Shown here: one piece after another, positions 1-64,000 of the stretch | Position numbering within the stretch: position 1 is the first letter of the stretch | Layout: the number at the start of each line of letters is the position of its first letter | Assembly (NCBI GenBank): GCA_964578865.1 | Contig: CAZOES010000004.1 | Coordinates: 12,362 to 76,361, forward strand | DNA from: an uncultured Gemmatimonadaceae bacterium | Lineage (GTDB): Bacteria > Gemmatimonadota > Gemmatimonadetes > Gemmatimonadales > GWC2-71-9 | Direction: 5' to 3' | DNA: 64,000 nucleotides | The notes under the pieces: generated by a model | Seen by the model: only the letters and a program-made list of their open reading frames with translations | Told to the model about the DNA's origin: nothing | Database searches by the model: none | Made by a program: the position numbers and the translations under genes

Positions 1-17
1 ATCAAGGAGCCACGCTG

Positions 18-455
18 ATGGCTATCTTCTCCACTCCCCCGGCGAAGGGGAGCCGTCCCGATTCTCCCCGCCGGAGCGATCCCGCGGGACTGACCATCAT
101 CGCCGCCGGCACCACCATCGTCGGCGACATTGGCAGCGAAGGCGTTGTCAAAGTCGAAGGCACGGTCCAAGGCACCGTCCGGGCTCAAACCCAGATCCTG
201 GTCGCCCCGGGCGCCCTGATCCGCGGCGACGTGTTTGCCCCCGAGATCGTGGCCGGTGGTGAGATCCACGGCTCGGTCCACGCGGACGAGCGGGTGGAAA
301 TCCAGGCCGGGGCAATGATCGATGGCGACATCCAGACACAGCGCCTGCACATCGCCGAGGGTGGCAAGGTTAACGGACAGATCAGTATGGAACCGTCGGG
401 CGAACGGGCGGCGGGCGAACGGGAGTCCCTTTCCGGCGCCTCACAAAGCAGCTGA
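18..455 (+). CDS. bactofilin-family polymer-forming cytoskeletal protein
   Basis: 145-aa ORF with an AAGGAG Shine-Dalgarno at 4-9. Disordered tails flank a repetitive beta-helix-like core (VVKVEGTVQGTVRA..ILVAPGALIRGDVFAPEIVAGGEIHGSVHA..VEIQAGAMIDGDIQTQRLHIAEGGKVNG) typical of DUF583/bactofilin. Confidence 0.8.
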   Translation: MAIFSTPPAKGSRPDSPRRSDPAGLTIIAAGTTIVGDIGSEGVVKVEGTVQGTVRAQTQILVAPGALIRGDVFAPEIVAGGEIHGSVHADERVEIQAGAMIDGDIQTQRLHIAEGGKVNGQISMEPSGERAAGERESLSGASQSS

Positions 456-479
456 AGGTCGACTTCCCACAATAGTTGA

Positions 480-516
480 AAACTTCGGCTCTGGTGTGGA
501 TATAGAGCCGAAGTTT
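480..516 (+). terminator. stem-loop after the bactofilin gene (candidate intrinsic terminator)
   Basis: Perfect 13-bp inverted repeat AAACTTCGGCTCT (480-492) / AGAGCCGAAGTTT (504-516) with an 11-nt loop, 25 nt after the stop. The T-tail is weak (TGCTGTT). Confidence 0.5.
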
Positions 517-563
517 GCTGTTACAGGCGCCACTAACTGCCTCCTCACTGTCGAGTTGCTCCC

Positions 564-1544
564 GTGATACTGCTTCGAAAGGCGACCGCTGCGGCGGCCG
601 TGATCGCCATTGTCAGCTGTGGCGGGTCCCGTGTGCCAAAAGAGCCGGTCGGATTTCAGGTTGGGCTGGTGACCCCTGGCTCAATCGCAGATGCGGCCTG
701 GAACTCAGGGGCTTACAAAGGCCTGGAGGAGATTCGGGACAGCCTCAATGTGACCGTTAGCCAGGTGGAGGCGCACACCCCTTCAGAGCAGGAGGAGGCG
801 CTCCGAAGTTACGCCGCTAAGGGCTTCGACTTGGTCTTCGGACACGGGTTCGAGTTCCAAGGCTCCGCCGAACGGGTATCGGCTCAGTATCCCAGGACGG
901 TCTTCGTCATTACTTCAGGGGAAAAGGTCGCCAATAACGTTTCGCCTCTGATCTTCCGCCTGAAAGAGGCCAGCTACCTGGCGGGGATTGTGGCCGGCGG
1001 GATGACCAGGACCAACGTGATCGGCTTCGTGGGTGGAATTGAGCTGCCACCTATCAAAGAAGCGGAAGAGGCCTGGGTGGCAGGGGCCAAGTCGATCAAC
1101 CCGAAGGTCACTGCTCGGTCCACCTACCTGAACACCTTCGATGACGTTGCGGCCGGCCGGGAAGCGGCGCTCGCCTTGATGCAGGCCGGTGCGGACATGT
1201 TCCACCACAATGCCGATCAAGCCGGGCTGGGCGTCTTCCAGGCGGTGAAGGACTCGAAGAGCTCATTCATCTTCGGAGCCAATTCGGATCAAAGCGCGCT
1301 CGCTCCCGAGCGGGTGGTAGGTTCGGCAGTGATCGACCTGCCCCGGGCGATTCTCGAGGTAGCTCGCGAAGTCAAAGCCGGCGGGTTCAAACCGAAGGTG
1401 GAATCGTTCGGGCTCAAGAGCGGGGTGATCCGCTACGTGCCTAACCCTGCCCTCGAGTCCCAAATCCCCGCGGCGGTGCAGCAGCGTCTCAAGGCTGCCG
1501 CTGATTCGCTGATTGCGGCTGACGGGGTTGCGTCGACCCAGTGA
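564..1544 (+). CDS. BMP-family (Med/PnrA-like) ABC transporter substrate-binding lipoprotein
   Basis: GTG start. Lipobox-like signal MILLRKATAAAAVIAIVSC. Core GLVTPGSIADAAWNSGAYKGLEEI..AKGFDLVFGHGFEF resembles basic-membrane-protein family binders. It sits upstream of matching ATPase and permease genes. Confidence 0.85.
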   Translation: MILLRKATAAAAVIAIVSCGGSRVPKEPVGFQVGLVTPGSIADAAWNSGAYKGLEEIRDSLNVTVSQVEAHTPSEQEEALRSYAAKGFDLVFGHGFEFQGSAERVSAQYPRTVFVITSGEKVANNVSPLIFRLKEASYLAGIVAGGMTRTNVIGFVGGIELPPIKEAEEAWVAGAKSINPKVTARSTYLNTFDDVAAGREAALALMQAGADMFHHNADQAGLGVFQAVKDSKSSFIFGANSDQSALAPERVVGSAVIDLPRAILEVAREVKAGGFKPKVESFGLKSGVIRYVPNPALESQIPAAVQQRLKAAADSLIAADGVASTQ

Positions 1545-2326
1545 GTACCAGCGTCTCACTCCGTGAAGTGGTCTCCTACCTGGATGAATACCTCCGGCCC
1601 AGGGAGACGCCGGATGATCCCAATGCCCTGAACGGACTTCAGGTGGAAAACAGCGGAATCGTCACTCGATTGGTGGCTGCGGTCGACGCCTCTCTCGCGA
1701 CGATTGAAGGGCTGCCCGCTAACTCACCCGGTACACTCCTCCTGGTTCATCACGGCCTCTTCTGGGATGGCAACCAGCCAGTCGCCGGAAGACGCTACCG
1801 GAAGCTGCGAGCCTTGCTGGAGCGTGATGCCGCGGTCTACGGGTCCCATATCCCCCTCGATCTCCATCCTGACGTCGGTAACAACGCGGTGCTGGCCCGC
1901 AAACTAGGGCTCACGGCGATTGAATCCTTCGGGCTGCACAAAGGTGTGGCGATCGGAATCGCCGGTGCCGCTCCGAAAGAGCTGAACCGGCGAGAGGCGA
2001 TAGCTCCTGCCCTGGCAAAGTTGCTGGCGATTCAACCAGAGCAGATCAAACTCATTGCCGGGGGCCGGGAAACTGTCGGGAAGATTGGAGTGATCACCGG
2101 GGCGGCAGGCAGCGCCATCGGCCAGGCCCACGCGGCCGGCTGCGACACTTATATCACCGGCGAAGGTCCCCACCACACCTACTTCGACGCCACCGAGCTC
2201 GGTGTCAACGTGTTCTACGCCGGGCACTATGCCACGGAGACCATCGGGGTCCAGGCGCTGGCCGAGCACCTGAGCGACCGCTATCGCCTGCCCTGGGAGT
2301 TTCACCACCACCCTACCGGGCTCTAA
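1541..2326 (+). CDS. Nif3-like dinuclear metal center protein (GTP cyclohydrolase 1 type 2 homolog family)
   Basis: 261 aa. GTG start overlaps the upstream stop (GTGA). Motifs LLLVHHGLFW, YGSHIPLD, ITGEGPHHTYFDA and YAGHYATE are characteristic of NIF3/YbgI proteins. Confidence 0.85.
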   Translation: MSTSVSLREVVSYLDEYLRPRETPDDPNALNGLQVENSGIVTRLVAAVDASLATIEGLPANSPGTLLLVHHGLFWDGNQPVAGRRYRKLRALLERDAAVYGSHIPLDLHPDVGNNAVLARKLGLTAIESFGLHKGVAIGIAGAAPKELNRREAIAPALAKLLAIQPEQIKLIAGGRETVGKIGVITGAAGSAIGQAHAAGCDTYITGEGPHHTYFDATELGVNVFYAGHYATETIGVQALAEHLSDRYRLPWEFHHHPTGL

Positions 2327-2366
2327 CCCGGCCGCAGTTTCGGGACGCCCGATATAGCTTCAGGGT

Positions 2367-3824
2367 ATGGCGTCCACACTCGCTCTCCGCGGTATCTCCA
2401 GAAAATTCGGGTCGATCCAGGCACTGAGCGAAGTGGAATTCACTCTCGAGCAGGGGGAGATTCACGCCTTGCTGGGCGAGAACGGTGCCGGCAAGTCGAC
2501 CCTGATGAAGATCGCCTACGGCTTGATCCAACCTGACAGTGGCCGGATCGAGATCGGTGGCACCCCTGCCGTCGTCAGAAATCCCACCGACGCCCGACGG
2601 CTCGGTCTGGGGATGGTGCACCAGCATTTCACCTCGATCCCCGCATTCACTGTGGCAGAGAATGTGGCGCTGGCGGGCGGATGGAGGGTAAGCCCACGGG
2701 CGGCCGAGGCGAGAGTGCGTCAGCTGGCGGCCGAAACCGGATTCGCTCTCGATCCCACTTTGCGAGTGGCGGATCTTTCCGCCGGCCTCAAGCAGAGGCT
2801 CGAGGTCCTGAAGGCCCTGGCCGCGGAGGCGAAAGTTCTGCTGCTCGATGAGCCCACGTCGGTGCTTTCTCCCCCCGACGCTGACGCTCTGCTGGAGCAG
2901 GTTGGTGAGTTCCGCAGGAGGGGCGTTTCAACGGTACTGATCACGCACAAGTTGCGAGAGGCGATTGAGGTGGCCGACCGGGTGACGGTACTGCGGCGCG
3001 GCCGGGTGGTGTTTAGCGGGGCGGTGAAGGGGAATTCGGCCGAGTCGCTGGCGAGGCATATGCTGGGGGAATCACCGGCTACATCTATGCCCGGACGGGG
3101 GACAGCTGCCTCGAGTCAAACGCTGGGACGACTGACCAATCTCTCGGTGGGGCGTATTGGATCGAGCGGGAGTGGTCTTCACGAGGCAACGCTCCAGCTC
3201 CTGGCGGGAGAGGTTGTTGGGGTTGCAGCCGTGGAGGGGAATGGGCAACGCGAGTTGTTCCGGGCCTTTGCCGGCCTGGCAAAGCCAATATCGGGCCGGG
3301 TTGAGTTGTTCGGCAAAGTCGCTTTCGTTCCGGAAGATCGTAGCGCCGAAGCGGTGATCGGGGAGTTCTCCCTGACCGAGAATCTGGTCCTGAGTCAGGC
3401 TGCTTCGGCCGAGTGGATCCGCTGGCCGTGGATCAACTGGGAGAAGGCGCGAGTGCGGGCCGGTGAGCTGATCGAGGGCTTTCAAGTGCGGGCCAGCGGC
3501 GCGGAAGCGAGAGCGGCGTCATTAAGCGGAGGCAACCAGCAGCGAATGGTGATCGCCGAGGCGCTGGAGAGGAAGCCGGCGGTACTGCTGGCAGAGAATC
3601 CTACTCGCGGCCTCGACTTCAAAGCGACTCAGGACATCATGGACCGCTTGAGACAGGCGGCCGGCTCGGGGATGGCCGTATTAGTTCACCTGCCAGACCT
3701 GGATGACCTGCTGGAGATCGCCACACGAGTGGTGGTGCTCAACCAGGGACGGCTCATCGAAATGTCTCCCGGTTCCACCCGCGACCAGATCGGCCGTCGG
3801 ATGCTGGGTGTGGGAACCGCTTGA
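2367..3824 (+). CDS. ABC transporter ATP-binding protein with two fused ATPase domains
   Basis: Walker A GENGAGKST, signature LSAGLKQRLEV, Walker B LLLDEPTS. The second half has a degenerate P-loop (VEGNGQRELF) and signature LSGGNQQRMVI. This architecture is typical of BMP/sugar-type importers. Confidence 0.9.
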   Translation: MASTLALRGISRKFGSIQALSEVEFTLEQGEIHALLGENGAGKSTLMKIAYGLIQPDSGRIEIGGTPAVVRNPTDARRLGLGMVHQHFTSIPAFTVAENVALAGGWRVSPRAAEARVRQLAAETGFALDPTLRVADLSAGLKQRLEVLKALAAEAKVLLLDEPTSVLSPPDADALLEQVGEFRRRGVSTVLITHKLREAIEVADRVTVLRRGRVVFSGAVKGNSAESLARHMLGESPATSMPGRGTAASSQTLGRLTNLSVGRIGSSGSGLHEATLQLLAGEVVGVAAVEGNGQRELFRAFAGLAKPISGRVELFGKVAFVPEDRSAEAVIGEFSLTENLVLSQAASAEWIRWPWINWEKARVRAGELIEGFQVRASGAEARAASLSGGNQQRMVIAEALERKPAVLLAENPTRGLDFKATQDIMDRLRQAAGSGMAVLVHLPDLDDLLEIATRVVVLNQGRLIEMSPGSTRDQIGRRMLGVGTA

Positions 3825-4873
3825 GCGAAGGCCGCCGGGTCGCCGCCGGCTGGTTCGCATGGACCCCGATGGCGGCCGTGCTCGCCGGGGTCGCGGTTCT
3901 GGCATTTGCTCTCTGGGTCGCGGGCTACGATGCGGGAGCCGCGCTCGACGCCCTATGGCGAGGAGCGTTCGGATCGTCCGACGCAATTCTCTCAGCGCTG
4001 CTTCCCCGGGCCATTCCACTGATCACAATCGGGCTGGGCATCGGCCTGGCCTTTCGGGCCGGTGCGCTGAACATCGGGGCTGAAGGGCAGTTCTACGTCG
4101 GAGCGATCGCCGCGACCTGGATCGGGCTGATGCTGGGCCAGTGGCCCCGGGCCCTGGCAATCCCGGTGGTACTGGGTGCTTCACTCGCAGCCGGTCTGCT
4201 CTGGGCATCGGTACCAGCATTCCTGCGGATTCGATTCGGAGTGCTGGAGGTGATCAGTACCCTGTTGCTCAACTTCGTGGCGGAAGCACTGGTAAGCTGG
4301 ATGGTACAGGGACCACTGCAGGAGTCCCGGCACATCTATCCCCAGAGCGACATGCTTCCGATGGCGTCGCGTCTTCCCATTCTCCCGGGCACCAGGCTTC
4401 ATCTCGGCTTTGGTCTCGCCCTGCTGCTGGCGGTTGGGCTGTGGGTCTTCTTCCGTCGCACTCTTCCCGGATTTCAGCTCAGGGCTACCGGTACAAACCC
4501 CGTCGCTGCCTCGGTCATGGGGGGAGTGGACACCGCCAAGGTGTTCGCCCTGGCTCTGGGGGCATCGGGCGCGCTGGCCGGATTGGCCGGAGGTTTCGAG
4601 GTCAGCGGAACCAGCTTTGCCCTGTTTCAGAGTCTCTCGCCAGGATACGGCTTCACTGCCATTGCCGTGGCCCTCTTGGCCCGGCTCGACCCACTGGCAA
4701 CGATCGGGACCGGGCTGCTCTTCGCTGCGCTGGAGGCGGGATCGAGCGCCATGCAGCGTGAGGCGGGGGTACCGGCTGTGGTGGTCTGGGTTGCCGAGGC
4801 GGTGATCATCATCTCGGTGTTGCTGGCCGACGCCTGGCGCCGCCGGAGAATCCCGGCGGAAGTGGGGACCTGA
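3821..4873 (+). CDS. ABC transporter permease (BMP/ribose-type)
   Basis: 350-aa polytopic hydrophobic ORF. Its start overlaps the ATPase stop. The sequence is Gly/Ala/Leu-rich TM segments throughout. Confidence 0.85.
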   Translation: MSEGRRVAAGWFAWTPMAAVLAGVAVLAFALWVAGYDAGAALDALWRGAFGSSDAILSALLPRAIPLITIGLGIGLAFRAGALNIGAEGQFYVGAIAATWIGLMLGQWPRALAIPVVLGASLAAGLLWASVPAFLRIRFGVLEVISTLLLNFVAEALVSWMVQGPLQESRHIYPQSDMLPMASRLPILPGTRLHLGFGLALLLAVGLWVFFRRTLPGFQLRATGTNPVAASVMGGVDTAKVFALALGASGALAGLAGGFEVSGTSFALFQSLSPGYGFTAIAVALLARLDPLATIGTGLLFAALEAGSSAMQREAGVPAVVVWVAEAVIIISVLLADAWRRRRIPAEVGT

Positions 4874-5791
4874 ATGGACGCCGAGCTGCTCACTGCATTT
4901 CTCGCGTCGGCCGTGCGGGTGGCGACTCCGCTGTTACTGGCGGCCCTGGGTGAGACCATGGCCGAGCGGGGCGGGGTGATCAATCTCGGGATTGAAGGTG
5001 CGATGCTGGCCGGAGCACTGGCGGCGGCGATCGGCTCGAGTGGCGGGGGTGTGTGGTCCGGTGCGGCAATAGCGCTGCTGACTGGAATGGCCGTCGCACT
5101 GCTGTTCGGGCTGATTGCGGTGAAGGCCAGAGCCGACCAGATCATCACCGGCACGGCGATCACGCTCGCCGCCGTCGGTCTCACCGGAGCCATTTATCGG
5201 AGGGCGTTCGGACCGGCTGGTGTCGGATTATCGTTGCCGACCTTTGCCGCGCTGCCGGTCCCTGGGCTATCAAAGATCCCGGTAGTCGGACCGGCGCTGT
5301 TCGACCAAAGCGTGCTGACCTACCTGGCCTATCTATTGGTTCCCCTGCTCTGGTGGGTGCTGTTCCGCACCCGCTGGGGTTTGGAACTGCGTGCGGCGGG
5401 AGAATCAGCGTCAGACAGCAAGGCCGCTGGAGTACAGGTCGACCGGGTAAGGCTGGGAGGCGTGCTGATCGGCGGAGGGCTTGCCGGTCTCGCTGGTGCG
5501 AGTCTGGTTCTGGCTCAAGTGGGAACCTTCGCCGAGAAGATGACGGCGGGGCGAGGATTCATTGCCATTGCGATTGTGGTTCTGGGAGCATGGCATCCGG
5601 TGCGGGTACTTGGGGCCGCATTGTTCTTCGGGGCAGCGATGGCGCTGCAGTTCCTGTTTCAGTCGCTGGGGCTGGGGATCCCGTATCAACTCTTTCTGAT
5701 GCTGCCTTACCTGCTGACACTGGCGGTTTTGGCGGGAGCCTGGGGGAGAACGACTGCCCCGGCGGACCTGGGAAAATCCGATGGGGGGTGA
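4874..5791 (+). CDS. ABC transporter permease (second subunit)
   Basis: 305-aa polytopic ORF starting 1 nt after the previous stop. It is paralogous in style to 3821-4873. Confidence 0.85.
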   Translation: MDAELLTAFLASAVRVATPLLLAALGETMAERGGVINLGIEGAMLAGALAAAIGSSGGGVWSGAAIALLTGMAVALLFGLIAVKARADQIITGTAITLAAVGLTGAIYRRAFGPAGVGLSLPTFAALPVPGLSKIPVVGPALFDQSVLTYLAYLLVPLLWWVLFRTRWGLELRAAGESASDSKAAGVQVDRVRLGGVLIGGGLAGLAGASLVLAQVGTFAEKMTAGRGFIAIAIVVLGAWHPVRVLGAALFFGAAMALQFLFQSLGLGIPYQLFLMLPYLLTLAVLAGAWGRTTAPADLGKSDGG

Positions 5792-5800
5792 GTTTCATTT

Positions 5801-5858
5801 TCACCGCCAAGGCCGCGAAGAACGCGAAAGGTCTTTGTGCCTTTGTGTCTTGCGGTGC
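5801..5858. repeat. intergenic palindromic repeat, family B (CACCGC..AAG / CTTGCGGTG)
   Basis: TCACCGCCAAGGCCGCGAAGAACGCGAAAGG...CCTTTGTGTCTTGCGGTG lies between convergent genes. The arms are imperfectly complementary. It is related in design to 53343-53416. Confidence 0.5.
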
Positions 5859-5865
5859 AAGCCAG

Positions 5866-6606
5866 CTAGGGCTGGACCAATCGCATTTGTTCGCGCTCGG
5901 CGAGGATCAAGTTCCGAACTCGCTCGGTCAGGGCCGGCACGTCCTTAGTGGTGAGGCCTTCGGTTTCGATCGGATCCAACACCCGGACTTCCGCGTTTGA
6001 CTTTCCAAAGCGCCAACCGTGCTTGGGCAGGGCAGTGCGAGTTCCGAGTACGACTACGGGAAGGATGGGAACTTTGGAATCGATGGCCAGCCGAAAGGCC
6101 CCTTCCTTGAACGGAAGCAGGTCGTCGGTTTCCGAGCGAGTACCCTCGGGAAACATCATGACGCTCACCCTCTGTTCCAGCACTTCCTGACAGCGGCGCA
6201 TCGCCTTGAGAGCGCTCTTTCGGGTGCCTCGTTCCACCGGCACATCGCCGGCCAGCACCATATCCCATCCGAGCACCGGAATTCGGAGGATTTCCACCTT
6301 CGACAGCCACTTCATTTCCCAGGGGAGATGGCTGATCAGCAGAATGTCGACGAACGATTCGTGGTTCGATACGACGACATAGGGCCGGCGAGGATCCTTG
6401 GGCATGATCCCGGTCACCCGAAAACGCCAGAGCGGATTGAGGGTAGCGGAGATGACGCCGATCTGACGGAAAAGGTAGCCGACCCAATAGCGGCCCTTAT
6501 CGAAGGGAGCCGTCAGCAGCCGGGTAATGGCCATCAGGGGGAGCCAGAGGATGAGGCAGGCTCCCAGCACAAACCACGACCAGATGGAAACGAGAGTGAT
6601 ATACAT
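5866..6606 (-). CDS. 1-acyl-sn-glycerol-3-phosphate acyltransferase family (PlsC-like lysophospholipid acyltransferase)
   Basis: N-terminal TM segment, HX4D box VVSNHESFVDILLI, and FPEGTRS box (MMFPEGTRSE). Confidence 0.85.
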   Translation of the reverse strand: MYITLVSIWSWFVLGACLILWLPLMAITRLLTAPFDKGRYWVGYLFRQIGVISATLNPLWRFRVTGIMPKDPRRPYVVVSNHESFVDILLISHLPWEMKWLSKVEILRIPVLGWDMVLAGDVPVERGTRKSALKAMRRCQEVLEQRVSVMMFPEGTRSETDDLLPFKEGAFRLAIDSKVPILPVVVLGTRTALPKHGWRFGKSNAEVRVLDPIETEGLTTKDVPALTERVRNLILAEREQMRLVQP

Positions 6607-6966
6607 CTATTCGGGAATCTGGTCGTCCCAGAGCGCGAAGATGTTGCCGTCAGGATCGGCGATCATCGCCATTACGCCAAACGCCTGCCTGGTAGGCTCG
6701 GCGATAAAACGTACGCCCCGCTGATGGAGCCGCTCGCAGTAGTCGAGGATACCCTCGATATGGAGGGTGATACCGGTGTGGCGCCCGACCAGGGCGCGGG
6801 ACTCGGGGTGAATGGCGGGATGAACACCGAGATGAGTGGCACCATCGAGAAACTCGGCGCCGAATGAACCCTCCTTGGTCATCGGCAACTCGAGGTCTTC
6901 GTGATAGAACTTCTTGGCGCGGTCGATGTCGGTGACGAAGACCGCGATCGAGTACAGGCTGGGCAT
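6607..6966 (-). CDS. VOC/glyoxalase-family protein
   Basis: The ORF track gives 6607-7008 (GTG). I prefer the ATG at 6966 (MPSLYSIAVFVTDIDRAKKFY...), which matches the usual VOC N-terminus and avoids overlapping the queG stop. The stop abuts the acyltransferase start. Confidence 0.75.
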   Translation of the reverse strand: MPSLYSIAVFVTDIDRAKKFYHEDLELPMTKEGSFGAEFLDGATHLGVHPAIHPESRALVGRHTGITLHIEGILDYCERLHQRGVRFIAEPTRQAFGVMAMIADPDGNIFALWDDQIPE

Positions 6967-6982
6967 GGGGCTATAAACTAAC

Positions 6983-7014
6983 GTCGTGGGTCGTGGGTCG
7001 TGGGTCACGGGTCA
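6983..7014. repeat. tandem heptamer repeat GTCGTGG x3 plus degenerate copies
   Basis: GTCGTGG GTCGTGG GTCGTGG GTCACGG GTCA read directly. It straddles the queG stop codon (7005-7007) and the short leader of the VOC gene. Confidence 0.9.
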
Positions 7015-7946
7015 AGGGATTCCCAGGCTGCCTTCCAGTTGCGGCGCATGCGTTCGAGACCGGGACGGGCGAGGGCGGTATCGGCGAACCGGCTCTCGAA
7101 CTCCCCTGGATTCATCTCGTCAAACAAGTCGGTTCGATCTCGTCCCTCGATCTCTCGGGGACGAAACGCCTCAATTCTCGAGTCCTCCGCGAAGCGTTGA
7201 TTCCAGGGACAAACCTCGTTGCAGATGTCGCAACCGAAACTCCAACCCTCCAGCTTGGGAATCAGCTCTGCCGGAATGGGCCCCTTCTGTTCGATTGTGA
7301 GGTAGGAGATACACAGACGGGCATCGAGCACTCGCGAGTCCGGAAAGGCGCCGGTGGGGCACGCTTCAAGGCATCGAGTACAGGAACCGCAGTGATCGGT
7401 CACTACCGGCGAGTCAATCGAGAGCTCCAGGTCGGTGAGAACCGCCCCGATGAAGAACCAGGAGCCCAAGCCCGGTCGGATCAGCATGGTGTTCTTGCCG
7501 ATCCACCCAAGTCCGGCTCGCTGGGCCAGTTCTCGCTCGGGAATCGGGCCGGTGTCGACGTAAGGCCGCGCGGTGATTGCTCCGTGGTCGGTGAGAAACG
7601 CAGCCAACTGCTCTACCCGGGTGAGGGTTACTCGATGGTAGTCTTCCCCGCGGGCATACCGGGCGATCCGAGGTGCTGGGACCGCCTGGCTGTCGGCGTC
7701 TGTCTTGTAGTAGTAGCTATCCAGAATAACCACCGCTCGCCGCGCGTCGGGGTCGGCCAGCCGAGGATCTCTTCGTTTCTTCGCCTGCCGGTGGATGTAT
7801 CTCATGTTGCCGCCGTAGCCAGCCTTCAGCCAATGATCGAACTCAGTGACATGAGGGACCGGGTCGAGCGTGGTGATGCCGCACGCGACAAAGCCGAGGC
7901 GTTGGGCCTCGGCTTTCACCATCGCGGAGGTAATGCAGTCCGTCAC
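7005..7946 (-). CDS. queG: tRNA epoxyqueuosine(34) reductase
   Basis: 313 aa. Two ferredoxin-type clusters, CGSCTRCLEACPTGAF and FGCDICNEVCPWN, plus GWIGKNTMLI. The start overlaps the ndh stop. Confidence 0.88.
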   Translation of the reverse strand: MTDCITSAMVKAEAQRLGFVACGITTLDPVPHVTEFDHWLKAGYGGNMRYIHRQAKKRRDPRLADPDARRAVVILDSYYYKTDADSQAVPAPRIARYARGEDYHRVTLTRVEQLAAFLTDHGAITARPYVDTGPIPERELAQRAGLGWIGKNTMLIRPGLGSWFFIGAVLTDLELSIDSPVVTDHCGSCTRCLEACPTGAFPDSRVLDARLCISYLTIEQKGPIPAELIPKLEGWSFGCDICNEVCPWNQRFAEDSRIEAFRPREIEGRDRTDLFDEMNPGEFESRFADTALARPGLERMRRNWKAAWESLDP

Positions 7947-9289
7947 TTGACCGTGTTCGGAGGCGGCAAGGCGGGAGTGCGATGCTCCCCGCTGGTCGAC
8001 ATCAACTTCAGGCGACTTTCCCCCGGCTTGGCGATGGCCCAGCTCCAGGTGATTAACCGGGCACCCCGCTCATATGTGAGATAAGAGTAGGCCCACTCCA
8101 TCAGCACGATGATCCGGTTGCGGAAGCCGATCAGGAAAAAGATGTGGACGAAAATCCAGATCAGCCAAGCCAGGAATCCACCAAAGTGCAGGTGCCAGAT
8201 ATCTGCGACTGCGTGACCACGGCCAATAACTGCGAGCTGACCCTTGTCCCAGTAGGAGAACGGCCGGCGCGGCCTTCCGGCGAGATCGTTTCTTAGAGCC
8301 TTGGCGGTGTACTGGCCCATCTGAATCGCCACGGGGCAGATGCCGGGCAGAGTTCCGTAGGCCTTGTCGGCGAAGGCCGCGGCATCTCCCAGGACGAACA
8401 CCTCGGGATGACCGGGGATAGTGCAGTCGGGCTCTACCAGCACTCTTCCGGCGCGATCGAGGGGAACACCGAGAGTCCGCGTGAGGGGACTGGCCACGTT
8501 GCCGGCAGCCCAGATCACGGTACGGGTGGGCATGGTCCAACCGCCAGCCACGACGTAGCTGGGAGTGATGTCGGTGACCAGAGTCTGAAGACGGACTTCG
8601 ACACCGAGACGGCGCAACTCGAGCTTGGCCTTCTCGGAGAGGTCTTCGGGATAGCTGTTGAGAAGGCGGTTGCCGCCTTCGAGGAGCATGACCGTCGCCT
8701 CGCGGGGATCGATGTGGCGAAAATCGCGGCGAAGGGCGTAACGCCGGATCTCGGCGAGTGCGCCGGCCACCTCCACTCCGGTCGGGCCACCACCAACGAC
8801 AACAAACGTGAGATGGGCGTGCCGCTTTACCGGATCGGACTCGCGCTCGGCGCGCTCAAAGGAGAGCAGCACGCGACGGCGAATCTCTTCGGCGTCCTCC
8901 AGACTCTTGAGTCCCGGCGCGTAGGGCTCCCAGTCGTCGCGGCCGAAGTATGAATGTCGCGCGCCGGTGGCCAGGATCAGGTAGTCGTAACTGATACTAC
9001 CACCATCTGCCAAGCCAACCGTTCGCTCGGCCGGCTTGAGGTCCACGACTTCGCCGAGCAGAACCTCGGCGTTCGACTGCTGGCGCAGAATCGAGCGAAT
9101 CGGCGAGGCGATGTCAGAAGGAGAAAGCGCCGCAGTCGCCACCTGGTAGAGCATGGGCTGAAAGAGGTGGTGATTCTGCCGGTCGATCACCGTGATCCTG
9201 ACCGACGCATCGGCCAGACCCTTGGCGGCATAGAGACCGGCGAACCCGCCGCCGACGATGACGACGTGGGGCACTTTGGGGTCGGTCAT
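7943..9289 (-). CDS. ndh: type II NADH dehydrogenase (NDH-2) / FAD-dependent pyridine nucleotide-disulfide oxidoreductase
   Basis: Two dinucleotide folds, VVIVGGGFAGLYAAK and FVVVGGGPTGVEVAG. A C-terminal hydrophobic tail is typical of membrane-associated NDH-2. Confidence 0.85.
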   Translation of the reverse strand: MTDPKVPHVVIVGGGFAGLYAAKGLADASVRITVIDRQNHHLFQPMLYQVATAALSPSDIASPIRSILRQQSNAEVLLGEVVDLKPAERTVGLADGGSISYDYLILATGARHSYFGRDDWEPYAPGLKSLEDAEEIRRRVLLSFERAERESDPVKRHAHLTFVVVGGGPTGVEVAGALAEIRRYALRRDFRHIDPREATVMLLEGGNRLLNSYPEDLSEKAKLELRRLGVEVRLQTLVTDITPSYVVAGGWTMPTRTVIWAAGNVASPLTRTLGVPLDRAGRVLVEPDCTIPGHPEVFVLGDAAAFADKAYGTLPGICPVAIQMGQYTAKALRNDLAGRPRRPFSYWDKGQLAVIGRGHAVADIWHLHFGGFLAWLIWIFVHIFFLIGFRNRIIVLMEWAYSYLTYERGARLITWSWAIAKPGESRLKLMSTSGEHRTPALPPPNTVK

Positions 9290-9558
9290 CAGTCGGCTCG
9301 GAGAATTCGGCGGCGCCAGCGGGCGAACCGGATGATGTCTTCGACCGGGGGGATCGAGCGCTCCTCGCCGTAGGCGGTATGCAGCCGCCAGGCCAGATAC
9401 TCGTTATCCGGAAGAGGCAGGAAAGGTGGCCTGGAGTACCAGCCGCGCCTGCGAAAGGCCCAGCAAAGTGAGAGCAGGTCGACGGCCAGCGGGGGCCACA
9501 GCAGGGCGCGAAACGTCAGCACCGTCAGGAACCCCGGCCAGGAGGACGGTTCGGACAT
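9289..9558 (-). CDS. small hypothetical membrane protein
   Basis: The ORF track gives 9289-9636. The ATG at 9558 (MSEPSSWPGFLTVLTFRALLWPPLAVDLL...) avoids overlap with the divergent gene at 9613. There is one or two hydrophobic segments. The stop overlaps the ndh start. No family recognised. Confidence 0.45.
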   Translation of the reverse strand: MSEPSSWPGFLTVLTFRALLWPPLAVDLLSLCWAFRRRGWYSRPPFLPLPDNEYLAWRLHTAYGEERSIPPVEDIIRFARWRRRILRAD

Positions 9559-9612
9559 GAACCAAAGATAGTCCGGCGCAGGCAGCAGTGCGGCGGTATA
9601 TTCTCCAGCCCC

Positions 9613-10761
9613 ATGACGGCCACGGCCCCAGTCCATCGCCTGGCCCGCTATCGGGAGGAATTCCCGATATTCGAGCGGGCCGTTTACCTCAACAGTTGCT
9701 CGTTGGGCGCACTGTCCCGCCGGGCGCGGGCATCGGTCAATAGCTATCTCGATCAGTGGGAATCGCGGGGCGCCTCGGCCTGGTACGATACCTGGCTGGA
9801 TGCGACCGACCGGCTGCGGGGCGCATATGCCTCGGTGATCGGAGCCGAGGCCGGCGCTATCTCACTGCACTCCTGCATCTCCTCGATACTGACTGTGGTC
9901 GCCGAGTCGCTCGATTACTCGACTCGGCGCCGAGTGGTGACCACCAGTCTCGACTTCCCCACCGTTCCGTATCAATGGCTGGCGAAGCAGCAGCAGGGCG
10001 TTGAGGTGGTGATCGTCGAAAGTCCCGACGGGGTGAGTGTCCCGTTGGAGCGGCTGGCGGCAGCCATCGATGATCGCACTGCCCTGGTGGCCACCAGTCA
10101 CGTCTTCTTCACCAGCGGGGCTATTCAGAATGTGCGGGCGGTGGCCGATCTGGCCCACAAGCGTGGAGCGCTGCTCCTGATCGACGGCTATCAGGGAGCC
10201 GGCCAGCTACCGGTCGATGTGAAATCGCTGGATGTTGATTTTTACTGCTCCGGTGGACTCAAATGGCTGCTGGGTGGCTCAGGTATAGCGTTCCTCTACG
10301 TTCGCCCGAGCCTGATTTCCCGGCTGGAGCCCACCGTGGCCGGATGGTTTGGCCATGCGACGCCGTTCAAGTTCAATCCCCGCCAGCTGGACCGGGCAGC
10401 CGACGCTCATCGATTCGATCTGGGCACGCCGGCCATGGCTTCGGTCTATGCCCAGCTGAGCGGGCTCGAAGTTCTGACCGAGATCGGAATCCCGGCGGTT
10501 CGGGAAGTGACCGCGTCATTGACCGAAGATCTGATCCAGGCGGCCCGCGACCATGGAATCGTCCCCAAAGTTGCGCCGGTGGCGGCGGAACGCAGCGGTA
10601 TCGTGATGCTGCCCAGCCAGGATCCCCACCGCGACGTGCGCCGGCTGGCCGACGCGGGTTACGTGGTGGATGCGCGGCCGGGTCACGTACGGGTCAGCCC
10701 GTACTTCTACAATCTTCCCGAGGATCATCGATCGATGCTGGAGCACTTCGTCCGTGGCTAA
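9613..10761 (+). CDS. class V aminotransferase-fold PLP-dependent enzyme (kynureninase / cysteine-desulfurase-like)
   Basis: 382 aa. LIDGYQGAGQLPVDV and the putative PLP-lysine region CSGGLKWLLGGSG resemble the kynureninase-type YKYLNGGPG segment. Substrate is not determinable. Confidence 0.75.
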   Translation: MTATAPVHRLARYREEFPIFERAVYLNSCSLGALSRRARASVNSYLDQWESRGASAWYDTWLDATDRLRGAYASVIGAEAGAISLHSCISSILTVVAESLDYSTRRRVVTTSLDFPTVPYQWLAKQQQGVEVVIVESPDGVSVPLERLAAAIDDRTALVATSHVFFTSGAIQNVRAVADLAHKRGALLLIDGYQGAGQLPVDVKSLDVDFYCSGGLKWLLGGSGIAFLYVRPSLISRLEPTVAGWFGHATPFKFNPRQLDRAADAHRFDLGTPAMASVYAQLSGLEVLTEIGIPAVREVTASLTEDLIQAARDHGIVPKVAPVAAERSGIVMLPSQDPHRDVRRLADAGYVVDARPGHVRVSPYFYNLPEDHRSMLEHFVRG

Positions 10762-11500
10762 CTCTCCCAGAACATCACTGCAGCATGCCGCCCGTCAGAA
10801 GGGACCGACGGCGGACGAAGAGCTGCTGGAAAGCGCGGTCCTGCCCGAGCGACCCGATGCGCTGCGGAAGACCGATCCCTGGCGGGTACTCCGCATCATG
10901 GCGGAGTTCGTGGAAGGATTCGAAAAGCTGGGGGACATTCAGGATGCCGTGGCGATCTTCGGGTCAGCCCGGGTGAAGCCCGACGATCCCTACTACAAGA
11001 TTGCTGTCGATACTGCCCGGTTACTGGCCGAAGCCGGGTTCCCGATTATCACCGGTGGCGGGCCGGGGATCATGGAGGCGGCCAACAAAGGTGCGGTGGA
11101 TGGTGACGGGCTCTCGATCGGCTGCAATATCGAGTTGCCCCACGAGCAGGGAACCAACCAGTACGTCCGGCGCAGCATGTACTTCCGTTTCTTCTTTGTG
11201 CGCAAGACCATGTTCGCCAAGTACTCGATGGCGTTTGTGGTATTCCCCGGCGGGTTCGGGACGCTGGACGAGATGTTCGAAGCGCTGACCCTGATTCAGA
11301 CCGGCAAGGTGAGCAGTTTCCCGGTGGTGCTGGTTGGCAAGAATTACTGGAGCGGGCTGGTGGAATGGCTCCGGGCGACCATGTTGTCGGAGGGGAAAAT
11401 CAACGCCGAGGATTTGAACCTGTTCCACTGCACCGATGATCCGGAGGAAGTGCTCCGGATCATTCGAGAGGCCAAGCAGGCGGGTACCTCGAACAGCTAG
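10670..11500 (+). CDS. LOG-family / TIGR00730 Rossmann-fold nucleotide-binding protein
   Basis: Motifs ITGGGPGIMEAANKGA and VFPGGFGTLDEMFEAL, preceded by WRVLRIMAEFVEGFEKL. The start is uncertain. The ATG at 10670 overlaps the upstream gene by 92 nt. Alternatives are CTG at 10778 or ATG at 10898. There is no GTG or TTG in between. Confidence 0.8.
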   Translation: MRGRVTYGSARTSTIFPRIIDRCWSTSSVANSPRTSLQHAARQKGPTADEELLESAVLPERPDALRKTDPWRVLRIMAEFVEGFEKLGDIQDAVAIFGSARVKPDDPYYKIAVDTARLLAEAGFPIITGGGPGIMEAANKGAVDGDGLSIGCNIELPHEQGTNQYVRRSMYFRFFFVRKTMFAKYSMAFVVFPGGFGTLDEMFEALTLIQTGKVSSFPVVLVGKNYWSGLVEWLRATMLSEGKINAEDLNLFHCTDDPEEVLRIIREAKQAGTSNS

Positions 11501-12549
11501 GCTGGGTGGTGCGCTGGGCGGGACGAGGTGGCAGTGAAACCGGCGATCCGGGCCCTGGCGGCGGCGGGCTCCCGCTGGCACTCGAGCAGGGCCGAGAGCA
11601 TGAGGGGAACCACGATGGTCGCATCCGATTCGATGACGAACATCGGAGTATCCTCGGTCAGCTTATCCCAGGTGATCTTCTCGTTGGGAGTGGCCCCGGA
11701 GTAGGACCCGTAGGAAGTGGTCGAGTCGGAGATCTGGCAGAAATAGGCCCACGGCTTGGCGGCTTCATTCATGTCATACTTGAGCGAGGGCACTACGCAA
11801 ATGGGGAAGTCGCCGGCAATCCCGCCACCGATCTGAAAGAAGCCCACCCCCGCGCCTTGCGATAGGGTCCGGTACTGATCGTAGAAGTTGGCCATGTATT
11901 CGATGCCTGACTTCACGCTGGTCGCGGCGCAATCCCCGTGTTTCACATAGCTGGCGAAGATATTCCCGAAGGTGGAGTCCTCGTATCCGGGGACCACGAT
12001 GGGAAGATTGGCTTCGGCGGCGGCGAGCAACCAGCACTCGTCGGCATTTCCCTCGTGGAGTTCTTTGGGAAGCCCCCGGATCACGTCGTAGAAGTATTCG
12101 TGCCAGAAACGGCGCTGACCCGACTCGCTGGCCTGCTTCCACATCGGAACGATGAACTTCTCGACCGCGCGAAAAGCTTCGTCCTCCGGAATGCTGGTAT
12201 CAGTGACCCGGCGCATCCGGTCTTCCAGGATCCGGGTGTCGTCCTGTTTGGTGAAGTAGCGGTAGTCGGGGAAGTCCTTATAGCTATCGTGGGCCACCAA
12301 CCGGAACAGCGACTCCTCGAGATTAGCGCCGGTCACTGAAAGGCCGTGCACCAGTCCGGCCCGGATCGCCGGTGCCAGAGTAATCCCCAGCTGGGCCGAT
12401 GACATTGCGCCGGCGACGGCCCAGAACATCTTCCCACCAGCCTCCATGTGCCGCTGGTATGCGAGGAGAGCGTCCCGGGTGGCTCGGGCGTTGAAGTTCT
12501 TGTAGTTCTTGAGAACAAAATCGAGCACTGGCAGAGATGGGCTGGTCAT
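11497..12549 (-). CDS. deoxyhypusine synthase-like protein
   Basis: 350 aa. FWAVAGAMSSAQLGITLAPAIRAGLVHGLSVTGANLEE and GGGIAGDFPI resemble DHS-family NAD-binding proteins. Its stop and the LOG stop share the palindrome CTAG (11497-11500). Confidence 0.75.
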   Translation of the reverse strand: MTSPSLPVLDFVLKNYKNFNARATRDALLAYQRHMEAGGKMFWAVAGAMSSAQLGITLAPAIRAGLVHGLSVTGANLEESLFRLVAHDSYKDFPDYRYFTKQDDTRILEDRMRRVTDTSIPEDEAFRAVEKFIVPMWKQASESGQRRFWHEYFYDVIRGLPKELHEGNADECWLLAAAEANLPIVVPGYEDSTFGNIFASYVKHGDCAATSVKSGIEYMANFYDQYRTLSQGAGVGFFQIGGGIAGDFPICVVPSLKYDMNEAAKPWAYFCQISDSTTSYGSYSGATPNEKITWDKLTEDTPMFVIESDATIVVPLMLSALLECQREPAAARARIAGFTATSSRPAHHPA

Positions 12550-12624
12550 GGGAGAAACATCTGACCGGTGCAGCCCTTGGGCAAGAGGGTATGACGATGA
12601 ATCCTGGCGCGGATCGGTAACGCT

Positions 12625-13887
12625 GTGGCTTTCGATATCTCAACCGCAGGTCTTCTGGCCGTAGCGGCCCTCGCCGGCATGGCCGTGGGACTGGAGCGGG
12701 AATGGTCCGGTCATACCCGGGGACCCGACCCTCGCTTCGCCGGGGTACGGACGTTCTTTCTGCTGGGCACACTGGGAGGGCTGGCCGGGTGGTTGATCGG
12801 TGGCGGATACCCAATGCCAGGTCTGGTGCTGCTGGCCGCCGCCGCGGCACTCACTGTGGCGGCGTACGTGGTCGTCGCCCGCCAAGGCGGCGAAGCGGTC
12901 GATGGAACGACTGAAGTCGCCGCCGTACTGGTACTTCTCATCGGAGTAATCTCGGGACTCGGGTTTCCTCTGGTCACCAGCGCAGTCGCTGCAATCATGG
13001 TCTTGGTGTTGGCCGAAAAGACCAGAATCCACCGAGCCATCTCTCGGCTGGGGGAGCCGGAGTTAACCGCAGCGCTCCAGTTTGCGGTGCTCGCTCTAGT
13101 GGTGCTCCCGCTTCTGCCGGAGGGTCCGTTCGACCCGTTTCAGAGCGTGCGACCCAGAGCCCTCTGGACCGTGGTTCTGCTCTTCTCCGGGCTCAACTTC
13201 GCCGGCTATCTGGCTCGGCGCTCCCTGGGGGAACACCGGGGCTACACGATTTCGGGTTTGCTGGGAGGATTGGTCTCGTCGACTGCGGTGACCCTGCAAT
13301 TCTCTCGCAGAAGCAGAGAGGCGCCGGCCGCTGCCTGGCCTCTGGCGCTGGGCGTTGTCGGGGCGTGCACGGTATTGCTGCTGCGTACCAGCGCAATCCT
13401 CGCGGTGCTCAGTGGGCCGACTGCACTGGCCCTGGCCAAACTCATCCTGATTCCTCTGTTGTGCGGAATTATCCTGGTCGGGTTCGGGTTCTTCCGGCGC
13501 CCCAAAGACTCAGCCGAGTCGGAGGAGAGTGTGACCAGCCCGCTCGGTCTCGGAGCCTCCCTCAAAATGGCGGCCCTGTTTCAGCTGGTTCTGACGGTGA
13601 TCGCCTTGGTGCGGCAGTCCAATCAGCCGACCACGCTGCTGAGCACAGCCGCAGTGCTGGGGCTGACCGACGTCGATGCGCTGACCTATGCAATGGCCCG
13701 GACGGCCAACGAGTCCGGCATTGTCGAGCTGGCGGCCCGGGGGGTCGCCATTGGAGTGCTATCCAATACCGTGCTGAAGCTGGGGCTGGTGCTGATTCTG
13801 GGCCGGGGCCATTTCCGCCGGCTGGCGGCGGGGGGATTGTTGATTCTCGGACTGGCCAGCGGCGCAGCTCTGTGGCTGGCAAGTTAG
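12625..13887 (+). CDS. MgtC/SapB-family plus DUF4010-type integral membrane protein
   Basis: 420-aa polytopic protein. The N-terminal GLEREWSGH motif is typical of the MgtC family. The long C-terminal membrane extension ending in LTDVDALT resembles DUF4010. Confidence 0.7.
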   Translation: MAFDISTAGLLAVAALAGMAVGLEREWSGHTRGPDPRFAGVRTFFLLGTLGGLAGWLIGGGYPMPGLVLLAAAAALTVAAYVVVARQGGEAVDGTTEVAAVLVLLIGVISGLGFPLVTSAVAAIMVLVLAEKTRIHRAISRLGEPELTAALQFAVLALVVLPLLPEGPFDPFQSVRPRALWTVVLLFSGLNFAGYLARRSLGEHRGYTISGLLGGLVSSTAVTLQFSRRSREAPAAAWPLALGVVGACTVLLLRTSAILAVLSGPTALALAKLILIPLLCGIILVGFGFFRRPKDSAESEESVTSPLGLGASLKMAALFQLVLTVIALVRQSNQPTTLLSTAAVLGLTDVDALTYAMARTANESGIVELAARGVAIGVLSNTVLKLGLVLILGRGHFRRLAAGGLLILGLASGAALWLAS

Positions 13888-13890
13888 ACG

Positions 13891-14448
13891 ATGTCGGGTC
13901 CTTCAGGCGAGGCGGAACCGTCCAGTTACTGCGCTGATACGGCCCTCCGGGATGGATCGAAAGTCCAGATCCGCGCCTTGCGACCAGATGATGCTCCCCG
14001 ACTGGTGGAGGGATTCAAGCAACTGTCGGCGGAAACGATCTATCGACGCTTCTTTCAGGCGAAGCAGGAACTGACTCCGGCGGAGCTGGATTATCTCACC
14101 AGACTGGACTTTCGGAACCACGTGGCGTTGTGCGCGGTGATTCCCGGGGAGGGCGGGCCACAACTGGTTGGGGTGGGGCGCTTCGTGCGGAACAACCAAC
14201 TTCCGACCCAGGCGGAAGTGGCCTTTGTGGTAGGTGACGAGTATCAGGGCCGGGGAATCGCCACGCTGCTCCTGACCCACCTCTGCATTCTGGCCGCCCG
14301 GCTGGAAATCCGGACCCTCCAGGCGGTGGTTCTGCCGGAGAATCGGGAGATGCTGGAGGTTTTCGAGCACAGCGGGCGGGAGACCAGCCGGCGCTTTCGG
14401 GACGGGAGCCTGGAAGTGCTTCTCGCTACCGGCCCGATCGCTTCCTGA
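13891..14448 (+). CDS. GNAT-family N-acetyltransferase
   Basis: 185 aa. Acetyl-CoA binding motif VGDEYQGRGIATLLL (Q/RxxGxG/A). Confidence 0.8.
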   Translation: MSGPSGEAEPSSYCADTALRDGSKVQIRALRPDDAPRLVEGFKQLSAETIYRRFFQAKQELTPAELDYLTRLDFRNHVALCAVIPGEGGPQLVGVGRFVRNNQLPTQAEVAFVVGDEYQGRGIATLLLTHLCILAARLEIRTLQAVVLPENREMLEVFEHSGRETSRRFRDGSLEVLLATGPIAS

Positions 14449-14451
14449 ACG

Positions 14452-14796
14452 TCAGCGCGCCCCCCGGAACATCAGCTCGACCAGCTCCTCGTACATCGCC
14501 TCGGCAGCTCCCGGCTCATCGGAACGGATGGCGCTGGCAGCGCAGTGTTGCAGGTGATTGCGGAGCAGCGACCGAGAGACCCCGCGCAAGGCTTCCTGCA
14601 CCGAGCTCACCTGGGTAATCACGTCGGTGCAATAGCGCTCCTCTTCCACCATCTTTTGCAGCCCGCGAATCTGGCCTTCGATCCGGCGCAACCGGGTCAG
14701 CACGCCGGCCTTGAGTTCGGGATCGACGGCGACGGCGTGGCGTTCACCGTCGTGGCCCACTCCGCAGGCGCAGGGGGAGATGTGGGGTTCAGACAT
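14452..14796 (-). CDS. csoR: CsoR/RcnR-family metal-sensing transcriptional repressor
   Basis: 114 aa. [28 protein letters not shown] and HLQHC give the Cys-His-Cys ligand pattern of Cu(I)-sensing CsoR. The ATG lies inside the last codons of copA (8-nt overlap). Confidence 0.85.
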
Positions 14797-17077
14797 TGGA
14801 CCTCGCCTGGGGAGACGGGAGACGGGAGAGGGAAGACGACTGCAAGGCCTTCCTTAACCTGAGACTGTTGCTGACGACGCTAACGCTGCTGAAGGCCATG
14901 GCACCTGCGGCGAACGCCGGGGTTAGCCGAAGGCCGAGGATGGGGTAAAGCACGCCCGCCGCAACCGGGATTCCGACCACGTTGTAAACGAAAGCCCAGA
15001 AGAGATTCTGGCGGATGATACCCATGGTTCGGCGGCTCAATGCGATTGCGTCGCGAACTCCCCGCAAGTCACCTCGCATGAGCGTGATCTGGCCGGCCTC
15101 CATCGCGACGTCAGTACCGGTGCCCATGGCAATTCCCACGTCGGCTTGAGCCAGCGCCGGGGCATCGTTGAGGCCGTCTCCGGCCATTGCGACGACTCGG
15201 CCGCCTTGCTGGAGCCGGCGCACTTCCGCCAGCTTGGAGTCGGGCAGTACTTCGGCGACGACCCGGTCTACTCCGACTTCCTTTCCGACCCGCTCCGCAG
15301 GGCCCTTCCGGTCTCCGGTCAGCATGACCACCTCGAGCCCCATGCTCTGGAGTGACGCGATTGCCCCGGCGCTGGTGGAGCGCACCGGGTCAGATACGGC
15401 GATGATTCCGGCCAGCTGATTGTCCTGGGAGATCCACACCAGAGTTGCTCCGCCCTGTTCCAACTCCTCGGCCCGGGTCGAAATCGTCTCGGGTACCGAA
15501 ACGCCGAGTGACTTCATCAGGCGCGGGTTTCCGACCGCCACTGAATGAGTGTCCACCGTGCCAGTCACCCCGTGACCGGGAATCGCCTTGAAGTCGGTGG
15601 GTTCGAGCAATGCTGCCCCACGTTCCCGAGCCGCCCGGATCAGGGCGTCCGCGATGGGGTGCTCGCTCAGGCGTTCGAGGGAGGCCGCAACTACCAAAAG
15701 GCGTTCCTCGTTCCTCGTTCCGGGTTCAGTGTTTTCAGGATTGGGAAGAACATCAGTGACCACCGGCTTGCCTTCAGTGATAGTTCCGGTCTTGTCGAGG
15801 ACCACGATTTGAGTCTCGCCCGCCTTCTGCAGGGCCGCGCCACCTTTGATCAGCACGCCGAGTTCGGCGCCCCGGCCGGTGCCGACCATGACGGCAGTGG
15901 GCACCGCCAGTCCCATGGCGCAGGGGCAGGCGATAATGAGAACTGTGACCGCAGCGACCAGAGCGTGCAGTGCGCGGGGCTCAGGTCCGAAGTTGAACCA
16001 GGCGACGAATGCCGCAATAGCGATAGAGATGACCACCGGCACAAAGACGGCCGAAACCCGATCGGCCAATTGCTGCACCGGGGCCCGAGATCCCTGAGCC
16101 TCCTGGACCATGCCGATGATCCGAGAAAGGACGGTGTCGCGCCCGACCCGGTTGGCCCGGATACGGATTGCACCGTTGCCGTTGACCGTGGCACCGATCA
16201 CCGCATCACCGGTGGAACGGGCCACCGGCAATGGCTCACCGGTCAGCATGGATTCGTCCACCGCGGTCGATCCTTCGAGGACGATTCCATCGACCGGGAT
16301 CCGCTCACCTGGACGAATGAGAACCTCGTCGCCCAGCACGACGTCGGAGAGCGGGATATCCTGCTCCTGGCCTCCCCGGCGAACCCGGGCAGTATCGGGC
16401 CGAAGTCCCATCAGCCGGCGAATGGCTCCGGAGACGTGAGCCTTGGCCCGGGTTTCGAAGTAGTTGCCTAACAGAACCAGCCCGATGATCCAGACCACCG
16501 CCTCGTAGTACACATCGGGGGGAAGGCCGTGGGTCAGAAACCAGCCGGGAGCAATCGTGGTGGCCAGGCTGAACAGCAAGGCCGCGCCAGTCCCGACCGC
16601 GATGAGGGTGTTCATCTCGGCGGAGTGATGACGGAAGGCGGCCCAGGCCCGAGTGTAGAAGTGTCGCCCGCCCCAAAGCACTACCGGGGCCGTCAGGAGC
16701 AGCATCAACCAGCGCATGGTTGCGCCGTGGGTCAGCAGAGACACCACCATCGTGCCGAGCCCGGCTGCGATGCTCCACACGGCCTTGCGGCGTACTTCCC
16801 GAAGCTCATCGGCCCGCGCCGCATCCCGCTCATCCAACTCCTCTTCCACCGATCGGCCGGTGCGAGGGAGTTCGGCTCCGTAGCCGGTGGCGTGAATGAC
16901 GTCGACCAGAGCCGACGGCGATGTGGCATCGGGGTTGAACCCGACCGTGGCCTTCTGGGTCATCAGGTTTACCCGGGCCTCGGTGACGCCCGGTGCCTGC
17001 TGAAGGGCCCGCTCCACCCGGGCGCTGCAGGCAGCGCAGGTCATGCCGATGACGTCGATGGTGGCTGATTCAGACAT
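14789..17077 (-). CDS. copA: copper-translocating P1B-type ATPase
   Basis: N-terminal [19 protein letters not shown] motif [13 protein letters not shown], phosphorylation site DKTGTITEG, hinge [10 protein letters not shown]. Confidence 0.93.
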
Positions 17078-17097
17078 GCGATTCTCGCACTTCTCCG

Positions 17098-17472
17098 CTA
17101 ACGAACGGTCAATCGGCCGTGAACCATTCCCATACCACAGGCGAACTCATGGGTGCCGGGTCTAGTCGGTGTGAATTCGACCGGAGTCACGACTCCAGTA
17201 GGGAGAAACCGCCTGACCCCGAAGTCGGGGATCACCACTTCTTCGGTGCAGCTTCCCGAGTCCTTTCGATCAAACAGCAGGCGTACCGGCCGGCCCTTTT
17301 CGACCGCGATGCTCGACGGGGCATAGCCGCCGTCAACCACGACAGAGATTTCCTGTATTCCGGTTCCGGCCGCCGCGATGACGGGTTTGCGGGAGGCGAG
17401 GAAGAAGTACCAGTTAACCCAGGCGATTGCGGTCACGCCTGCGATGGTCACCAGCACCTGCGAGGTATCCAT
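17098..17472 (-). CDS. membrane-anchored cupredoxin-domain protein
   Basis: 124 aa. N-terminal TM helix, then a small beta domain with candidate Cu ligands ([18 protein letters not shown]). This is a typical companion of copA/copZ operons. Confidence 0.65.
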
Positions 17473-17487
17473 GATTCGCCCCCTTAG

Positions 17488-17703
17488 TTAGCCAGCGATG
17501 AGGCCTTCGACCTTATAGCCGGCGCCCTCAATCGCGGCCTTCGCCCGGCTTCCGGCGGGATCGTCATCAGGAACTCGAACTTCGGCTCGGCCGATCTGCA
17601 CTGACCTCACCTCGATACCGGGAACAGCACCGAGCGCTTGGTTGACTGCATTCAGGCAGTGGCCGCAGCTCATGCCGCTAATTGCTAACGTAATGTCTTT
17701 CAT
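17488..17703 (-). CDS. copZ: heavy-metal-associated domain copper chaperone
   Basis: 71 aa with GMSCGHCLNAV (MxCxxC) in a ferredoxin-like fold. First gene of the copZ-cupredoxin-copA-csoR string. Confidence 0.85.
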   Translation of the reverse strand: MKDITLAISGMSCGHCLNAVNQALGAVPGIEVRSVQIGRAEVRVPDDDPAGSRAKAAIEGAGYKVEGLIAG

Positions 17704-17800
17704 GTGCTTAGCTTCGCTTTACGAGCAAAATGTGGGGAGCTGAAGTCTCCGGGACCCCGGTTTCCAGGTGCCCAGTGGGCTACATTCATCGCGTCGAAGT

Positions 17801-17843
17801 TACCATAGGGTGGTGGGGTATACAAGTAGGGGGTGGGGGTATC
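17801..17843 (-). promoter_or_regulatory. candidate CsoR operator boxes in the copZ promoter
   Basis: Two adjacent G-tract boxes ending in GGGGTAT: TACCATAGGGTGGTGGGGTATAC (17801-17823) and GTAGGGGGTGGGGGTATC (17826-17843), about 100-140 nt upstream of copZ. The TACC..GGGGTAT pattern resembles characterised CsoR operators (recalled from B. subtilis, Streptomyces and M. tuberculosis). Confidence 0.45.
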
Positions 17844-17896
17844 TTGGATTTCTTCGGTCTGGTCAGGGGGCACGGAGACTGCTCCATTAGCCCCCC

Positions 17897-19510
17897 ATGG
17901 CCAAGGGCGATATGGACTTCCGCCAACTGATTCCGCTGCTGCACCCCCGGACGCGGGTCCACGATGTGGACGTGCTGAAGGCATGGTACGAGGCGGTGGC
18001 CGATGCCTTCCGTTACGAGCTGGCCACGGATCTACTGGCGCTCTGGCTTTACGGGCCGGAGGGCGAGCCGATCCTCATCGAGCCCGAGGCGCTGGCTGCC
18101 GACAATCTGGGAATCCCTCCAGCCGACCCGCTGGCCAATCAACTGATCCTCGACGAAGTCGAAGATCGGATCCGGCGAGCCGGGTACGGTTCAGTGTTGC
18201 TCCGTCCGGTGCGCCATGGCGGCCAGGACGTTGCCCTGATTCTTCTCGCCAGCTTCACGCCCCACATCTATGGTCTTCGAGCCGAGCATCTGATCGATTC
18301 GGCGATTGAAGTGATGGCGCCGATGCTGGCCCGGGTGACTCGCGCTGCGGGCGACGAAGTTCCAGCTGTGGTGGTGGCTCCCAGCGAAACCGACGTGGTG
18401 GTGCCCGGGGTCGAACGGGTACGAGATCAGGCCCGCGAAGGCGAACTCTTCGAGGGGCTCTCCGACGCCATCGGCGGAGCCGGTACTCCTCGTGACTTGA
18501 TGCTGGCACTTTCCTTTGCTCTGCAGCCGATTCTGCCACACGACTGTTACGAGCTGCTGATTCCTGACTCCACCGGTGAACGACTCTACCGTCTCGGCCT
18601 TCATGGCCACGGCACGCTGTGGGGTGACCCTGCGCTGGCAATCTCCCGTGGCTCGCTTGATCCGGCTCGACTGTTCGGAGACCGGGCCGGGTTCATTCTC
18701 GATGATGCATCGATCGCCGAAGATCTGACCATGCCGGAGTTGGTGACCGTGCGGGGTCCTGAAGTGCCACCTCGCTCACTGGTGGGTACGGTGCTGCGAG
18801 TGGTTGAGCGTCAGGTGGGATATCTGCTGCTGGGAAGCGCGGGCCCGGGGTTCTACCGGGCCGAGGATCTGGTGATGCTCGACCGGGTGGGTGCGATCCT
18901 CTCACCCAAGGTCGAGAGCCTGGTCCTGGCCTGGCAATACAGTGTGCTGCGGAGTCAATTCGACGTGCTCCGCCACGTGCCGATGCATCTGGCCAAGGTG
19001 GCCGAGCTGCTCGCGCTTACTCCGTTCCTTGGTGAAGGGAGCAAGCTCTTTGTGCAGCAGGCTGCGGCGGTGCTGCCGGTGAAGGCGCTGGAGTTCGCGG
19101 TCCGACTGAACGACGAGACTCGCGTTGCGGTGGTGCGGCCTGGGGCGGTGACTCCGTTGGCCGATCTTCCGCAGGAGCCGATCGACGGAACCGGGGTGGC
19201 CTCAGTGGTGCGCGGAGAAGTGCCCTACCTGCTCTCCAGTCAGGACGAGCCTACCGGAGCGCTGACGGTGCTGGTGGTTCCGCTCCGGGCCGGTGGTCGG
19301 GTCTTCGGCGCGATGGCCATGACCGCAGAGGGGGCATCCTCTTTCACTCGCACTGACATGGCCCTGGCTCAGCAGCTGGCCGACCTGGCGGCGCCCCATC
19401 TCGATCTGGCTCGACGCGGCGGTGGCCACGCGCCGGGTTTTGCGCCGGGATGGAAGCGGCCCAGCTGGCGGCCGGATGTAAGGAAGGAGACGGGGGAGGG
19501 GAAGGTGTAA
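17897..19510 (+). CDS. hypothetical protein, probable tandem GAF-like domains with no recognisable output domain
   Basis: 537-aa ORF with protein-like composition, divergent from copZ. Repeated segments of about 150 aa each end in a ...VLVVPLR.GGRVFGAM-like pattern typical of GAF folds. No kinase, cyclase or DNA-binding motif seen. Confidence 0.5.
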   Translation: MAKGDMDFRQLIPLLHPRTRVHDVDVLKAWYEAVADAFRYELATDLLALWLYGPEGEPILIEPEALAADNLGIPPADPLANQLILDEVEDRIRRAGYGSVLLRPVRHGGQDVALILLASFTPHIYGLRAEHLIDSAIEVMAPMLARVTRAAGDEVPAVVVAPSETDVVVPGVERVRDQAREGELFEGLSDAIGGAGTPRDLMLALSFALQPILPHDCYELLIPDSTGERLYRLGLHGHGTLWGDPALAISRGSLDPARLFGDRAGFILDDASIAEDLTMPELVTVRGPEVPPRSLVGTVLRVVERQVGYLLLGSAGPGFYRAEDLVMLDRVGAILSPKVESLVLAWQYSVLRSQFDVLRHVPMHLAKVAELLALTPFLGEGSKLFVQQAAAVLPVKALEFAVRLNDETRVAVVRPGAVTPLADLPQEPIDGTGVASVVRGEVPYLLSSQDEPTGALTVLVVPLRAGGRVFGAMAMTAEGASSFTRTDMALAQQLADLAAPHLDLARRGGGHAPGFAPGWKRPSWRPDVRKETGEGKV

Positions 19511-19573
19511 AAAGTGAAAAGTGAAAAGTGAAACGGTTGCTGGGTGCACTTTTCACGTTTCACGTTTCACGTT
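19510..19573. terminator. palindrome built from tandem heptamers (GTGAAAA x3 / TTTCACG x3) between convergent genes
   Basis: AAAAGTGAAAAGTGAAAAGTGAAACG ... GCACTTTTCACGTTTCACGTTTCACGTT. The arms pair with one A/C mismatch per heptamer and a loop of about 10 nt. It fills the whole 63-nt gap between the stops at 19510 and 19574. Confidence 0.6.
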
Positions 19574-20431
19574 CTAGCTTTTAACTCGAATCGAATCCGG
19601 ATGTACCGGCAGTGCTGTGGGATTTGAGGCCCGCGCCCACCTGAAGAAGATCACTCCAAAGGCAAACCAGATCGGCAGGTCTCCCACCAGCTTCATCAAC
19701 AATCCCGCAATCTGCTGGTCCTGCTGGGCCGTGAGGATGGGATAGACTCTCGGGGCCAGCTCATAGGTGGCGTAGAGCGGATACTCGGCGAAGGTGAGAA
19801 ACGCCGAGGGGATAATTGGTGGAAGGGTAGAGGCGAAGAGGTAGGCCATCTTCATCGGCCGGCGGAGCGCGATGAGCTCGGTCGGTGCCATGAGGGGCCA
19901 CCACAACGACAATCCCCCAATCAACCAGGCAAGGTCTACGGTAAAGGCGCCCAGCTGACTCGACATCAGTTGGTCGACGATGGTCGGGATGTGGGTGGCG
20001 AAGAGGGCGATGTTGAAGAGGGCGAAGCCGAACCAGGGCCGGGAGGCGAGTCGAAGAACCGGTCCTAGTCTGGGGCTGTGAATGGCCCGAAGCTGAACCG
20101 CTTCAGGTATCCCCAGAATCAGGCACGGAGGCGCAACCAGGGCCAGCAGGATGTAGCTGACGGTGTGGACGCTGACGAGATAGCCCGCACCGAGCGCGCC
20201 GATGGGCCAGTCGAGGGCAGCCCAGATGCAGGCGATTGCGAGGAGAAACCAGGCGGTTATGCGGTTAGGCGGCCAAGCGGCCAGGCGGCCAGAGGAATCG
20301 AGCTGACCGCCTTGCCGCCTTGCCGCCTTGAGATACCAGCCAAGCATCAGTGCAATAAGGAGCCAGACGCCGGGATACGCCTTCCAGCTCCAGGTCCAGA
20401 GAGCGCCGGTGGCGGAGCACCACCAGGTCAT
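19574..20431 (-). CDS. ctaG: cytochrome c oxidase assembly factor, CtaG (caa3-type, COG3336-like) membrane protein
   Basis: 285-aa polytopic protein. The Trp-rich N-terminus and conserved His/Pro in TM segments (HTVSYILLALVAPPCLILGIP, LWWPLMAP) fit my memory of the Caa3_CtaG family. ATGA overlap with pcuAC. Context supports the call. Confidence 0.6.
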   Translation of the reverse strand: MTWWCSATGALWTWSWKAYPGVWLLIALMLGWYLKAARRQGGQLDSSGRLAAWPPNRITAWFLLAIACIWAALDWPIGALGAGYLVSVHTVSYILLALVAPPCLILGIPEAVQLRAIHSPRLGPVLRLASRPWFGFALFNIALFATHIPTIVDQLMSSQLGAFTVDLAWLIGGLSLWWPLMAPTELIALRRPMKMAYLFASTLPPIIPSAFLTFAEYPLYATYELAPRVYPILTAQQDQQIAGLLMKLVGDLPIWFAFGVIFFRWARASNPTALPVHPDSIRVKS

Positions 20432-20859
20432 TGGCCGTACCGCCGTACCGGGAGCTGGAGGGTAACCGAACCGGCTTTGGCGAACCGGAGCGTTACGGTC
20501 AATGAATCGCCCGCCTTGGGAGCCGCGGTGAAATCAGTGATCATCAGGTGGGCGGCGCCGGGTTTGAGCTCGATCTCGCCGCCGGCAGGGATCTCGAGCG
20601 CATCGAGGTGGGCCATACTGCTGCCGTGAAATGCGGCTGCCCGGGCTGCCGGAGTGGAAACCTCGAGCACGGTATCCGGTGCGGTGCCGTTGTTGTGGAT
20701 CCGGAAATAGGCGGCGCCACTGGCATCGGTGATCGGCTCGAAAGCGAAGCCACTGTCGATCTTGATCTCACCCACGGTCGCGCTGGCGGTGGGAGGGATC
20801 GGCTTGCCGCAAGCCAGCCCACCGATCGCAAGAAGGGTCCAGCAGGTCCGGGCACTCAT
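20428..20859 (-). CDS. periplasmic copper chaperone PCu(A)C (DUF461)
   Basis: The ORF track start is 20895. The ATG at 20859 forms an ATGA overlap with the sco stop and gives the signal peptide MSARTCWTLLAIGGLAC. The H/M copper motif region is FHGSSMAHLDALEIPAGGEIELKPGAAHLMI. Confidence 0.85.
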   Translation of the reverse strand: MSARTCWTLLAIGGLACGKPIPPTASATVGEIKIDSGFAFEPITDASGAAYFRIHNNGTAPDTVLEVSTPAARAAAFHGSSMAHLDALEIPAGGEIELKPGAAHLMITDFTAAPKAGDSLTVTLRFAKAGSVTLQLPVRRYGQ

Positions 20860-21524
20860 GAGCGTTGCACCAGCAGAGTAAGATCCTTGCTCCAATCGGC
20901 CTGACGGATTCCGAAGGGATATACCACATGAGCCATGTTGTCGGTGCCGAAGGCGAGGACGATGGCCGCGTGTCCGATGTTGTACACGCTGGTGTCGGTG
21001 GTGTCCGGTCCGGCGGCTTCTCGCATCGTCTGCCCCAGACGTAGCTGGGTGAATGCCGAAGCAACCGAAGCGCTATCCCCGCGCAGGCCGATGAAGCGCT
21101 GATCGAAATGGTCCAGCCATTTTCGCATCACTTCGGGGGTATCCCGGGCCGGATCGACCGTCACGAACACCACCTTGATCTTGTTGGTGATCTCCGGCCC
21201 CAGTTTTTTCATGGCCCCGGCAATGTTGGCCATGTGGACCGGGCATACGTCGGGGCAATTGGTGTAGCCGAAGAAGAGGAGGGTGACGTAGCCGTCGGTC
21301 TCCTTCTGGAGATCGAACTGCTTGCCGTCGGTAGTGGTGAGTACCAGCCCTGGCTTCGGCAGCGGGGGCATGATCTGCGGGCCGGAAAGGCCTTCGCCGT
21401 TGAAGGGCTTAGGCGGCGCCGGTTTGCAGGCGGCGGCGAGGGTCAGCGTCAAGGCGAGCCCGGCGATCGGACGGGCGAGACGGGCGAGACGGGCGAGTAC
21501 AATGTGTAGCATCGTTCTTCTCAA
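20856..21524 (-). CDS. SCO-family (Sco1/SenC) thioredoxin-fold copper chaperone, lipoprotein
   Basis: FFGYTNCPDVCPVHM (CxxxC) plus a downstream His (YNIGHAA). Lipobox LTLAAAC. The TTG at 21524 overlaps the copD stop. An alternative ATG is at 21512. Confidence 0.88.
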   Translation of the reverse strand: MRRTMLHIVLARLARLARPIAGLALTLTLAAACKPAPPKPFNGEGLSGPQIMPPLPKPGLVLTTTDGKQFDLQKETDGYVTLLFFGYTNCPDVCPVHMANIAGAMKKLGPEITNKIKVVFVTVDPARDTPEVMRKWLDHFDQRFIGLRGDSASVASAFTQLRLGQTMREAAGPDTTDTSVYNIGHAAIVLAFGTDNMAHVVYPFGIRQADWSKDLTLLVQRS

Positions 21525-22447
21525 AGTTTCGGTGCGGGGAGGGCCACCAGCACCGCGGTCACGGCGACGAGTAAGACGGCGATTACCAGTTCAGCTGCAG
21601 CGGACTTCTTGAGTTCCCTGGTTCCTTCCGGCGACCCCAGCCTCAGGCGCACACTCTGCCAGTTCCAGGCGCCGATGCCGAGTGTGATTCCCAGCAAGGC
21701 GACTTTGACCAACAGGGCCTTTCCATAACTGGTACCCGTGAGCGAGGCGAAATCTCCCACGTAGGCGACTCCCATGACGGTGCCTGCCAGTACCGCGAGG
21801 CCGGCGCCCAGCAGAGCCGCAGGAGAGAACACCGCCACCATTTCGGTGACATCGGTTGCGTCCTCGTCGCGGGCGATGGTCAGGGCGGTCTTGAACATCG
21901 TAAACAAGGTACCCAGCCATATCCCCGCGCCGAGCAGGTGGATGGCGTGAAGACCGACCCCGAGGGCCGGACCCCAGGGGTGCTCGACCGCATGACCGGT
22001 AAGGGGCTGGGTGGCGGCAACTGCGAGTGTGGCAGTGGCGAGGAAGCTCAGTCCAGTGGCCGGGCGCCGGGGCGCGATCATGGCCAGCGGCACACTGATG
22101 AGTGCGGCGGCGACTTGAGCCATCCAGCCGCGTCCCCAGGCGGTCGCGAAGAGTATCGGCTTGGCGGCGTCCCAGGTAATTGGATCGGGATCGAGGAAGG
22201 AGCGCACCTGACCCAGTGCCCGGAGCAGATGAGCGCTGAGGAGGAGAACGGTCGCTCCGGCGGCCACCTTCCAAGTGCCCATGAGGGCGCGAGCGGCGAG
22301 ACTCTGATCATCGTCGCCGCTGCGGCGCCAGCGGGGCACCAGTACCGCGAAGGTGCAGGCACCAATGAGAATGAGTGCCGCGAGGTAGGCCAGACCGCGC
22401 GCCGCGGCATACAGATCAATGGGGAGTGGGAGATCGTCGTGATTCAT
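21521..22447 (-). CDS. copD: CopD-family copper transport membrane protein
   Basis: 308-aa protein with about 8 TM segments. LHAIHLLGAGIWLGTLF is typical of CopD. ATGA overlap with the upstream hydrolase stop. Confidence 0.75.
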   Translation of the reverse strand: MNHDDLPLPIDLYAAARGLAYLAALILIGACTFAVLVPRWRRSGDDDQSLAARALMGTWKVAAGATVLLLSAHLLRALGQVRSFLDPDPITWDAAKPILFATAWGRGWMAQVAAALISVPLAMIAPRRPATGLSFLATATLAVAATQPLTGHAVEHPWGPALGVGLHAIHLLGAGIWLGTLFTMFKTALTIARDEDATDVTEMVAVFSPAALLGAGLAVLAGTVMGVAYVGDFASLTGTSYGKALLVKVALLGITLGIGAWNWQSVRLRLGSPEGTRELKKSAAAELVIAVLLVAVTAVLVALPAPKL

Positions 22448-24252
22448 TGGCCGACCGGGACGACAGGCAGGATGATCCGCGATCCCGGGTGATGGATGGT
22501 AATCGTGCCGGCGCGAGTGCGACTGCTGTCGATCTCCGAGGCACCGGTCTGGAGGTTCCGGGAGAACCAGGGGGCAAAGGCGCTGGAAACAGTCACCCGA
22601 ATTCGGTGGCCGGCAAGAAACCGGTTGGCTGTCACCATGCGGTTCATCCTCAGGGTTACCCGGGATCCAGGCATCACCAACGACCGGGCCGGGCCGCCCT
22701 CACGATAACTCGCCCGCATCAGAGCGGTACCCCAGCTCGAGAGATTCCAGGCCGTTCCATCTGGTTCCACGTCGTACAACTGAACCCAGAGGTCGAAATC
22801 CCGGACCGTGGCGGAGGCTTCCAGCTCGGTGACCACGTTGCCGATAATTTCGACTGGCTGGGCTAGGGGACCGGTCTCGAAGACCAGCAGGTCGCTTCGG
22901 CCCACCAGGCTCTTGTAGTCGTGTGCGCCCGGCGTGCCGTTGTAGGGATCAGTGAGCGGCCTGGCCGGATCGGAATGGAAGCGGCTGCGGCCGACGGCGC
23001 GGGAACGCCGCAGCAGTTGGCCAACTCCTGACGGCGGGTTGGCAGCGACCAATCGCAGCGTGTCCGGGCGTTGTCCCGCGGGGGGCCAGCCCCGCAGATA
23101 GTTCCAGCGATCGGCGCCCATGACGTAAACTCGGAGCGGAGGGTTGGAGCTGTCACTCTCCGACTTGATGAACCGATCGAGCCAATTGAGCACGGTGGCA
23201 TCGTAATCGATGGCCGCGTCAGGGCTGAAAGTGCGATCGCCGGCCTGGTTCCTGCGCGTGGCGCCGACACCGTGCACCCAGGGGCCGATGATCAGGCCGG
23301 TCCGATTGCGGGCTCCGCTCGCCACCAGTCCGTTGAAGTTGTCGATCGCTCCCGCAGGACCATACGGCTCATCGTACCAACCGGAGAGATTCAGCACGCC
23401 GGCCGACACTCCACGGTAGGTCCCGCTCAACTCAGCCCAGCTCCACCAGGGGTCTTGCGGTGGATGTTGCATCCACTGGTAGTACCATGGGGCGATGGTC
23501 TTGAAATCGGGGAGCGAGCTGAGCGGGAACGACCGCAACCTCGTCATCGCAGTATCCGCCACCGAGGCGGCGAGATCTCCGGTACGGGGTCCGGGTTGAT
23601 CGAGCTTGACCCGGAGATCAGGGGCGATGTTGTACCAGACCCAGTCGAGCCACGAGCCATCCCATACTCCACCGGAATACCAGAACGACTCCGGGGTGGA
23701 GAAGGTCATCGCCGGGACCATCGCCTTGAGCGAGGGCGGATTCTCCCTGGCCGCGAGCCACTGCACCGCGCCAGGATAAGAGAGGCCAAAGGTCCCCACT
23801 TTTCCGCTGGACCAGGGCTGATGCGCGGCCCATTCGATCACGTCGTAGCCGTCTGCTCCTTCCTGGCGGTACGGCTCAAAGGTTCCTGCCGAGCGATAGC
23901 GGCCGCGGACATCGACCAGCAACACGGCGTAGCCCCGCGCCAGGGCAGCCTGAACCAGGGTGGGAGTTTCGCTGCGATCATAGGGTGTGCGATAGATCAG
24001 AACCGGTCGGGGACCGGGAGACCGGGGGCGCCAGAGGTCGGCACTCAACACAACGCCGTCCCGCAGGGGGACGGCGAGGTTGGAATCGATCTGCGCTTCC
24101 GGTGTCTGAGCGTTCAGACCAGCGGGGCCCAGCAACAGCCCAATCAGCAGACCCGCGCACCGGCGACCAACGAGGGTGAACCTCACCTCACGGCTTGGGA
24201 GCGGCCGCCGGATCGTACTTGAAGGTGTACTTGCCGCGGACCGCGTGCCCAT
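22444..24252 (-). CDS. CocE/NonD-family (peptidase S15-like) serine hydrolase, exported
   Basis: Nucleophile elbow VGTFGLSYPGAVQW. The C-terminal PepX_C-like signature is HRIRVTVSSAFAPWFSRNLQTG. The ATG at 24252 overlaps copC by 65 nt. An alternative GTG at 24186 lies just after the copC stop codon (24188-24190, one intervening base at 24187) and gives VRFTLVGRRCAGLLIGLLLGPAGLNAQ. Confidence 0.8.
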   Translation of the reverse strand: MGTRSAASTPSSTIRRPLPSREVRFTLVGRRCAGLLIGLLLGPAGLNAQTPEAQIDSNLAVPLRDGVVLSADLWRPRSPGPRPVLIYRTPYDRSETPTLVQAALARGYAVLLVDVRGRYRSAGTFEPYRQEGADGYDVIEWAAHQPWSSGKVGTFGLSYPGAVQWLAARENPPSLKAMVPAMTFSTPESFWYSGGVWDGSWLDWVWYNIAPDLRVKLDQPGPRTGDLAASVADTAMTRLRSFPLSSLPDFKTIAPWYYQWMQHPPQDPWWSWAELSGTYRGVSAGVLNLSGWYDEPYGPAGAIDNFNGLVASGARNRTGLIIGPWVHGVGATRRNQAGDRTFSPDAAIDYDATVLNWLDRFIKSESDSSNPPLRVYVMGADRWNYLRGWPPAGQRPDTLRLVAANPPSGVGQLLRRSRAVGRSRFHSDPARPLTDPYNGTPGAHDYKSLVGRSDLLVFETGPLAQPVEIIGNVVTELEASATVRDFDLWVQLYDVEPDGTAWNLSSWGTALMRASYREGGPARSLVMPGSRVTLRMNRMVTANRFLAGHRIRVTVSSAFAPWFSRNLQTGASEIDSSRTRAGTITIHHPGSRIILPVVPVGQ

Positions 24253-24568
24253 CCTTCGAGCCGGTGCGCCACACGACCTGGTAGCTGCCGGCTTCCAGCG
24301 CGACCGGAATGTTGCCGGCCACCGAGAGGCTATCGTCGGTGGCAGCCATCTTTACGGTGGTCACCGGCGAGTTGTCCGCCTTAAGCAATGTCGCGCCGGA
24401 AAGCGCCGCTTCCGGCTCTTCGTTGAACCAGAGCCGAATCTGCCGGGGAGCCACGGCCACAGTGGAATCAACACCCGGTTCAGCCTTCACGAGGTGGGTA
24501 TGAACGGCAGCATCAGCGCCCAGCAGTGAGCCGGCGGCGATGGTGGTAAGAATCAGAGTGCGAAGCAT
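24188..24568 (-). CDS. copC: CopC-domain periplasmic copper-binding protein
   Basis: 126 aa. Signal peptide, then the predicted mature N-terminus HTHLVKAEPG and SKDGHAVRGKYTFKY. This is the His-rich Cu(II) site pattern of CopC, with no Met-rich Cu(I) loop seen. Confidence 0.85.
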   Translation of the reverse strand: MLRTLILTTIAAGSLLGADAAVHTHLVKAEPGVDSTVAVAPRQIRLWFNEEPEAALSGATLLKADNSPVTTVKMAATDDSLSVAGNIPVALEAGSYQVVWRTGSKDGHAVRGKYTFKYDPAAAPKP

Positions 24569-24590
24569 GTTGCTTACTCGGTTCGGGTTT

Positions 24591-24626
24591 AGACGGTCAA
24601 GACGGTCGAGTCGGTCGAGACGGTCA
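24591..24626. repeat. 4 x 9-bp tandem repeat (AGACGGTCA AGACGGTCG AGTCGGTCG AGACGGTCA) in the copC leader/promoter
   Basis: Read directly. It lies 23-58 nt upstream of the copC ATG (24568) in the 82-nt gap after the BNR gene stop (24651). Confidence 0.9.
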
Positions 24627-24650
24627 TGAAAAGTTAATGGTGCTGCTGCC

Positions 24651-25949
24651 CTACTGCTTCAACTCAATACGCGCGAGACCCAGCCGCTGTTTATCGCCCA
24701 CCAGCTGGGTCCAGGCCATGGCGGCTCCACCGGTTCTGGTCCGAGCCAGCTGGGGGTAAGTGGAGCCATCAGACCCCTTTAGCTCAACACGGCTGGCCCT
24801 GGTGGCACCAACCGGCACGTGGGCCAGATTAATAAGCCGGTTTCCCTTCTGATTCACATCCCAGGCTACCACTGAACTGCCGTCATCCAGCGAAGTCACC
24901 GCTGGGTGGGCAGTCTGCAGGTGATCACCAGTGAGAAGGGCCAACGGCTGGTCGGCGAACGCCAACTTTCCAGTGCCGCGAGTCAGGTAGACCCCGGCTC
25001 CACCGGGGCGACCGGTGAACCAGGCGACATGGGGAGCTCCGCTCCGGTCCATCGAGAGCGACGGGCCGCTGTGGGGACAACCGGGATAGACCCAGTTGTC
25101 TTCCCGCACCCGGGTGGGTTCGGCCAGCGAATCCCTCACTTCCGACACCACGATGTCGCGGACGTTGCCGGGATAGTGTTTGCGCCAGGCAGCCAGCGCA
25201 CTCCCGTCAGCTGCACGTGCCAGCGTGACTCGGCAACAGGGGCAGACGGCGCCCCAAAGCGGACGATTGGCCGACCAAGTCGCCCCGAAGTCCGCCGAGC
25301 TTACGCTGTAGATGGTCGCATCGGATTCGTCGGTCATGTCGTGCTGGTGAGGATCGCTTCCAGCCGGCATTTCATGAACTCCGCCGGCCCGCTCGTCCAG
25401 CCACGCAGCCACCACCCCCGAGTCACCGACCCAGGCCGCACCCTGGAAGGTGTGACCAATCAGGGTTCCGGTGGTGTCGTCGTTGATGGTGACCGGGGCG
25501 CTCCAGCTATTGCCGCCATCGAGCGAACGGGCAAACCGCATCCGGTTGGCAGGCCACTTACGGCCTTCGACGTTGATGTTCTGGGGCCAGACCAGCCCGA
25601 TGCGACCGGCGGGCCCGGCGACGAGACGGGGAGACGCCTCGCCGTGGGGATGCACTTCGCCGGGATCGCTGGTGACTGCAACCGGCTTACTCCAATCCTT
25701 ACCGTCATCGGTCGAGCGACTGAAGTAGAGCTGCCAGCCGGTCGAGTCGCTGCCTCCGACGAAGCTGAGCAGCAGATCGCCGGTGGCCGGATCGACGACC
25801 AGTGCCGGATCGGCGGCGTTGGGCATCGAGTCGGCCGGCGTTGAGGCGAGCTTCTCGATGCTGGGCCCGCTCGGGCTGCATGCAGAGATCGCAACCGCAA
25901 AACACAGATTACCCAGATTGAAAAGCAGATTTTTGATGTTGTTTTTCAT
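24651..25949 (-). CDS. BNR/Asp-box repeat beta-propeller lipoprotein (sialidase-like fold, function unknown)
   Basis: Lipobox AVAISAC. Asp-boxes SRSTDDGKDWS, ARSLDGGNSWS and SSADFGATWS. Unusual Cys motifs AVCPCCRVTL and YPGCPHSGPS. Starts 6 nt after the TonB receptor stop. Confidence 0.7.
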   Translation of the reverse strand: MKNNIKNLLFNLGNLCFAVAISACSPSGPSIEKLASTPADSMPNAADPALVVDPATGDLLLSFVGGSDSTGWQLYFSRSTDDGKDWSKPVAVTSDPGEVHPHGEASPRLVAGPAGRIGLVWPQNINVEGRKWPANRMRFARSLDGGNSWSAPVTINDDTTGTLIGHTFQGAAWVGDSGVVAAWLDERAGGVHEMPAGSDPHQHDMTDESDATIYSVSSADFGATWSANRPLWGAVCPCCRVTLARAADGSALAAWRKHYPGNVRDIVVSEVRDSLAEPTRVREDNWVYPGCPHSGPSLSMDRSGAPHVAWFTGRPGGAGVYLTRGTGKLAFADQPLALLTGDHLQTAHPAVTSLDDGSSVVAWDVNQKGNRLINLAHVPVGATRASRVELKGSDGSTYPQLARTRTGGAAMAWTQLVGDKQRLGLARIELKQ

Positions 25950-25955
25950 GTGTCT

Positions 25956-28268
25956 CTATCTAGTCCAGCGGTACTGGGCGCCGAGGAAGAACGAGCGCGG
26001 CAGACCGGGGGTGAACCGCTCCTGCTGGGCCGGCGCGACGAAGGGATTGAAGCTGGCACTGTTGGCGTAACGGGTGTTGCCCAGATTGTTGACCCGTCCC
26101 ACCAGATCGAATCCGCGGATCACCGGCTGAGTGAAATACAGATTGAACAGATCGTGCCCGCCGTAGGTGTGGGCGTTCTCCGGATCGGTGAAGTACCCGC
26201 CCAGGTGCTGCCACTCCACTGCAATGCTCCCCCGCTGGAAGGGAGTCACCACGAACCGAGTATTGGCGATGTGCTTGGGCGCCGACTCGATCTCATTGCC
26301 GCTGTAGTCGGTTCCGGTCGCCGTGACCCACTCCAGATATTTGTGCTCAGCGTAGGTGTACGCTGCCTCGAGTCGCGCGAAATCGGTGAGCCCAAAGGAG
26401 GCACCAACCTCAATGCCCCGGTGGCGAGTCCGACCGGCATTGGAAGTCTGGGAGCTGAAATCGGTGGTATTGAAGAACGAGAGGATGTCGTCCTTTACCG
26501 ACATGGTGTAGGCCGAAAGCTCGAGCGACACCCGGTCGGATGCCCGGGCCCGAACCCCGGTTTCGTAACTGTTGGCCCGAACCGGATCGAGATCGACGGT
26601 GTTGTCAGCTGATCCCTGGCGGAAGAGCTGATCCTCCGAAGGAACCCGGAAGCTGTGGCGGTAGGACGCGAAGGCGCTGACGCTGGGACTCAGCTCCACG
26701 GCCATTCCCAGCTTGGGGCTGACGTGATCGTACCAGACCGTGGTCGACGCCGGGCGACGATGATTGCCGGTCTGCAGGACACTCAACTGGTTGTCGTAGT
26801 TGTAGCCCAGCCGGTCATAGCGAAGTCCGCCGGTCACCCGAACCCGCGACACCGGTGAGAACTCCGCCTGCAGGTAGGGAGAAATGCTCCGGAAGGTGAC
26901 ATCGTAATCGTAGATCCGGGCCGAGCGGGTGAAGTCGGTAAAGGCTGATCCGCTGGTGACCGGTGTGATCGAATCGCTCTGGTGAGTTCCCGGGCTCAGG
27001 TCGAGATCGAGACCGCCGGTGATACGAGTCCGGAAGGGCGCGAAATCCTTGCGACCCTGGAACATCATGCCCACCGAGTAATTCTGAATCTTCCAGACTT
27101 CCGGGTCATAGGTGAGCTGCCACGAAGGAAGCAGTTCGAGCCGGTCGTAGCGGGCGTATCCGGTGACGCTGAAGCGCGAGCTCTCGCCGACCTTCTCCAG
27201 CCCGGTCGACCAGCGCGCGGCGCGCACCTTCCGAAACGCGATCGGGGTGTAGTTGATCTGCGGGTCGTTCTCGTAATCCGAGCGGCTCACATCGGATCCG
27301 CCGTCGCCCGGTGAATTGATGTTGGAGAATGCCAGCACGGTCTTGAGACGTGCATTGCTGCCGACTGCGCGATCCCAGCGCAGGTTGGCGCTCTCGCGCT
27401 CCTGTTCGGTGCCGTCGCGGTAACCGTCGTAGTGGGTGACGTTGAGATCGGCCCGAAGTCCATTGGCGCCGAAGGTGTTGCTGGCCGAGACCAACGAACG
27501 CTTGTAGCCGTACCGGCCACCCTCGGCAAACAGCTCGACGCTCGGTGTGGCACTGGGTGCCCGGGTCAACACGTTGACCACTCCGCCAATCGCATCGCTG
27601 CCATACAGAGCCGAAGCGGGCCCCTTGAAGACCTCGACCCGTTCGGCGCCGGGAATGTTCACTTCGTACATCGCGTTGTGATTGAAGAAACCGGTCGAGC
27701 GGATCGGGATGCCGTCTTCGAGGTAGGCGTAGACCGGCTTATAGTTGATCGGCTGGCGGAGGGCCATGGTGTTGCCCTCTCCACCCAGATCGACCACCAG
27801 CGCTCCGGGGACCTGGCTCATCAATTCGGCCGGGTGATGGGGGCGGGTCTGGTCGATCGACGTCCGATCCACCACAGCGACAGTCGCTGCGACTTCGGCC
27901 CGCTTCTCTTCTTCCCGGGTGGCGGTGACTACCACATCGGTCATGACTATTGGAGTCTCCTTGAGCGCCACGTCCACGGTGGCCTGACCGTCGGCGGGCA
28001 GGGCGACGTTGCGGCGCTCCGAGGTTCTCCGAATGCCACTGAAGATCACCACCCGCTCTCCCGACGGCACCGCGATGAGGCGCCAGGTTCCCCGAGGTGA
28101 GGTGGTGGTGACCAGCAGACTTCCCTCAATCGAAACTCGAATCCCTTCGAGCGGCTGTCCGGTGACCGCATCGGTGACCGTGCCGTTGAGCATGCCGCTT
28201 CCCTGGGCGGCGAGCTGCGCGGCCGTTCCCAGCCCGAGGGCCAGGAGCAGCGCCAGAATTCGCTTCAT
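25956..28268 (-). CDS. TonB-dependent outer-membrane receptor with N-terminal carboxypeptidase-regulatory-like domain
   Basis: The ORF track start is 28388. The ATG at 28268 has a strong SD (GGAGAGGAAATCATG) and signal peptide MKRILALLLALGLGTAAQLAAQ. CarboxypepD_reg-like segment LNGTVTDAVTGQPLEGIRV. Plug motif VEVFKGPASALYGSDAIGGVVNV. Long barrel. Confidence 0.9.
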   Translation of the reverse strand: MKRILALLLALGLGTAAQLAAQGSGMLNGTVTDAVTGQPLEGIRVSIEGSLLVTTTSPRGTWRLIAVPSGERVVIFSGIRRTSERRNVALPADGQATVDVALKETPIVMTDVVVTATREEEKRAEVAATVAVVDRTSIDQTRPHHPAELMSQVPGALVVDLGGEGNTMALRQPINYKPVYAYLEDGIPIRSTGFFNHNAMYEVNIPGAERVEVFKGPASALYGSDAIGGVVNVLTRAPSATPSVELFAEGGRYGYKRSLVSASNTFGANGLRADLNVTHYDGYRDGTEQERESANLRWDRAVGSNARLKTVLAFSNINSPGDGGSDVSRSDYENDPQINYTPIAFRKVRAARWSTGLEKVGESSRFSVTGYARYDRLELLPSWQLTYDPEVWKIQNYSVGMMFQGRKDFAPFRTRITGGLDLDLSPGTHQSDSITPVTSGSAFTDFTRSARIYDYDVTFRSISPYLQAEFSPVSRVRVTGGLRYDRLGYNYDNQLSVLQTGNHRRPASTTVWYDHVSPKLGMAVELSPSVSAFASYRHSFRVPSEDQLFRQGSADNTVDLDPVRANSYETGVRARASDRVSLELSAYTMSVKDDILSFFNTTDFSSQTSNAGRTRHRGIEVGASFGLTDFARLEAAYTYAEHKYLEWVTATGTDYSGNEIESAPKHIANTRFVVTPFQRGSIAVEWQHLGGYFTDPENAHTYGGHDLFNLYFTQPVIRGFDLVGRVNNLGNTRYANSASFNPFVAPAQQERFTPGLPRSFFLGAQYRWTR

Positions 28269-28443
28269 GATTTCCTCTCCAAGTGTCCGAAGCCGTGGTG
28301 ACTGATGCGGGCTCGGGCCGCCGGATGCGCCACGCGCCGGGAGCCCTGAAGGACTTCCTCGCCCCGGGTCGCGTTTCGCGCTCCCCAAGGGGCTCGGTCG
28401 CCAGAGACTCGATCGTCAGTGCCTGAGTTGTACTGGGGTTACT

Positions 28444-28818
28444 TCAGGACAGCGCGGGAGGTGCGTGGGCGAAGGGAAGGGTGTGAGACGGAGTAGTCAG
28501 GTCGGTGGCAGCGATGAGATGCAGGCCCGATCCAGTCGGTGCCACAACGGCGACGGTGAGAACCGGAGTGCCGCGAGCCGCAGGGAGAGCTGCAACGTGG
28601 CAGGTTCCGACACAATGGCACTGCTCGCGATGGCCGCTCTTGTGATCCATCCCCTGATGGTGGCCTTGGTGGCCGGCCATCGAGGAAGAAGCGGTCCGGG
28701 TGGAGGCTTCGGCGGCCGGGCAGGCGTGCGCCAAGTCGAGCCAAGGGCCTATTACCCCGGGACTCAACAGAATGGCAAGCGCTGCCAGGAGGGTCCGAAG
28801 ACCGGTCTGCGGCTTCAT
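28444..28818 (-). CDS. small exported His/Cys-rich protein (DUF2946-like, inferred)
   Basis: 124 aa. Signal peptide MKPQTGLRTLLAALAILLSPG. His-rich tract HQGHHQGMDHKSGH, then QCHCVGTCH. C-terminus ...FAHAPPALS. First gene of the same-strand array ending in ctaG. Confidence 0.6.
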   Translation of the reverse strand: MKPQTGLRTLLAALAILLSPGVIGPWLDLAHACPAAEASTRTASSSMAGHQGHHQGMDHKSGHREQCHCVGTCHVAALPAARGTPVLTVAVVAPTGSGLHLIAATDLTTPSHTLPFAHAPPALS

Positions 28819-28976
28819 GAGGGCGGTAGTCTAGACTTTGGGCGCCGGGCTGGCAAGACGGAAGCCTCAGAGTGGGGGATTCGGGTGTTGGTCGCGTTTC
28901 CCCCTTGTGGCGGCGGAGGCCTCGACGCAATCGACTGATAGCAGCCTCTCGCCCCTTCCCTCAAACTCAAAGCCTC

Positions 28977-30224
28977 ATGATCAGTGACTCGCCATGCCAC
29001 CGGCGCCGGCGTCGGCTGGCAGCGATCCATACGGTGGGAATACTCGCACTGGGGTTGCTTCCACTCCAGTTCCAGGTAGCGCAGGCTGGCGTTCTTGCCA
29101 GCCGGAGTGCCGGCTTGCAGTCGATAGTTAGCAGTGCAGGTCCGGCGATGGATAGCCTGGCGCTTTGGGAGGGCATGCCGCGGGGACCGTTCGCCACCGG
29201 ATTCCGGAGCTTCGTGGTAGAGCGCACGACGCCGGACGGCGCAAAGCGCCAGATTCGGGTGTCGCTATGGTACCCCGCGCGCGAGGCAGCGGCGGGGCCG
29301 CGGCTGCGGCTCGGCGATCTTTTTCGAATCGTGCTGGACGAGGGGCAGCTCCCGGACGCAGCTGCCGAGTCCATGGAGGGGGGCCTGGCAGTGGCCATGA
29401 CGGGCGATCGCGGTGGTCTGGCGCCCGAACGAGCTCGTCAGGCACTGGCCACCCCGCTGCTGGCCCGGCCCGATGCGCCGGCCAGTCCGGGCCGGTTCCC
29501 CATAGCACTCTGGACCTCACGACACGCGACCGTGCTGGCCCAGGTTCCCCTGTCGGAGATCCTCGCCAGTCACGGTGTCATAGTCGCGACGGCCTGGTCG
29601 TCGGATCCGCCCTTAGCGTTTCTCTGGGAGGACCGGTCCGAGGCCGACAAGCTTGCGACAATGGAGAGTCACACGGCCGACTTGCAGCACGCGCTGCGGA
29701 CGGTTGGAGACCTCATGCCCGCCGACACCACGCGGATCCTGCTGCTGGCTTGGAGTTACGGCGGCCAGACGGCGGCCCGGCTGCAGGAGCGTCTCTCCAC
29801 CACTCGGGCCATCGTGAGCCTGGATGCGAACGTGGTTCCGGCGCGTGCCGAAGAACGGCTGGACCTGCGGCATCCTCTGGTTTTCCTGTACGGACAGGAC
29901 AGCACCCGGCGGGGCGTGGAACTGCTCGATCGGCTGGGAGCGACGGTTTTCGGGGCCCGTCTCCCGGGCCTTGCCCACGGAAACTTCAACGCCCTCGAGG
30001 GCTACCTCCCGGCGGTGCTGGGCGCGGATACCGTGTTCCGCTGGTCGAAGGGCGGTGCGATCGCCCGGGACGGCTACCGGGCCGTGGTGCGGATGGTCGT
30101 GCGGTCTGCGGGGCTATTTCTGTTCGGCCCGCCCCCGACTGAGGCGATGGTACTCGAGGAGCTTGGGCGTGCGGCGGCTCCTGTGCCGGTGGCAGTTCGC
30201 CGTCCAGGGTCCGCGCCGCCTTAG
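28977..30224 (+). CDS. hypothetical alpha/beta-hydrolase-like exported protein
   Basis: The ORF track start is 28872. The ATG at 28977 gives MISDSPCHRRRRRLAAIHTVGILALGLL (RR-containing signal). Nucleophile-elbow-like ILLLAWSYGGQTAARL. Later motifs SLDANVV and LPGLAHGNFNAL. Paralog of 30262-31308. Confidence 0.5.
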   Translation: MISDSPCHRRRRRLAAIHTVGILALGLLPLQFQVAQAGVLASRSAGLQSIVSSAGPAMDSLALWEGMPRGPFATGFRSFVVERTTPDGAKRQIRVSLWYPAREAAAGPRLRLGDLFRIVLDEGQLPDAAAESMEGGLAVAMTGDRGGLAPERARQALATPLLARPDAPASPGRFPIALWTSRHATVLAQVPLSEILASHGVIVATAWSSDPPLAFLWEDRSEADKLATMESHTADLQHALRTVGDLMPADTTRILLLAWSYGGQTAARLQERLSTTRAIVSLDANVVPARAEERLDLRHPLVFLYGQDSTRRGVELLDRLGATVFGARLPGLAHGNFNALEGYLPAVLGADTVFRWSKGGAIARDGYRAVVRMVVRSAGLFLFGPPPTEAMVLEELGRAAAPVPVAVRRPGSAPP

Positions 30225-30261
30225 CCATCTCCCATGGGTTGAGCACTGGAGTGCGAGTGCC

Positions 30262-31308
30262 CTACTCCGCCCGCCACGCGGGTCCCGGAAGGATGGTCAT
30301 GACCGCTGCCCCGGTCACTGTCTCTCGGACAAACCTGACAACCAGCTCTTTCATGGTCGCCAACTGCGGACCTGCCGAATCCGTGCCGCGGCCGGGAAGC
30401 CAGAGCAAGTAGGGGTCCGCGAAGCCGGCGTGGGGAATGCCCGGCACCCGGGCCCGGAGCCGCCGCGCCGACCCGGCCGAATCGCCGACCCACCGGCTGC
30501 CGGCCACCGGCCCGGCTCGCCCGGCCTCGAGCAACAGCAGGGGGACCCGGAGTGTCGCGGGCCGAAACCCCATCGCTTTGAGCACCTCCTCGCCATAGGC
30601 ATAAGCCAAGGCGGCATCGAGGCTCACCAACCCGCGCACCTCGTCTTGCGCGGCCCCTATCCGCGCCGCGGCAACGCCGCCCAGGCTCCATGCAACCAGA
30701 ACAACCGGCTGGGGTCCCCGGGCAGCCCGGGCATCGGCCAAGAGCGCCAACGCCTCCTGCTCCTGTCGCCGGACGCTCGCAGTGTCGAAACCGCCAAGCG
30801 GCCTGCAGGGGGCCCATGCTAGCACTTCGAGGCCTGCTGCGGCGAGCTGCTCCGCGAGAGTGGTATGGAACCACGGCTCCGCGCTGGGTCCGCTCAAGAT
30901 GAGCACCCGGCCGATCGGTACCCGCTTCGCGGGCGGCGCGTCGCGCACAGCCAAGAGCTTCCGAGAGAGTACCGGTACCATATCCTGCGGCTGGATGGGG
31001 CGCCCGAGTTGCTCGCTCAGCCAGGTCGCGAAGCCCTCCGGGTTCCCAGGGCCAGCACTGCAGCCACCGTAAAGGACGTAGTCGCCGACGGCGAGTCTCG
31101 CGCCCCCGGCGCGGGCGGGGTACCACCTGGCTACCGCGAGAGATTCGCTCCCAATCACGACGAGAGAGGTCGTCACGCCGACTTGCGCCTGCGCCTCCTC
31201 CGGCACGACGGCAGTCCCGAAGAGAGCCAGAATCGACAGGAGATGCCTCCCGAAAGACCGGGGCGCATCGAAGTCCTCGCGTCGCAGCGCGCTTGCCGGA
31301 CGAGTCAT
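30262..31308 (-). CDS. hypothetical alpha/beta-hydrolase-like exported protein (paralog)
   Basis: The ORF track start is 31500. The ATG at 31308 gives MTRPASALRREDFDAPRSFGRHLLSILALFGTAVV and avoids overlap with phzF. Motifs VVLVAWSLGGVAAARI, SLDAALA and VPGIPHAGFADP parallel those of 28977-30224. Confidence 0.5.
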   Translation of the reverse strand: MTRPASALRREDFDAPRSFGRHLLSILALFGTAVVPEEAQAQVGVTTSLVVIGSESLAVARWYPARAGGARLAVGDYVLYGGCSAGPGNPEGFATWLSEQLGRPIQPQDMVPVLSRKLLAVRDAPPAKRVPIGRVLILSGPSAEPWFHTTLAEQLAAAGLEVLAWAPCRPLGGFDTASVRRQEQEALALLADARAARGPQPVVLVAWSLGGVAAARIGAAQDEVRGLVSLDAALAYAYGEEVLKAMGFRPATLRVPLLLLEAGRAGPVAGSRWVGDSAGSARRLRARVPGIPHAGFADPYLLWLPGRGTDSAGPQLATMKELVVRFVRETVTGAAVMTILPGPAWRAE

Positions 31309-31447
31309 CGGTATTGGATCCTGCCGGTGCGGGCGACGGCCGTCTGACGCCGGGGCGTCTCTCCCGGTTTCATCACCCTTCGCGTCCGTGCGACAGCAAT
31401 CGTCTGATAGCGGCGCGGAGGGCGGCTGACCACGTCCACCGGTCGGG

Positions 31448-32254
31448 CTACGACGGCGTACCCGGCAGTTCGATGATCCCTGACAGGTATAGAACCGCAC
31501 TCCCCGTCAGGAATACCCGGTCGCCGCGGAGTTCGCACTGCATCGAGCCGCCCCGGGGCGAGGCCTGAAACGCGGTGAGTGTTGTCTTGCCGAGCTTCCG
31601 TGACCAGTACGGCGTCAGGGCACAGTGAATCGAGCCGGTGGCAGGATCTTCGGGAATACCATAGCTCGGGGCGAAATAACGGGACACCATGTCGGTCGCG
31701 CTTCCCTGGGCCGTGGCCACCAGTCCGTACGGGTGAAGCGTCTCGACCACTTCCAGTTTGGGATTGAGCTGACGGACCATCGCCTCGCTCGGGAGGACGG
31801 CGTAATAGTTAGGGTCGGCCTCCACCTTGAGTACTTCCACCGGTGTCACCCCGAGGCCTTCTGCGATTTCCCTGGGTGGATTGCCGACTATGTCGAACCC
31901 AAAGGCCGGGAAATCGAGGGTGTAGCCCTCGCCGGAGCGGGAGACAATCAGGCTGCCGCTGAGCGAATCGAACTCTACCCGGCTCACTGATGGGTCGAGG
32001 TGCTGCATGATGACAGAGGCCGAGGCCAGGGTGGCGTGGCCGCAGAGTACCACCTCCTGGGTCGGGGTGAACCACCGCAGGTGATACCCGCCACCTCGGG
32101 GAACCAAGTAGGCCGTCTCGGCCAGGTTGTTCTCGGTGGCGATGGCCTGAAGAGTCGAATCCGGCAGCCATTGCTCCAGCGGCACCACGGCAGCCGGGTT
32201 CCCCCGAAAGACCTGGTCGGCGAAGGCGTCGATCTGGAAAATCCTGAGTTGCAC
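31448..32254 (-). CDS. PhzF-family isomerase
   Basis: 268 aa. MQLRIFQIDAFADQVFRGNPAAVVP...NNLAETAYL...LCGHATLA is the standard PhzF/YddE N-terminal pattern. Confidence 0.88.
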   Translation of the reverse strand: MQLRIFQIDAFADQVFRGNPAAVVPLEQWLPDSTLQAIATENNLAETAYLVPRGGGYHLRWFTPTQEVVLCGHATLASASVIMQHLDPSVSRVEFDSLSGSLIVSRSGEGYTLDFPAFGFDIVGNPPREIAEGLGVTPVEVLKVEADPNYYAVLPSEAMVRQLNPKLEVVETLHPYGLVATAQGSATDMVSRYFAPSYGIPEDPATGSIHCALTPYWSRKLGKTTLTAFQASPRGGSMQCELRGDRVFLTGSAVLYLSGIIELPGTPS

Positions 32255-32277
32255 CGGCGTCTCCGATTCAGAATTTG

Positions 32278-33057
32278 CTAGGGCTCCCCTCCCTCCAATC
32301 TGCGCTCCAATTCTAATCGCCGTTCGCGAGTAACCTTGAGGCGGGCCCCGGTGTTCAGGACCACGATGCCCGCCCCGCGCTCTTCGGCCTCAACCGACTG
32401 AATCCGGGAGAGACTCACGATGGCCGAGCGATGCACCCGGATGAAGTGGCGGGGATTGAGGCGCTGCTCCAGCGAGTTGAGCGTCTCTCGCAGCAGATGG
32501 ACTGTCGGACCCACATGGAGCTTGGCGTAGTAGTCGGCGCCTTCGATCCAATCGATCTCACGAGTCTGCACCACCACGATCTGGCCGACTTCGCGAACGA
32601 TCAACCGGCCGACTCCCCGAGGCCGATCCGGCATCAGCGTGGCCAGGGCCGCGGCGACCCGGTTCTGCAGATCCTGATCCTCGGCGGGTGATCTCAGCCG
32701 GCGCACCCGTTCGATTGTCTGGGTGAGTCGCTCGGTGGTAACCGGCTTGAGCAAGTAGTCGACGGCATGCAGCTCGAACGCGCGGATGGCGTAGGCGTCG
32801 TGCGCCGTTACGAATACCACCTGTGGAAAGGAATCCCGGGGTAGCGACTCCACCAGTTCCATGCCACTCATCCCCGGCATCTGAATGTCCACGAACAGGA
32901 TGTCGGGCTGGTCTTTGGCGATTGCCACGAGAGCCGAACCCCCGTCGGCAAACGATCCAATCACCTGCACTGATGGAAAGCGCTCAATCAGCTCTACCAT
33001 CCCTTCCCGGGCCAGCGGCTCATCGTCGACCACCACTACCCTGAGCGGCTTCATCAC
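32278..33057 (-). CDS. LytR/AlgR-family response regulator (REC + LytTR DNA-binding domain)
   Basis: REC motifs VVVVDDEPLAREG, VDIQMPGMSGME and YLLKP. LytTR segment IDWIEGADYYAKLHV...HRSAIVSL. The start overlaps the kinase stop. Confidence 0.9.
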   Translation of the reverse strand: MMKPLRVVVVDDEPLAREGMVELIERFPSVQVIGSFADGGSALVAIAKDQPDILFVDIQMPGMSGMELVESLPRDSFPQVVFVTAHDAYAIRAFELHAVDYLLKPVTTERLTQTIERVRRLRSPAEDQDLQNRVAAALATLMPDRPRGVGRLIVREVGQIVVVQTREIDWIEGADYYAKLHVGPTVHLLRETLNSLEQRLNPRHFIRVHRSAIVSLSRIQSVEAEERGAGIVVLNTGARLKVTRERRLELERRLEGGEP

Positions 33058-34166
33058 CGGCCGGTCTCACGATTCGACGGAATGGTCACCCTGACCATCA
33101 CCCCCCTTCCGTCAGCTCCCGCCGTCATGACGAGTTGGGCCCGGTCGCCATAAAGTCCTGCCAGCCGGGCTCGAGTGTTGCCCAGGCCGGTGCCATCAGG
33201 TGATGGGTCGCTGCGGGCCAGGCCGGCGCCGTCGTCGAGGATCGTAAGGGTCAGCCGGTCGTCGTGGGTCTCGGCCCTGACTGTCAGATGGAGGACAGTG
33301 TCCGAGTCGATGAATCCGTGGCGAATGGCGTTCTCGGTGAGTGGTTGAAGCAGAAAAGAAGGAACCACCCGCTGATGAAGCTCGGTGGGAATGTCGATCT
33401 CAGTCTGCAGTCTGGTGCCATAGCGAACCTGCTCGATCCCGAGATACTGCCGCAGGGCCGCGAGTTCAACACCCAAGGTCACCAGCTGCTGGCTCGAGGA
33501 TTCGAGCGAATGCCGCAGCAATCCCGCCAGCCCCGTTACCATCCGTTCCACCGCATCGCTTTGCCCTCGGCGGGCGAGGACCGCGATGCTGTTGAGCGCG
33601 TTGAACAGAAAGTGAGGGTTGAGCTGGGCCCGCAGGGTATCAAGCTGGGCATCGGCCAGCTGGCCATGAAGCCTGGCGGCGGTGGTTTCGAGCTGACGGG
33701 CTCGCTGGATCGTCAGGTAACCCCAGGCGACCGCGATGACGGCGGCGCCCAGCAGAAGGTTGGTCGGCGCGTTGTGGCCCTGCAGGTGATGAAAGCTGGC
33801 GGGCCACCCCTGTCCGGGAGGCATAACCAGTTTGTGAACTGGCAACGAAAGGGCCGGGACCACGACCAATGGGAGCAGCGCGAGCAGCAGAATCAGTGGA
33901 ATGCCGATCCAGATCGATGGGCGACGGTCTACCATCCGGCGAACCACGGGCACCAGTACGATCGACCAGATGGACCATGCGATCCAGTAGGCACCCTGAG
34001 TTTCCACCACCGTGAACCAAGGCAGGGGCGGGTCGAGCGCGGCGTTGAATTCGAAGGCCTGAATAGTTCGGAGCGCGAACACCACCAGGGCGGTCGCGCT
34101 CAAGATGAAATACAGGGAGAAGGGCTGCCGGCGATCCGAGCCGCTGTCGGCTGGGGTTGGACTCAT
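33054..34166 (-). CDS. LytS/YehU-type sensor histidine kinase (His_kinase PF06580-like + HATPase_c)
   Basis: The ORF track start is 34283. The ATG at 34166 avoids overlap with the permease gene. Multi-TM N-terminus. H-box LNPHFLFNALNSIAVL. N-box LTENAIRHGF. G-box ILDDGAGL. Confidence 0.85.
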   Translation of the reverse strand: MSPTPADSGSDRRQPFSLYFILSATALVVFALRTIQAFEFNAALDPPLPWFTVVETQGAYWIAWSIWSIVLVPVVRRMVDRRPSIWIGIPLILLLALLPLVVVPALSLPVHKLVMPPGQGWPASFHHLQGHNAPTNLLLGAAVIAVAWGYLTIQRARQLETTAARLHGQLADAQLDTLRAQLNPHFLFNALNSIAVLARRGQSDAVERMVTGLAGLLRHSLESSSQQLVTLGVELAALRQYLGIEQVRYGTRLQTEIDIPTELHQRVVPSFLLQPLTENAIRHGFIDSDTVLHLTVRAETHDDRLTLTILDDGAGLARSDPSPDGTGLGNTRARLAGLYGDRAQLVMTAGADGRGVMVRVTIPSNRETGR

Positions 34167-34200
34167 GCCGATAACATACTGAGTTCCCCAGCCATCCGAT

Positions 34201-36645
34201 TCAACTCCCGCCGGTGAGCGCGGTGGATGGCTCGACCCGCGCGGCCCGCCGGGCCGGAACAATCGCGGCCGCGGCGCCGGCAATCAGCGCGGCGGCGAGT
34301 ACGACCAGAAGTACGCCGGCATCGAGCGCACCTACGCCAAATAGAAGGCCGGAGAGCAGGCGAGCCGACAGCAACGCTCCCAGGAGACCGGCAGCGGCGC
34401 CGATCGACACCAGGGTGGCCGACTCCTTGCCGACCAGCGCAATTACATCGGCAGGTCCCGCGCCGAGCGCCATCCGGATGGCCAACTCTCTCCTCCGCTG
34501 ATTCACCAAATAGGAAAGCACCGCGTAGGTTCCCGCCATGGCCAGGAGCAAGGCTGCGATGGCGTAACCGGCCATGAGCCGAGTCGCGGTGGTCATGCGG
34601 GCCCGGGCTTCCAGCAGGATGTCACCCATCGAGGCGACCTTGTCGGTCGCAGCACTGGGTGCGGCTGCAGAGATGATACGCCGGATTGAAGGGGCCAGCG
34701 CCATGGCGTCTCCCCGGGCTCGAACCACGAGGTAGATCTCGGTCCTGAATGCGAGATTGGCGTAGGTCCCCAGCCCGGGCGCGTAAAACTCGGGTCTCGG
34801 CGCTTCGGTGAGACTGCGATTCCTGGCGTCGGCCACGATGCCGATAATCGGCATCCAGGGCGAGGCTGGTCCGAAACGAAGCCGGTGACCGATCGGGTCA
34901 GTGCCGTCAGGGAAAAGCCGTTTCGCCAGTCCCTCGCTGATCACCAGTGGAGTGAGGGCCGGGCCGGCGTCGTCGTCGGTGAACAAACGTCCGCTCCGCA
35001 GAGGAATTCCCATGGCCGCAAAGTATCCCTGACTGACTACGCGATAGTCGGCCAGCGGATCGGTACCGTCGGCCTTGAACGGGCGCCCTTCGACGGCCAT
35101 AGCCATGTCCTGACGGCCACGGGTGAGAGGCAACGCGTTTACCAACCCGGCTGCAGCCACACCAGGCAGGCTCCCCGCCTCGCTTACCAGTCTGCGAAGC
35201 AGGGTTTCCCGGGCCGATCGATCCTGCAGAACAGCCTCGGGAAGATTGAATCGTACCGTGATGGTAGAGTCGGGATGAAAGCCCAGTTGTACCTGCTCCA
35301 CCGAACGGGCAGACGCGATCAGCAGACCGGCCCCGTGGACCAGCAGTACCGCCAGCCCCACCTGAGCCGCAGCCAGCCCTCGGCGAATCCGGTTGGCACC
35401 GGCTGTTCCGGTTCCGACTCGGTTCCGGAGGCCGCTCCCAGGATCTCGCCGGACCACCAGGGCAACCGGCAAGGCGCCGACTGCCACTCCGATTATCAGC
35501 ACCACGATCGCGGTCACCGCGAGCAGCGACCCGTCGCTGAGCGGGCCGCGTACCGCGATGCTGAGTGGCAGGAGTGTGGCCAGTAATCGGGCGCCACCGA
35601 TCGCCAGAATCATCCCCAGCAGGGCGCCACTGGCAGTGAGAATCAGACCCTCGATCAATGCCCCGCGGATCAGCCGGCCACGGGTGGCACCCATCGCGGC
35701 ACGGACTGCCAGTTCCTCACCCCTGACAATGACTGCGGCCAGCTGAAGATTGGCTACGTTGGCGCAGGTGAGAAGCAGCAGCATCAGTACGCCCGCCAGG
35801 AGAAGTCTGACGATTGGCCGAGCGTCTCCCACCAGATCCTCTGCCAGAGGATGGACGTCGGCAAAGTATCCGGATGGATCGACGGCGGTGCCCGGATGGG
35901 GGCCGGGATACTCGCGCCCGACGGCGCGGAGCAGGTCGGTCAGTTCCTTCCGCGCCTGATCGAGGGTCTGACCCTCGCGAAGCCGGCCCACCGGGTTGAA
36001 CCGATTGTTATAAGGGTTCACCGAGGCGGGATCGATCTGAAATGCCTCCCAGGCCCCGACCTCACGGGAAGGAAATGCAACCCACGCCGGCAGCACTCCC
36101 ACAATCGTGTATGGCTCTCCTTCGAGATTGGCTATCCGGCCGATGACGGCTGAGTCGGCGTGAAATGCTGCTCGCCAAAGCCAGTTTGACAGCAGCAGCG
36201 CGCGAGGGCCACCGGGTTGTCCTTCCTCGGCCGTGAATGCCCGGCCGATGGCCGGTTCGATCCGGAGCACCGGGAAGATCGACGTCGATATCTGGGCCAC
36301 AATCAGCCGGCGAGGAGTAGCTTCGCCCAGCAGATTGGCGTCCCGGGTGTCCCAGGTGCCGACCGCCTCGAGCGAACGGGCTTCGGCCAGCCTTCGAAAG
36401 CCGACATCGGAGTATGAGAGCCGGAGATCGGGAAAGGCGGGAATGATCTGCCGGATGCTGACCAGCCGACTGGCATGGTCGAATGGAAGCGGGCGGAGCA
36501 GGACGGCATCGACCACGGTGAAGATCGCGAGCGAGGCACCGATACCGATGCCCAGCGTCGCGGCCACCACGATCGAGTGAAACGGGCGATTGGTAATGCG
36601 CCGGAGGGCGAACCAGAAGTCGTGCCCCAGGCCCAGGCTTTTCAC
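34201..36645 (-). CDS. ADOP/MacB-type duplicated FtsX-domain ABC permease
   Basis: 814 aa. N-terminus FWFALRRITNRPFHSIVVAATLGIGIGASLAIFTVVDAVLLRPLPF. Two FtsX-like 4-TM modules are separated by large periplasmic regions. No ATPase domain in the ORF. GTGA overlap with the upstream small gene. Confidence 0.85.
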   Translation of the reverse strand: MKSLGLGHDFWFALRRITNRPFHSIVVAATLGIGIGASLAIFTVVDAVLLRPLPFDHASRLVSIRQIIPAFPDLRLSYSDVGFRRLAEARSLEAVGTWDTRDANLLGEATPRRLIVAQISTSIFPVLRIEPAIGRAFTAEEGQPGGPRALLLSNWLWRAAFHADSAVIGRIANLEGEPYTIVGVLPAWVAFPSREVGAWEAFQIDPASVNPYNNRFNPVGRLREGQTLDQARKELTDLLRAVGREYPGPHPGTAVDPSGYFADVHPLAEDLVGDARPIVRLLLAGVLMLLLLTCANVANLQLAAVIVRGEELAVRAAMGATRGRLIRGALIEGLILTASGALLGMILAIGGARLLATLLPLSIAVRGPLSDGSLLAVTAIVVLIIGVAVGALPVALVVRRDPGSGLRNRVGTGTAGANRIRRGLAAAQVGLAVLLVHGAGLLIASARSVEQVQLGFHPDSTITVRFNLPEAVLQDRSARETLLRRLVSEAGSLPGVAAAGLVNALPLTRGRQDMAMAVEGRPFKADGTDPLADYRVVSQGYFAAMGIPLRSGRLFTDDDAGPALTPLVISEGLAKRLFPDGTDPIGHRLRFGPASPWMPIIGIVADARNRSLTEAPRPEFYAPGLGTYANLAFRTEIYLVVRARGDAMALAPSIRRIISAAAPSAATDKVASMGDILLEARARMTTATRLMAGYAIAALLLAMAGTYAVLSYLVNQRRRELAIRMALGAGPADVIALVGKESATLVSIGAAAGLLGALLSARLLSGLLFGVGALDAGVLLVVLAAALIAGAAAAIVPARRAARVEPSTALTGGS

Positions 36646-37007
36646 GACTTGAGTTTCCCGCTGACCGTCCCCTTGTCGCCATTGAACGTGAAGGAGCCGG
36701 TGACCTGATCGCCTTTGAACTCCAGGTCGTAGTGCACCGCCACTCCCGGTGCGCTGCTTTCAAGCGCCAGCCTGTTGCCCTTGCGTTCGCCGGCCCGGAC
36801 CGGTGAGTCGTGGTCACCGACTTTCATCCTGGCGGTGAGGCTGTCCCCGGTCTGCGCCAGAGTGAGCGTTCCATCCATCACTCCGCCACCGAAAACGATC
36901 TGGAGATTGTAGGTACCGGTCCTGATCGTTTCCGCCCCATGATTCTGGGCCGAAAGCTGCTGACTCAGGGTAAGTGCGAGGCCGAGCGCGAAGAGAGATC
37001 GAAGCAT
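36642..37007 (-). CDS. small exported hypothetical protein
   Basis: 121 aa. Signal peptide MLRSLFALGLALTLSQQLSAQ, then a beta-rich sequence (TYNLQIVFGGGVMDGTLTLAQTGDSLTARMKV...). Translationally coupled to the permease. No family recognised. Confidence 0.55.
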   Translation of the reverse strand: MLRSLFALGLALTLSQQLSAQNHGAETIRTGTYNLQIVFGGGVMDGTLTLAQTGDSLTARMKVGDHDSPVRAGERKGNRLALESSAPGVAVHYDLEFKGDQVTGSFTFNGDKGTVSGKLKS

Positions 37008-37008
37008 G

Positions 37009-37042
37009 ACAATCCTTCGGGTGAGAGGTCGCCCGAAGGATT
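37009..37042 (-). promoter_or_regulatory. 12-bp perfect hairpin directly abutting the start codon and containing the Shine-Dalgarno
   Basis: CAATCCTTCGGG (37009-37020) / CCCGAAGGATTG (37031-37042). In mRNA sense this reads ...CAAUCCUUCGGGCGACCUCUCACCCGAAGGAUUGUCAUG, so the GAAGGA SD is in the 3' arm and the ATG follows 2 nt later. Confidence 0.45.
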
Positions 37043-37138
37043 GGGTGGATCAGGCTGGCTGCGCGATAGCGATGCAGCCAACCCGATGAATGGTGCAGCC
37101 AAACTGCAGGGGAGCCCGGCTCAACCGGGCGGCTTAGT

Positions 37139-39244
37139 CTATCGTGGTATCACCGGGAGGACGACGTGGGTCGGATGGGCCGCGTCGTGCAGCACCCGCT
37201 GGTGGGCTACCACAAAGGTCGAATCCCGTTCGTTGTTCCCACCGGTGTTGAGGTTGCGGTCATACTTGGGGAACAGAGCCGAAGAGATGCTGACCCGCAG
37301 GCGATGGCCCGGCGGGAACACCATCGAAGTAAACCACAGATCGATGTCGTAGCGCTCGACCTGTCCGTTCACGAGCGGCACCTCTTTGTCCATTCCCTTC
37401 CGGAATCGGGCCCGGGCAAAACCATCCTGCACCCGCTCGGCGTGACCATCGGGAAAGACGTCGAGCAGCATGATGCCCCAGTCGGTGTCTTTGGCATCGC
37501 TTGAGGCCCAAATCGTCGCTGACATCTCGCCGGTGACTTCGAGAGGTTTGGTCAGCGGCTTGGAAGTGAAGACCAGCGCGTCCTTCCGGGATGCATTGAG
37601 GGCGGTGTAGTCCTCGTTGAGCGACTCTTCCAACTCGCGGGAGTCGATGAGGTACGGGGTGGGATCGCCGGGATTGTAGCTGAAGGTGTCGGCCACGGCG
37701 CCCTTGGGCGGCAGGCTGTCCAGTACACCATCTCCGCTGCTGGTCTGGGCCGAACCACCCGACGAGATGTACCACTTGGTCGCCTTGGCGCGGGCCAACG
37801 GCCACTCGTTTTCCTTGCGCCAGGTGTTGTCGCCCTGCACGAAGATGTCGACCGGAGGGAGCTTATCCACTCCGTTGTCCTTGCCCATCAGGTAGTGATC
37901 GAACCAGCGAAGCTGGAGGTCGCGGTAGGCATAGCGGGCCTGGGGTCCGAAATCGCCGGCGACATAATCGACCCCCTTGTGGGCGTGGGTACCCATCACC
38001 AAATGCCAGGCGGGATGCTGGGGGTTCTTGAGCAGCGCGTTGGTGTAATCGAGCGGCCCCCTCGAATCGTCGTGCCAGCCGGCCATCGACAGGACCGGCA
38101 CGTTCACCTTGTTGATGTAGGTGGTGACGGCGCGATCACGCCAATACTGGTCCAGCGTCGGATGGGCGATCCAGCGATCCCACAGCGCTATCTGACCGCA
38201 GCCGAGCCGTTGAGGGAGCGTCGATAGCGGCAGGTGAGTAATGGCCTCGCCGATATCCAGCTCTGCGGTGTTGGTGGCCATATCGCGCTCCCGCATCAGG
38301 CAGGCCCAGTCGACATTGATCGGGCCGAAGGCCATGGCTGCGTAGGGCACGATGCGCCAGGGATCGGAGGTGGCGGCGGTCGGTGAGATCGCGGCCAGGT
38401 GGGGCGGGGCACTTACCGCCGCGTACCAGGCCAGTCGCCCCTCATCTGAGTGCCCGATCAGGGCGACCTTGCCATTCGACCCGGGGAGCCGGGCGGCCCA
38501 CTCGACTGCGTCGTACCCGTCCTGAATGTCGGTGCTGTAGTCCCCGAAGTCTTTGACGTCGCCGCTCGACTTGCCGCGACCCCGGACCAGCTGACCGATG
38601 TAGATGTAGCCGCGCGATGCCCACCAGCGTCCGGCCCCGGGGTTGGTGGCACGATAGGGTGAGCGCTGCATCACCACGCCGAAGGGGCCGTTCCCCACCG
38701 GACGCACCATGTAGGTCTCCAGTTTGGTAACGCCATCGCGCAGCGGCATGAGTATCGAGGTGTCGATGGAGACGGCATACTGCGAATCGGACGCAGGCAT
38801 GGTCCACACCTGATAATCCTGCTCCACCACGCCGGGTGTAGCTCGACGGACCAGGCGGTAACGCCGGTCCATCGGCTTGCCGTCGACGAACTGCACGCCG
38901 GTCAGGGTGTCGCCGTGCCAGGCCGCACGCATGACCACCTTTGCATCCTGAGTCAGCAGCACCGAATCGCCCCTGGCCGCGATGCTGGTGACATTCAGAA
39001 TCTGCTGGCCGGTGCGGCGACGGAGCCAGCCGGAGTCGCTGGGTGCGAAATGAGCGAATCCCATCCGGCGCCAACCCTCGAAGCCGAAATGAGGCCGCGC
39101 ACTCAGGGCGATGTAGACATCCCACTCGCCGGCCAGGCTGGGGAGCGGTTGGCGGGCAGCCCGAACGGAGTTGGCCGCCAACCCCAGCGCGACCAGGACC
39201 ACCAGCGCGAGCGCGCCACGGACAGGTAAGGCCCAGTGCTTCAT
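37139..39244 (-). CDS. CocE/NonD-family (S15-like) hydrolase, exported
   Basis: The ORF track start is 39307. The ATG at 39244 gives signal peptide MKHWALPVRGALALVVLVALGLAANSVRA and follows the upstream stop (39246-39248). Motifs VALIGHSDEGRLAW and the C-terminal HRLRVSISSALFPKYDRNLNTG. Confidence 0.85.
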   Translation of the reverse strand: MKHWALPVRGALALVVLVALGLAANSVRAARQPLPSLAGEWDVYIALSARPHFGFEGWRRMGFAHFAPSDSGWLRRRTGQQILNVTSIAARGDSVLLTQDAKVVMRAAWHGDTLTGVQFVDGKPMDRRYRLVRRATPGVVEQDYQVWTMPASDSQYAVSIDTSILMPLRDGVTKLETYMVRPVGNGPFGVVMQRSPYRATNPGAGRWWASRGYIYIGQLVRGRGKSSGDVKDFGDYSTDIQDGYDAVEWAARLPGSNGKVALIGHSDEGRLAWYAAVSAPPHLAAISPTAATSDPWRIVPYAAMAFGPINVDWACLMRERDMATNTAELDIGEAITHLPLSTLPQRLGCGQIALWDRWIAHPTLDQYWRDRAVTTYINKVNVPVLSMAGWHDDSRGPLDYTNALLKNPQHPAWHLVMGTHAHKGVDYVAGDFGPQARYAYRDLQLRWFDHYLMGKDNGVDKLPPVDIFVQGDNTWRKENEWPLARAKATKWYISSGGSAQTSSGDGVLDSLPPKGAVADTFSYNPGDPTPYLIDSRELEESLNEDYTALNASRKDALVFTSKPLTKPLEVTGEMSATIWASSDAKDTDWGIMLLDVFPDGHAERVQDGFARARFRKGMDKEVPLVNGQVERYDIDLWFTSMVFPPGHRLRVSISSALFPKYDRNLNTGGNNERDSTFVVAHQRVLHDAAHPTHVVLPVIPR

Positions 39245-39245
39245 T

Positions 39246-40673
39246 TCATGTCTCCAGGCTGACCGGCGATTGGGCTCGCCGCCTTGAGGCGAGCAGGATG
39301 GCAACACCCACGAGGTTCATCACCACGATCATGGTCGCGATCTTGAAGGCGAAACCGGCTTCGTTTTCGACTTTGATGATCGGGAACATCGACAGAATGA
39401 TGTAGAGCAGCGTCATCACTAACCCGGACACGGATGCGATCCGGAGCCAGAGTGATGGTCTGGGACTCACCCCGCGCAAACCGAACAACGGAATCGCGAA
39501 CATCACGACATAGGTCAGAGCATAGAAGGTGCCGCCGGCGTTGAACAGCAGCTGAAACGCTTCGGCTTGCCCTACACCGATCAGGCTCAGCAGCGACACC
39601 ACAAAGGCGCAGCCGGCGACCAGCAGGATCGAATTCACCGGGGTTCGATACCGCGGATGCAGCTTGCTGAATGAAGCCGGCAGCAGCCGGTCCCAGCCGG
39701 CTACCATAGGCAGCCGGGTGACCGCGGTGAAACTGACGCTCACCTGGGCTATGCGCATCGCAAGAGTCATCAGGATGGCGATGGTCACCAGCGGCCCGGC
39801 AATACCAAATGGACCGAAGCCGGCGCGCAACACCTGCGGCATCGGTCCGACCAGATCGATCTGCTCGGCCGGGACATAGGCGACGACCGTTGCGGTACCC
39901 ATGATGAACATGATCGCAATCGCCGGCGCCGCGATATAGACCGAGCGTCGCACTGCGCTCGAGGGGGCGTGGGTCTCCCCGGCGAGAATGGCGATGTACT
40001 CGAAGCCTCCCAGGGCCCCGAACCCCAGCTTGGCGAGGATGTTCAGGTTGAAGAGGGAAGCTTCGGGAATCTCAGTGCGGAAAGGATGGAACTCCTGAAG
40101 ATGGCCGGCGGCGAGGCCGAGGAACGGAAGCAGCATCAGCACCGCAAAGATGATCAGCATGAACACGCCGCCGATACTGTGGACCCACTTGCCTACCGCG
40201 AGTCCGATGGTCGCTGCGAGCGCCATCAATCCCAGCAGCACCGCCGAAGAGAGCGCCACGAACCAGGTGCTGGAGGTCATCCATGCGGCGCTGGGACCGA
40301 TGGCATATGCCAGATAGGTGGCGCACTGGATCCCGATCTCGGAGGTGTAGACGATGACATACAGCCAGAGATTCCACGCCAGCAGGAATCCCACCACCGG
40401 GTTGAATCCCAGTTTGGCCCACTGGTAGAGGCCGCCTTCGAGGGGCATCAACTGGTTGAGGTAGATCACCACTGCCGACATCGGCAGATAGAAGAACACC
40501 ATGGCGAGGAGCCACAGGATGACGTGCGAAGGCCCCAGCTTGCCGGCCACCCCGATCCAGGTGAGCCCGATGATGAAGAGGATCTGGGTCAGCGCCAGGT
40601 CGCGCACGCCCAGCTCCTTCTTGAGCGCGGCGCTGTGGGCCTCGACCTTGGCTTCTTCCTGCGCGAGCGTCAT
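39246..40673 (-). CDS. APC-superfamily amino acid/polyamine permease
   Basis: 475 aa with about 12 TM segments. It has the typical N-terminal LKKELGVRDLALTQILFIIG-type segment. ATGA overlap with the M20 gene stop. Confidence 0.85.
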   Translation of the reverse strand: MTLAQEEAKVEAHSAALKKELGVRDLALTQILFIIGLTWIGVAGKLGPSHVILWLLAMVFFYLPMSAVVIYLNQLMPLEGGLYQWAKLGFNPVVGFLLAWNLWLYVIVYTSEIGIQCATYLAYAIGPSAAWMTSSTWFVALSSAVLLGLMALAATIGLAVGKWVHSIGGVFMLIIFAVLMLLPFLGLAAGHLQEFHPFRTEIPEASLFNLNILAKLGFGALGGFEYIAILAGETHAPSSAVRRSVYIAAPAIAIMFIMGTATVVAYVPAEQIDLVGPMPQVLRAGFGPFGIAGPLVTIAILMTLAMRIAQVSVSFTAVTRLPMVAGWDRLLPASFSKLHPRYRTPVNSILLVAGCAFVVSLLSLIGVGQAEAFQLLFNAGGTFYALTYVVMFAIPLFGLRGVSPRPSLWLRIASVSGLVMTLLYIILSMFPIIKVENEAGFAFKIATMIVVMNLVGVAILLASRRRAQSPVSLET

Positions 40674-42058
40674 GAGTTAGCCGGCCTCCCCAGGGAATCC
40701 CACAACCGAGTCCACGCTGCCAGGCCCTGATGCAGCCGGTTCACCCGGAAGAACTCGTTCGGTGCGTGAAAGTCTTCATCGCCGGTCGAGAACGAGAAGT
40801 ACACTGTCTCCAATCCCAGCAGCCGCTGGAAAATCTCGGCCACCGGGAGGGTACCACCCATCCGGACAAAGAGCGGCTTCATTCCACAGGTCGCTTCGAG
40901 TGCGGCTGCCGCGGCCTGGAGTACCGGATTGTGGCGATCGATGTGGCAGGGCCGGGCCCCGGGATCGCCCGGGTCGACGGTGATCTGAGCACCGGCCGGC
41001 ACATGACTCAGCAGGTGCCGGGTCACCAGATCAACGATCTCATCCGGTTCCTGATCCGGTACCAGCCGGCAGGTGATCTTGGCGTGAGCGGTCGACGGGA
41101 TCACCGTCTTCTGACCGGGGCCCTGATACCCGCCCCACATGCCGTTGATCTCCAGCGTGGGCCGAGTCCACTGTCGCTCCAGAGTGGAGTAGCCGGGCTC
41201 GCCGACGGGAGCCGACGCCCCCACCTGCTTGAGATACGTCCCCTCGTCGAAGGGCAGTCCCTTGAGCTCGTCCCGTTCGGCCGCACTCAGCTCGCGGACC
41301 CGGTCATAGAACCCGGCGACCGCAACACGGCCGTCAGGTTCATGCAGCGAAGCAATGAGCCTGGCCATCGCGTGCAAGGGGTTGGCGATGCCGCCCCCGT
41401 GTCGCCCCGAATGCAGATCCTTGGCCGGCCCTCGTACCGTCAGCTCCACGCCCGCCAGGCCCCGGTTGGCCAGCGTCAGCGATGGTTCGTCGATCCGCCA
41501 CATCGCGCCGTCGGCCGAGATGACGATGTCGGCCTTGAGCCGCTCGCGGTGCCGGGCCACGAAGGGTTCGAGATGCCTGCTGCCGATCTCTTCTTCCCCT
41601 TCGATCATGAACTTCAGATTGATCGGCAAACGGCCCTGGGTGGCGAAAAAGGCTTCAGCGACCTTGATGGGAACCAGCATCGGTCCCTTGTCGTCCGAGA
41701 CGCCGCGGGCGTAGAGCCGGCCATCGCGGACCGTGGGCTTGAACGGTGGACTCTGCCACCGCTCCAGCGGGTCGGCCGGCTGCACGTCGTAGTGACCATA
41801 GATCAATGCCGTCGGCGCACCCGGCGCACCCAGCCACTCGGCGTAGACGACACTTGCGCCGGGTGTGGGCATGATCTGAACCTCGAATGGCCCGGCCGCT
41901 CTGAGCCGGGCCGCGACCCACGCAGCCGCAGAGTCGCAGTCAGACGAATGCACCGGATCGGTGCTGATGCTCGGAATGGAGGCGAACTCGATCAGCTCGC
42001 CCAGAATCCCCTCGTGCCGTTGCTCGAGGTACCCCAGCACCTCGGCCAGCCCAGTCAC
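40670..42058 (-). CDS. M20-family dipeptidase / metallo-hydrolase
   Basis: Motifs IYGHYDVQPA, YARGVSDDKGPM and MIEGEEEIGSRHL (metal-binding Asp/Glu). GTGA overlap with the SDR stop. Confidence 0.88.
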   Translation of the reverse strand: MTGLAEVLGYLEQRHEGILGELIEFASIPSISTDPVHSSDCDSAAAWVAARLRAAGPFEVQIMPTPGASVVYAEWLGAPGAPTALIYGHYDVQPADPLERWQSPPFKPTVRDGRLYARGVSDDKGPMLVPIKVAEAFFATQGRLPINLKFMIEGEEEIGSRHLEPFVARHRERLKADIVISADGAMWRIDEPSLTLANRGLAGVELTVRGPAKDLHSGRHGGGIANPLHAMARLIASLHEPDGRVAVAGFYDRVRELSAAERDELKGLPFDEGTYLKQVGASAPVGEPGYSTLERQWTRPTLEINGMWGGYQGPGQKTVIPSTAHAKITCRLVPDQEPDEIVDLVTRHLLSHVPAGAQITVDPGDPGARPCHIDRHNPVLQAAAAALEATCGMKPLFVRMGGTLPVAEIFQRLLGLETVYFSFSTGDEDFHAPNEFFRVNRLHQGLAAWTRLWDSLGRPANS

Positions 42059-42813
42059 TTGCCACCATCAATCGAAAGGACCTGGCCCGTCACCCAGCCG
42101 GCCGACTCCGAGGCGAAGAACAACACCCCGTTGGCGATATCCTCGACTGCGCCGAGTCGCTTGAGCGCGATCCCTTCGATGAGCGCCTTCTGCCGGTCGG
42201 CGCCGTACGCCTGCCATTGGCGTTCGGTGGTCGGATTGGAGCGAACGAACCCAGGTGCCACGTTGTTGACCGTGATGCCCCAGGGTCCCAGCTCGTGCGC
42301 CAGCTGGCGGGTGAGACCGATCTGGGCAGCCTTCGCCGCAGCGTAGGCTTGAATCCCCGTCAGGCTGATGCCGAGCCCGGCGCCGCTCGAGATGTTGATG
42401 ATGCGGCCGAATTTCGCGGACTTCATGCCTGGTGCCACCGCTTGCGAGCAGATGAAAGCACCGGTCACGTTGACGTCGAAGATGGATTGCCACTGCGTCG
42501 GGGTAACCTCTTCCAGCGGCTGACCGACCTGGCCCAGCACACCGCCGGCGTTGTTCACCAGAATACTCACGGCACCTGACGCCTTCGACGCCTCGGCTAC
42601 CAAACGACTCACCGCGTCCCGGTTGCTCACGTCCACGGTGCGTACGGCGCATCCGCTCCCGCAGAGTCTCGCGGTCTCGGCCAGCTCGTCTTCAATGACA
42701 TCGCAGGCCCACACCCGAGCGCCGCGGCTGGCCAAGGCGAGCGCGATCGCGCGACCGAACCCGTGGGCCGCCCCAGTGACGATCACGGTGCGACCGCTAA
42801 AGTCGAGGTTCAC
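42055..42813 (-). CDS. SDR-family oxidoreductase (FabG-like)
   Basis: Cofactor motif VIVTGAAHGFGRAIA, NNAG, and catalytic YAAAKAA (YxxxK). GTGA overlap with the upstream stop. Confidence 0.9.
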   Translation of the reverse strand: MNLDFSGRTVIVTGAAHGFGRAIALALASRGARVWACDVIEDELAETARLCGSGCAVRTVDVSNRDAVSRLVAEASKASGAVSILVNNAGGVLGQVGQPLEEVTPTQWQSIFDVNVTGAFICSQAVAPGMKSAKFGRIINISSGAGLGISLTGIQAYAAAKAAQIGLTRQLAHELGPWGITVNNVAPGFVRSNPTTERQWQAYGADRQKALIEGIALKRLGAVEDIANGVLFFASESAGWVTGQVLSIDGGK

Positions 42814-43901
42814 GATACCAGGGCCTCGAGATTCTCCCGCGCCAGAGGACGAAGTCCCCGTTCGATCTGCTGGATCAGGGTGACCACTTTGGCTGTCAGG
42901 GGCGTCGGGACGCCGGCCTTTGCGCCGATACTGACCACGATGCCGAGCTGAGCGTCGACTTCGGTGGGCCGTTTGCGGATGGCCAGGTCGCGCCAGATCC
43001 CGCTGTGGGTCTTGGCGGATTTCCGGTTGTGGGCCACCAGGTCATCGAGCGACCGGGAAGCGGCGCCGGGCGTTGCATCGGGCAGGTAGACCGCCGGATC
43101 GAAGCCGTCGAACGACTCGGGCTTCACCCCCTGGGAGAGTGCGACCGCCAGAATCTCCCGCGCCAGCGCGATGTAGAGTGGGCGATACTTTGGTTGGGCC
43201 AGCGAATCGGCGATCGAATCATTGGTGAGCGCGGTAGCGAACAGCATTGCGCCGTAGGCTTCCTTGGCCCAGAGATAGCCGAAGATGTTTCCGGTCGCGA
43301 TAGAGCGCTCGTCAAAGTCGCGCCATTCATCTCTCAGTCGAATGGCTCTGGCAGAGAGTCTCGCGTCCGGCGGTCCAAACGCCTCTCCCACTGCCACCGT
43401 TCCACGCCCACCGTAGAGCACTACTCCTGGCTCCAGGTAGTCCGCGCCAAAATTTACGAACGCCCCAACTGTCCGCCCCTCGCCCACTACTTCGGCGATG
43501 GTCAGCTCATTGAGACCGTTCTGGGCTGAGACAACACAACCGGCGGGAGCAAGGTGGGGAAGCAGCCCGCGACAGGCGCCAAGGGTATGATGCGCCTTGG
43601 TGGCGAGGATGATGGTGTCCCAGGTGCCGGAGAGCTGCTCGGGCGTGAAAGCGGGGAGCTGGATGGAGAATTCTGCAATGGGCCCGGTGATGCGGAGCCC
43701 CGAGCGATTGATGGCGGCGACGTGGTCGGCCACGTTGTCGACCAGGGTTACCTCGTGGCCGGCGCGCGCCAGGTATGCGCCCATAGTGCCCCCGATGGCG
43801 CCGGCTCCCCAGACCAGACAGCGTCCCTTCGATCCGGTTACGATGGGCCACCCCACGGACCGTCCAGCAGTGCCCGGGTCTCCTCGACCGCGACCTGCCA
43901 C
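42810..43901 (-). CDS. ketopantoate reductase (PanE/ApbA) family oxidoreductase
   Basis: Rossmann motif VWGAGAIGGTMGAYLARAGHEVTLV, with a C-terminal ApbA_C-like helical part. The start is uncertain: GTG at 43901 (64-nt overlap with the upstream gene) or GTG at 43856 (19-nt overlap). Confidence 0.78.
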   Translation of the reverse strand: MAGRGRGDPGTAGRSVGWPIVTGSKGRCLVWGAGAIGGTMGAYLARAGHEVTLVDNVADHVAAINRSGLRITGPIAEFSIQLPAFTPEQLSGTWDTIILATKAHHTLGACRGLLPHLAPAGCVVSAQNGLNELTIAEVVGEGRTVGAFVNFGADYLEPGVVLYGGRGTVAVGEAFGPPDARLSARAIRLRDEWRDFDERSIATGNIFGYLWAKEAYGAMLFATALTNDSIADSLAQPKYRPLYIALAREILAVALSQGVKPESFDGFDPAVYLPDATPGAASRSLDDLVAHNRKSAKTHSGIWRDLAIRKRPTEVDAQLGIVVSIGAKAGVPTPLTAKVVTLIQQIERGLRPLARENLEALVS

Positions 43902-44641
43902 AGGGCCAGCAGGTCCTCATCTGGTCGCTGATACAGCCCGCCGTAGTTGCCGTCCGGGATGTAGGCCTTCATCGCCACCGGATTGAGCAGCCGGACCTTG
44001 TCGATGTCGACCATCGGCTTCTGGTTTTTCGGGAGCTCGACGCCCGGCAACCTGGTCCAGGGGAAGTTCTCCATCCATGACCCATGGGATGCGACCGGAT
44101 CAATGGCCTGAACCTTGGCCCAGGTTCGGGGCGCGTTCCACCAGTTGTGCCAGAGGACCTTACAGCCGGGATTGTCGGCGGCCCATTCCTGGGCGAACTG
44201 CTGGGCCGCGCCGTTCCCCCCGTGCCCGTTGCAGAGCATGATCCGGCGAAAGCCGCTGTGGGCCATCCCGTCCAGGATGTCCCGGACCACCGCCAGGTGG
44301 GTCTCGACCCGAAGCGAGATCGAACCGGGGTATTCGCGGAAATAGGGGGTGACGCCGTAGGAGAAGACCGGAAAGACCGGAATCCCCAGCGGTTCGGCCG
44401 CTTCGACTGCCACCCGCTCGGGGAGGATGCAGTCGACCGTCAGTCGGAGGTAGCTGTGCTGCTCGGTGCTGCCCAGGGGCAGCACCGCCCGGTCGTCGCG
44501 TTTGAGGTACGCGTCGACCTGCATCCAGTTCATGTTACTGATGTGCATGCGGCCGTCATGCCAAGGTGGGTACTGGAGAGGATACGCGGCAGCCGCTCCG
44601 GGCGTTAAGGGCTGCCTGCGATCCTCATTGGGCTCGAACAT
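43838..44641 (-). CDS. creatininase-family amidohydrolase
   Basis: 267 aa. AVLPLGSTEQHSYL and CNGHGGN motifs are typical of the creatinine amidohydrolase / MftE / ArfB family. Confidence 0.85.
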   Translation of the reverse strand: MFEPNEDRRQPLTPGAAAAYPLQYPPWHDGRMHISNMNWMQVDAYLKRDDRAVLPLGSTEQHSYLRLTVDCILPERVAVEAAEPLGIPVFPVFSYGVTPYFREYPGSISLRVETHLAVVRDILDGMAHSGFRRIMLCNGHGGNGAAQQFAQEWAADNPGCKVLWHNWWNAPRTWAKVQAIDPVASHGSWMENFPWTRLPGVELPKNQKPMVDIDKVRLLNPVAMKAYIPDGNYGGLYQRPDEDLLALWQVAVEETRALLDGPWGGPS

Positions 44642-44775
44642 GACACTGGTGTCAAGAGGAGTGAGCGGGCGACCTCGATATCCAGGGTGGTAACTCTGCA
44701 GCGCTGGTGGGGGCGCATCGGTGGATAACCGCAGGCGCCTTCATGTGATGTCGCCCCACCTTGCCCAACTTCTCG

Positions 44776-47031
44776 CTAGAATCTGGTCCCCAAGGTCAAC
44801 TGAACGGTCCTTCCCTGGCCCGGGTTCTCAGCGTTGGTTTTGATCCGGCTGAGGAAGTTGGCGTACGCCTGGTCGAACAGATTGCGCACCGCCAGGTCGA
44901 CCTGGATCGCTCCCGGCCCGGAGCCGATGGTGAACCCGGCACCCGCGTTGGCCAGAGTGTACCCGGTCGATTGATATCCCTTCCCCTCGAACGCCCCGGC
45001 AAAGAACGACGCTTCGGCTGGATCAAGTCGGCCCTGCCGGGCATTAGTCTCACCACCGACCGAGAAGTAGGGATTCCGAATCACCCCTTCACCACCCGGC
45101 TCGATCCGTAATGTGTAAGTGGCGCGGAACGGCGGCATCGACGGTAACGGATTGTCGGTGCTGGTATTGGTGCCGTTCACATAATCAGCGGTACCCTGCA
45201 GATGGAGCCAGCGTGTCGGATGGTACTGCGCCGCACTCTCGAACCCGGCCAGCCGGGCGTTCCCCTGGGTCACATCGTAGATCTGGAAGCCCGAGGCGCT
45301 GTCGACCGACCCGGTCGGTACGGTATAGATGAAATCGGTAATCCAGTTGACGAAGCCCCCGATCTCGATCGCTGCGTTGGTGGTCTGGAGCCGAAGCGCC
45401 AGGTCGGTATTGAGCGATTTCTCGGTCTTGAGGTTGGGGTCGCCCCGCTCGAATGCGACCGTTCCCTCGTGTACTCCGTTAGAAAAGAGATCGAAACTCG
45501 AAGGAGCCCGGAACCCCCGACCGACATTGAGCACCAGCGCCACCGGCTCGGCCAGCTTGTAGAGAAAGCCGAGATTGCCGGTTACCGAATTCCAGCTCCG
45601 AGTCTGAGCCGCGACCGACAGGTCGCTATCGGCGCTGACATCCATGTGGCGATAGTCGTACCGGGCCCCGAACGAAAGGTCCCATTTTCCGCCGTGGACC
45701 TGCTCGAATCCGTAGAGCCCCACCGCATTCACGCCGGTGTTGGGAATCAGCGTCTCCTCGCCGAACTTGTCGAACGTGGTGCGGATCCCGCTGAGTCCGA
45801 ACACACCGGACAGGTTACCGATCGGTGCGTGATGGAAATGGGCGTCGAGGCTGTAATTCCTCGACAGCAGACCCAACGCTACGTTGTCGCTTCCGGCTTC
45901 CTCGAACTCCCGGCGGCGGTTCTGCTCGAATCCGCCCGTCAGCTCCAGCCGGGAAGCACCCAGCGGGATCATCCCGTCGATTCTGGCCCGGCTGGTGGCA
46001 ATCCGCTGAAAGGGGGTGGCATCGGGCGCTTCATCGGTCAGCTCGATTTTCTCATCCCGTTGAGTGAAGCTGCCGGTGAGGCTGCCCCAGCTGCCCCGAG
46101 CGCCGGCGGCCAGACTTCCACCCAGTGCTTGGTTGCCGCTGTTCCAGAGTTGGTAGTCCGGAGTTCGCAGATCTTCGCTGGTCCGTCCGCTCAGAGTACC
46201 GCGAAATCCGAATTGCCCGGTAGCGCCTTCGAGGAGCAGCGCCCCGTCAGGCTCACGGTTGTTGGTGCTGTACGAGGCCGACGCTTCGCCGCCGAACAGA
46301 CTCTTCCCCGGCTCCGCTGTGGGAAGCGGCTGGGGGATTACGTTCACTACTCCTCCCAATGCATCCGACCCGTACAGCACGCTGGCCGGTCCCCGAATCA
46401 CCTCGATCCGGTCGGCCAGCGCGGTCTCCAGGTTGGGACCGTGCTCATCACCCCACTGCTGGGTCTCCAGCCGCTGCCCATCGTCCAGGATCAGCACCCG
46501 GTTGGAGGTGAGGCCGCGAATCACCGGTTTTCCGATTCCCACCCCGGTGCTCAAACTGTGGACTCCGGCAACCTGATTGAGGGTCTCACCCAGACTGGGT
46601 GATTGGGCCGAGCGGAGATTGGTCCCATCGACCACTGCGGTCGGCTGGGGCGAGGTCAGCGGATCGGTTGCGCCGGGAGTGGAGGTGACCTGAATCGGCG
46701 GCAGTTCTACCAGCGAAGGCTTGAGCCCAAAGTCGAGCGTGATTTCCTGATTCCCCAGCTGAACTCGGCGGGCCTGCGGGGCAAAGCCAATCGATGAGAC
46801 TGAGATCAGATAATTGCCGGTCGGGAGGCCGGCGATCCGGTACTTCCCTTCCGGGTCGGTGGTGACGGTTCGTCCGGCTTCAACCACGGTGACCCGGGCC
46901 TCAGTCAATGCCGAACCGTCCGCGGTACTGGTAATCCGGCCACTCAAGGCCGGGGCTGTGCCTGAATCGGGTATTGCGGGTGAACTCATCGGGCCGGTTG
47001 CGAGCAACGCGCCGAGCAAATGCGCCAACAT
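44776..47031 (-). CDS. TonB-dependent outer-membrane receptor with carboxypeptidase-regulatory-like N-terminal domain
   Basis: The ORF track start is 47082. The ATG at 47031 has a strong SD (GGAGGATTCCCGATG). CarboxypepD_reg-like LSGRITSTADGSALTEARVTV. Plug motifs KPVIRGLTSNRVLILDDG and IEVIRGPASVLYGSDALGGVVNV. C-terminal ...LTLGTRF. Confidence 0.88.
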   Translation of the reverse strand: MLAHLLGALLATGPMSSPAIPDSGTAPALSGRITSTADGSALTEARVTVVEAGRTVTTDPEGKYRIAGLPTGNYLISVSSIGFAPQARRVQLGNQEITLDFGLKPSLVELPPIQVTSTPGATDPLTSPQPTAVVDGTNLRSAQSPSLGETLNQVAGVHSLSTGVGIGKPVIRGLTSNRVLILDDGQRLETQQWGDEHGPNLETALADRIEVIRGPASVLYGSDALGGVVNVIPQPLPTAEPGKSLFGGEASASYSTNNREPDGALLLEGATGQFGFRGTLSGRTSEDLRTPDYQLWNSGNQALGGSLAAGARGSWGSLTGSFTQRDEKIELTDEAPDATPFQRIATSRARIDGMIPLGASRLELTGGFEQNRRREFEEAGSDNVALGLLSRNYSLDAHFHHAPIGNLSGVFGLSGIRTTFDKFGEETLIPNTGVNAVGLYGFEQVHGGKWDLSFGARYDYRHMDVSADSDLSVAAQTRSWNSVTGNLGFLYKLAEPVALVLNVGRGFRAPSSFDLFSNGVHEGTVAFERGDPNLKTEKSLNTDLALRLQTTNAAIEIGGFVNWITDFIYTVPTGSVDSASGFQIYDVTQGNARLAGFESAAQYHPTRWLHLQGTADYVNGTNTSTDNPLPSMPPFRATYTLRIEPGGEGVIRNPYFSVGGETNARQGRLDPAEASFFAGAFEGKGYQSTGYTLANAGAGFTIGSGPGAIQVDLAVRNLFDQAYANFLSRIKTNAENPGQGRTVQLTLGTRF

Positions 47032-47112
47032 CGGGAATCCTCCAAGACAGACGGACCACCGAGTCGCATGGCTCGGCGGCAAACGAGAATCGAGGTCTGG
47101 TTGTGGGAACGC

Positions 47113-47457
47113 TCAGAGGAGCGTCGGAGGAGCCCGGCTCTGGTAGGAAAGGTCGAGACGCTGAGGGACGAACTGAACCACGACCGAAAGAATCGCGGCG
47201 TGGGTAATTGCCGAGGCAACCAGTACGGAGCCTTTGCCCGGCGCCAGATCGCGGAGATCGGCCAACAGGCGGCCAAGCACACAGTGCTCGCTGTGATCGG
47301 CGCAACCACCACGGCCTTCGAGGTGAACTCGACCCCGGACCGGCCCATTCTCGATCCGGTGATCCAGCAGGACATCCGCCTCCGGCAAGCCGAAGCTCCC
47401 CGCGACGAATATCGTCGCGAGGAAAATCGCCTGCAGCCGGAGGAGGAATTGCTTCAT
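47113..47457 (-). CDS. small exported Cys/His protein (DUF2946-like, inferred), paralog B
   Basis: 114 aa. Signal MKQFLLRLQAIFLATIFVAGSFG. Motifs GLPEADVLLDH and CADHSEHCVLG. C-terminal SRAPPTLL. It lies between the ZnuB-like gene and the TonB receptor. Confidence 0.6.
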   Translation of the reverse strand: MKQFLLRLQAIFLATIFVAGSFGLPEADVLLDHRIENGPVRGRVHLEGRGGCADHSEHCVLGRLLADLRDLAPGKGSVLVASAITHAAILSVVVQFVPQRLDLSYQSRAPPTLL

Positions 47458-47460
47458 GGG

Positions 47461-48300
47461 TCAGGCCGGAGCCGGATTCAAGGCGAAGCGGCGCACGGCC
47501 CACGCCAGCAGCAGCGCGATACCGAATACGCAGACCACCACGGGGCCGGTCGGCAGATCGTATTTGAAGCTGATGGTGATCCCCAGTGCCGAGACGATCA
47601 CCCCGGCGATCCACGAGATTATTGCCAGATAGCCGTGACGCCGGGTGAACTGGAAGGCGATGGCCGCGGGGACCACCAGGAACGAGAACACCAGCAACAC
47701 CCCCACGATCGGCACCGAGAAGGTGATCACGATGCCGAACGAGAGATAGAACCAGAAGTCCCACAGCCGGATCTTCCACCCTTCGCGCTCGGCCTTCTCG
47801 GGCTCGAAGGAGATGGTGAGGAATTTTCGGCGCAGAATCCAATGGAAGAGCCCCACCACCAGGTAGACCGCCGCCAGGCGCCCGATCGCCGGCCACCCGA
47901 CCCAGAGCAGGCTTCCCACCAGGATGTCCTTGATCGCTTCGCCACCCCGGGGGGACTTGTCGGCCACCAGCAGGCCGGCCGCCGATGCCACCACGTACAC
48001 GATGCCGATGATGGCCTCCTGCGGTACCCGGCCCTCACCGTGTTTGGATCGGGTCAGTGCGAACATCGCCGCGCCCGCCGTAGTGAATCCCAGGGCGTAG
48101 GCGAACGACCGGGCTGAATCGGGCTCGGCCCCGAGAAAAATGGCGATGGTCGAACCGAGCGCGGCTACCTGAGCCAGCGAGAGATCGACAAAAATCACTT
48201 CCCGGGCGATGACGTGCACGCCGAGATAGGAGTGAATGGCCACGATCGCCATGCAGGCGACCAGCGGGGCCAACCACAGGCTGTGGACCAATGCGTCCAT
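47461..48300 (-). CDS. metal ABC transporter permease (ABC-3 / ZnuB-TroCD family)
   Basis: The ORF track start is 48609. The ATG at 48300 shares one base with the upstream TGA (TGATG) and gives MDALVHSLWLAPLVACMAIVAIHSYLGVHVIAREVIFVDLSLAQVAALG, typical of ZnuB-type permeases. Confidence 0.88.
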   Translation of the reverse strand: MDALVHSLWLAPLVACMAIVAIHSYLGVHVIAREVIFVDLSLAQVAALGSTIAIFLGAEPDSARSFAYALGFTTAGAAMFALTRSKHGEGRVPQEAIIGIVYVVASAAGLLVADKSPRGGEAIKDILVGSLLWVGWPAIGRLAAVYLVVGLFHWILRRKFLTISFEPEKAEREGWKIRLWDFWFYLSFGIVITFSVPIVGVLLVFSFLVVPAAIAFQFTRRHGYLAIISWIAGVIVSALGITISFKYDLPTGPVVVCVFGIALLLAWAVRRFALNPAPA

Positions 48301-49328
48301 CAGGAAGCTCCCTTGCGGAATCCAGCGACGAGGCCGTTGATCCAGGTATTCATGAGATCGAAGTAGGTGTCGACTCCCGGTGCGCCGGCGGTGTTCTCCG
48401 GGACGACGACCGGCGTGGCTCCGGTCTTTTCTGCTACCTGCTGGATCTGGTTCCGGTTGAAATAGTTCGAGGCAAACAACACCGGGATATGCCGCTCCTT
48501 CATCAGCGCGATCACTTCCTCCACGTGCTTGGGGGTCGGCGGGATTCCCGGTTTGGCCTCGATATAGGAGGCGCAGCTCACCTGGAACCGATGACTGAAG
48601 TAAGCCCACTCCTTGTGGTAGCAGGACATCTCCTTGCCCCGGAAGATCTCGCCTGCCTTGAGCCAGCCGCCCAGCTTATCCATGAGCGGCTTGCCTTGAA
48701 GTTTGTTGCTGCCGAGGAAGTCGAAGAGCTTGTCGCTCTTGAGAAGATTGAACGCGGCGGCGGGAGTCAGGATATTCACCAGCTCCGCACCCATGGTGGC
48801 CTCCAATACCCGCTTCTCGAAATCGGCCTCGCGAGCGGTGAAGTAGGCGGCGTCGTTAGGAGCCACCCGGCTCAACCCGGTCAGAATATTCCGGGCAATG
48901 ATGATCGCGTTGAGCGGATCGGTGTGGATGTGGGGATTCCCGTCGGCGTGGATATCGCCCTCGGACCGGTTGAGCGAGGTCGGCACCTCGAGCAGGGTGA
49001 TCCCGGTGTAGGCCGTCACATAGCCCGGCCCGCCTTCGCTCACTTTACGGTTGCTGGCGCGGTCGAGCAGGGCCGGAACCCAGAGCTCGAGGTCGAGGCC
49101 GGTAGTGACGAACACATCGGCGTCCCGCAGCACCGCCACGAAGCTGGGCTTGGGTTGGACGAAGTGGGGATCCTCATCGCCCTGGGCGATCGAGGTGACC
49201 ACCCCCCGCTCTCCGGCGATTTCCCGGGCGATGGCGCCGTAGGTGGTGAGGCTGGTGACGATCTTGACCTGGTCGGCGGCGGGCTTGGGTGCCGGGCCGG
49301 AGAGCAGGGTGAGAAGAGTTAAAATCAT
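48300..49328 (-). CDS. metal ABC transporter substrate-binding protein (ZnuA/TroA cluster A-I family)
   Basis: 342 aa. KIVTSLTTYGAIAREI, GDEDPHFVQPKPS and DGNPHIHTDPLNA (metal-ligand His motifs). No long His-rich loop. Confidence 0.85.
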   Translation of the reverse strand: MILTLLTLLSGPAPKPAADQVKIVTSLTTYGAIAREIAGERGVVTSIAQGDEDPHFVQPKPSFVAVLRDADVFVTTGLDLELWVPALLDRASNRKVSEGGPGYVTAYTGITLLEVPTSLNRSEGDIHADGNPHIHTDPLNAIIIARNILTGLSRVAPNDAAYFTAREADFEKRVLEATMGAELVNILTPAAAFNLLKSDKLFDFLGSNKLQGKPLMDKLGGWLKAGEIFRGKEMSCYHKEWAYFSHRFQVSCASYIEAKPGIPPTPKHVEEVIALMKERHIPVLFASNYFNRNQIQQVAEKTGATPVVVPENTAGAPGVDTYFDLMNTWINGLVAGFRKGAS

Positions 49329-49353
49329 CGGGTGTGCTCGTTGATGGAGAAAT

Positions 49354-49443
49354 ACGTCATCCCGAGAGAGCGACAGCGAACGAGGGAGCTACCCACCAGT
49401 ACGGTGGAGGAGGTCCCTTGCGCGGACGCGCTCGGGATGACGT
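49354..49443. repeat. intergenic palindromic repeat, family A (GTCATCCCGAG ... CTCGGGATGAC)
   Basis: Perfect 13-bp terminal inverted repeat ACGTCATCCCGAG (49354-49366) / CTCGGGATGACGT (49431-49443). It encloses imperfect inner stems (CGAGGGAGCT.., CCACCAGTACGGTGG). Same termini and inner CGAACGA..CGAGGGA words as 60489-60576. Confidence 0.7.
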
Positions 49444-49466
49444 AGGTGTGATTGCGAGCGAACATC

Positions 49467-50822
49467 TCAGTACGTCTCATGCTTGTGCGGCCCCATGGCG
49501 AACACCGCCTGGAGCAGCAACCGATTGTCATTCCCGCCGCCGTCGATGTGATGGTGCCGGCCTTCGAGACGGAGATAGACGAATTCACTCTCCCACCAGG
49601 TGATGGTGGGAGAGACCTGCCACTCGGAGACCTTCGCTCCCCGAGCCGATTCGACGTAGTCGTAACGGGTGCCGAAGATCCAGCGCTGGCTGGTCTGCAA
49701 TACCAGATCTGCGAACATGCCGTAGCGGGTGGTCTGGTCGTTCAGCTCATCGCCCCGGAAGCGATACCCTTCGGCCCGGAAGGTGAGATTCTTTCGGGTC
49801 CCGGCATTGGGCGGCCGCCAGGTGAGCCTCAGGTCTGCACCCAGCACCCTGCCCTGCAGGGTGTCGCCGTGATTCCCGCCCAGGGCGGTAAATCCGATCT
49901 GGCCATAAGTGCTCCGCGAGAGCTGCCAGAAGTTCTGCACTCGACCGAGCAGGGTTCCATGCCGGCCGTTGCCGTAGAGCGGCTCGCTCTCCGCGCTGGT
50001 GCCCTGAACCCAGACTTCGTGAGTCCCACCGAAGAGCGACACCGGAAGGGTGGTGTAGAGCGAAAGACCGGCCCCGGCCAGTCCGTCGGTTCCCAGATAG
50101 CGCTGGTACACCAGGGGATACTCTGACTCGGGCAACGCGTGAGTGTGCCACCGGTTGAGATCACCGACCTGCTCCCGGATCTGGCCCAGGTCGGCCCGGA
50201 TCTTGGCCGGCAATCCGGTATACCAGATGTATCCCTCCTCCACCTCGACCTCATCCGGGGTGAAGCTCAGGATGATTTTCGCGTTGGAGTAAGGGTCGAG
50301 AGTCGACTGCAGGGCGACTTCGAATTCGCTGGCATCGCCGGAGAGACCGTGATGCTCCCGGCCGATCAATCGGATATCACCGGTGGCACTGATCTCGGGA
50401 TTGAGCGCCGATCCGCTCCGTTGCCGGCCGACGAACTCGGTGCGTTCGGGCTTGGCGAGGGAGTCAGGCTTCTGGGCCTGCGCCGGCCCGCCCGCTGCGG
50501 CGGCCGCAGCGGCGCGAAGCGCGGCGAGGTCATCGCTCGCTGAGTCTGCGGCGGCGGGGGGCGCGCCGGGCCCACAACGAGCGGTGATCAATTTTTCCAG
50601 ACGGGCGCTCAGCTGACCCAGGCTCTGGCTCAGCGAGTCCTTGCCTGGTGCCACAATCGCGGGCCCGGCCGGGCACCCGCCCCGCTCCAGAGTGTCCATC
50701 CGGGCCGCCAGCCGCGCCATCGCCGCTTTGACGTCGCCGGCGGGTTGCTGCGCCGATGCCGATGCCACTCCCCCGAGAAGGAGGGCCACCAGCCACACTG
50801 CTGTGCCAGTTTTCTGCCGCAT
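49467..50822 (-). CDS. putative outer-membrane beta-barrel (porin-like) protein with Ala-rich N-terminal extension
   Basis: Signal peptide MRQKTGTAVWLVALLLGGVASASAQQ. An Ala/Leu-rich, coiled-coil-like region of about 120 aa has two Cys. It is followed by alternating-hydrophobicity strands, a His-rich end (RHHHIDGGG...GPHKHETY) and a terminal aromatic residue. No family recognised with confidence. Confidence 0.5.
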   Translation of the reverse strand: MRQKTGTAVWLVALLLGGVASASAQQPAGDVKAAMARLAARMDTLERGGCPAGPAIVAPGKDSLSQSLGQLSARLEKLITARCGPGAPPAAADSASDDLAALRAAAAAAAGGPAQAQKPDSLAKPERTEFVGRQRSGSALNPEISATGDIRLIGREHHGLSGDASEFEVALQSTLDPYSNAKIILSFTPDEVEVEEGYIWYTGLPAKIRADLGQIREQVGDLNRWHTHALPESEYPLVYQRYLGTDGLAGAGLSLYTTLPVSLFGGTHEVWVQGTSAESEPLYGNGRHGTLLGRVQNFWQLSRSTYGQIGFTALGGNHGDTLQGRVLGADLRLTWRPPNAGTRKNLTFRAEGYRFRGDELNDQTTRYGMFADLVLQTSQRWIFGTRYDYVESARGAKVSEWQVSPTITWWESEFVYLRLEGRHHHIDGGGNDNRLLLQAVFAMGPHKHETY

Positions 50823-50903
50823 GATGCTCCCAACGTCCAGGGTGACTCCGGGATGGAATCACCTCATTGCATGAGCCGAGTTGTTAGAGGCTGAAGCTTC
50901 GGG

Positions 50904-51254
50904 TCAGGCGGACGGCGGAGCGCGAGGAAGAGCGAGGGTGTGGTGGAACTGGGTCGAAAGCGGAGTCAGCGCCGGCAATCTGGCTACACCAACCGGTGCC
51001 AGGGACACCGTTGGTGTTGCTGGTACGCAGGGAAGACCGGTGCTGGTGGCCGGGCTGGACCAAACCGCGCAACCAAGGAGGTGTGAGGTACCGGTTTCCT
51101 GCCCGCTGGTGACCCCAACCTCGGTGGAAACCGATCCAGCGCTGGTGGAGTGGAACCAGAGGGCGTCGACGATCGGCAGCCCGAATCCCCCCACCAGGAG
51201 GACCAGGAAGAGAACCAGTGCCTTGGCGCGGAGGCGCCCGGGCGAGCGTGACAT
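50904..51254 (-). CDS. small exported Cys/His protein (DUF2946-like, inferred), paralog C
   Basis: 116 aa. Signal MSRSPGRLRAKALVLFLVLLVGGFG. Motifs GLPIVDALWFH and SHLLGCAVW. C-terminal PRAPPSA. First gene of the 21-kb minus-strand array. Confidence 0.55.
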   Translation of the reverse strand: MSRSPGRLRAKALVLFLVLLVGGFGLPIVDALWFHSTSAGSVSTEVGVTSGQETGTSHLLGCAVWSSPATSTGLPCVPATPTVSLAPVGVARLPALTPLSTQFHHTLALPRAPPSA

Positions 51255-51413
51255 GGCAATGAAGGTATGCAGCGGGTCCGGTCAGGGGTAGGGCGGCCGG
51301 TGTAAGGCTCCATCTCAAGCCAACTTGGCGTTTCACCCCGTTCCAACCCTCCGCCGTCCCTCCCGTCCCTCGCGGTTCCCGGAAGCCGGTTTTGCCGGGT
51401 ACCTTCCTCTTAT

Positions 51414-52583
51414 ATGGCGAGCGGCGAGACGGAACTGGGCGAGCGGAGGGGACTGGTCCCCTGGCCGGTGGGGTTCGGCATCTTCACTCTCATCGGCCTG
51501 GCGTTCGCCTTCTCCGGTTACGCCATGTATGCCGTCAAAGGCGAACCGATTGCTTTCGTGAAGACCCTCTACTGGGGTCTGGCCGAGTGGTGGTTATGGG
51601 CCTTGTTAGCGCCGGGAATCTTCTGGCTGGATCGCGCGGCTCCGCTGGGAAAATCCACCTGGCGCCGTTCCCTTCCGATCCACTTACTGGGTTATCTGGT
51701 GGCGCTGCTGCTGCACGAGACCGGCTACGTGCTCCTGGAGAGGGCCAGTGGCTGGACCATGGTTCCCACCCCGCCATTCGCCCGTCATCTCCTGGTCTTT
51801 GTCAGTAAACGGGCACCGTTCGATTTCCTGGTCTATTGCGTGCTCGTCGGGTCCTCCTGCATGGCCAATATCTACCGCCGTTATCAGGAGCGGGAGCTGC
51901 GAGCCTCCCAGCTGGAGGCCCAGCTGACTAAGGCCCAGCTGGAAGTGCTTCGGAGCCAGCTGCAGCCCCACTTTCTGTTCAACACCCTCAATACCATCTC
52001 CTCGCTGGTCAACAGTGACACCGTCGCAGCCGAGCGGGTGGTCAGCCGCCTGGGCGATCTGCTGCGACTCTCGATGAAGCACACCGGCCAGAATGAACTA
52101 CCCCTCCGCGAGGAGCTGGAGTTTCTGGGTCACTACGTCGATATCCAGCGGAGCCGCTTCCGGGAACGTCTCAATGTCGAATTGAGCGTTCCCAACGAAG
52201 TGCTGGAGGGGATGGTGCCCACTTTCGTTCTCCAGCCCCTGGTGGAGAATGCAGTACGGCACGGCATCGAACCCCGAACCACTCAGGGCCGGGTGCTGGT
52301 CAAAGCCTGGCGGGAGGGCAACCGCCTGATTCTTGAAGTCGCCGACAACGGCCCCGGTCTGGTCGGCCCGGTGAAGGAATCCAACGGCAATGGCCGGGGA
52401 ATCGGTCTGGCGAATACCCGCGCCAGACTGGAGCAACTCTATGGTATGAACCAGTCGATCTCGATCTCCAATCGACCGGAGGGCGGGGTGGTGGTGCGTC
52501 TGGAGGTTCCCTTCCGGGAGTTCGAGGGGCAGCGGACTCCGATCCCCGATCCTCGACTCACGATCCGCAACTCGAATGCCTGA
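51414..52583 (+). CDS. LytS/YehU-type sensor histidine kinase
   Basis: Multi-TM N-terminus. H-box LQPHFLFNTLNTISSL. N-box LVENAVRHGI. G-box VADNGPGL, GIGLANTRARL. Confidence 0.85.
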   Translation: MASGETELGERRGLVPWPVGFGIFTLIGLAFAFSGYAMYAVKGEPIAFVKTLYWGLAEWWLWALLAPGIFWLDRAAPLGKSTWRRSLPIHLLGYLVALLLHETGYVLLERASGWTMVPTPPFARHLLVFVSKRAPFDFLVYCVLVGSSCMANIYRRYQERELRASQLEAQLTKAQLEVLRSQLQPHFLFNTLNTISSLVNSDTVAAERVVSRLGDLLRLSMKHTGQNELPLREELEFLGHYVDIQRSRFRERLNVELSVPNEVLEGMVPTFVLQPLVENAVRHGIEPRTTQGRVLVKAWREGNRLILEVADNGPGLVGPVKESNGNGRGIGLANTRARLEQLYGMNQSISISNRPEGGVVVRLEVPFREFEGQRTPIPDPRLTIRNSNA

Positions 52584-53340
52584 TATTCGCGTCCTCATCG
52601 TGGATGACGAGCCGCCGGCTCGTGAACGGATTCGGGCACTGCTGGCTGACGAATCCGACATCGCCATCGCCGGCGAATGCGAAAGCGGTCTTTCGGCGGT
52701 CGAGTCGATCAAGAATCTCGATCCCGATCTGGTCTTCCTCGATGTGCAGATGCCGGGACTCGATGGATTCGGGGTGGTCGACGCCCTCGGTGAGGCCCTG
52801 CCGGTGCTGGTGTTCGTTACGGCCTACGATGCCTATGCGGTCCGGGCCTTCGAAGTGCACGCGCTCGACTACCTGCTCAAGCCGTTCGACCGGGAACGAT
52901 TCCGGGCCACGCTCGATCGGGCCCGCTCGGTGCTGGCCGAGCGAGCTCCGGTGAATCAGATCGCCGGGGAGGCGGCGCCGATTTCAGAGGCCGATCCCGG
53001 TCGAGCTCCACTCCGACGGATGCTGGCCAAACGGGATGGCCGGCTGATCGTGCTCAAGGTTGCCGAGATCGACTGGATCGAATCTTCGGCCAACTACGCC
53101 TCGCTGCATGTGGGGAAAGAGACCTACCTGGTGCGGGAGACCATGCAATCGCTGGAAGGCCGGCTGGATCAGGCCCAGTTTCTCCGGATTCACCGCTCCA
53201 CCATCGTGAATCTGGACCGGGTCCAGGAGATCGAGCCCTACTTCCACGGGGACTACATCGTACGGCTGGCCGACGGCCAGCGCCTGACACTGTCGCGCAC
53301 TTATCGGGACCGGCTGCAGAAGCATTTCGGCCGGATGTAA
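52576..53340 (+). CDS. LytR/AlgR-family response regulator (REC + LytTR)
   Basis: VLIVDDEPPARER, LDVQMPGLDGF and YLLKP. LytTR segment IDWIESSANYASLHV...HRSTIVNL. 8-nt overlap with the kinase gene. Confidence 0.9.
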   Translation: MPDIRVLIVDDEPPARERIRALLADESDIAIAGECESGLSAVESIKNLDPDLVFLDVQMPGLDGFGVVDALGEALPVLVFVTAYDAYAVRAFEVHALDYLLKPFDRERFRATLDRARSVLAERAPVNQIAGEAAPISEADPGRAPLRRMLAKRDGRLIVLKVAEIDWIESSANYASLHVGKETYLVRETMQSLEGRLDQAQFLRIHRSTIVNLDRVQEIEPYFHGDYIVRLADGQRLTLSRTYRDRLQKHFGRM

Positions 53341-53342
53341 CA

Positions 53343-53416
53343 GCTTCACCGCAGAGAGGCAGAGAACTACCGAGGGCCGCAGAGCTTCCTCCCCTCCGCG
53401 GCCTCTGCGGTGAAGC
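53343..53416. terminator. intergenic palindromic repeat, family B (GCTTCACCGCAGAG..GGC / GCCTCTGCGGTGAAGC)
   Basis: The arms GCTTCACCGCAGAGAGGC (53343-53360) and GCCTCTGCGGTGAAGC (53401-53416) are complementary except for a 2-nt bulge. The element starts 3 nt after the response-regulator stop. Confidence 0.6.
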
Positions 53417-53553
53417 AGTTGCAGTTGCAATCTGAGGATGTCGAACTCCGCCCTGCTCGTCCAATCCCCCGCCAGTGCAGTTCATCCCATCCCGTTAGCC
53501 CGCCGTAGTCCCCCCGAATAGACTGGCCTCCGTCACTCTACGCCGAGGAACCG

Positions 53554-54009
53554 GTGAGTCGGTCTCGAACTGTCAGGTATTTGCTCGCGGCGTCAGTTCT
53601 GATTGGGGTTTCAGCCTGTGGAACCGCGGCGGCCGATAACGGGGACGAGGCTGCTGTCAGGCAGGTGATCACGAGGCTGGACAGTGCCTGGAATTCCAAA
53701 GACAGTCTCGGCGTCGAGAAGGTCCTGGCCCCGACCTACGTCTACTTCTCCTCCAAAGGCGGCATTACGCCTCGAGATCAGGCACTCGGCTTCCTGGTTG
53801 CTCCCCATTACCGGCTGGACTACGCCGACCGTAGTGAAATCGAAGTTCATCTTTTCGGCGCCAGTGCGGTGGTTTCCAGCCGCTGGCGGGGACGCGGCAG
53901 TTGGGAAGGCAAAGAATTCGTTGACGACCAGCGCTGCAGTCTGACGCTGGGTTGGAATTCGGCCGGCTGGCAGGTCCTGAGCGAGCACTGCACCCAGATC
54001 GAAAGCTGA
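53554..54009 (+). CDS. NTF2-like (SnoaL/DUF4440-type) exported protein
   Basis: 151 aa. Lipoprotein-like signal VLIGVSAC. AVRQVITRLDSAWNSKD...WRGRGSW...CSLTLGWNSAGWQVLSEHCT has the cone-fold pattern of DUF4440/SnoaL-like domains. Confidence 0.65.
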   Translation: MSRSRTVRYLLAASVLIGVSACGTAAADNGDEAAVRQVITRLDSAWNSKDSLGVEKVLAPTYVYFSSKGGITPRDQALGFLVAPHYRLDYADRSEIEVHLFGASAVVSSRWRGRGSWEGKEFVDDQRCSLTLGWNSAGWQVLSEHCTQIES

Positions 54010-54062
54010 TTCGGCCGCGGCATTTTCAGACCGTGGCACTCACCCTGAACGTTGAGGCGCAC

Positions 54063-54518
54063 ATGTTCTCCAAGGTTCTCTGGTCCACTGCGCTGGTACT
54101 GCTCGGCGCGGGTCTCTCTCATCTGGGCTCGCTGGCCGCGCGCTCGTCTGACGAGCAGGAGGTTCGCGGGGCGCTGCAGCACTACATCAACGGGCATGCC
54201 ACCGGATCAGCCGACGAGTTTCGGGCCGCGATGTATCCCCAGGGCACCATGAACTTCATTCGCGACGGGAAGTTCACTCAGATCAGGCTGGAGGAATACA
54301 TCGCCCGGGCAGCCGCTGGTTCTGGCAAGCCCGCGGCTGATGAGGCCAAGCGGAAGCGGCGGATCGACCTGGTGGACGTCACCGGAGATGCCGCGATCGG
54401 CAAGATCACGCTGGATTATCCCGATGCGGTGATCACCGACTACATGGAACTGCTCAAGATCGATGGCAAGTGGCAGATCGTGGCCAAGAGCTTCACCCGC
54501 AAAGTGCCGGCTACCTGA
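54063..54518 (+). CDS. NTF2-like (putative lumazine-binding type) exported protein
   Basis: The ORF track start is 53952. The ATG at 54063 gives signal [47 protein letters not shown]...[19 protein letters not shown] resembles the nuclear-transport-factor-2 superfamily. Confidence 0.6.
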
Positions 54519-54970
54519 TGCTGAAGCTGACCATCAATGGTCGACCCCAGACCCTCGACGTTGGGCCGGACATGCCGTTGTTGTGGGCGCTGCGTGACGT
54601 CGCGGGTCTCACCGGGACCAAATACGGCTGCGGCGTGGGTCTCTGCGGCGCCTGCACGGTGCATGTCGACGGGAAGGCGGTGCGGTCCTGCCAGCTGCCC
54701 GCCGGTCAGGTGGTCGGTAAGAAAGTCACTACAATCGAAGGGCTCTCGGCCGACGGCAGTCACCCGGTGCAGAAGGCCTGGGTGGCCGAGGATGTGCCCC
54801 AGTGCGGGTACTGTCAGGCGGGCCAGATCATGACGGCTGCGGCACTGCTCCAAGAAACCCCCAAGCCGACCGCGGCCCAGATCGATTCCGCCATGGCGGG
54901 GAATCTCTGCCGCTGCGGGACCTACCAGCGGATCCGGAAAGCCATCGACCGCGCGGCGGCCGGCAAATGA
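54518..54970 (+). CDS. (2Fe-2S)-binding small subunit of a molybdenum hydroxylase (IorA-type)
   Basis: The ATG shares one base with the upstream TGA (TGATG). Cluster motifs [26 protein letters not shown] and [11 protein letters not shown]. Confidence 0.9.
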
Positions 54971-57090
54971 GCTCCACACTCTCGCGCCGGGAGTTCGTCC
55001 AGAGCGCGGCGGTGGCCTCGCTGGTGGTGGCGATCCCCGGCAGTCGCATTCGCATGGGGGAGGCGGCTGACGATGCCGTCAGCTTCACTCCAACGCCGTA
55101 TCTCGAGATCGATTCCCGGGGCGACGTGTCGATCCGCGGCTTCCGGATGGAAATGGGGCAGGGGATCCACACCGGCTTGGCGATCCTGGTGGCCGAAGAG
55201 CTGGAAGCTGACTGGAACCGAGTCAAGGTTGTACCGGCGGTCGCCGATCCCCGTCTCGATATGTCTACCGCCGGGAGCCGGAGCATCCGGAGCCAGTTTG
55301 TGCCGGTGCGAACCGCGGCGGCAGCCGCGAAAGAGATGCTGCTGACTGCCGCGGCACAGACGTGGAATGTGAGTCCCGACTCGCTCCAGGCTCAGAACAA
55401 CGCGATTCTGCATCCCCCCACCAGGCGCCGAGCCGGTTACGGAGAATTGGTCGCCTACGCTGCAACGCTCCCCGTACCTGCTGCTCCAAAACTCAAGGCC
55501 GCTTCCTCGTTCCGGCTGATTGGCAAACGGATTCCCCGGGTCGATACCCCGGTGAAGGTCAATGGCCGAGCCGAGTTTGGAATGGATGTGCGGGTGACCG
55601 GAATGCGGTATGCGGTGCTGGTGCGCTCCCCAGTGATAGCCGGCGAACTGGATCGGTTCGAAGATTCCGGGGCCATGGCGGTCGGGGGTGTCGAACAGGT
55701 TGTGAAGGTGGAAAACGCCGTGGCAGTGGTGGCCAACAGCACCTGGGCGGCACTGGAAGGGGCTCAACGGGTGAAGGCCTTCTGGAAAGAATCGGCCAAC
55801 GCCAAACTCTCCAGTACCTCGATCAGTCAGGGCCTACGGGAGAGGAGCAAGGGTTCTGCGGTGGTGCACCGCAGCGAAGGAGATCCCTTCGTGGTGCTCC
55901 CCGATGCCCGGCGTCACTCGGCGGAGTACGAGGTGCCCTACCTCGCACACGCGACAATGGAACCTCAGAACTGCACCGCCGATATCCGGGCCGACCGGGC
56001 CGAACTGTGGATACCGACTCAGAACCCTCAGCGGGGGATCGATGTAACCAGGGAGCTCACCGGTCTTCCGGTCGAAAAGATTCTGGTGCATCCCACCTAC
56101 CTGGGCGGCGGTTTCGGCCGGCGCGGCCAGGGCGACTTCATCCGGGAAGCGGTGCTGCTCTCCAAGACGATCGGTCTCCCGGTGCAGGTCGTATGGACCC
56201 GGGAAGACGACATGAGGCACGATCTCTACCGTCCAGCCACCTATAATCGTTTCGAAGCCGCACTCGATTCCGAGGGGAAACCGGTCGTCTGGTATCACAT
56301 CATCGCCGGGCAATCGCTGCGCGCCCGGGTCGGTCCACTGGTCGACGGGGTCGATCCCAGCATGGTAGAGGGGGCAGCCAATCTTCCCTATTCGATTCCC
56401 AATATCCGGGTGGAGTACTGCAGACTCGATGTTCCGATTCCCGTGGGTGCCTGGCGCTCGGTGGGCAGTTCTCAGAACGCCTTCGTAGTCGAGGGCTTCA
56501 TGGACGAGCTGGCGATCCTGGCGGGAGCCGATCCCTTCGAGTATCGCCGTAAGTACCTTGCTGATCCGCGGGCCCGACGAGTACTGGAGCTTGCGGCCGA
56601 GAAGGCCGCTTGGGGTACCCCGCTACCGAAGGGTCGTTATCGGGGGATTGCCTACGCCGCCAGTTACGGCAGCTTCGCTGCCCAGGTGGCCGAAGTGTCG
56701 GTCGACGGTGAGCAGGTGCGGGTGCATCGGGTGGTGTGTGCCCTCGACTGCGGCCAGGTGGTCAACCTCGACTCGGTAGAAGCCCAGATCGAAGGCGCCA
56801 TCGTCTATGGATTGACCGCCGCGCTCTACGGAGAGATCACCCTGGAGGGTGGTCAGGTCCAGCAGGGCAATTTCGACAGCTATCCGATTCTGCGGATGCC
56901 GGAAATGCCCCGGGTCGAGGTGTACGTGATTCCCAGCGCCGAAGCTCCGGGCGGAGTGGGGGAGCCGGGCACCCCGCCGATCGCGCCGGCGGTGGTCAAT
57001 GCCATCTTTCAGGCTACGGGGAAGCGACTGCGGCGACTGCCGATTCGATTGGGAGGTTCAGGCCTCAGCCGGGCCTCATCAGGCGATTGA
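54967..57090 (+). CDS. molybdopterin-binding large subunit of aldehyde/isoquinoline oxidoreductase type (IorB-like), Tat-exported or membrane-associated
   Basis: ATGA overlap with the small subunit. Twin-arginine-like N-terminus [21 protein letters not shown]. Size (707 aa) and motifs GGGFGRRG and [16 protein letters not shown] are typical of xanthine dehydrogenase family Moco subunits. Confidence 0.85.
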
Positions 57091-59217
57091 AGGCCATAGC
57101 GACAATCGGCTGGGGCCATTCGGCAGCACTTCTCCCGGTGTAACAGTCGGGTGCCAGCCGGCCTCGAGAGCCAGGCTGAGTGCCTGGACGGGGGCGGAGT
57201 CGAACTTGGTTCCGACGTTCTCCCGCAAGTAGGCTAGCGACCGCTCGGTGGTCCAGGCTGCCCGGTAGGGTCGCTCCGAGACCAGAGCATCGAACACGTC
57301 AGCCACGGTCATGATCCGCACCAGCATCGGGATCTGCTCGCCCGAGAGTCCGTGGGGATAGCCCGATCCATCCAGGAGTTCGTGGTGATGCAATACCAGC
57401 GGCAACGCCGACCGGAATGCGCCGATCGGGGTGAGAATCCGGGTGCCGATCACCGGGTGCTGCTTGATCAGATCGTACTCTTCCTGACTGAGCTTGCCCG
57501 GCTTGTCGAGAATGCCGGAGGGAATACCCACTTTCCCGACGTCGTGCAGTAACCCACCCCGGTGGAGCAGCAGGATGTCGTCCTCGGTAAGGTTCATCCG
57601 CCGCCCGATTTCCATCGCGCCCAAGGTGACTCGCTCGGAATGACCGGCGGTCCAGGGCGACACCGCATCGATGGCCCGGGCCAGGGCGGTCAGAGCGCCC
57701 CAGCTCAGGTCGTCCAGCTGAGTCACCAGCTGGGTGTTGGAGAGGGCCAGGGCAATCTCCGCCGCAGTCTGGCGATTCCGGATTGCCTCATCCGCGGGCT
57801 TCAAGCGCTGGGAGTTTCCCGTCACCACCAGCGCGCCGGTGAGGTTACCCTGCCAGCGAAGTGGCAGGATCATCGCTCGCTCATTCAGCTCCCGCTCCAC
57901 CCCAAAACCAAACCAGGTAGGCGCGCTGCTGCCGGAGAAGAGGGAGCCTCCCTCGGGATTCTCCTGGAGCCACCGGAGCTCCGCGCTGAGGGGGCGAACT
58001 TCCCGTGGAGCCCTCTCAATTCCTTCGTTCCGGCCCCACACCACGGTCCAACGATCAGGCTCCTCGGTTCCCGCCAGCGCAATTCCGATCGAAGTACCCG
58101 GAAGAATGGAGCTTTGGTTCGCAATCAGAGTGTTGATCACCGCCTCGGCACCGGTCGCGCCGAGGGCCGCCTCGTGAATTCGGGCCAGCCCGTTCTGATA
58201 GCGGAATTGATACCCCAGGTCGCCCGCCATGCGGTTGAAAGAGTCGGCCAGCGATTCGAATTCGTCGCGACTCTTTACCGTGACCGGCTGGTCGAATCGC
58301 CCCTCGGCCAGCTTTCTGGTGCCTGCTTCAAGGGCTTCCAGAGGCTGGGTGCTTCGGCGGATCTGTATGTGGGCCAGCACGAAGACAATTAGTAAGGCCA
58401 ACGCCAACCCTGCGACGAAGATCCGCTGTAGCGACGCGAGCGGCGCCGAAACGACCCGGTCGGAAACGCTTAGCGTCAAAGTCCAGGCGGGCGCTCCGTA
58501 TGCCCGTTTGAGAAAGAGCGTCCAACTGGCAGCCAGGAACTCTCCACTCCCATTGCGCCAACGAAACGCGGGGTTGTTGCGGGGGGTCTGTTGGGGCGCC
58601 TCGCCCTCTGGGCAGGAAAGCGACTCACCGGTCTCAGTGGTAAGACATACCTGCATCCCCGCTGGAGCCACACTGCTGCTGGGGTCGGTTCCAAAAAGTG
58701 ATCGCCGAAGGACGTTGCCCCAGAGCTGGTGGTCGGGAAGCTGGTCGAGGGCGCGAACCAGGAAGACCTCGGTACCCCGCGCACTCGAACCCCAGGTCAG
58801 CAGCGCCTCGCCATGGGCTAAGTGGGCGCGCTGTTCGTCGGAAAGGGGAGGAAGTGAGGGAAACTCACCGACCCCATGGAGGACGTCACCACTGGGCCCA
58901 ACGATGGCCATAGCGCGAAATCGAGGGCCCACAGTGGCAGCGGTGTCGAGGATCGATGCGGGAATGACCGGGTCCGAACCCAGCTGATTCCCGGTGGCCT
59001 TAAGCATGGTCGAGAGTGAGGCCACACGATCCAGCAGCATCATGCCGGACGTCTTGGTTTGCTCCCGGAGTCTCGCTCGATTGATACTCTCCAAGTCGTC
59101 GGCCACGTGCTGGTATCCCAGGGTGGCCAGGACGACGAGCGGAAATACCGCGCAAAAGAGAAACAGCAGGAGGATGCGGCGACCGACTCTAGTCCGGAGA
59201 AAAGGTGAGCCGGCCAT
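57079..59217 (-). CDS. membrane sensor protein with HAMP, GAF and HD-GYP (c-di-GMP phosphodiesterase-type) domains
   Basis: N-terminal TM, a periplasmic region of about 230 aa, a second TM, a HAMP-like linker, a GAF-like middle region, and a C-terminal HD-GYP domain: LLHDVGKVGIP and HHHELLDGSGYPHGL. The 3' end overlaps the convergent iorB-like gene by 12 nt. Confidence 0.88.
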   Translation of the reverse strand: MAGSPFLRTRVGRRILLLFLFCAVFPLVVLATLGYQHVADDLESINRARLREQTKTSGMMLLDRVASLSTMLKATGNQLGSDPVIPASILDTAATVGPRFRAMAIVGPSGDVLHGVGEFPSLPPLSDEQRAHLAHGEALLTWGSSARGTEVFLVRALDQLPDHQLWGNVLRRSLFGTDPSSSVAPAGMQVCLTTETGESLSCPEGEAPQQTPRNNPAFRWRNGSGEFLAASWTLFLKRAYGAPAWTLTLSVSDRVVSAPLASLQRIFVAGLALALLIVFVLAHIQIRRSTQPLEALEAGTRKLAEGRFDQPVTVKSRDEFESLADSFNRMAGDLGYQFRYQNGLARIHEAALGATGAEAVINTLIANQSSILPGTSIGIALAGTEEPDRWTVVWGRNEGIERAPREVRPLSAELRWLQENPEGGSLFSGSSAPTWFGFGVERELNERAMILPLRWQGNLTGALVVTGNSQRLKPADEAIRNRQTAAEIALALSNTQLVTQLDDLSWGALTALARAIDAVSPWTAGHSERVTLGAMEIGRRMNLTEDDILLLHRGGLLHDVGKVGIPSGILDKPGKLSQEEYDLIKQHPVIGTRILTPIGAFRSALPLVLHHHELLDGSGYPHGLSGEQIPMLVRIMTVADVFDALVSERPYRAAWTTERSLAYLRENVGTKFDSAPVQALSLALEAGWHPTVTPGEVLPNGPSRLSLWPSIA

Positions 59218-59223
59218 TGTGAC

Positions 59224-59730
59224 TCAGAAGTCGGAGGCGAGGCCGATGAAGCCGCCGTCGTTGGCTCTGACTATGTCGTCGGCGCTGCTGTTCGCGGTGA
59301 ATGGAAGAGCAGATTGGCCGTCGGGCCCGGTGCTATAGAGATCGAAGGTGGAGTTGACTGGCACCAGGAACCGGTCGCGCCGGGCTCCGGGAGGATTCCC
59401 ATTACTCGCGGGGAAGCGATAGTACACGTAGGGATTGCCCCAGGGATCCAGCATGCCCGCTCGGCCAATGCCGGAGAGATCGGCGGGGAGACCCTGGTTC
59501 CCCGCCTCCAGCGCCATCAAATCCCACTGGATGGCGTTGATATCGCCGATCGCTTTGGTAACCTTGGCCTTCTCCAGGAATCGCTTCAGCTCCGGAATCC
59601 CAATACCGACAAGCAGGGCAATGATCATGAATACGGCAAGCATCTCGATCAGGGTAAAGCCAGCAGCGCCTCGGCATTTGGCCGAGTTGCTCCGGGCAGT
59701 GCAATGATCGGGGGACACCTGGCTGTCCAT
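59224..59730 (-). CDS. type II secretion major pseudopilin GspG-like protein (prepilin-type N-terminal methylation domain)
   Basis: The ORF track start is 59787. The ATG at 59730 is preferred. Processing and methylation site G/FTLIEMLAVFMIIALLVGIGIP. GspG-like core DPWGNPYVYY...YSTGPDG. The 24-aa leader is unusually long. Ends 6 nt before the HD-GYP gene start. Confidence 0.8.
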   Translation of the reverse strand: MDSQVSPDHCTARSNSAKCRGAAGFTLIEMLAVFMIIALLVGIGIPELKRFLEKAKVTKAIGDINAIQWDLMALEAGNQGLPADLSGIGRAGMLDPWGNPYVYYRFPASNGNPPGARRDRFLVPVNSTFDLYSTGPDGQSALPFTANSSADDIVRANDGGFIGLASDF

Positions 59731-59993
59731 AGTGACCGATTCTTTAGCAATCAGAGTGCCACGCGTAAACTTTTGTTTTACAAACACTTAGCTTCTTTGG
59801 TGTTAGCCGCGTCCACAGTTATTGCCAATCACTGGTCATTATCGGCTGGATTCGGCTATCGTGTGATCCCTGAATCATTTATGAAGGGCGCGGGGCGGAG
59901 GGGCTTGTGGCTACCTGGCGCGAAAGCGGCAAAGTCTTGACTGGTCAAACCAAGCGCATGAACTTGACTCCATACCCGCAAAGGAAATTGGTC

Positions 59994-60464
59994 ATGCTGC
60001 GTCGTCTGGCCCTTCCAGCACTTGTTGTCATCGCTGCCTGTTCCGGCAACGATCAAACCGGCCCCCAGACTCTGTCCCTGAACGGTACCTGGCGGCAGAG
60101 CGGTGACCTCCGCGAAGCAGCCACCGGCGACCGCCACATCAACCTGGGCAGCTTCGCCCTGGCCCAGTCGGCCGGCGAGGATTTCGGTGGCACCGGGTCT
60201 CAGGGCATCGACGCCTACTGCACCACTGCCAATTCCACTAAGTACACCGGGCCACTGGCTGATCCGGTTGCTTTCGACATCGCCGGCAAACTGGACGGCC
60301 GGACGGTGACGTTCACCCGGGCCGATCAGGTTGCGTCCTGTGAGTACACTGGAAGCTTTGTGGCGGGGAACAACAAGCGGATGACCGGTACTGCCACCTG
60401 CAGCTACACCAAAGACAACGTGCTGCACACCTTCACCGGTCAGTGGCAGGCGGATAAGCAGTAA
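59994..60464 (+). CDS. hypothetical lipoprotein
   Basis: The ORF track start is 59907. The ATG at 59994 has an AAGGA SD 8 nt upstream and gives the lipobox MLRRLALPALVVIAAC. The mature protein has 3 further Cys (YC, SC, TC). No family recognised. Confidence 0.55.
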   Translation: MLRRLALPALVVIAACSGNDQTGPQTLSLNGTWRQSGDLREAATGDRHINLGSFALAQSAGEDFGGTGSQGIDAYCTTANSTKYTGPLADPVAFDIAGKLDGRTVTFTRADQVASCEYTGSFVAGNNKRMTGTATCSYTKDNVLHTFTGQWQADKQ

Positions 60465-60488
60465 GGCGCCGTGTGGATGGGGCGAGAT

Positions 60489-60576
60489 GTCGTCCCGAGA
60501 CGAACGAAGTGAAGTCGAGGGATCTCAAATCGTCACAGTTTGAGATCCCTCGTTCGTTTCACTCACTCGGGACGAC
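60489..60576. repeat. intergenic palindromic repeat, family A (GTCGTCCCGAG ... CTCGGGACGAC) between convergent genes
   Basis: Outer stem GTCGTCCCGAG (60489-60499) / CTCGGGACGAC (60566-60576). Inner perfect 14-bp stem CGAGGGATCTCAAA (60516-60529) / TTTGAGATCCCTCG (60539-60552). There is an asymmetric internal loop. Related to 49354-49443. Confidence 0.75.
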
Positions 60577-60592
60577 ACTCGCGGCGTAGTCC

Positions 60593-61117
60593 TCAGAACC
60601 GCGGCACCCCGTACAACTCGTACACCCCACTCTCCATCCAGTTGTAGAACCGGTTGACCCGTTCCTCCAACGTGTCCGACACCGCTACCGCCGGACAGTT
60701 GCTGTAGGAACCCCAGCTCCCACCGCCGGCCGCGATCACCGCCTCGACGAATGCGACACAGTTGTGAGGTAAGACGCCCCAGAGCCAGGTGTCGGCCAGA
60801 CGATTCTCGATGAATTCGCGGGCCCCGGCGGGATTGGGGAGCGCGACTTTTCTACGGCGGAGTTCGGTCTTACCGCAGGAGGTGAGATAGCGGCGGTAGC
60901 CGGCATCATCCATGTACATCGGATATCCCAGGGTCTTGCCCAGACCCTTACCGCCGGGGTCTCCCACCGCGTGGAAGTAGTACCCGCCCTTGGCATCATA
61001 GACCAGCAGATGGCCGCAGACATTGGGGCCGTCGCCGCTTACCGCTACCACGTAGGTGTCGGTGAAATCGGGCTGCACGATCCCGCAAGCCAGCAGAACT
61101 TCGCCTTCGTACGGCAT
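60593..61117 (-). CDS. hypothetical protein, possible permuted papain-fold (PPPDE/LRAT/NlpC-P60-like) Cys/His enzyme
   Basis: The ORF track start is 61153 (GTG). The ATG at 61117 has an AGAGGA SD. No signal peptide. The early His context NVCGHLLVYDAKGGYYFH and the late Cys context LPHNCVAFVEAVI resemble the His...NC(x)HF arrangement of PPPDE/LRAT-type enzymes. The family call is tentative. Confidence 0.35.
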   Translation of the reverse strand: MPYEGEVLLACGIVQPDFTDTYVVAVSGDGPNVCGHLLVYDAKGGYYFHAVGDPGGKGLGKTLGYPMYMDDAGYRRYLTSCGKTELRRRKVALPNPAGAREFIENRLADTWLWGVLPHNCVAFVEAVIAAGGGSWGSYSNCPAVAVSDTLEERVNRFYNWMESGVYELYGVPRF

Positions 61118-61170
61118 AGGTCCTCTTGAGGTGTCCGGACCCTTTAGACGCACCGACCGGGCTCAGATTC

Positions 61171-61812
61171 TCAGAAGGGGACCGACAGGAAGAAAGTGAG
61201 AGCCCGGTTCCGAATGTCGCCGATATCGCTGACCGAACGGACGCTCTGGCTGAGTCGGGCCTCGATGGCAAGCTCACTGCTCTCGATCGGGATGCCTATT
61301 CCCGCGCCCCCCAGAACCTGAAAATCGAGAGTCCTGAACCTGGCCACATTGTTGCCGGTGCCGCATTCGCTGCGGGACAGTGTGACCCCTTGATCCGACA
61401 GCTCCACGTTGCAGCCGATCCGGGCGCCGGGCACGCCGCCTCCGGTGAACAACAGGCGGACTTTGCCGAGGGTGAGACGGGTCCGGAGCAGGAGTGGAAG
61501 GTCGAGATAGACCAGGTCCAGGTCGAGCCGGACCGGGGTGGTCGATCCCGCCGGCACCACCGAAGTCGCTCCACCCTTACTGGCGATCTGGATGCCGGGC
61601 CGGAACACCAGACCGGAGAAGAGCCGAGTCTGGAAGTAGGCTCCGGCCACCGCACCCTCGTGCAGGGTCACCCCGCCGCTGTTCCGTCCGCTGAAGCTGG
61701 CGCGAGTGTAGCCCAGCTCGACTCCGATTGCCCGCCGTCCCTGGGCCAGCAGATCGTCGGTTGCCGAAAAGAGAATCAGCGCCCACAGCGCGAGAAAGGC
61801 GAACCGCTTCAT
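61171..61812 (-). CDS. small outer-membrane beta-barrel protein (OMP_b-brl / OmpW-OmpA-like barrel)
   Basis: The ORF track start is 62313. The ATG at 61812 forms an ATGA overlap with the kinase stop and gives signal MKRFAFLALWALILFSATDDLLAQ. Alternating strands and a C-terminal ...FFLSVPF. Confidence 0.8.
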   Translation of the reverse strand: MKRFAFLALWALILFSATDDLLAQGRRAIGVELGYTRASFSGRNSGGVTLHEGAVAGAYFQTRLFSGLVFRPGIQIASKGGATSVVPAGSTTPVRLDLDLVYLDLPLLLRTRLTLGKVRLLFTGGGVPGARIGCNVELSDQGVTLSRSECGTGNNVARFRTLDFQVLGGAGIGIPIESSELAIEARLSQSVRSVSDIGDIRNRALTFFLSVPF

Positions 61813-63374
61813 GTCGGCTGAACGTTCAATGCAGAGCTCCGGGATTGCTCCAGCCCGGCCCCCGGTTTCCGGAGCGGGCCTTCGGCAGGCAGGATAAACC
61901 AGAAACTGGCGCCGTGGCCATAGACCGATTCGCAGCCGATGGTTCCCCCGTGCATCTCCACGAATCGCTTGGAGAGTACCAGCCCTAATCCCGTCCCCTG
62001 CTGCACTCGGCTGGCCGAGCTGTCCACCTGGCTGAACTCCTGGAACAACTTGCCCATGTCTTCCTGGCGGATTCCGGTGCCGGTGTCGCGTACCGAGATC
62101 CAGACGCATTCGCGAGAGACGAAACGGGCGTTGTCGCCGGCCCGGTCCGAGGGAATCGGGAGGGGCGCCCGGGTCGCGATCGCGGAAACTGTAACCGTGC
62201 CACTCTCCGGGGTGAACTTGGAGGCGTTGGAGAGCAGATTGAACAGGATCTGCCGGATCCGAACTCCGTCGGCCAGCACCGGCAGGGGATCGGTGCCGAT
62301 CTCCAGCACGCACTCCTGCTGCTTGGCGGTGCGGAGCGAAGCGGTATCGGTGACCGCTCCCAGGATCGCCTCGCGCAGGTCGTTCTGGGAGAGGCTCAAG
62401 GTCATCCGGCCGGCTTCGATCTTGGAGAGATCGAGCACCGAATTGATCAAGCCCAGCAGGTGTTTGCCGTTCCGGAGAATGGAGTCGAGAAACTCGCGCT
62501 GGGCTTCGTTGAGCTCGCCCAGCTCCTCGGTGAGCAGCAGGTCGCTGAAACCGTTGATGGCGTTGAGCGGAGTCCGCAGCTCGTGGCTCATGTTGGCGAG
62601 GAACTGGCTCTTGAGTTCGGTTGCCCGCATCAACTCGCGATTCTTGGTGGCCAGGACCTCTTCCTTGCGACGGCTCTCTTCCAGCACATGGGCCCGGTCA
62701 AGCCCTACCACCACCTGGTCGCCCAGAGTCTGAAGCAACCGCAGGTCACCCTCACTGAAGGGGCGGCCATCTTTGCGATTGCACGCCGCCAGCACCCCGA
62801 TCACAAACCCGGCTGCGACCAGCGGTACACAGGCCAGCGCGTTGGATTGATCGTCCGGCATCGCGAAATTCCGCGGATCGCCCGACATGTCGTTGGAGAT
62901 CAGCGGCTGCTCGGTCGAGACCACGTGGCCCACCAGCGAATGATCCACCGGAATCAGCCGATCCCGGGCTTGCTGGAACCAGCCCGAGGCCGCCACTACC
63001 CTCACGAATCGGCCTTCTTCTACCACGAATCCAATGGCCGAACTTTCGCTCTGCAGCAGATCGGCCACTGCATCGGCGATAACCTGGAGCACGTGGTCCA
63101 GCGTGTCGCCCGAGACCATCGCATCGGCCACCGTTCGCATCCGGTCCAGTTCCCGGTCGCGCACCGCTGCCTGGGCCAGCGCGTCTTTGAACGCCTGCTC
63201 CTGCCGGCCGGCTTCCGCGGTCAGAAACTTGGCTCCGAACCACACCGCGGCGGCTACCCCGGCCAGCAGCAACCAGCCCAGCGTTTGGCCCCGGCCCACC
63301 AGCCAGGCTCCAATCACCCCGACGATCAGTGTCGGGACGAAGTAGAGGCTAGTCCGGTTGAGTGGTGGGCTCAT
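61809..63374 (-). CDS. sensor histidine kinase with 2 TM segments, GAF domain, HisKA and HATPase_c domains
   Basis: H-box FLANMSHELRTPLNAI, N-box LFNLLSNASKFT, G-boxes VRDTGTGI and GTGLGLVLSKRFVEMHGG. GAF-like region 110-270. No adjacent response regulator. Confidence 0.88.
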   Translation of the reverse strand: MSPPLNRTSLYFVPTLIVGVIGAWLVGRGQTLGWLLLAGVAAAVWFGAKFLTAEAGRQEQAFKDALAQAAVRDRELDRMRTVADAMVSGDTLDHVLQVIADAVADLLQSESSAIGFVVEEGRFVRVVAASGWFQQARDRLIPVDHSLVGHVVSTEQPLISNDMSGDPRNFAMPDDQSNALACVPLVAAGFVIGVLAACNRKDGRPFSEGDLRLLQTLGDQVVVGLDRAHVLEESRRKEEVLATKNRELMRATELKSQFLANMSHELRTPLNAINGFSDLLLTEELGELNEAQREFLDSILRNGKHLLGLINSVLDLSKIEAGRMTLSLSQNDLREAILGAVTDTASLRTAKQQECVLEIGTDPLPVLADGVRIRQILFNLLSNASKFTPESGTVTVSAIATRAPLPIPSDRAGDNARFVSRECVWISVRDTGTGIRQEDMGKLFQEFSQVDSSASRVQQGTGLGLVLSKRFVEMHGGTIGCESVYGHGASFWFILPAEGPLRKPGAGLEQSRSSALNVQPT

Positions 63375-63381
63375 AGGTAAT

Positions 63382-63465
63382 GGGCTAAGAGCTGAAAGCT
63401 AAGAGCTACGTGCTGGAAAGGCTGAATCGGTGCACGTTTGCTATCAGCTATTAGCTCTCAGCCCC
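63382..63465. terminator. AT-richer imperfect palindrome (AGCTAAGAGCT-type words) at the 3' end of the bfd-like gene
   Basis: Left arm GGGCTAAGAGCTGAAAGCTAAGAGCTACGTGC (63382-63413). Right arm GCACGTTTGCTATCAGCTATTAGCTCTCAGCCCC (63432-63465). The right arm overlaps the last codons and stop (63451-63453) of the bfd-like gene. Confidence 0.5.
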
Positions 63466-63666
63466 ATCAGTCAAAAGCTCGGAGAATTCCGTCTCGCCAG
63501 TCGCCAGCATGCGGCGGAGATAAGGCCGGCACAGCCCGCATTGACCGCCGCAGCCGGTTTCGCGGGTCAGATCTTCCAGCGTCCAATGATGCTCTCGCGC
63601 TGCCGGCAACAGCCGGGCGAAGGGCACTCGGCGGCAGAGACACTGGGTGACACTGATTTTCGGCAT
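63451..63666 (-). CDS. BFD-like [2Fe-2S]-binding domain protein (bacterioferritin-associated ferredoxin-like)
   Basis: 71 aa with Cys pattern CLC...(33 aa)...GCGGQCGLCRPYL, typical of Bfd-type domains. Confidence 0.75.
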   Translation of the reverse strand: MPKISVTQCLCRRVPFARLLPAAREHHWTLEDLTRETGCGGQCGLCRPYLRRMLATGETEFSELLTDGAES

Positions 63667-63691
63667 GAGGGAAAGTCGGCTGAAATCGGGC

Positions 63692-64000
63692 TCACGGATT
63701 GGTCGGCCGCAGGTCCAATTCGCTCACCAGCGCCCGCTCGGGCAGGGCCAACGCGGAGAGGACCGCGGAGGCAACGTCGTCCGGCTGAAGGACCTGGGCC
63801 AGATTGGGACTGAGCACCGACTGCCCCCGGATCAGCGGGGTGTCCACCGTACCGGGACAGATGGCAATGACCCGCACGTTGTCTTTTCTGACTTCCATCA
63901 TGAGGGCGCGACAGAAACCCAAGGCCGCATGCTTCGAGGCGACGTATCCGCTCCCGCCGGCGAATCCGTTCTTGCTGGCGATACTGCAGATGGTGACCAC
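63692..64000 (-). CDS. SDR-family oxidoreductase, C-terminal part (gene runs off the window)
   Basis: The partial ORF contains the catalytic YVASKHA (YxxxK) and ICPGTVDTP motifs. The N-terminus lies beyond 64000. Confidence 0.8.
   Translation of the reverse strand: MVTICSIASKNGFAGGSGYVASKHAALGFCRALMMEVRKDNVRVIAICPGTVDTPLIRGQSVLSPNLAQVLQPDDVASAVLSALALPERALVSELDLRPTNP

What the first reader, a model, noticed from the sequence alone, without database searches (positions are those of the whole stretch)
19574..24568. Six translationally coupled genes: copC, CocE/NonD serine hydrolase, copD, sco, pcuAC, ctaG
Seen: consecutive junctions are 4-nt overlaps: 22444-22447 ATGA, 21521-24 TTGA (or ATG at 21512), 20856-59 ATGA, 20428-31 ATGA. 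The hydrolase either overlaps copC (ATG at 24252) or starts at GTG 24186, directly after the copC stop codon at 24188-24190. Established: CopC/CopD, Sco, PCu(A)C and CtaG are periplasmic and membrane copper-handling factors that feed cytochrome oxidase. CopC and CopD are normally adjacent or fused. Unexplained: an exported S15/CocE-NonD-type hydrolase, apparently intact (GLSYPG nucleophile elbow and PepX_C-like end), is wedged between copC and copD. Inference: it may be a dedicated enzyme that releases copper from an imported organic or peptide ligand, or one that processes a partner protein. I know of no described role for this family in copper trafficking.
Basis: partly seen in the sequence, partly recalled or inferred. 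Interest (0 to 1): 0.65.

Follow-up and report, generated by a model that had tools for sequence, protein, structure and literature searches.

The report
Serine hydrolase inside a copper-delivery operon
In some Gemmatimonadales soil bacteria an intact, exported serine hydrolase gene sits between the copper-uptake genes copC and copD; relatives have kept it there for a long time, yet others have deleted or moved it, so it is an optional helper of unknown substrate, not a core part of copper delivery.

Summary
On the minus strand, copC, a CocE/NonD (S15) hydrolase, copD, sco, pcuAC and caa3-type ctaG follow each other. Three junctions are ATGA overlaps; the other two are spacers of 1 and 8 nt (or a TTGA overlap). 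The unit probably starts further upstream, with a TonB-dependent receptor and a Cys-rich BNR lipoprotein.

The hydrolase is intact. It has the Ser136/Asp272/His305 triad, a CocE-like predicted fold (TM 0.82) and a signal peptide read by eye.

The copC-hydrolase-copD order recurs in at least four divergent Gemmatimonadales clades: 11 of 43 Gemmatimonadota genome loci and 0 of 37 from other phyla. It is facultative:
- Most related operons have copC directly next to copD.
- Three close relatives carry deletion scars of the hydrolase.
- A 70%-identical ortholog stands alone elsewhere in its genome.
- Operon-linked hydrolases never form a clade (0 of 100 bootstraps).
- No residue distinguishes linked from unlinked copies.

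I found no literature precedent.

Best reading (0.4): an accessory periplasmic hydrolase recruited to copper supply, perhaps freeing Cu(II) from peptide-like ligands. Main rival (0.35): a nutritional peptidase riding the operon.

One lead is unexplained. Every CopC in this clade has V/L/M/F/Y directly before its copper-binding N-terminal His, which signal peptidase should not cut.

The parts
25956..28388 (-). TonB-dependent receptor (CarboxypepD_reg + Plug + beta-barrel), probable first gene of the unit
   Evidence: Pfam. The same gene lies upstream of the BNR gene and copC in L001 (91% identity). Divergent TonB-dependent receptors lie near the operon in several other clades, with or without the hydrolase.
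24651..25949 (-). BNR_2 (Asp-box beta-propeller) predicted lipoprotein with invariant CxCC and GCP cysteine motifs
   Evidence: Pfam BNR_2. C236, C238, C239 and C291 are invariant in 8 homologs down to 24% identity. A homolog occurs in 7 of 14 hydrolase-bearing loci and in 0 of 21 hydrolase-less copC-copD loci that have at least 1.5 kb upstream.
24586..24629 (.). Four to five tandem 9-nt units (GACCGTCTC-like on the minus strand) in the 82-nt spacer between the BNR gene and copC
   Evidence: the repeat finder. Relatives L088 and L090 carry a different short tandem repeat, (CTTGTCGC)n, at the same place.
24188..24568 (-). copC: periplasmic Cu(II)-binding protein, with His23 and Asp106-x-His108 matching the known ligands
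   Evidence: Pfam CopC, 74.6 bits. His23, D106 and H108 are invariant in relatives. The ligand set His1/Asp83/His85 of PfCopC comes from PMC7529816. The residue before His23 is Val.
22444..24186 (-). CocE/NonD (peptidase S15) serine hydrolase, 580 aa from GTG 24186, with a predicted Sec signal peptide
   Evidence: Pfam Peptidase_S15 184 bits and PepX_C 108 bits. TIGR00976 319.9 bits against a cut-off of 66.3. Triad S136/D272/H305 and Tyr69/Tyr137 align with CocE S117/D259/H287 and Y44/Y118 and are invariant in 42 homologs. AlphaFold model pLDDT 84.5, TM 0.82 to CocE.
21521..22447 (-). copD: inner-membrane copper transporter-like protein; its start overlaps the hydrolase stop (ATGA)
   Evidence: Pfam CopD; sequence.
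20856..21512 (-). sco (SCO1/SenC thioredoxin-fold copper chaperone, CPDVC motif)
   Evidence: Pfam SCO1-SenC, 110 bits. CxxxC is seen in the translation. The motif definition is from PMC9145763.
20428..20859 (-). pcuAC: periplasmic CuA chaperone, predicted lipoprotein (…GGLAC)
   Evidence: Pfam PCuAC, 86.8 bits. ATGA overlaps on both sides.
19574..20431 (-). caa3-type ctaG (CuB-centre assembly factor), last gene of the unit
   Evidence: Pfam Caa3_CtaG, 143 bits.
19507..19576 (.). AT-rich 26-nt inverted repeat built of GTGAAA(A/C) heptamers, between the convergent ctaG and GAF genes; probable two-way terminator
   Evidence: the repeat finder. Its function is inferred.
17897..19510 (+). GAF-domain protein, convergent with ctaG; a conserved neighbour of the operon with or without the hydrolase
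   Evidence: Pfam GAF. Present in most related loci.
14789..17703 (-). copZ-like HMA protein (17488-17703), cupredoxin-like protein (17098-17472) and CopA P-type ATPase (14789-17077): the adjacent copper-export module
   Evidence: Pfam Cupredoxin_1. GMSCGHC motif in the 71-aa ORF. CopA identified from its translation and from the matching module in relatives.

Best explanation
The region is a Gemmatimonadales operon for copper acquisition and for building the copper centres of cytochrome c oxidase. Its order is TonB-dependent receptor, BNR lipoprotein, CopC, S15 hydrolase, CopD, Sco, PCuAC, Caa3-CtaG.

The hydrolase is an active-looking, exported CocE/NonD serine hydrolase. An ancestor of crown Gemmatimonadales captured it between copC and copD, from a lineage that is otherwise a stand-alone periplasmic enzyme of soil bacteria. 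Several clades have kept it there with tight junctions, and others have dropped or moved it.

I read it as a facultative accessory enzyme of copper supply. Being made together with CopC in the periplasm, it most likely hydrolyses peptide- or amino-acid-ester-type molecules that hold Cu(II), possibly brought in by the upstream receptor, so that CopC can take the metal and pass it to CopD, Sco and PCuAC.

Shown: the gene order, its conservation and its losses, the intact catalytic residues, and the fold. Inferred: export, co-translation, the link to copper, and the substrate.
For: 1. **Same insertion point in divergent clades.**
   - The window clade, with hydrolases 82-100% identical: L001-L003 and L087.
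   - L004/L005.
   - L015/17/18/20/23.
   - L006/19/27/30/36/39/93/101/104/112.
   - L028.
   - Between clades CopD is only 55-63% identical.
2. **Tight junctions throughout.** The copC stop is 1-8 nt from the hydrolase start. The hydrolase and copD overlap by 4 nt or lie 16-54 nt apart.
3. **Enzyme under constraint.** The triad, the oxyanion tyrosines and about 150 other positions are invariant in 42 homologs. The model is confident and CocE-like.
4. **Other members of the fold act on amino-group-bearing substrates.** Solved relatives include amino-acid ester hydrolases, an aminopeptidase (4pf1) and X-prolyl dipeptidyl aminopeptidases.
5. **Co-occurrence with the BNR lipoprotein.** A homolog is present in 7 of 14 hydrolase-bearing loci and 0 of 21 hydrolase-less loci. 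In L088 and L090 both the receptor-BNR pair and the hydrolase are missing relative to L001.
6. **Design precedent** (own knowledge): periplasmic alpha/beta-hydrolases encoded next to TonB-dependent receptors release iron from siderophores (PfeE, IroE).
Against: - **Often absent.** In the CopD-anchored metagenome sample, 36 operons have copC directly before copD and only 6 carry the hydrolase.
- **Deleted in close relatives.** L088 keeps only the N- and C-terminal ends of the hydrolase in a 186-nt gap. L090 keeps a 46-nt remnant. L089 has a 5.3-kb unrelated insertion plus a C-terminal remnant. L097, without a hydrolase, is nested inside a hydrolase-bearing clade.
- **Moved.** L007 is 70% identical, groups with the window clade in 96 of 100 bootstraps, and stands alone among unrelated genes.
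- **No specialisation.** Linked hydrolases are monophyletic in 0 of 100 bootstraps, and no alignment column separates linked from unlinked copies.
- **Homologs elsewhere have no copper neighbours**. Some follow an amino-acid permease. A 31%-identical paralog in this window sits beside an amino-acid permease and an M20 peptidase. This points to a general peptide-degrading role.
- **The BNR correlation rests on few independent events.** One hydrolase-bearing clade lacks the BNR gene.
- **No chalkophore biosynthesis genes** were seen among the window genes I scanned.
Confidence: 0.4

Rival explanations
1. Passenger. The hydrolase is a general periplasmic peptidase or esterase used for nutrition. 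It landed between copC and copD and persists only because it gets expressed there. It has no role in copper handling.
For: - Repeated deletion and relocation.
- Linked copies are never a clade and have no distinguishing residues.
- Close homologs (49-70% identical) in 69 of 80 genome loci lie in unrelated contexts. Some follow an amino-acid permease.
- A paralog in this window sits beside an amino-acid permease and an M20 peptidase.
- The same copC-copD junction accepted an unrelated RiPP-like cassette in L089, so it tolerates insertions.
Against: - The gene kept exactly the same position, with coupled junctions, in at least four clades whose CopD is only 55-63% identical. Functionally unrelated operon members rarely last that long (general knowledge).
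- Both sides of the deepest split in the Gemmatimonadales hydrolase tree contain operon-linked members. This implies long retention rather than a recent accident.
- It co-occurs with the BNR lipoprotein.
Confidence: 0.35
2. Partner maturation. The hydrolase is an exopeptidase that trims the short N-terminal extension left on CopC after signal-peptide removal. This would expose His23 as residue 1, so that the free amino group and the imidazole can form the Cu(II) histidine brace.
For: - In all 35 distinct CopC N-termini of this clade, the residue directly before the conserved His is V, L, M, F or Y (18, 7, 7, 2, 1), never A, G or S.
- By the -3/-1 rule, the nearest permissible signal-peptidase site leaves 1-4 residues in 32 of 35.
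- The brace ligands are conserved: His, Asp-x-His, and an acidic residue at the position of Glu27.
- The hydrolase gene starts 1 nt after the copC stop.
- Relatives of known structure include an aminopeptidase and dipeptidyl aminopeptidases.
- Two acidic residues absent from CocE, D176 and E273, are invariant beside the catalytic residues in sequence.
Against: - The odd N-terminus is just as present in the operons that lack the hydrolase. It does not track the gene in cis, so the idea needs an unlinked copy in those genomes, which I could not check.
- A stepwise aminopeptidase would not explain why the last residue is always hydrophobic.
- The enzyme is closest to the esterase CocE, not to the peptidases.
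- CopC may instead keep an uncleaved anchor or use an X-X-His site.
- The -3/-1 rule was applied by hand, without a trained predictor.
Confidence: 0.1

Closest known systems
CopC/CopD-Sco-PCuAC-CtaG copper supply routes for heme-copper oxidases (B. subtilis YcnJ/Sco/CtaG; C. glutamicum copC-pcuAC operon; E. coli yobA-yebZ-yebY; Streptomyces lividans sco operon)
   Same: It has the same protein families and the same logic. A periplasmic Cu(II)-binding CopC works with a CopD membrane protein, and Sco and PCuAC serve CuA while Caa3_CtaG serves CuB (PMC13344008, PMC9145763, PMC8689200, PMC3603459). copC and copD are adjacent or fused in these systems and in most relatives sampled here.
   Different: An S15 serine hydrolase is inserted between copC and copD. 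A TonB-dependent receptor and a Cys-rich BNR lipoprotein lead the unit. None of the papers I searched mentions a hydrolase or protease in such an operon.
CocE/NonD family, peptidase S15 (cocaine esterase CocE, alpha-amino acid ester hydrolases, archaeal aminopeptidase 4pf1, PepX)
   Same: It shares the alpha/beta-hydrolase domain, helical cap and PepX_C jelly-roll, the Ser-Asp-His triad, and two tyrosines at the oxyanion hole. The predicted fold has TM 0.82 to CocE and 0.72-0.75 to AEH and 4pf1.
   Different: It is about 30% identical to CocE and 21-22% to AEH and 4pf1 over the structural alignments. It is exported. It has invariant D176 and E273 where CocE has Ser and Gly. The substrate is unknown, and no characterised member is linked to metal trafficking.
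Periplasmic siderophore esterases encoded beside TonB-dependent receptors (PfeE, IroE; own knowledge)
   Same: The design is similar: outer-membrane receptor, then a periplasmic alpha/beta-hydrolase, then a periplasmic metal-binding protein and an inner-membrane transporter.
   Different: These esterases belong to a different hydrolase family and act on iron, not copper. No ligand or ligand-biosynthesis genes were identified here, and the receptor is not always present with the hydrolase. This is a functional analogy only.

Membership tests
CocE/NonD hydrolase family (Pfam Peptidase_S15 + PepX_C; TIGR00976) | Matches to the family models above the curated cut-offs | tested here: met
   PF02129 184 bits (cut-off 23) and PF08530 108.3 bits (cut-off 22.5). 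TIGR00976 319.9 bits (cut-off 66.3).
CocE/NonD hydrolase family (Pfam Peptidase_S15 + PepX_C; TIGR00976) | Ser-Asp-His catalytic triad, with the nucleophile in a GxSxG elbow, and oxyanion-hole tyrosines | tested here: met
   S136 (in GLSYPG), D272, H305, Y69 and Y137 align with CocE S117, D259, H287, Y44 and Y118 (the CocE residue roles are from my own knowledge, and PDB titles name the S117A and Y44F mutants). All are invariant in 42 homologs.
CocE/NonD hydrolase family (Pfam Peptidase_S15 + PepX_C; TIGR00976) | Three-domain fold (alpha/beta, helical cap, jelly-roll) | tested here: met
   AlphaFold2 model pLDDT 84.5, pTM 0.86. Foldseek top hits are CocE, TM 0.82-0.83, E 3e-48.
CocE/NonD hydrolase family (Pfam Peptidase_S15 + PepX_C; TIGR00976) | Hydrolytic activity on an ester or peptide substrate | not testable with these tools
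   This needs enzymology.
CopC (histidine-brace Cu(II) protein) | CopC domain match and the Cu(II) ligands His1, Asp-x-His | tested here: met
   PF04234 74.6 bits. H23, D106 and H108 are invariant. The ligand set is from PMC7529816. The NCBIfam equivalog score, 80.3, is below its cut-off of 95, so this is a divergent member.
CopC (histidine-brace Cu(II) protein) | The brace His is the first residue after a canonical signal-peptidase site (small residue at -1) | tested here: not met
   Val precedes His23. In 35 of 35 distinct relatives the residue is V, L, M, F or Y. The rule was applied by hand, and the mature N-terminus is unknown.
CopD | CopD domain match and position next to copC | tested here: met
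   PF05425 58.1 bits (cut-off 32.1). The NCBIfam equivalog score is below its cut-off (95.5 against 195). It is directly adjacent to copC in 36 related operons and separated only by the hydrolase here.
Sco / PCuAC / Caa3_CtaG oxidase-assembly factors | Family model matches; the CxxxC motif in Sco | tested here: met
   PF02630 110 bits, PF04314 86.8 bits and PF09678 143.3 bits. CPDVC is in the Sco translation. Motif definitions are from PMC9145763.
Metallophore-hydrolase uptake module (receptor + periplasmic esterase, as PfeA/PfeE) | Hydrolase consistently paired with a cognate TonB-dependent receptor and a known ligand | tested here: inconclusive
   A receptor lies upstream in the window, L001, L004 and L028. 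Receptors near other operons are only 24-31% identical and occur with or without the hydrolase. No ligand is known.

The most novel reading that the evidence does not exclude
The S15 hydrolase is the missing maturation protease of this clade's CopC. Signal peptidase should not be able to cut directly before the brace histidine, because V, L, M, F or Y sits at -1 in 35 of 35 sequences. It would therefore leave a 1-4-residue pro-peptide. The hydrolase, encoded 1 nt downstream or as a stand-alone ortholog elsewhere, would remove it and switch on Cu(II) binding. This would be the first proteolytically activated bacterial copper chaperone.
Probability: 0.08. Interest if true: 0.8.

Novelty: new variant of a known kind. 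Interest (0 to 1): 0.5.

Why it matters
Copper import and hand-over to respiratory oxidases is one of the less understood parts of bacterial metal biology. How CopC and CopD obtain copper in the environment is open. A hydrolase that several lineages keep translationally coupled between copC and copD suggests that, in soil Gemmatimonadales, copper may need enzymatic release from organic ligands, or that CopC itself needs processing.

Both ideas can be tested directly with one recombinant enzyme and a few peptides.

The comparative data also give natural knock-outs: relatives with deletion scars. They point to two further uncharacterised players, a four-cysteine BNR lipoprotein and a CopC N-terminus that should not be cleavable by signal peptidase.

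If the hydrolase turns out to be a passenger, the case is still a clear example of an operon junction that repeatedly gains and loses cargo.

Tried and rejected
1. **Does the odd CopC N-terminus track the hydrolase?** It does not. CopCs directly followed by copD have the same hydrophobic residue before the His. The trimming idea lost its best possible support and was demoted to a low-probability rival.
2. **Do linked hydrolases form a specialised subfamily?** They do not. There are no discriminating columns, and they are monophyletic in 0 of 100 NJ bootstraps.
3. **Does the arrangement occur outside Gemmatimonadota?** It appears in none of the 37 loci from Acidobacteriota, Proteobacteria and other phyla.
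4. **Do the neighbourhoods of unlinked homologs hint at a substrate?** They are heterogeneous. My reading by eye, confirmed by Pfam only where noted, found Ada/AlkB-like genes (Pfam), an amino-acid permease (Pfam), and ProC-, MogA- and helicase-like genes.
5. **Is the ATG at 24252 the hydrolase start?** I rejected it in favour of GTG 24186.
6. **Is the signal peptide a Tat signal (the RR in GRRCAG)?** I rejected this, because relatives lack the RR.
7. **Literature.** Searches for CocE/NonD or S15 with CopC/CopD, for Gemmatimonadetes with CopC, and for BNR with TonB and copper found nothing relevant. The CopC family paper PMC5260838 is not held.
8. **Source genome.** An exact look-up of the window's hydrolase found no record, and the cluster carries no name.

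Full report
**1. What is there**

The window has about 63% G+C. Its closest protein relatives are labelled Gemmatimonadales.

Pfam identifies the following on the minus strand:
- a TonB-dependent receptor (25956-28388)
- a BNR_2 protein (24651-25949)
- CopC (24188-24568)
- a Peptidase_S15 + PepX_C hydrolase (22444-24252 as the longest ORF)
- CopD (21521-22447)
- SCO1/SenC (20856-21524)
- PCuAC (20428-20895)
- Caa3_CtaG (19574-20431)

NCBIfam calls the hydrolase a CocE/NonD family hydrolase, at 319.9 bits against a cut-off of 66.3.

A GAF-domain gene (17897-19510, plus strand) converges on ctaG. Beyond it lie a copZ-like gene (17488-17703), a cupredoxin-like gene (17098-17472) and a CopA ATPase gene (14789-17077).

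**2. The junctions**

Read from the sequence:
- ATGA overlaps join hydrolase/copD (22447-22444), sco/pcuAC (20859-20856) and pcuAC/ctaG (20431-20428).
- copD ends at TGA 21523-21521. sco starts at TTG 21524 or, more likely, at ATG 21512, as in relative L001.
- copC ends at TGA 24190-24188. The hydrolase starts at GTG 24186. This start gives the 580-aa product found 100% identical in the database, matches the gene calls in relatives, and yields a plausible Sec signal peptide (MRFTLVGRRCAGLLIGLLLGPAGLNA|Q, my reading).

The receptor and the BNR gene are 6 nt apart. The BNR gene and copC are 82 nt apart. Simple scans find no promoter- or terminator-like excess inside the unit. A 26-nt AT-rich inverted repeat follows ctaG.

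**3. The hydrolase is intact and typical of its family**

- phmmer against PDB sequences puts cocaine esterase first (E 1e-64), followed by alpha-amino acid ester hydrolases and an S15 peptidase.
- In that alignment S136, D272, H305, Y69 and Y137 fall on CocE S117, D259, H287, Y44 and Y118.
- All five residues, and about 150 further positions, are invariant in an alignment of 42 homologs that are 57-82% identical.
- An AlphaFold2 model built on that alignment has mean pLDDT 84.5 and pTM 0.86.
- The model matches CocE structures with TM 0.82, amino-acid ester hydrolases and the archaeal aminopeptidase 4pf1 with TM 0.72-0.75, and PepX more distantly.
- D176 and E273 are invariant in the family and lie next to catalytic elements in the sequence. 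They correspond to Ser and Gly in CocE. I could not test whether they face the active site.

**4. Is the position conserved? Yes, but it is facultative**

*Presence.* Context look-ups for three homologs (82%, 63% and 58% identical) all showed CopC, hydrolase, CopD, Sco, PCuAC and CtaG in that order (CtaG is cut by the contig end in L001-L003). A GAF gene follows in the two more distant relatives, L004/L005 and L006.

A scan of one genome per species returned 80 loci. I annotated them with profile searches built from the window's proteins:
- 11 loci have the copC-hydrolase-copD arrangement, and all are labelled Gemmatimonadales or Gemmatimonadota. They are L015, 17, 18, 19, 20, 23, 27, 28, 30, 36 and 39; L028 ends right after the hydrolase.
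- The other 32 Gemmatimonadota loci have the hydrolase elsewhere.
- So do all 37 loci from Acidobacteriota, Gammaproteobacteria and other phyla.

*Absence.* A CopD-anchored metagenome scan gave the view from the other side:
- Six loci carry the hydrolase upstream of copD (L087, 93, 101, 104, 105, 112).
- 36 have copC directly before copD. In the deeper-branching ones the stop and start codons overlap.
- One locus, L089, has something else in between.

On a CopD tree the hydrolase-bearing operons form several clades inside one crown group. The deeper branches lack the hydrolase.

**5. Losses and moves are directly visible**

- **L088.** The 186-nt gap between copC and copD still encodes the hydrolase start and signal peptide (…AAQTLPEPRIDSGLAVP…) joined to its end (…SRLILPVVAVAP*).
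- **L090.** Only 46 nt remain, a mini-ORF made of the start and the …LPV… end.
- **L089.** A 5.3-kb block has replaced the gene, leaving a C-terminal remnant (…ITVHHLAPRLTLPVVPD). The block encodes PqqD, an asparagine-synthase homolog, an NTP_transf_5 protein and one more protein.
- **L097.** This locus lacks the hydrolase yet is nested within a hydrolase-bearing clade.
- **L007.** Its hydrolase is 70% identical to the window's. It groups with the window clade in 96 of 100 bootstraps, and it sits alone among unrelated genes.

In 100 NJ bootstraps the Gemmatimonadales hydrolases were always one clade. The operon-linked ones were never a clade, and neither were the unlinked ones. No alignment column separates linked from unlinked copies.

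The simplest history is one capture early in crown Gemmatimonadales, followed by several deletions and relocations. Repeated insertion at the identical junction is the less likely alternative.

**6. What the family does elsewhere**

Unlinked homologs have varied, non-copper neighbours. In three Terriglobales or related loci the gene follows an amino-acid permease on the same strand.

The window itself holds a second S15/PepX_C paralog (37139-39307, 31% identical). It lies in a row with an amino-acid permease and an M20 peptidase. This fits a general periplasmic peptide- or ester-degrading activity.

**7. Leads towards a copper-related role**

*(a) The BNR lipoprotein.* Upstream of copC is a predicted lipoprotein with Asp-box repeats. 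It has four cysteines (CxCC and GCP) that are invariant down to 24% identity. It matches sialidase structures only weakly, over the repeats.

A homolog lies in 7 of 14 hydrolase-bearing loci with enough upstream sequence, and in none of 21 hydrolase-less copC-copD loci. Compared with L001, loci L088 and L090 lack both the receptor-BNR pair and the hydrolase. Few independent events underlie this pattern, one hydrolase-bearing clade has no BNR gene, and L146 pairs the BNR gene with a CopD-like gene without either copC or the hydrolase.

*(b) The CopC N-terminus.* CopC binds Cu(II) through the amino group and side chain of its first residue, a histidine, together with an Asp-x-His pair (PMC7529816; PMC10952591). 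Those ligands are conserved here.

The residue before the histidine is V, L, M, F or Y in all 35 distinct sequences of this clade. By the -3/-1 rule, which I applied by hand, the nearest acceptable signal-peptidase site leaves 1-4 extra residues in 32 of them. An exopeptidase encoded 1 nt downstream is an obvious candidate to remove them.

However, the feature is equally present where the hydrolase is absent from the operon. It gives no discriminating support unless those genomes carry a stand-alone ortholog, which I could not test.

**8. Comparison with what is known**

CopC/CopD with Sco, PCuAC and CtaG-type factors supply copper to heme-copper oxidases. The supporting sources are:
- B. subtilis YcnJ (PMC13344008).
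- A review of the assembly factors, which also notes the C. glutamicum copC-pcuAC operon (PMC9145763).
- The E. coli AZY operon (PMC8689200).
- The Streptomyces sco operon (PMC3603459).

None of the retrieved papers places a serine hydrolase in such an operon.

The closest functional analogy, from my own knowledge, is the periplasmic siderophore esterase encoded next to its TonB-dependent receptor. That is an analogy of design, not of family membership.

**9. Verdict**

The finding is real, and the arrangement is conserved enough to suggest a functional tie. The enzyme is an optional, unspecialised member of a widespread hydrolase lineage, not a dedicated copper factor.

| Reading | Probability |
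|---|---|
| Accessory role in copper supply, ligand hydrolysis most likely | 0.4 |
| Passenger with no copper role | 0.35 |
| Maturation of CopC | 0.1 |
| Something not considered | remainder |

It is a new variant of a known kind of system, and its interest is moderate.

Noticed in passing
window 24188-24568 (CopC N-terminus, residues 1-23), and CopC genes of L001-L137: In all 35 distinct CopC sequences of this clade, V, L, M, F or Y directly precedes the copper-binding histidine, whether or not the operon has the hydrolase. Signal peptidase I should not cut there. The nearest permissible site would leave 1-4 residues, often giving an X-X-His (ATCUN-like) end.
   Followed up: partly
window 24651-25949 (-): BNR_2/Asp-box predicted lipoprotein with four invariant cysteines (CxCC at 236-239, GCP at 290-292). 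It lies between a TonB-dependent receptor and copC. It co-occurs with hydrolase-bearing operons (7 of 14 against 0 of 21). In L146 it is paired directly with a CopD-like gene. It is a candidate uncharacterised copper-binding protein.
   Followed up: partly
window 37139-42058 (-): A second S15/PepX_C paralog (722 aa, 31% identical to the operon copy) lies in a row with an amino-acid permease and an M20 peptidase. This is a peptide-utilisation setting for the same enzyme family in the same genome.
   Followed up: partly
L089 644-5994: A 5.3-kb block lies between copC and copD, where the hydrolase lies in relatives. It encodes PqqD, an asparagine-synthase homolog, an NTP_transf_5 protein and an unassigned 319-aa protein, a set that resembles lasso-peptide (RiPP) biosynthesis genes. 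A C-terminal remnant of the hydrolase lies at its end.
   Followed up: partly
L088 5816-6000; L090 2680-2724: Deletion scars of the hydrolase. L088 keeps the start, the signal peptide and the last dozen or so codons. L090 keeps a 14-codon mini-ORF. Both loci also lack the receptor-BNR pair, and a PhzF-like gene directly precedes copC.
   Followed up: yes
window 24586-24629; L088 about 5350-5400; L090 about 2170-2240: Short tandem repeats lie in the spacer upstream of copC. The window has four to five 9-nt units (GACCGTCTC-like). L088 and L090 have five to eight copies of CTTGTCGC. The unit and the copy number differ between close relatives.
   Followed up: no
100-130 nt upstream of copC in L006, L017, L018, L020, L030, L036, L094, L097: A conserved TGTTAGAATTCC element (it resembles an extended -10 promoter) is followed by a conserved hairpin, CCGCCGG…CCGGCGG, in the copC leader. 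It occurs in clades both with and without the hydrolase. It is not present in the window.
   Followed up: no
window 19507-19576: A 26-nt AT-rich inverted repeat made of GTGAAA(A/C) heptamers lies between the convergent ctaG and GAF genes. It stands out in a 63% G+C genome and is probably a two-way terminator.
   Followed up: no
window 14789-19510: The GAF-domain protein (no DNA-binding domain found) and the copZ-like, cupredoxin-like and CopA ATPase genes form a conserved neighbour block of the operon in most relatives. The role of the GAF protein is unknown.
   Followed up: no
L105 1466-2391: The copD gene is split into two overlapping ORFs in this hydrolase-bearing metagenome contig. This is either a frameshift or an assembly error.
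   Followed up: no

Follow-up and report, generated by a model that had tools for sequence, protein, structure and literature searches.

In Bordetella pertussis, the receptor encoded downstream of CruR (Bp2923), a DUF2946 protein (Pfam: PF11162), depends on it in cis (Roy et al. 2022, PMC9426467). CruR has a CXXC motif, an RAPP motif three residues from the C-terminus with a spacing of 45 residues between them, and a spacer of 162 nt to the next gene (PMC9426467). Translation arrest of CruR was seen in the PURE system, with the P and A sites occupied by the two proline codons, and small signal-peptide proteins with RAPP or RGPP encoded 5' of TonB-dependent receptors are known across Gram-negative bacteria (PMC12992588). 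In CutF of Rhodobacter capsulatus, which has a CxxxC motif, the stall opens a stem-loop whose anti-Shine-Dalgarno (anti-SD) sequence hides cutO's ribosome-binding site (Öztürk et al. 2023, PMC9973294). CutF is also the subject of a 2025 preprint as a regulatory nascent peptide (bioRxiv 10.1101/2025.02.05.636593). Both CruR and CutF are cis-acting, and their protein products are hardly detectable (PMC9426467, PMC9973294).

Besides these, RAPP-like arrest peptides comprise SecM (RAGP), ApdA and ApdP (RAPP) and the RQH family with HAPP, QAPP or RGPP (PMC10987492; Morici et al. 2024, PMC10951233). HAPP and QAPP motifs were found to arrest translation (Fujiwara et al. 2024, PMC10987492).

Small ORFs upstream of transporter genes

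The window analysed here is a stretch of 64,000 nucleotides from an uncultured Gemmatimonadaceae bacterium (contig CAZOES010000004.1). It contains three small ORFs, called A, B and C, all on the minus strand, and the coordinates and motifs listed for them in a preliminary description were exact. A six-frame scan covered 732 ORFs, taken from stop to stop and 50 codons or longer, and found the pattern [RHQ][AGSP]PP within eight residues of the stop only in A, B and C and in two out-of-frame artefacts. Since the terminal motif is this rare and the motifs are kept in homologues, their occurrence in A, B and C exceeds chance.

B (47113..47457, 114 aa) starts 3 nt past the ZnuB stop and consists of a predicted export helix, a set of potential metal ligands, a linker and the C-terminal RAPP. 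Its two motifs are G20-S-F-G-L-P-E-A-D-V-L-L-D-H33 and H55-S-E-H-C59, with D28, H33, H55 and C59 as candidate ligands at conserved positions and C52, H45, E47 and H58 as further candidates. After a linker of 48 residues follow the RAPP (residues 108-111, window 47125-47136) and a tail of three residues, giving the C-terminus SRAPPTLL. A spacer of 81 nt (47032..47112) leads to the TonB-dependent receptor B (44776..47031, 751 aa, CarboxypepD_reg, Plug and barrel), whose start at ATG 47031 agrees with the 751 aa call in the protein collection. This receptor is of the same type as receptor A and has no cysteine, and partial NCBIfam matches favour a heme/ZnuD type over a copper type.

C (50904..51254, 116 aa) has an export helix, the motifs G22-G-F-G-L-P-I-V-D-A-L-W-F-H35 and H58-L-L-G-C62 with the ligand set D30, H35, H58 and C62, a linker of 48 residues and an RAPP (residues 111-114, window 50913-50924) with a tail of two residues (PRAPPSA). 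Its spacer (50823..50903) is likewise 81 nt long and leads to a secreted His-rich protein of 451 aa with a signal peptide (49467..50822). This protein could not be assigned to a family, as searches against Pfam, NCBIfam and PDB sequences gave no match, and its single-sequence AlphaFold model reached a pLDDT of 38. Thus the earlier suggestion that each small ORF precedes an outer membrane barrel gene holds for A and B, while the neighbour of C gave no such assignment. Between C and B, also on the minus strand, the 451 aa gene is followed by a ZnuA-family (cluster A-I) metal-binding protein (48300..49328, top NCBIfam match AztC) and a ZnuB/AztB-like ABC-3 permease (47461..48300). The start of the latter, set by analogy with the 279 aa calls in L001 and L004, overlaps the ZnuA stop.

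A (28444..28818, 124 aa) combines an export helix, a His/Met-rich stretch, a cysteine cluster (C67-x-C69-xxx-C73-H) and an HAPP motif. It contains GVIGPWLDLAH and CHCVGTCH and ends in HAPPALS, the HAPP being residues 118-121 (window 28456-28467) after a linker of 44 residues and before a tail of three. Its homologues keep the CxxxC, the 44-residue spacing and [HQ]APP. The real start of the TonB-dependent receptor A (25956..28268, 770 aa, CarboxypepD_reg-Plug-TonB) is ATG 28268, which leaves a spacer of 175 nt (28269..28443). Genes for BNR, S15 peptidase, CopD, SCO1, CtaG and a CopA-like ATPase lie 3' of receptor A on the same strand.

Homology and conservation

The three ORFs had been regarded as paralogs, which is correct for B and C only. 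C matches the HMM of the B family (133 sequences) end to end with 64.1 bits, compared to a maximum of 14.7 bits among 500 shuffles, and hhalign aligned B and C in the N-terminal region with a probability of 89%. C also has the same D/H/H/C set, spacing and RAPP as the B family. Judged by these sequence comparisons, B and C are one homologous family. A scored 6.1 bits against the B-family HMM, less than its own shuffles (maximum 13.1 bits), and resembles B and C in layout only. A forms a lineage of its own, whose layout comes nearest to CutF and CruR.

The proposed resemblance to DUF2946 is present in a weak form: PF11162 matched B with E = 8e-4 and 20.6 bits, below the cutoff of 23.7 bits, A with E = 0.19, also below the cutoff, and C not at all. 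None of the 133 members of the B family reached the cutoff. Furthermore, DUF2946 was previously described as lacking a known function, which is outdated by CruR (PMC9426467) and CutF (PMC9973294), both metal-sensing regulatory nascent peptides of the DUF2946/CutF-like kind.

The B profile matches 167 representative clusters at E <= 1e-3. In the alignment of 133 sequences the mean column identity is 29%; C59, R108, P110 and P111 (B numbering) are invariant, and D28, H33, H55 and A109 are each at least 90% conserved. Among 152 sequences with R[AGPS]PP, the motif is RAPP in 142, RGPP in six, RPPP in three and RSPP in one, followed by three or four residues in 132 of them. RGPP, RSPP, RPPP and the HAPP and QAPP of the A lineage are all among the motifs reported in PMC10987492 and PMC10951233. 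The distance from the cysteine to the arginine is 48 residues in 116 sequences and 47 in 29, with a linker that is hypervariable in sequence and nearly free of indels. As far as the alignment tells, what is most tightly constrained is the R-A-P-P close to the stop, together with the length of the linker and not its sequence.

The gene order C, 451 aa protein, ZnuA, ZnuB, B and receptor recurs as a six-gene module on other Gemmatimonadota contigs. In the loci compared, the first gene 3' of a C-type ORF is always of the 451 aa type, and the 3' neighbour of the B-type ORF is a TonB-dependent receptor in all loci checked except for one distant member. The supposed one-to-one tie to the next gene is supported. 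The exceptional member stands at the head of an OEP/RND efflux operon. The wiring predicted for it is the same, which would call for the opposite metal logic. The module is not undescribed, as had been thought, because CutF-like genes are known to adjoin OEP, TonB-dependent receptor and PCuAC genes (PMC9973294), in addition to the RAPP/RGPP proteins 5' of receptors (PMC12992588).

Codon usage and RNA pairing

Of 18 loci, 15 encode the alanine of RAPP with GCT and 14 encode its first proline with CCT, counts which are not independent since the loci are phylogenetically related. In the genes of the window, GCT makes up 9% of the alanine codons and CCT 10.5% of the proline codons. Pairing between the downstream GGAG and the final 48 nt of the small ORF is predicted with a mean probability of 0.83. 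Synonymous recoding of the ORF end lowered this to 0.34, and none of the 100 recoded sets reached the observed value. The RAPP codons are under nucleotide-level selection, and they face the Shine-Dalgarno (SD) sequence in both the minimum free energy and the alignment-consensus structures. The codon preference could also reflect decoding kinetics instead of RNA pairing.

In the B spacer, a small hairpin around the stop codon is predicted, then a CAGAC/GUCUG stem and a GC hairpin that varies. The SD GGAGGA has the RAPP codons cGG GCU CCU CC as its predicted partner. For the C spacer, the prediction has the SD (GGGAG) and the start region paired to C's R-A-P codons. Structure prediction for the 175 nt spacer of A gave nothing well defined. 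The helix between RAPP codons and SD is invariant in close relatives and for this reason has no covariation support; in L016, L018 and L020 the SD pairs elsewhere. Whole-region folding energies of three regions were no better than those of shuffles (z = -1.3, -1.0 and +0.5).

Proposed mechanism and alternatives

We consider it probable, at roughly 80%, that A, B and C act in cis as leader peptides of the CruR/CutF type and are not working partners of outer membrane proteins. From the anatomy, conservation, gene order, codon bias and predicted pairing observed here, we infer the following course for stalling, metal identity and binding, regulation and direction of the response. The peptide would be synthesised with its export helix first, followed by the ligand set (Asp, His, His and Cys in B and C; CxCxxxCH and the His/Met-rich stretch in A) and by a linker of any sequence and fixed length, 48 residues in B and C and 44 in A. 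Peptide-bond formation would then stall at R-A-P-P (H-A-P-P in A), while the two proline codons occupy the P and A sites, two to four codons short of the stop. At this point the sensor residues would just have left the exit tunnel or translocon, so that metal occupancy could prolong or shorten the stall. For B and C, a ribosome stalled in this way would cover the RAPP codons, whose rare GCU-CCU-CC resembles an anti-SD, and keep them off the SD of the next gene, which could be translated; it may also exclude Rho from the C-rich spacer. After a short stall, termination would let the RNA refold, mask the SD and switch the downstream gene off. The genes that B and C would control serve uptake, and the logic of CruR is therefore expected, in which scarce metal leads to stalling and expression and metal binding to release. 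The operon from C to the receptor would then have two checkpoints in series, and the released peptide may have a secondary role.

Like CruR, the three ORFs encode small exported peptides, with A and B directly 5' of a TonB-dependent transporter, a cysteine-bearing sensor that lies a fixed distance of some 45 residues from the terminal motif, and an uptake gene expected to be on at low metal. CruR differs from B and C in its CXXC, where they have D...H...HxxxC and miss the Pfam cutoff, and in its spacer of 162 nt compared to 81 nt; B and C appear to be wired for SD masking and not for Rho. Moreover, B is not at the operon head but internal, right after ZnuB, and CruR is from Proteobacteria whereas A, B and C are from Gemmatimonadota, possibly with zinc as the metal. 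With CutF they share a Sec signal, a metal site of Cys and His residues (CxxxC in CutF as well as in A), a proline stalling motif at the C-terminus, a short spacer with a stem-loop anti-SD masking the next ribosome-binding site, and the frequent OEP/RND, receptor or PCuAC neighbours of CutF-like genes, for which copper specificity is not assumed in all members. In contrast, CutF stalls upon metal and switches on a detoxifying oxidase at high copper, the anti-SD of B and C is the RAPP coding sequence itself, and these two lie in a ZnuA/ZnuB context with two leaders per operon.

The same arrest peptides might instead have a transcriptional output as in CruR, a less likely alternative. Here the stall would block Rho on the C-rich spacer, its release would let Rho terminate ahead of the transporter gene, and SD masking would be secondary or incidental. 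The plus-strand GC skew of +0.26 to +0.37 in windows spanning 47060-47179 means that C exceeds G on the mRNA from the 3' end of B into the spacer, whose 5' half is C-rich and G-poor. The spacer of A is comparable in length to that of CruR (PMC9426467), and no intrinsic terminator-like site was found on the minus strand of the B/C operon. However, the short spacers of B and C are mostly base-paired in the prediction, which is unfavourable to Rho loading; sequence alone is an unreliable guide to rut sites, and the GCU-CCU enrichment and the SD pairing would be left unexplained.

It is improbable that the mature peptides are periplasmic or outer membrane metallochaperones or adaptors acting physically on the channel encoded downstream, by metal delivery or plug release, as the preliminary description proposed. 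The predicted export helix and conserved potential ligands do bear out its view of A, B and C as exported, metal-related proteins, adjacency to outer membrane transporter genes is strict, and the CutF-like relatives CopL, CusD/SilD and CzcI are discussed as metal-binding proteins (PMC9973294). But AlphaFold (133 sequences) predicts for B one helix spanning residues 2-32 and a second, short one at 55-69, the rest being coil, with a pTM of 0.37 and no globular fold. Between the sensor and the C-terminus, some 35 residues vary in sequence and not in length, and conservation is highest in an established arrest motif whose distance from the stop is fixed (PMC10987492, PMC12992588). Codon bias and predicted SD pairing would be pointless in a protein that acts in trans, and CruR and CutF themselves act in cis as scarcely detectable proteins.

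It is likewise improbable that the three peptides are Sec/SRP monitors like SecM, ApdA and ApdP, in which the pulling force of export ends the stall, metal has no role and the conserved His and Cys serve other ends: A, B and C share with these and the RQH family the N-terminal localisation signal, the terminal R/H/Q-A/G-P-P near the stop and the presumed control of the next gene (PMC10987492), and a fixed sensor-to-RAPP distance is also typical of force-sensing, but the Sec/YidC monitors precede secA, secDF or yidC and not metal transporter genes, nearly invariant besides RAPP is a set of Asp, His, His and Cys, and A has a copper-site-like His/Met/Cys segment beside CopD, SCO1, CtaG and CopA.

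Implications

Most likely, the cis-acting leaders described here are diverged Gemmatimonadota versions of a type of mechanism already known for copper from CruR and CutF. What they add is a sister family in the Gemmatimonadota which never reaches the Pfam cutoff of DUF2946, the occurrence of two such leaders in series within one ZnuA/ZnuB/receptor operon, and a possible specificity for zinc rather than copper.

Three small upstream ORFs and the genes around them

The three small exported Cys/His ORFs (uORFs), A, B and C, are all encoded on the minus strand, and their translations agree with the ORFs and motifs of the preliminary description. B (47113-47457, 114 aa) contains the segments MKQFLLRLQAIFLATIFVAGSFGLPEADVLLDH...GGCADHSEHCVLGRLLADLRD...LSYQSRAPPTLL, C (50904-51254, 116 aa) the segments ...LLVGGFGLPIVDALWFHS...SHLLGCAVWSSPATSTGLP...TLALPRAPPSA and A (28444-28818, 124 aa) the segments ...GVIGPWLDLAHACP...MAGHQGHHQGMDHKSGHREQCHCVGTCH...HTLPFAHAPPALS. 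Each translation starts with a basic N-terminus followed by about 17-20 hydrophobic residues, read as an export signal of the kind borne by more than 95% of DUF2946 members, and carries near its C-terminal end an arrest motif, RAPP in B and C and HAPP in A. An ORF survey of the window, which has a G+C content of 63.6%, showed that arrest-motif ORFs with this layout are real and occur beyond chance. The exact C protein is missing from a collection of 15 billion proteins, and A is found there solely from a Logan assembly and not from the NCBI contig. Thus neither seems to have been called, and the source genome probably lacks an annotation for both the C and the A uORF.

C and B belong to one string of minus-strand genes. 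C is followed by the gene of a 451-aa protein (49467-50822), a ZnuA-family binding protein (48300-49328; best NCBIfam match AztC), a ZnuB/AztB-like permease (47461-48300; best match AztB), B and the TonB-dependent receptor B (44776-47031) with the architecture CarboxypepD_reg-Plug-TonB. The ATG of B lies 3 nt past the stop codon of ZnuB. The receptor B start at 47031 has a GGAGG Shine-Dalgarno (SD) sequence and agrees with the 751-aa product in the protein collection. A gene for the ABC ATPase (ZnuC) is absent beside the ZnuA-like/ZnuB-like pair in the window (47461-49328, minus strand) and in two related loci on other contigs (L001, 8116-9995; L004, 4364-6237).

Receptor A has the same architecture as receptor B, and its true start is the ATG at 28268, leaving a spacer of 175 nt after A. 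Downstream on the same strand are BNR, S15 peptidase, CopD, SCO1, CtaG and CopA-like ATPase genes. The copper island proper spans 14789-22447 (minus strand), with a CopA-like P-type ATPase with HMA domain (14789-17077), CtaG (19574-20431), SCO1 (20856-21524) and CopD (21521-22447).

The 451-aa protein has a signal peptide (...ASA|QQP) and a helical N-terminal part with two conserved Cys residues; its C-terminal half is His-rich, contains many repeats resembling beta-hairpins and ends in HKHETY. The protein is found with 74-80% identity in three other loci, and its gene is always the first after the C-type uORF, ahead of ZnuA. No family could be assigned: there was no Pfam match even at E <= 10, no NCBIfam match and no match in a profile search of PDB sequences. 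AlphaFold from the single sequence gave an unusable model with a pLDDT of 38 and beta-hairpins only in the C-terminal part. The porin-like barrel proposed for this protein is therefore best called putative, and the protein could be an uncharacterised metal-uptake component.

Two paralogous His_kinase/LytTR two-component pairs are present in the window (32278-34283, minus strand; 51414-53340, plus strand). The second is transcribed divergently from the C uORF, as in L004, and may regulate transcription of the operon. A comparison of promoter regions revealed no recognisable operator palindrome upstream of C. It did reveal a conserved element, CCCGCTGCATACCTTC, positioned 8-10 nt upstream of the C uORF ATG and lacking a Shine-Dalgarno sequence (window 51255-51290, minus strand; L001 around 6200-6240; L013 around 2240-2260). 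This element may act as a -10-like box of a transcript with no leader or a very short one.

B and C define a family outside the DUF2946 model

Comparing A, B and C two by two with BLASTP yielded weak or partial matches only; family profiles were required. We collected 15 close homologues of B, 32 of C and 7 of A. At E <= 1e-3, the profile built from the B set detected 167 representative clusters in a set of 1.84 billion representatives; almost all of these clusters are 108-125 aa long and align from end to end. C scores 64.1 bits along the whole B-family HMM, while none of 500 shuffles exceeded 14.7 bits; B and C are thus paralogues. A reaches 6.1 bits, lower than its own shuffles, and hhalign found no significant link between A and either B or C. 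The proposal of three paralogs was therefore dropped: it holds for B and C, and A, though similar in layout, forms a lineage of its own.

In an alignment of 133 B/C-family sequences with a mean column identity of 29%, C59, R108, P110 and P111 are invariant, and conservation is 90% or more at D28, H33, H55 and A109. C has the equivalent residues D30, H35, H58 and C62, together with the 48-residue spacing and RAPP. Out of 152 sequences with R[AGPS]PP, 142 carry RAPP, six RGPP, three RPPP and one RSPP, with 3-4 residues after the motif in 132 of them. The distance from the conserved Cys to the Arg is 48 residues in 116 sequences and 47 in 29, i.e. 47-48 in 145 of the 152. The roughly 35 residues from the sensor segment to the LSYxSRAPP end are hypervariable and nearly free of indels. 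The A family conserves C67-x-C69-xxx-C73-H and a C-terminal [HQ]APP, with 44 residues from C73 to H118.

None of the three uORFs passes the Pfam DUF2946 model (PF11162), the search proposed for recognising them, at its gathering cutoff of 23.7 bits: B scores 20.6 bits (E = 8e-4), A 12.9 bits (E = 0.19) and C has no match. Likewise the cutoff is reached by 0 of the 133 B/C-family members, 11 of which have E <= 0.01, and by no A-family member (best E = 0.042).

We also came across a 410-aa database protein (P0093) in which a histidine-kinase fragment, a B-type uORF without RAPP and the N-terminus of a CarboxypepD_reg receptor are fused; the likeliest explanation is a frameshift or a gene-calling error.

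Conservation of the locus

The six-gene module from C to the receptor also occurs in L001-L003, L004/L005 and L012/L013. In the other loci with a B-type uORF and a readable downstream gene (L007-L010, L015, L016, L020, L022, L023 and L024), the uORF is followed by a CarboxypepD_reg-Plug-TonB-type receptor, and in L023 an ABC-3 permease lies just upstream of the uORF. In all of these, as in the window, the uORFs are immediately upstream of metal-homeostasis genes and co-oriented with them. The adjacency to a TonB receptor thus stands for A and B in the window and for every B-type locus read except that of P0113, a distant B/C-family member (L021, uORF 247-597) which heads an OEP-CzcB-RND efflux operon (686-6229). 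Genome-resolved relatives were found only among Gemmatimonadales/Gemmatimonadota MAGs.

In L001-L003 the module is directly followed by PhzF-CopC-CopD-SCO1-PCuAC-CtaG. The equivalent copper island of the window is separated from the B uORF and its receptor by about 16 kb of extra genes, which include A and receptor A.

Relation to CruR and CutF

DUF2946 proteins had been described as lacking a known function, yet two members are characterised. CruR is a cis-acting regulator of the TonB-dependent transporter encoded behind it and works by copper-dependent relief of ribosome stalling together with termination by Rho (PMC9426467). CutF of Rhodobacter capsulatus, a CxxxC member, stalls in a copper-dependent manner and melts a stem-loop with an anti-SD that masks the cutO ribosome-binding site (PMC9973294; bioRxiv 10.1101/2025.02.05.636593). 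In all, 5,334 CutF-like proteins are listed, with Cys, His or mixed sites, spacers mostly below 100 nt and OEP/RND, TonB-dependent receptor and PCuAC genes as the commonest neighbours; according to the authors, not all are copper-specific (PMC9973294). RAPP, RGPP, HAPP and QAPP are established arrest cores (PMC10987492), and in the PURE system CruR arrests when the ribosomal P and A sites are occupied by its two Pro codons (PMC12992588). Small signal-peptide proteins with a C-terminal RAPP/RGPP are over-represented upstream of TonB-dependent receptor genes in Gram-negative bacteria (PMC12992588). The arrest-peptide class and its pairing with TonB-dependent receptor and OEP genes are therefore already known, and the pairing is not the undescribed module it had been taken for.

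The arrest motif is followed by three residues in B, two in C and three in A. A distance of about 45 +/- 2 residues between Cys motif and RAPP is typical of the DUF2946 (CruR/CutF) family. The Cys spacing is 48 in B and C and 44 in A; the 47-48 residues of the B/C family are slightly longer than the 45 of CruR (PMC9426467). The metal motif is CXXC in CruR and CxxxC in CutF. A has the CutF form (C69-V-G-T-C73), B has C52-x6-C59 with H55 and H58, and C has just H58-xxx-C62. Of these Cys/His motif residues only H55 and C59 are conserved throughout the B/C family. By analogy with the two prototypes, A, B and C are probably metal-sensing arrest-peptide uORFs of the CruR/CutF class.

From the 133-sequence alignment, AlphaFold models B as a helix at 2-32 (pLDDT above 90), a short helix at 55-69 and otherwise coil (pTM 0.37); as modelled, B is not a globular domain. 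The anatomy of all three fits a regulatory nascent peptide: the export helix is followed by putative metal ligands, by a linker that would serve as a ruler and, 2-4 codons ahead of the stop, by the arrest core. Model and anatomy both speak against the earlier idea of a metallochaperone or adaptor for the downstream barrel. A, B and C are probably switches that are read by the ribosome, and not the metal-binding proteins they appear to be.

Possible coupling of the arrest codons to the downstream ribosome-binding site

The invariance of R108, P110 and P111 across the 133 sequences suggests that arrest in the B/C family would occur at RAPP. The RAPP Ala codon is GCT in 15 of 18 distinct loci and the first Pro codon CCT in 14 of 18; in the Pfam-supported genes of the window, GCT makes up 9.2% of Ala codons and CCT 10.5% of Pro codons. 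GCU-CCU-CC includes the anti-SD sequence CUCCUCC. In the minimum free energy (MFE) fold of B, cGG-GCU-CCU-CC pairs with GGAGGAUUCCCG of the receptor ribosome-binding site, and in that of C, CGC-GCU-CC pairs with GGGAGC and AUGCG of the next gene. The predicted probability of the GGAG core pairing with the last 48 nt of the uORF averages 0.83 over 17 loci and 0.34 over synonymous recodings with window codon usage; none of the 100 recoded sets reaches the observed mean, the loci being mutually related and so not independent samples. The pairing is not universal: in L016, L018 and L020 other segments are the predicted partners of the SD.

Four elements persist in the consensus fold of seven close B loci: the RAPP:SD helix, a hairpin of 5 bp enclosing the tail codons and the stop, a CAGAC/GUCUG stem, and a GC hairpin that varies in sequence from locus to locus. 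The RAPP:SD helix is invariant among these close relatives and shows no covariation, and total folding energies are no better than those of shuffles. The fold of the spacer after A was uninformative.

If the ribosome stalled with its P and A sites on the Pro codons, it would occlude the anti-SD segment as far as roughly the stop codon and leave the SD free. Such wiring of B and C would be of the same type as in CutF and SecM. A Rho component, as in CruR, is possible in addition; the mRNA near the uORF end and in the spacer is C-rich and G-poor, and Rho would apply most to A with its 175-nt spacer. The codon choice might also tune decoding speed instead of RNA pairing. Classical attenuation by a terminator hairpin is unlikely, since a terminator scan found no intrinsic terminator-like sites on the minus strand of the operon.

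Possible metal and direction of the response

A looks copper-like, given its His/Met-rich stretch, the CxCxxxCH motif, which includes a CxxxC as in CutF, and its CopD/SCO1/CtaG/CopA neighbourhood. The evidence on B and C points both ways. Zinc is favoured by the ZnuA/ZnuB neighbours with their AztC and AztB matches, and by the ligand set of Asp, His, His and Cys without CXXC or Met. The ZnuA-family binding protein has a His at the third-ligand position (CYHKEWAYF aligned to SHDAFGYF in 8svc). A His at this position marks zinc-type binding proteins and a Glu manganese-type ones. Receptor B speaks for zinc as well, with 154 bits against ZnuD-type models and 76 bits against copper-type models, both far under the cutoff, as are all NCBIfam matches to receptors A and B. 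In addition, the distant member P0113 precedes a CzcB-type efflux system. Copper is favoured by the two characterised prototypes, which both sense copper, and by the module of L001-L003, which abuts a CopCD-SCO1-PCuAC island. In the receptors A and B themselves, His-rich loops, Cys and an OprC-like CxxxM/HxM site are all absent.

The direction of the response is not readable from the sequence. By analogy with CruR, uptake genes would call for a stall at scarce metal. For P0113, as for the uptake operons, the SD is predicted to pair with tail codons of the uORF; the same RNA wiring ahead of an efflux operon would need the opposite metal logic.

The joint reading, to which we give a probability of roughly 0.3, is that B and C represent a Gemmatimonadota sister family of CruR/CutF missed by current DUF2946 models, which would sense zinc, not copper, through a co-translational Asp-His-His-Cys site. 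Two checkpoints would act in series in one zinc-uptake operon, the first for the His-rich secreted protein and ZnuA/ZnuB and the second for the receptor, with GCU-CCU-CC as the anti-SD.

Novelty and implications

Within this known class, four modestly new features are suggested by the sequence comparisons: a large sister family of Gemmatimonadota type that the Pfam model does not capture, a putative D/H/H/C sensor with a 48-residue ruler, two predicted leaders in series in one ZnuA/ZnuB/receptor operon and arrest-motif codons that appear to double as anti-SD. A zinc specificity is possible and would likewise be modestly new. We found no zinc-responsive arrest peptide in the literature searched. 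The main text of PMC12992588 does not mention Gemmatimonadota, zinc or ZnuA, that of PMC9973294 does not mention Gemmatimonadota or zinc, and the word zinc does not occur in the CruR paper, the CutF preprint or PMC10987492.

For these loci, the structural reading of a small chaperone and its barrel is replaced by a regulatory one. For annotation, at least 167 clusters of the B/C type lie under the DUF2946 threshold. If the ZnuA/ZnuB-linked family does sense zinc, metal sensing by nascent chains would extend beyond copper, and the operon would provide a natural example of two arrest checkpoints within a single transcription unit.
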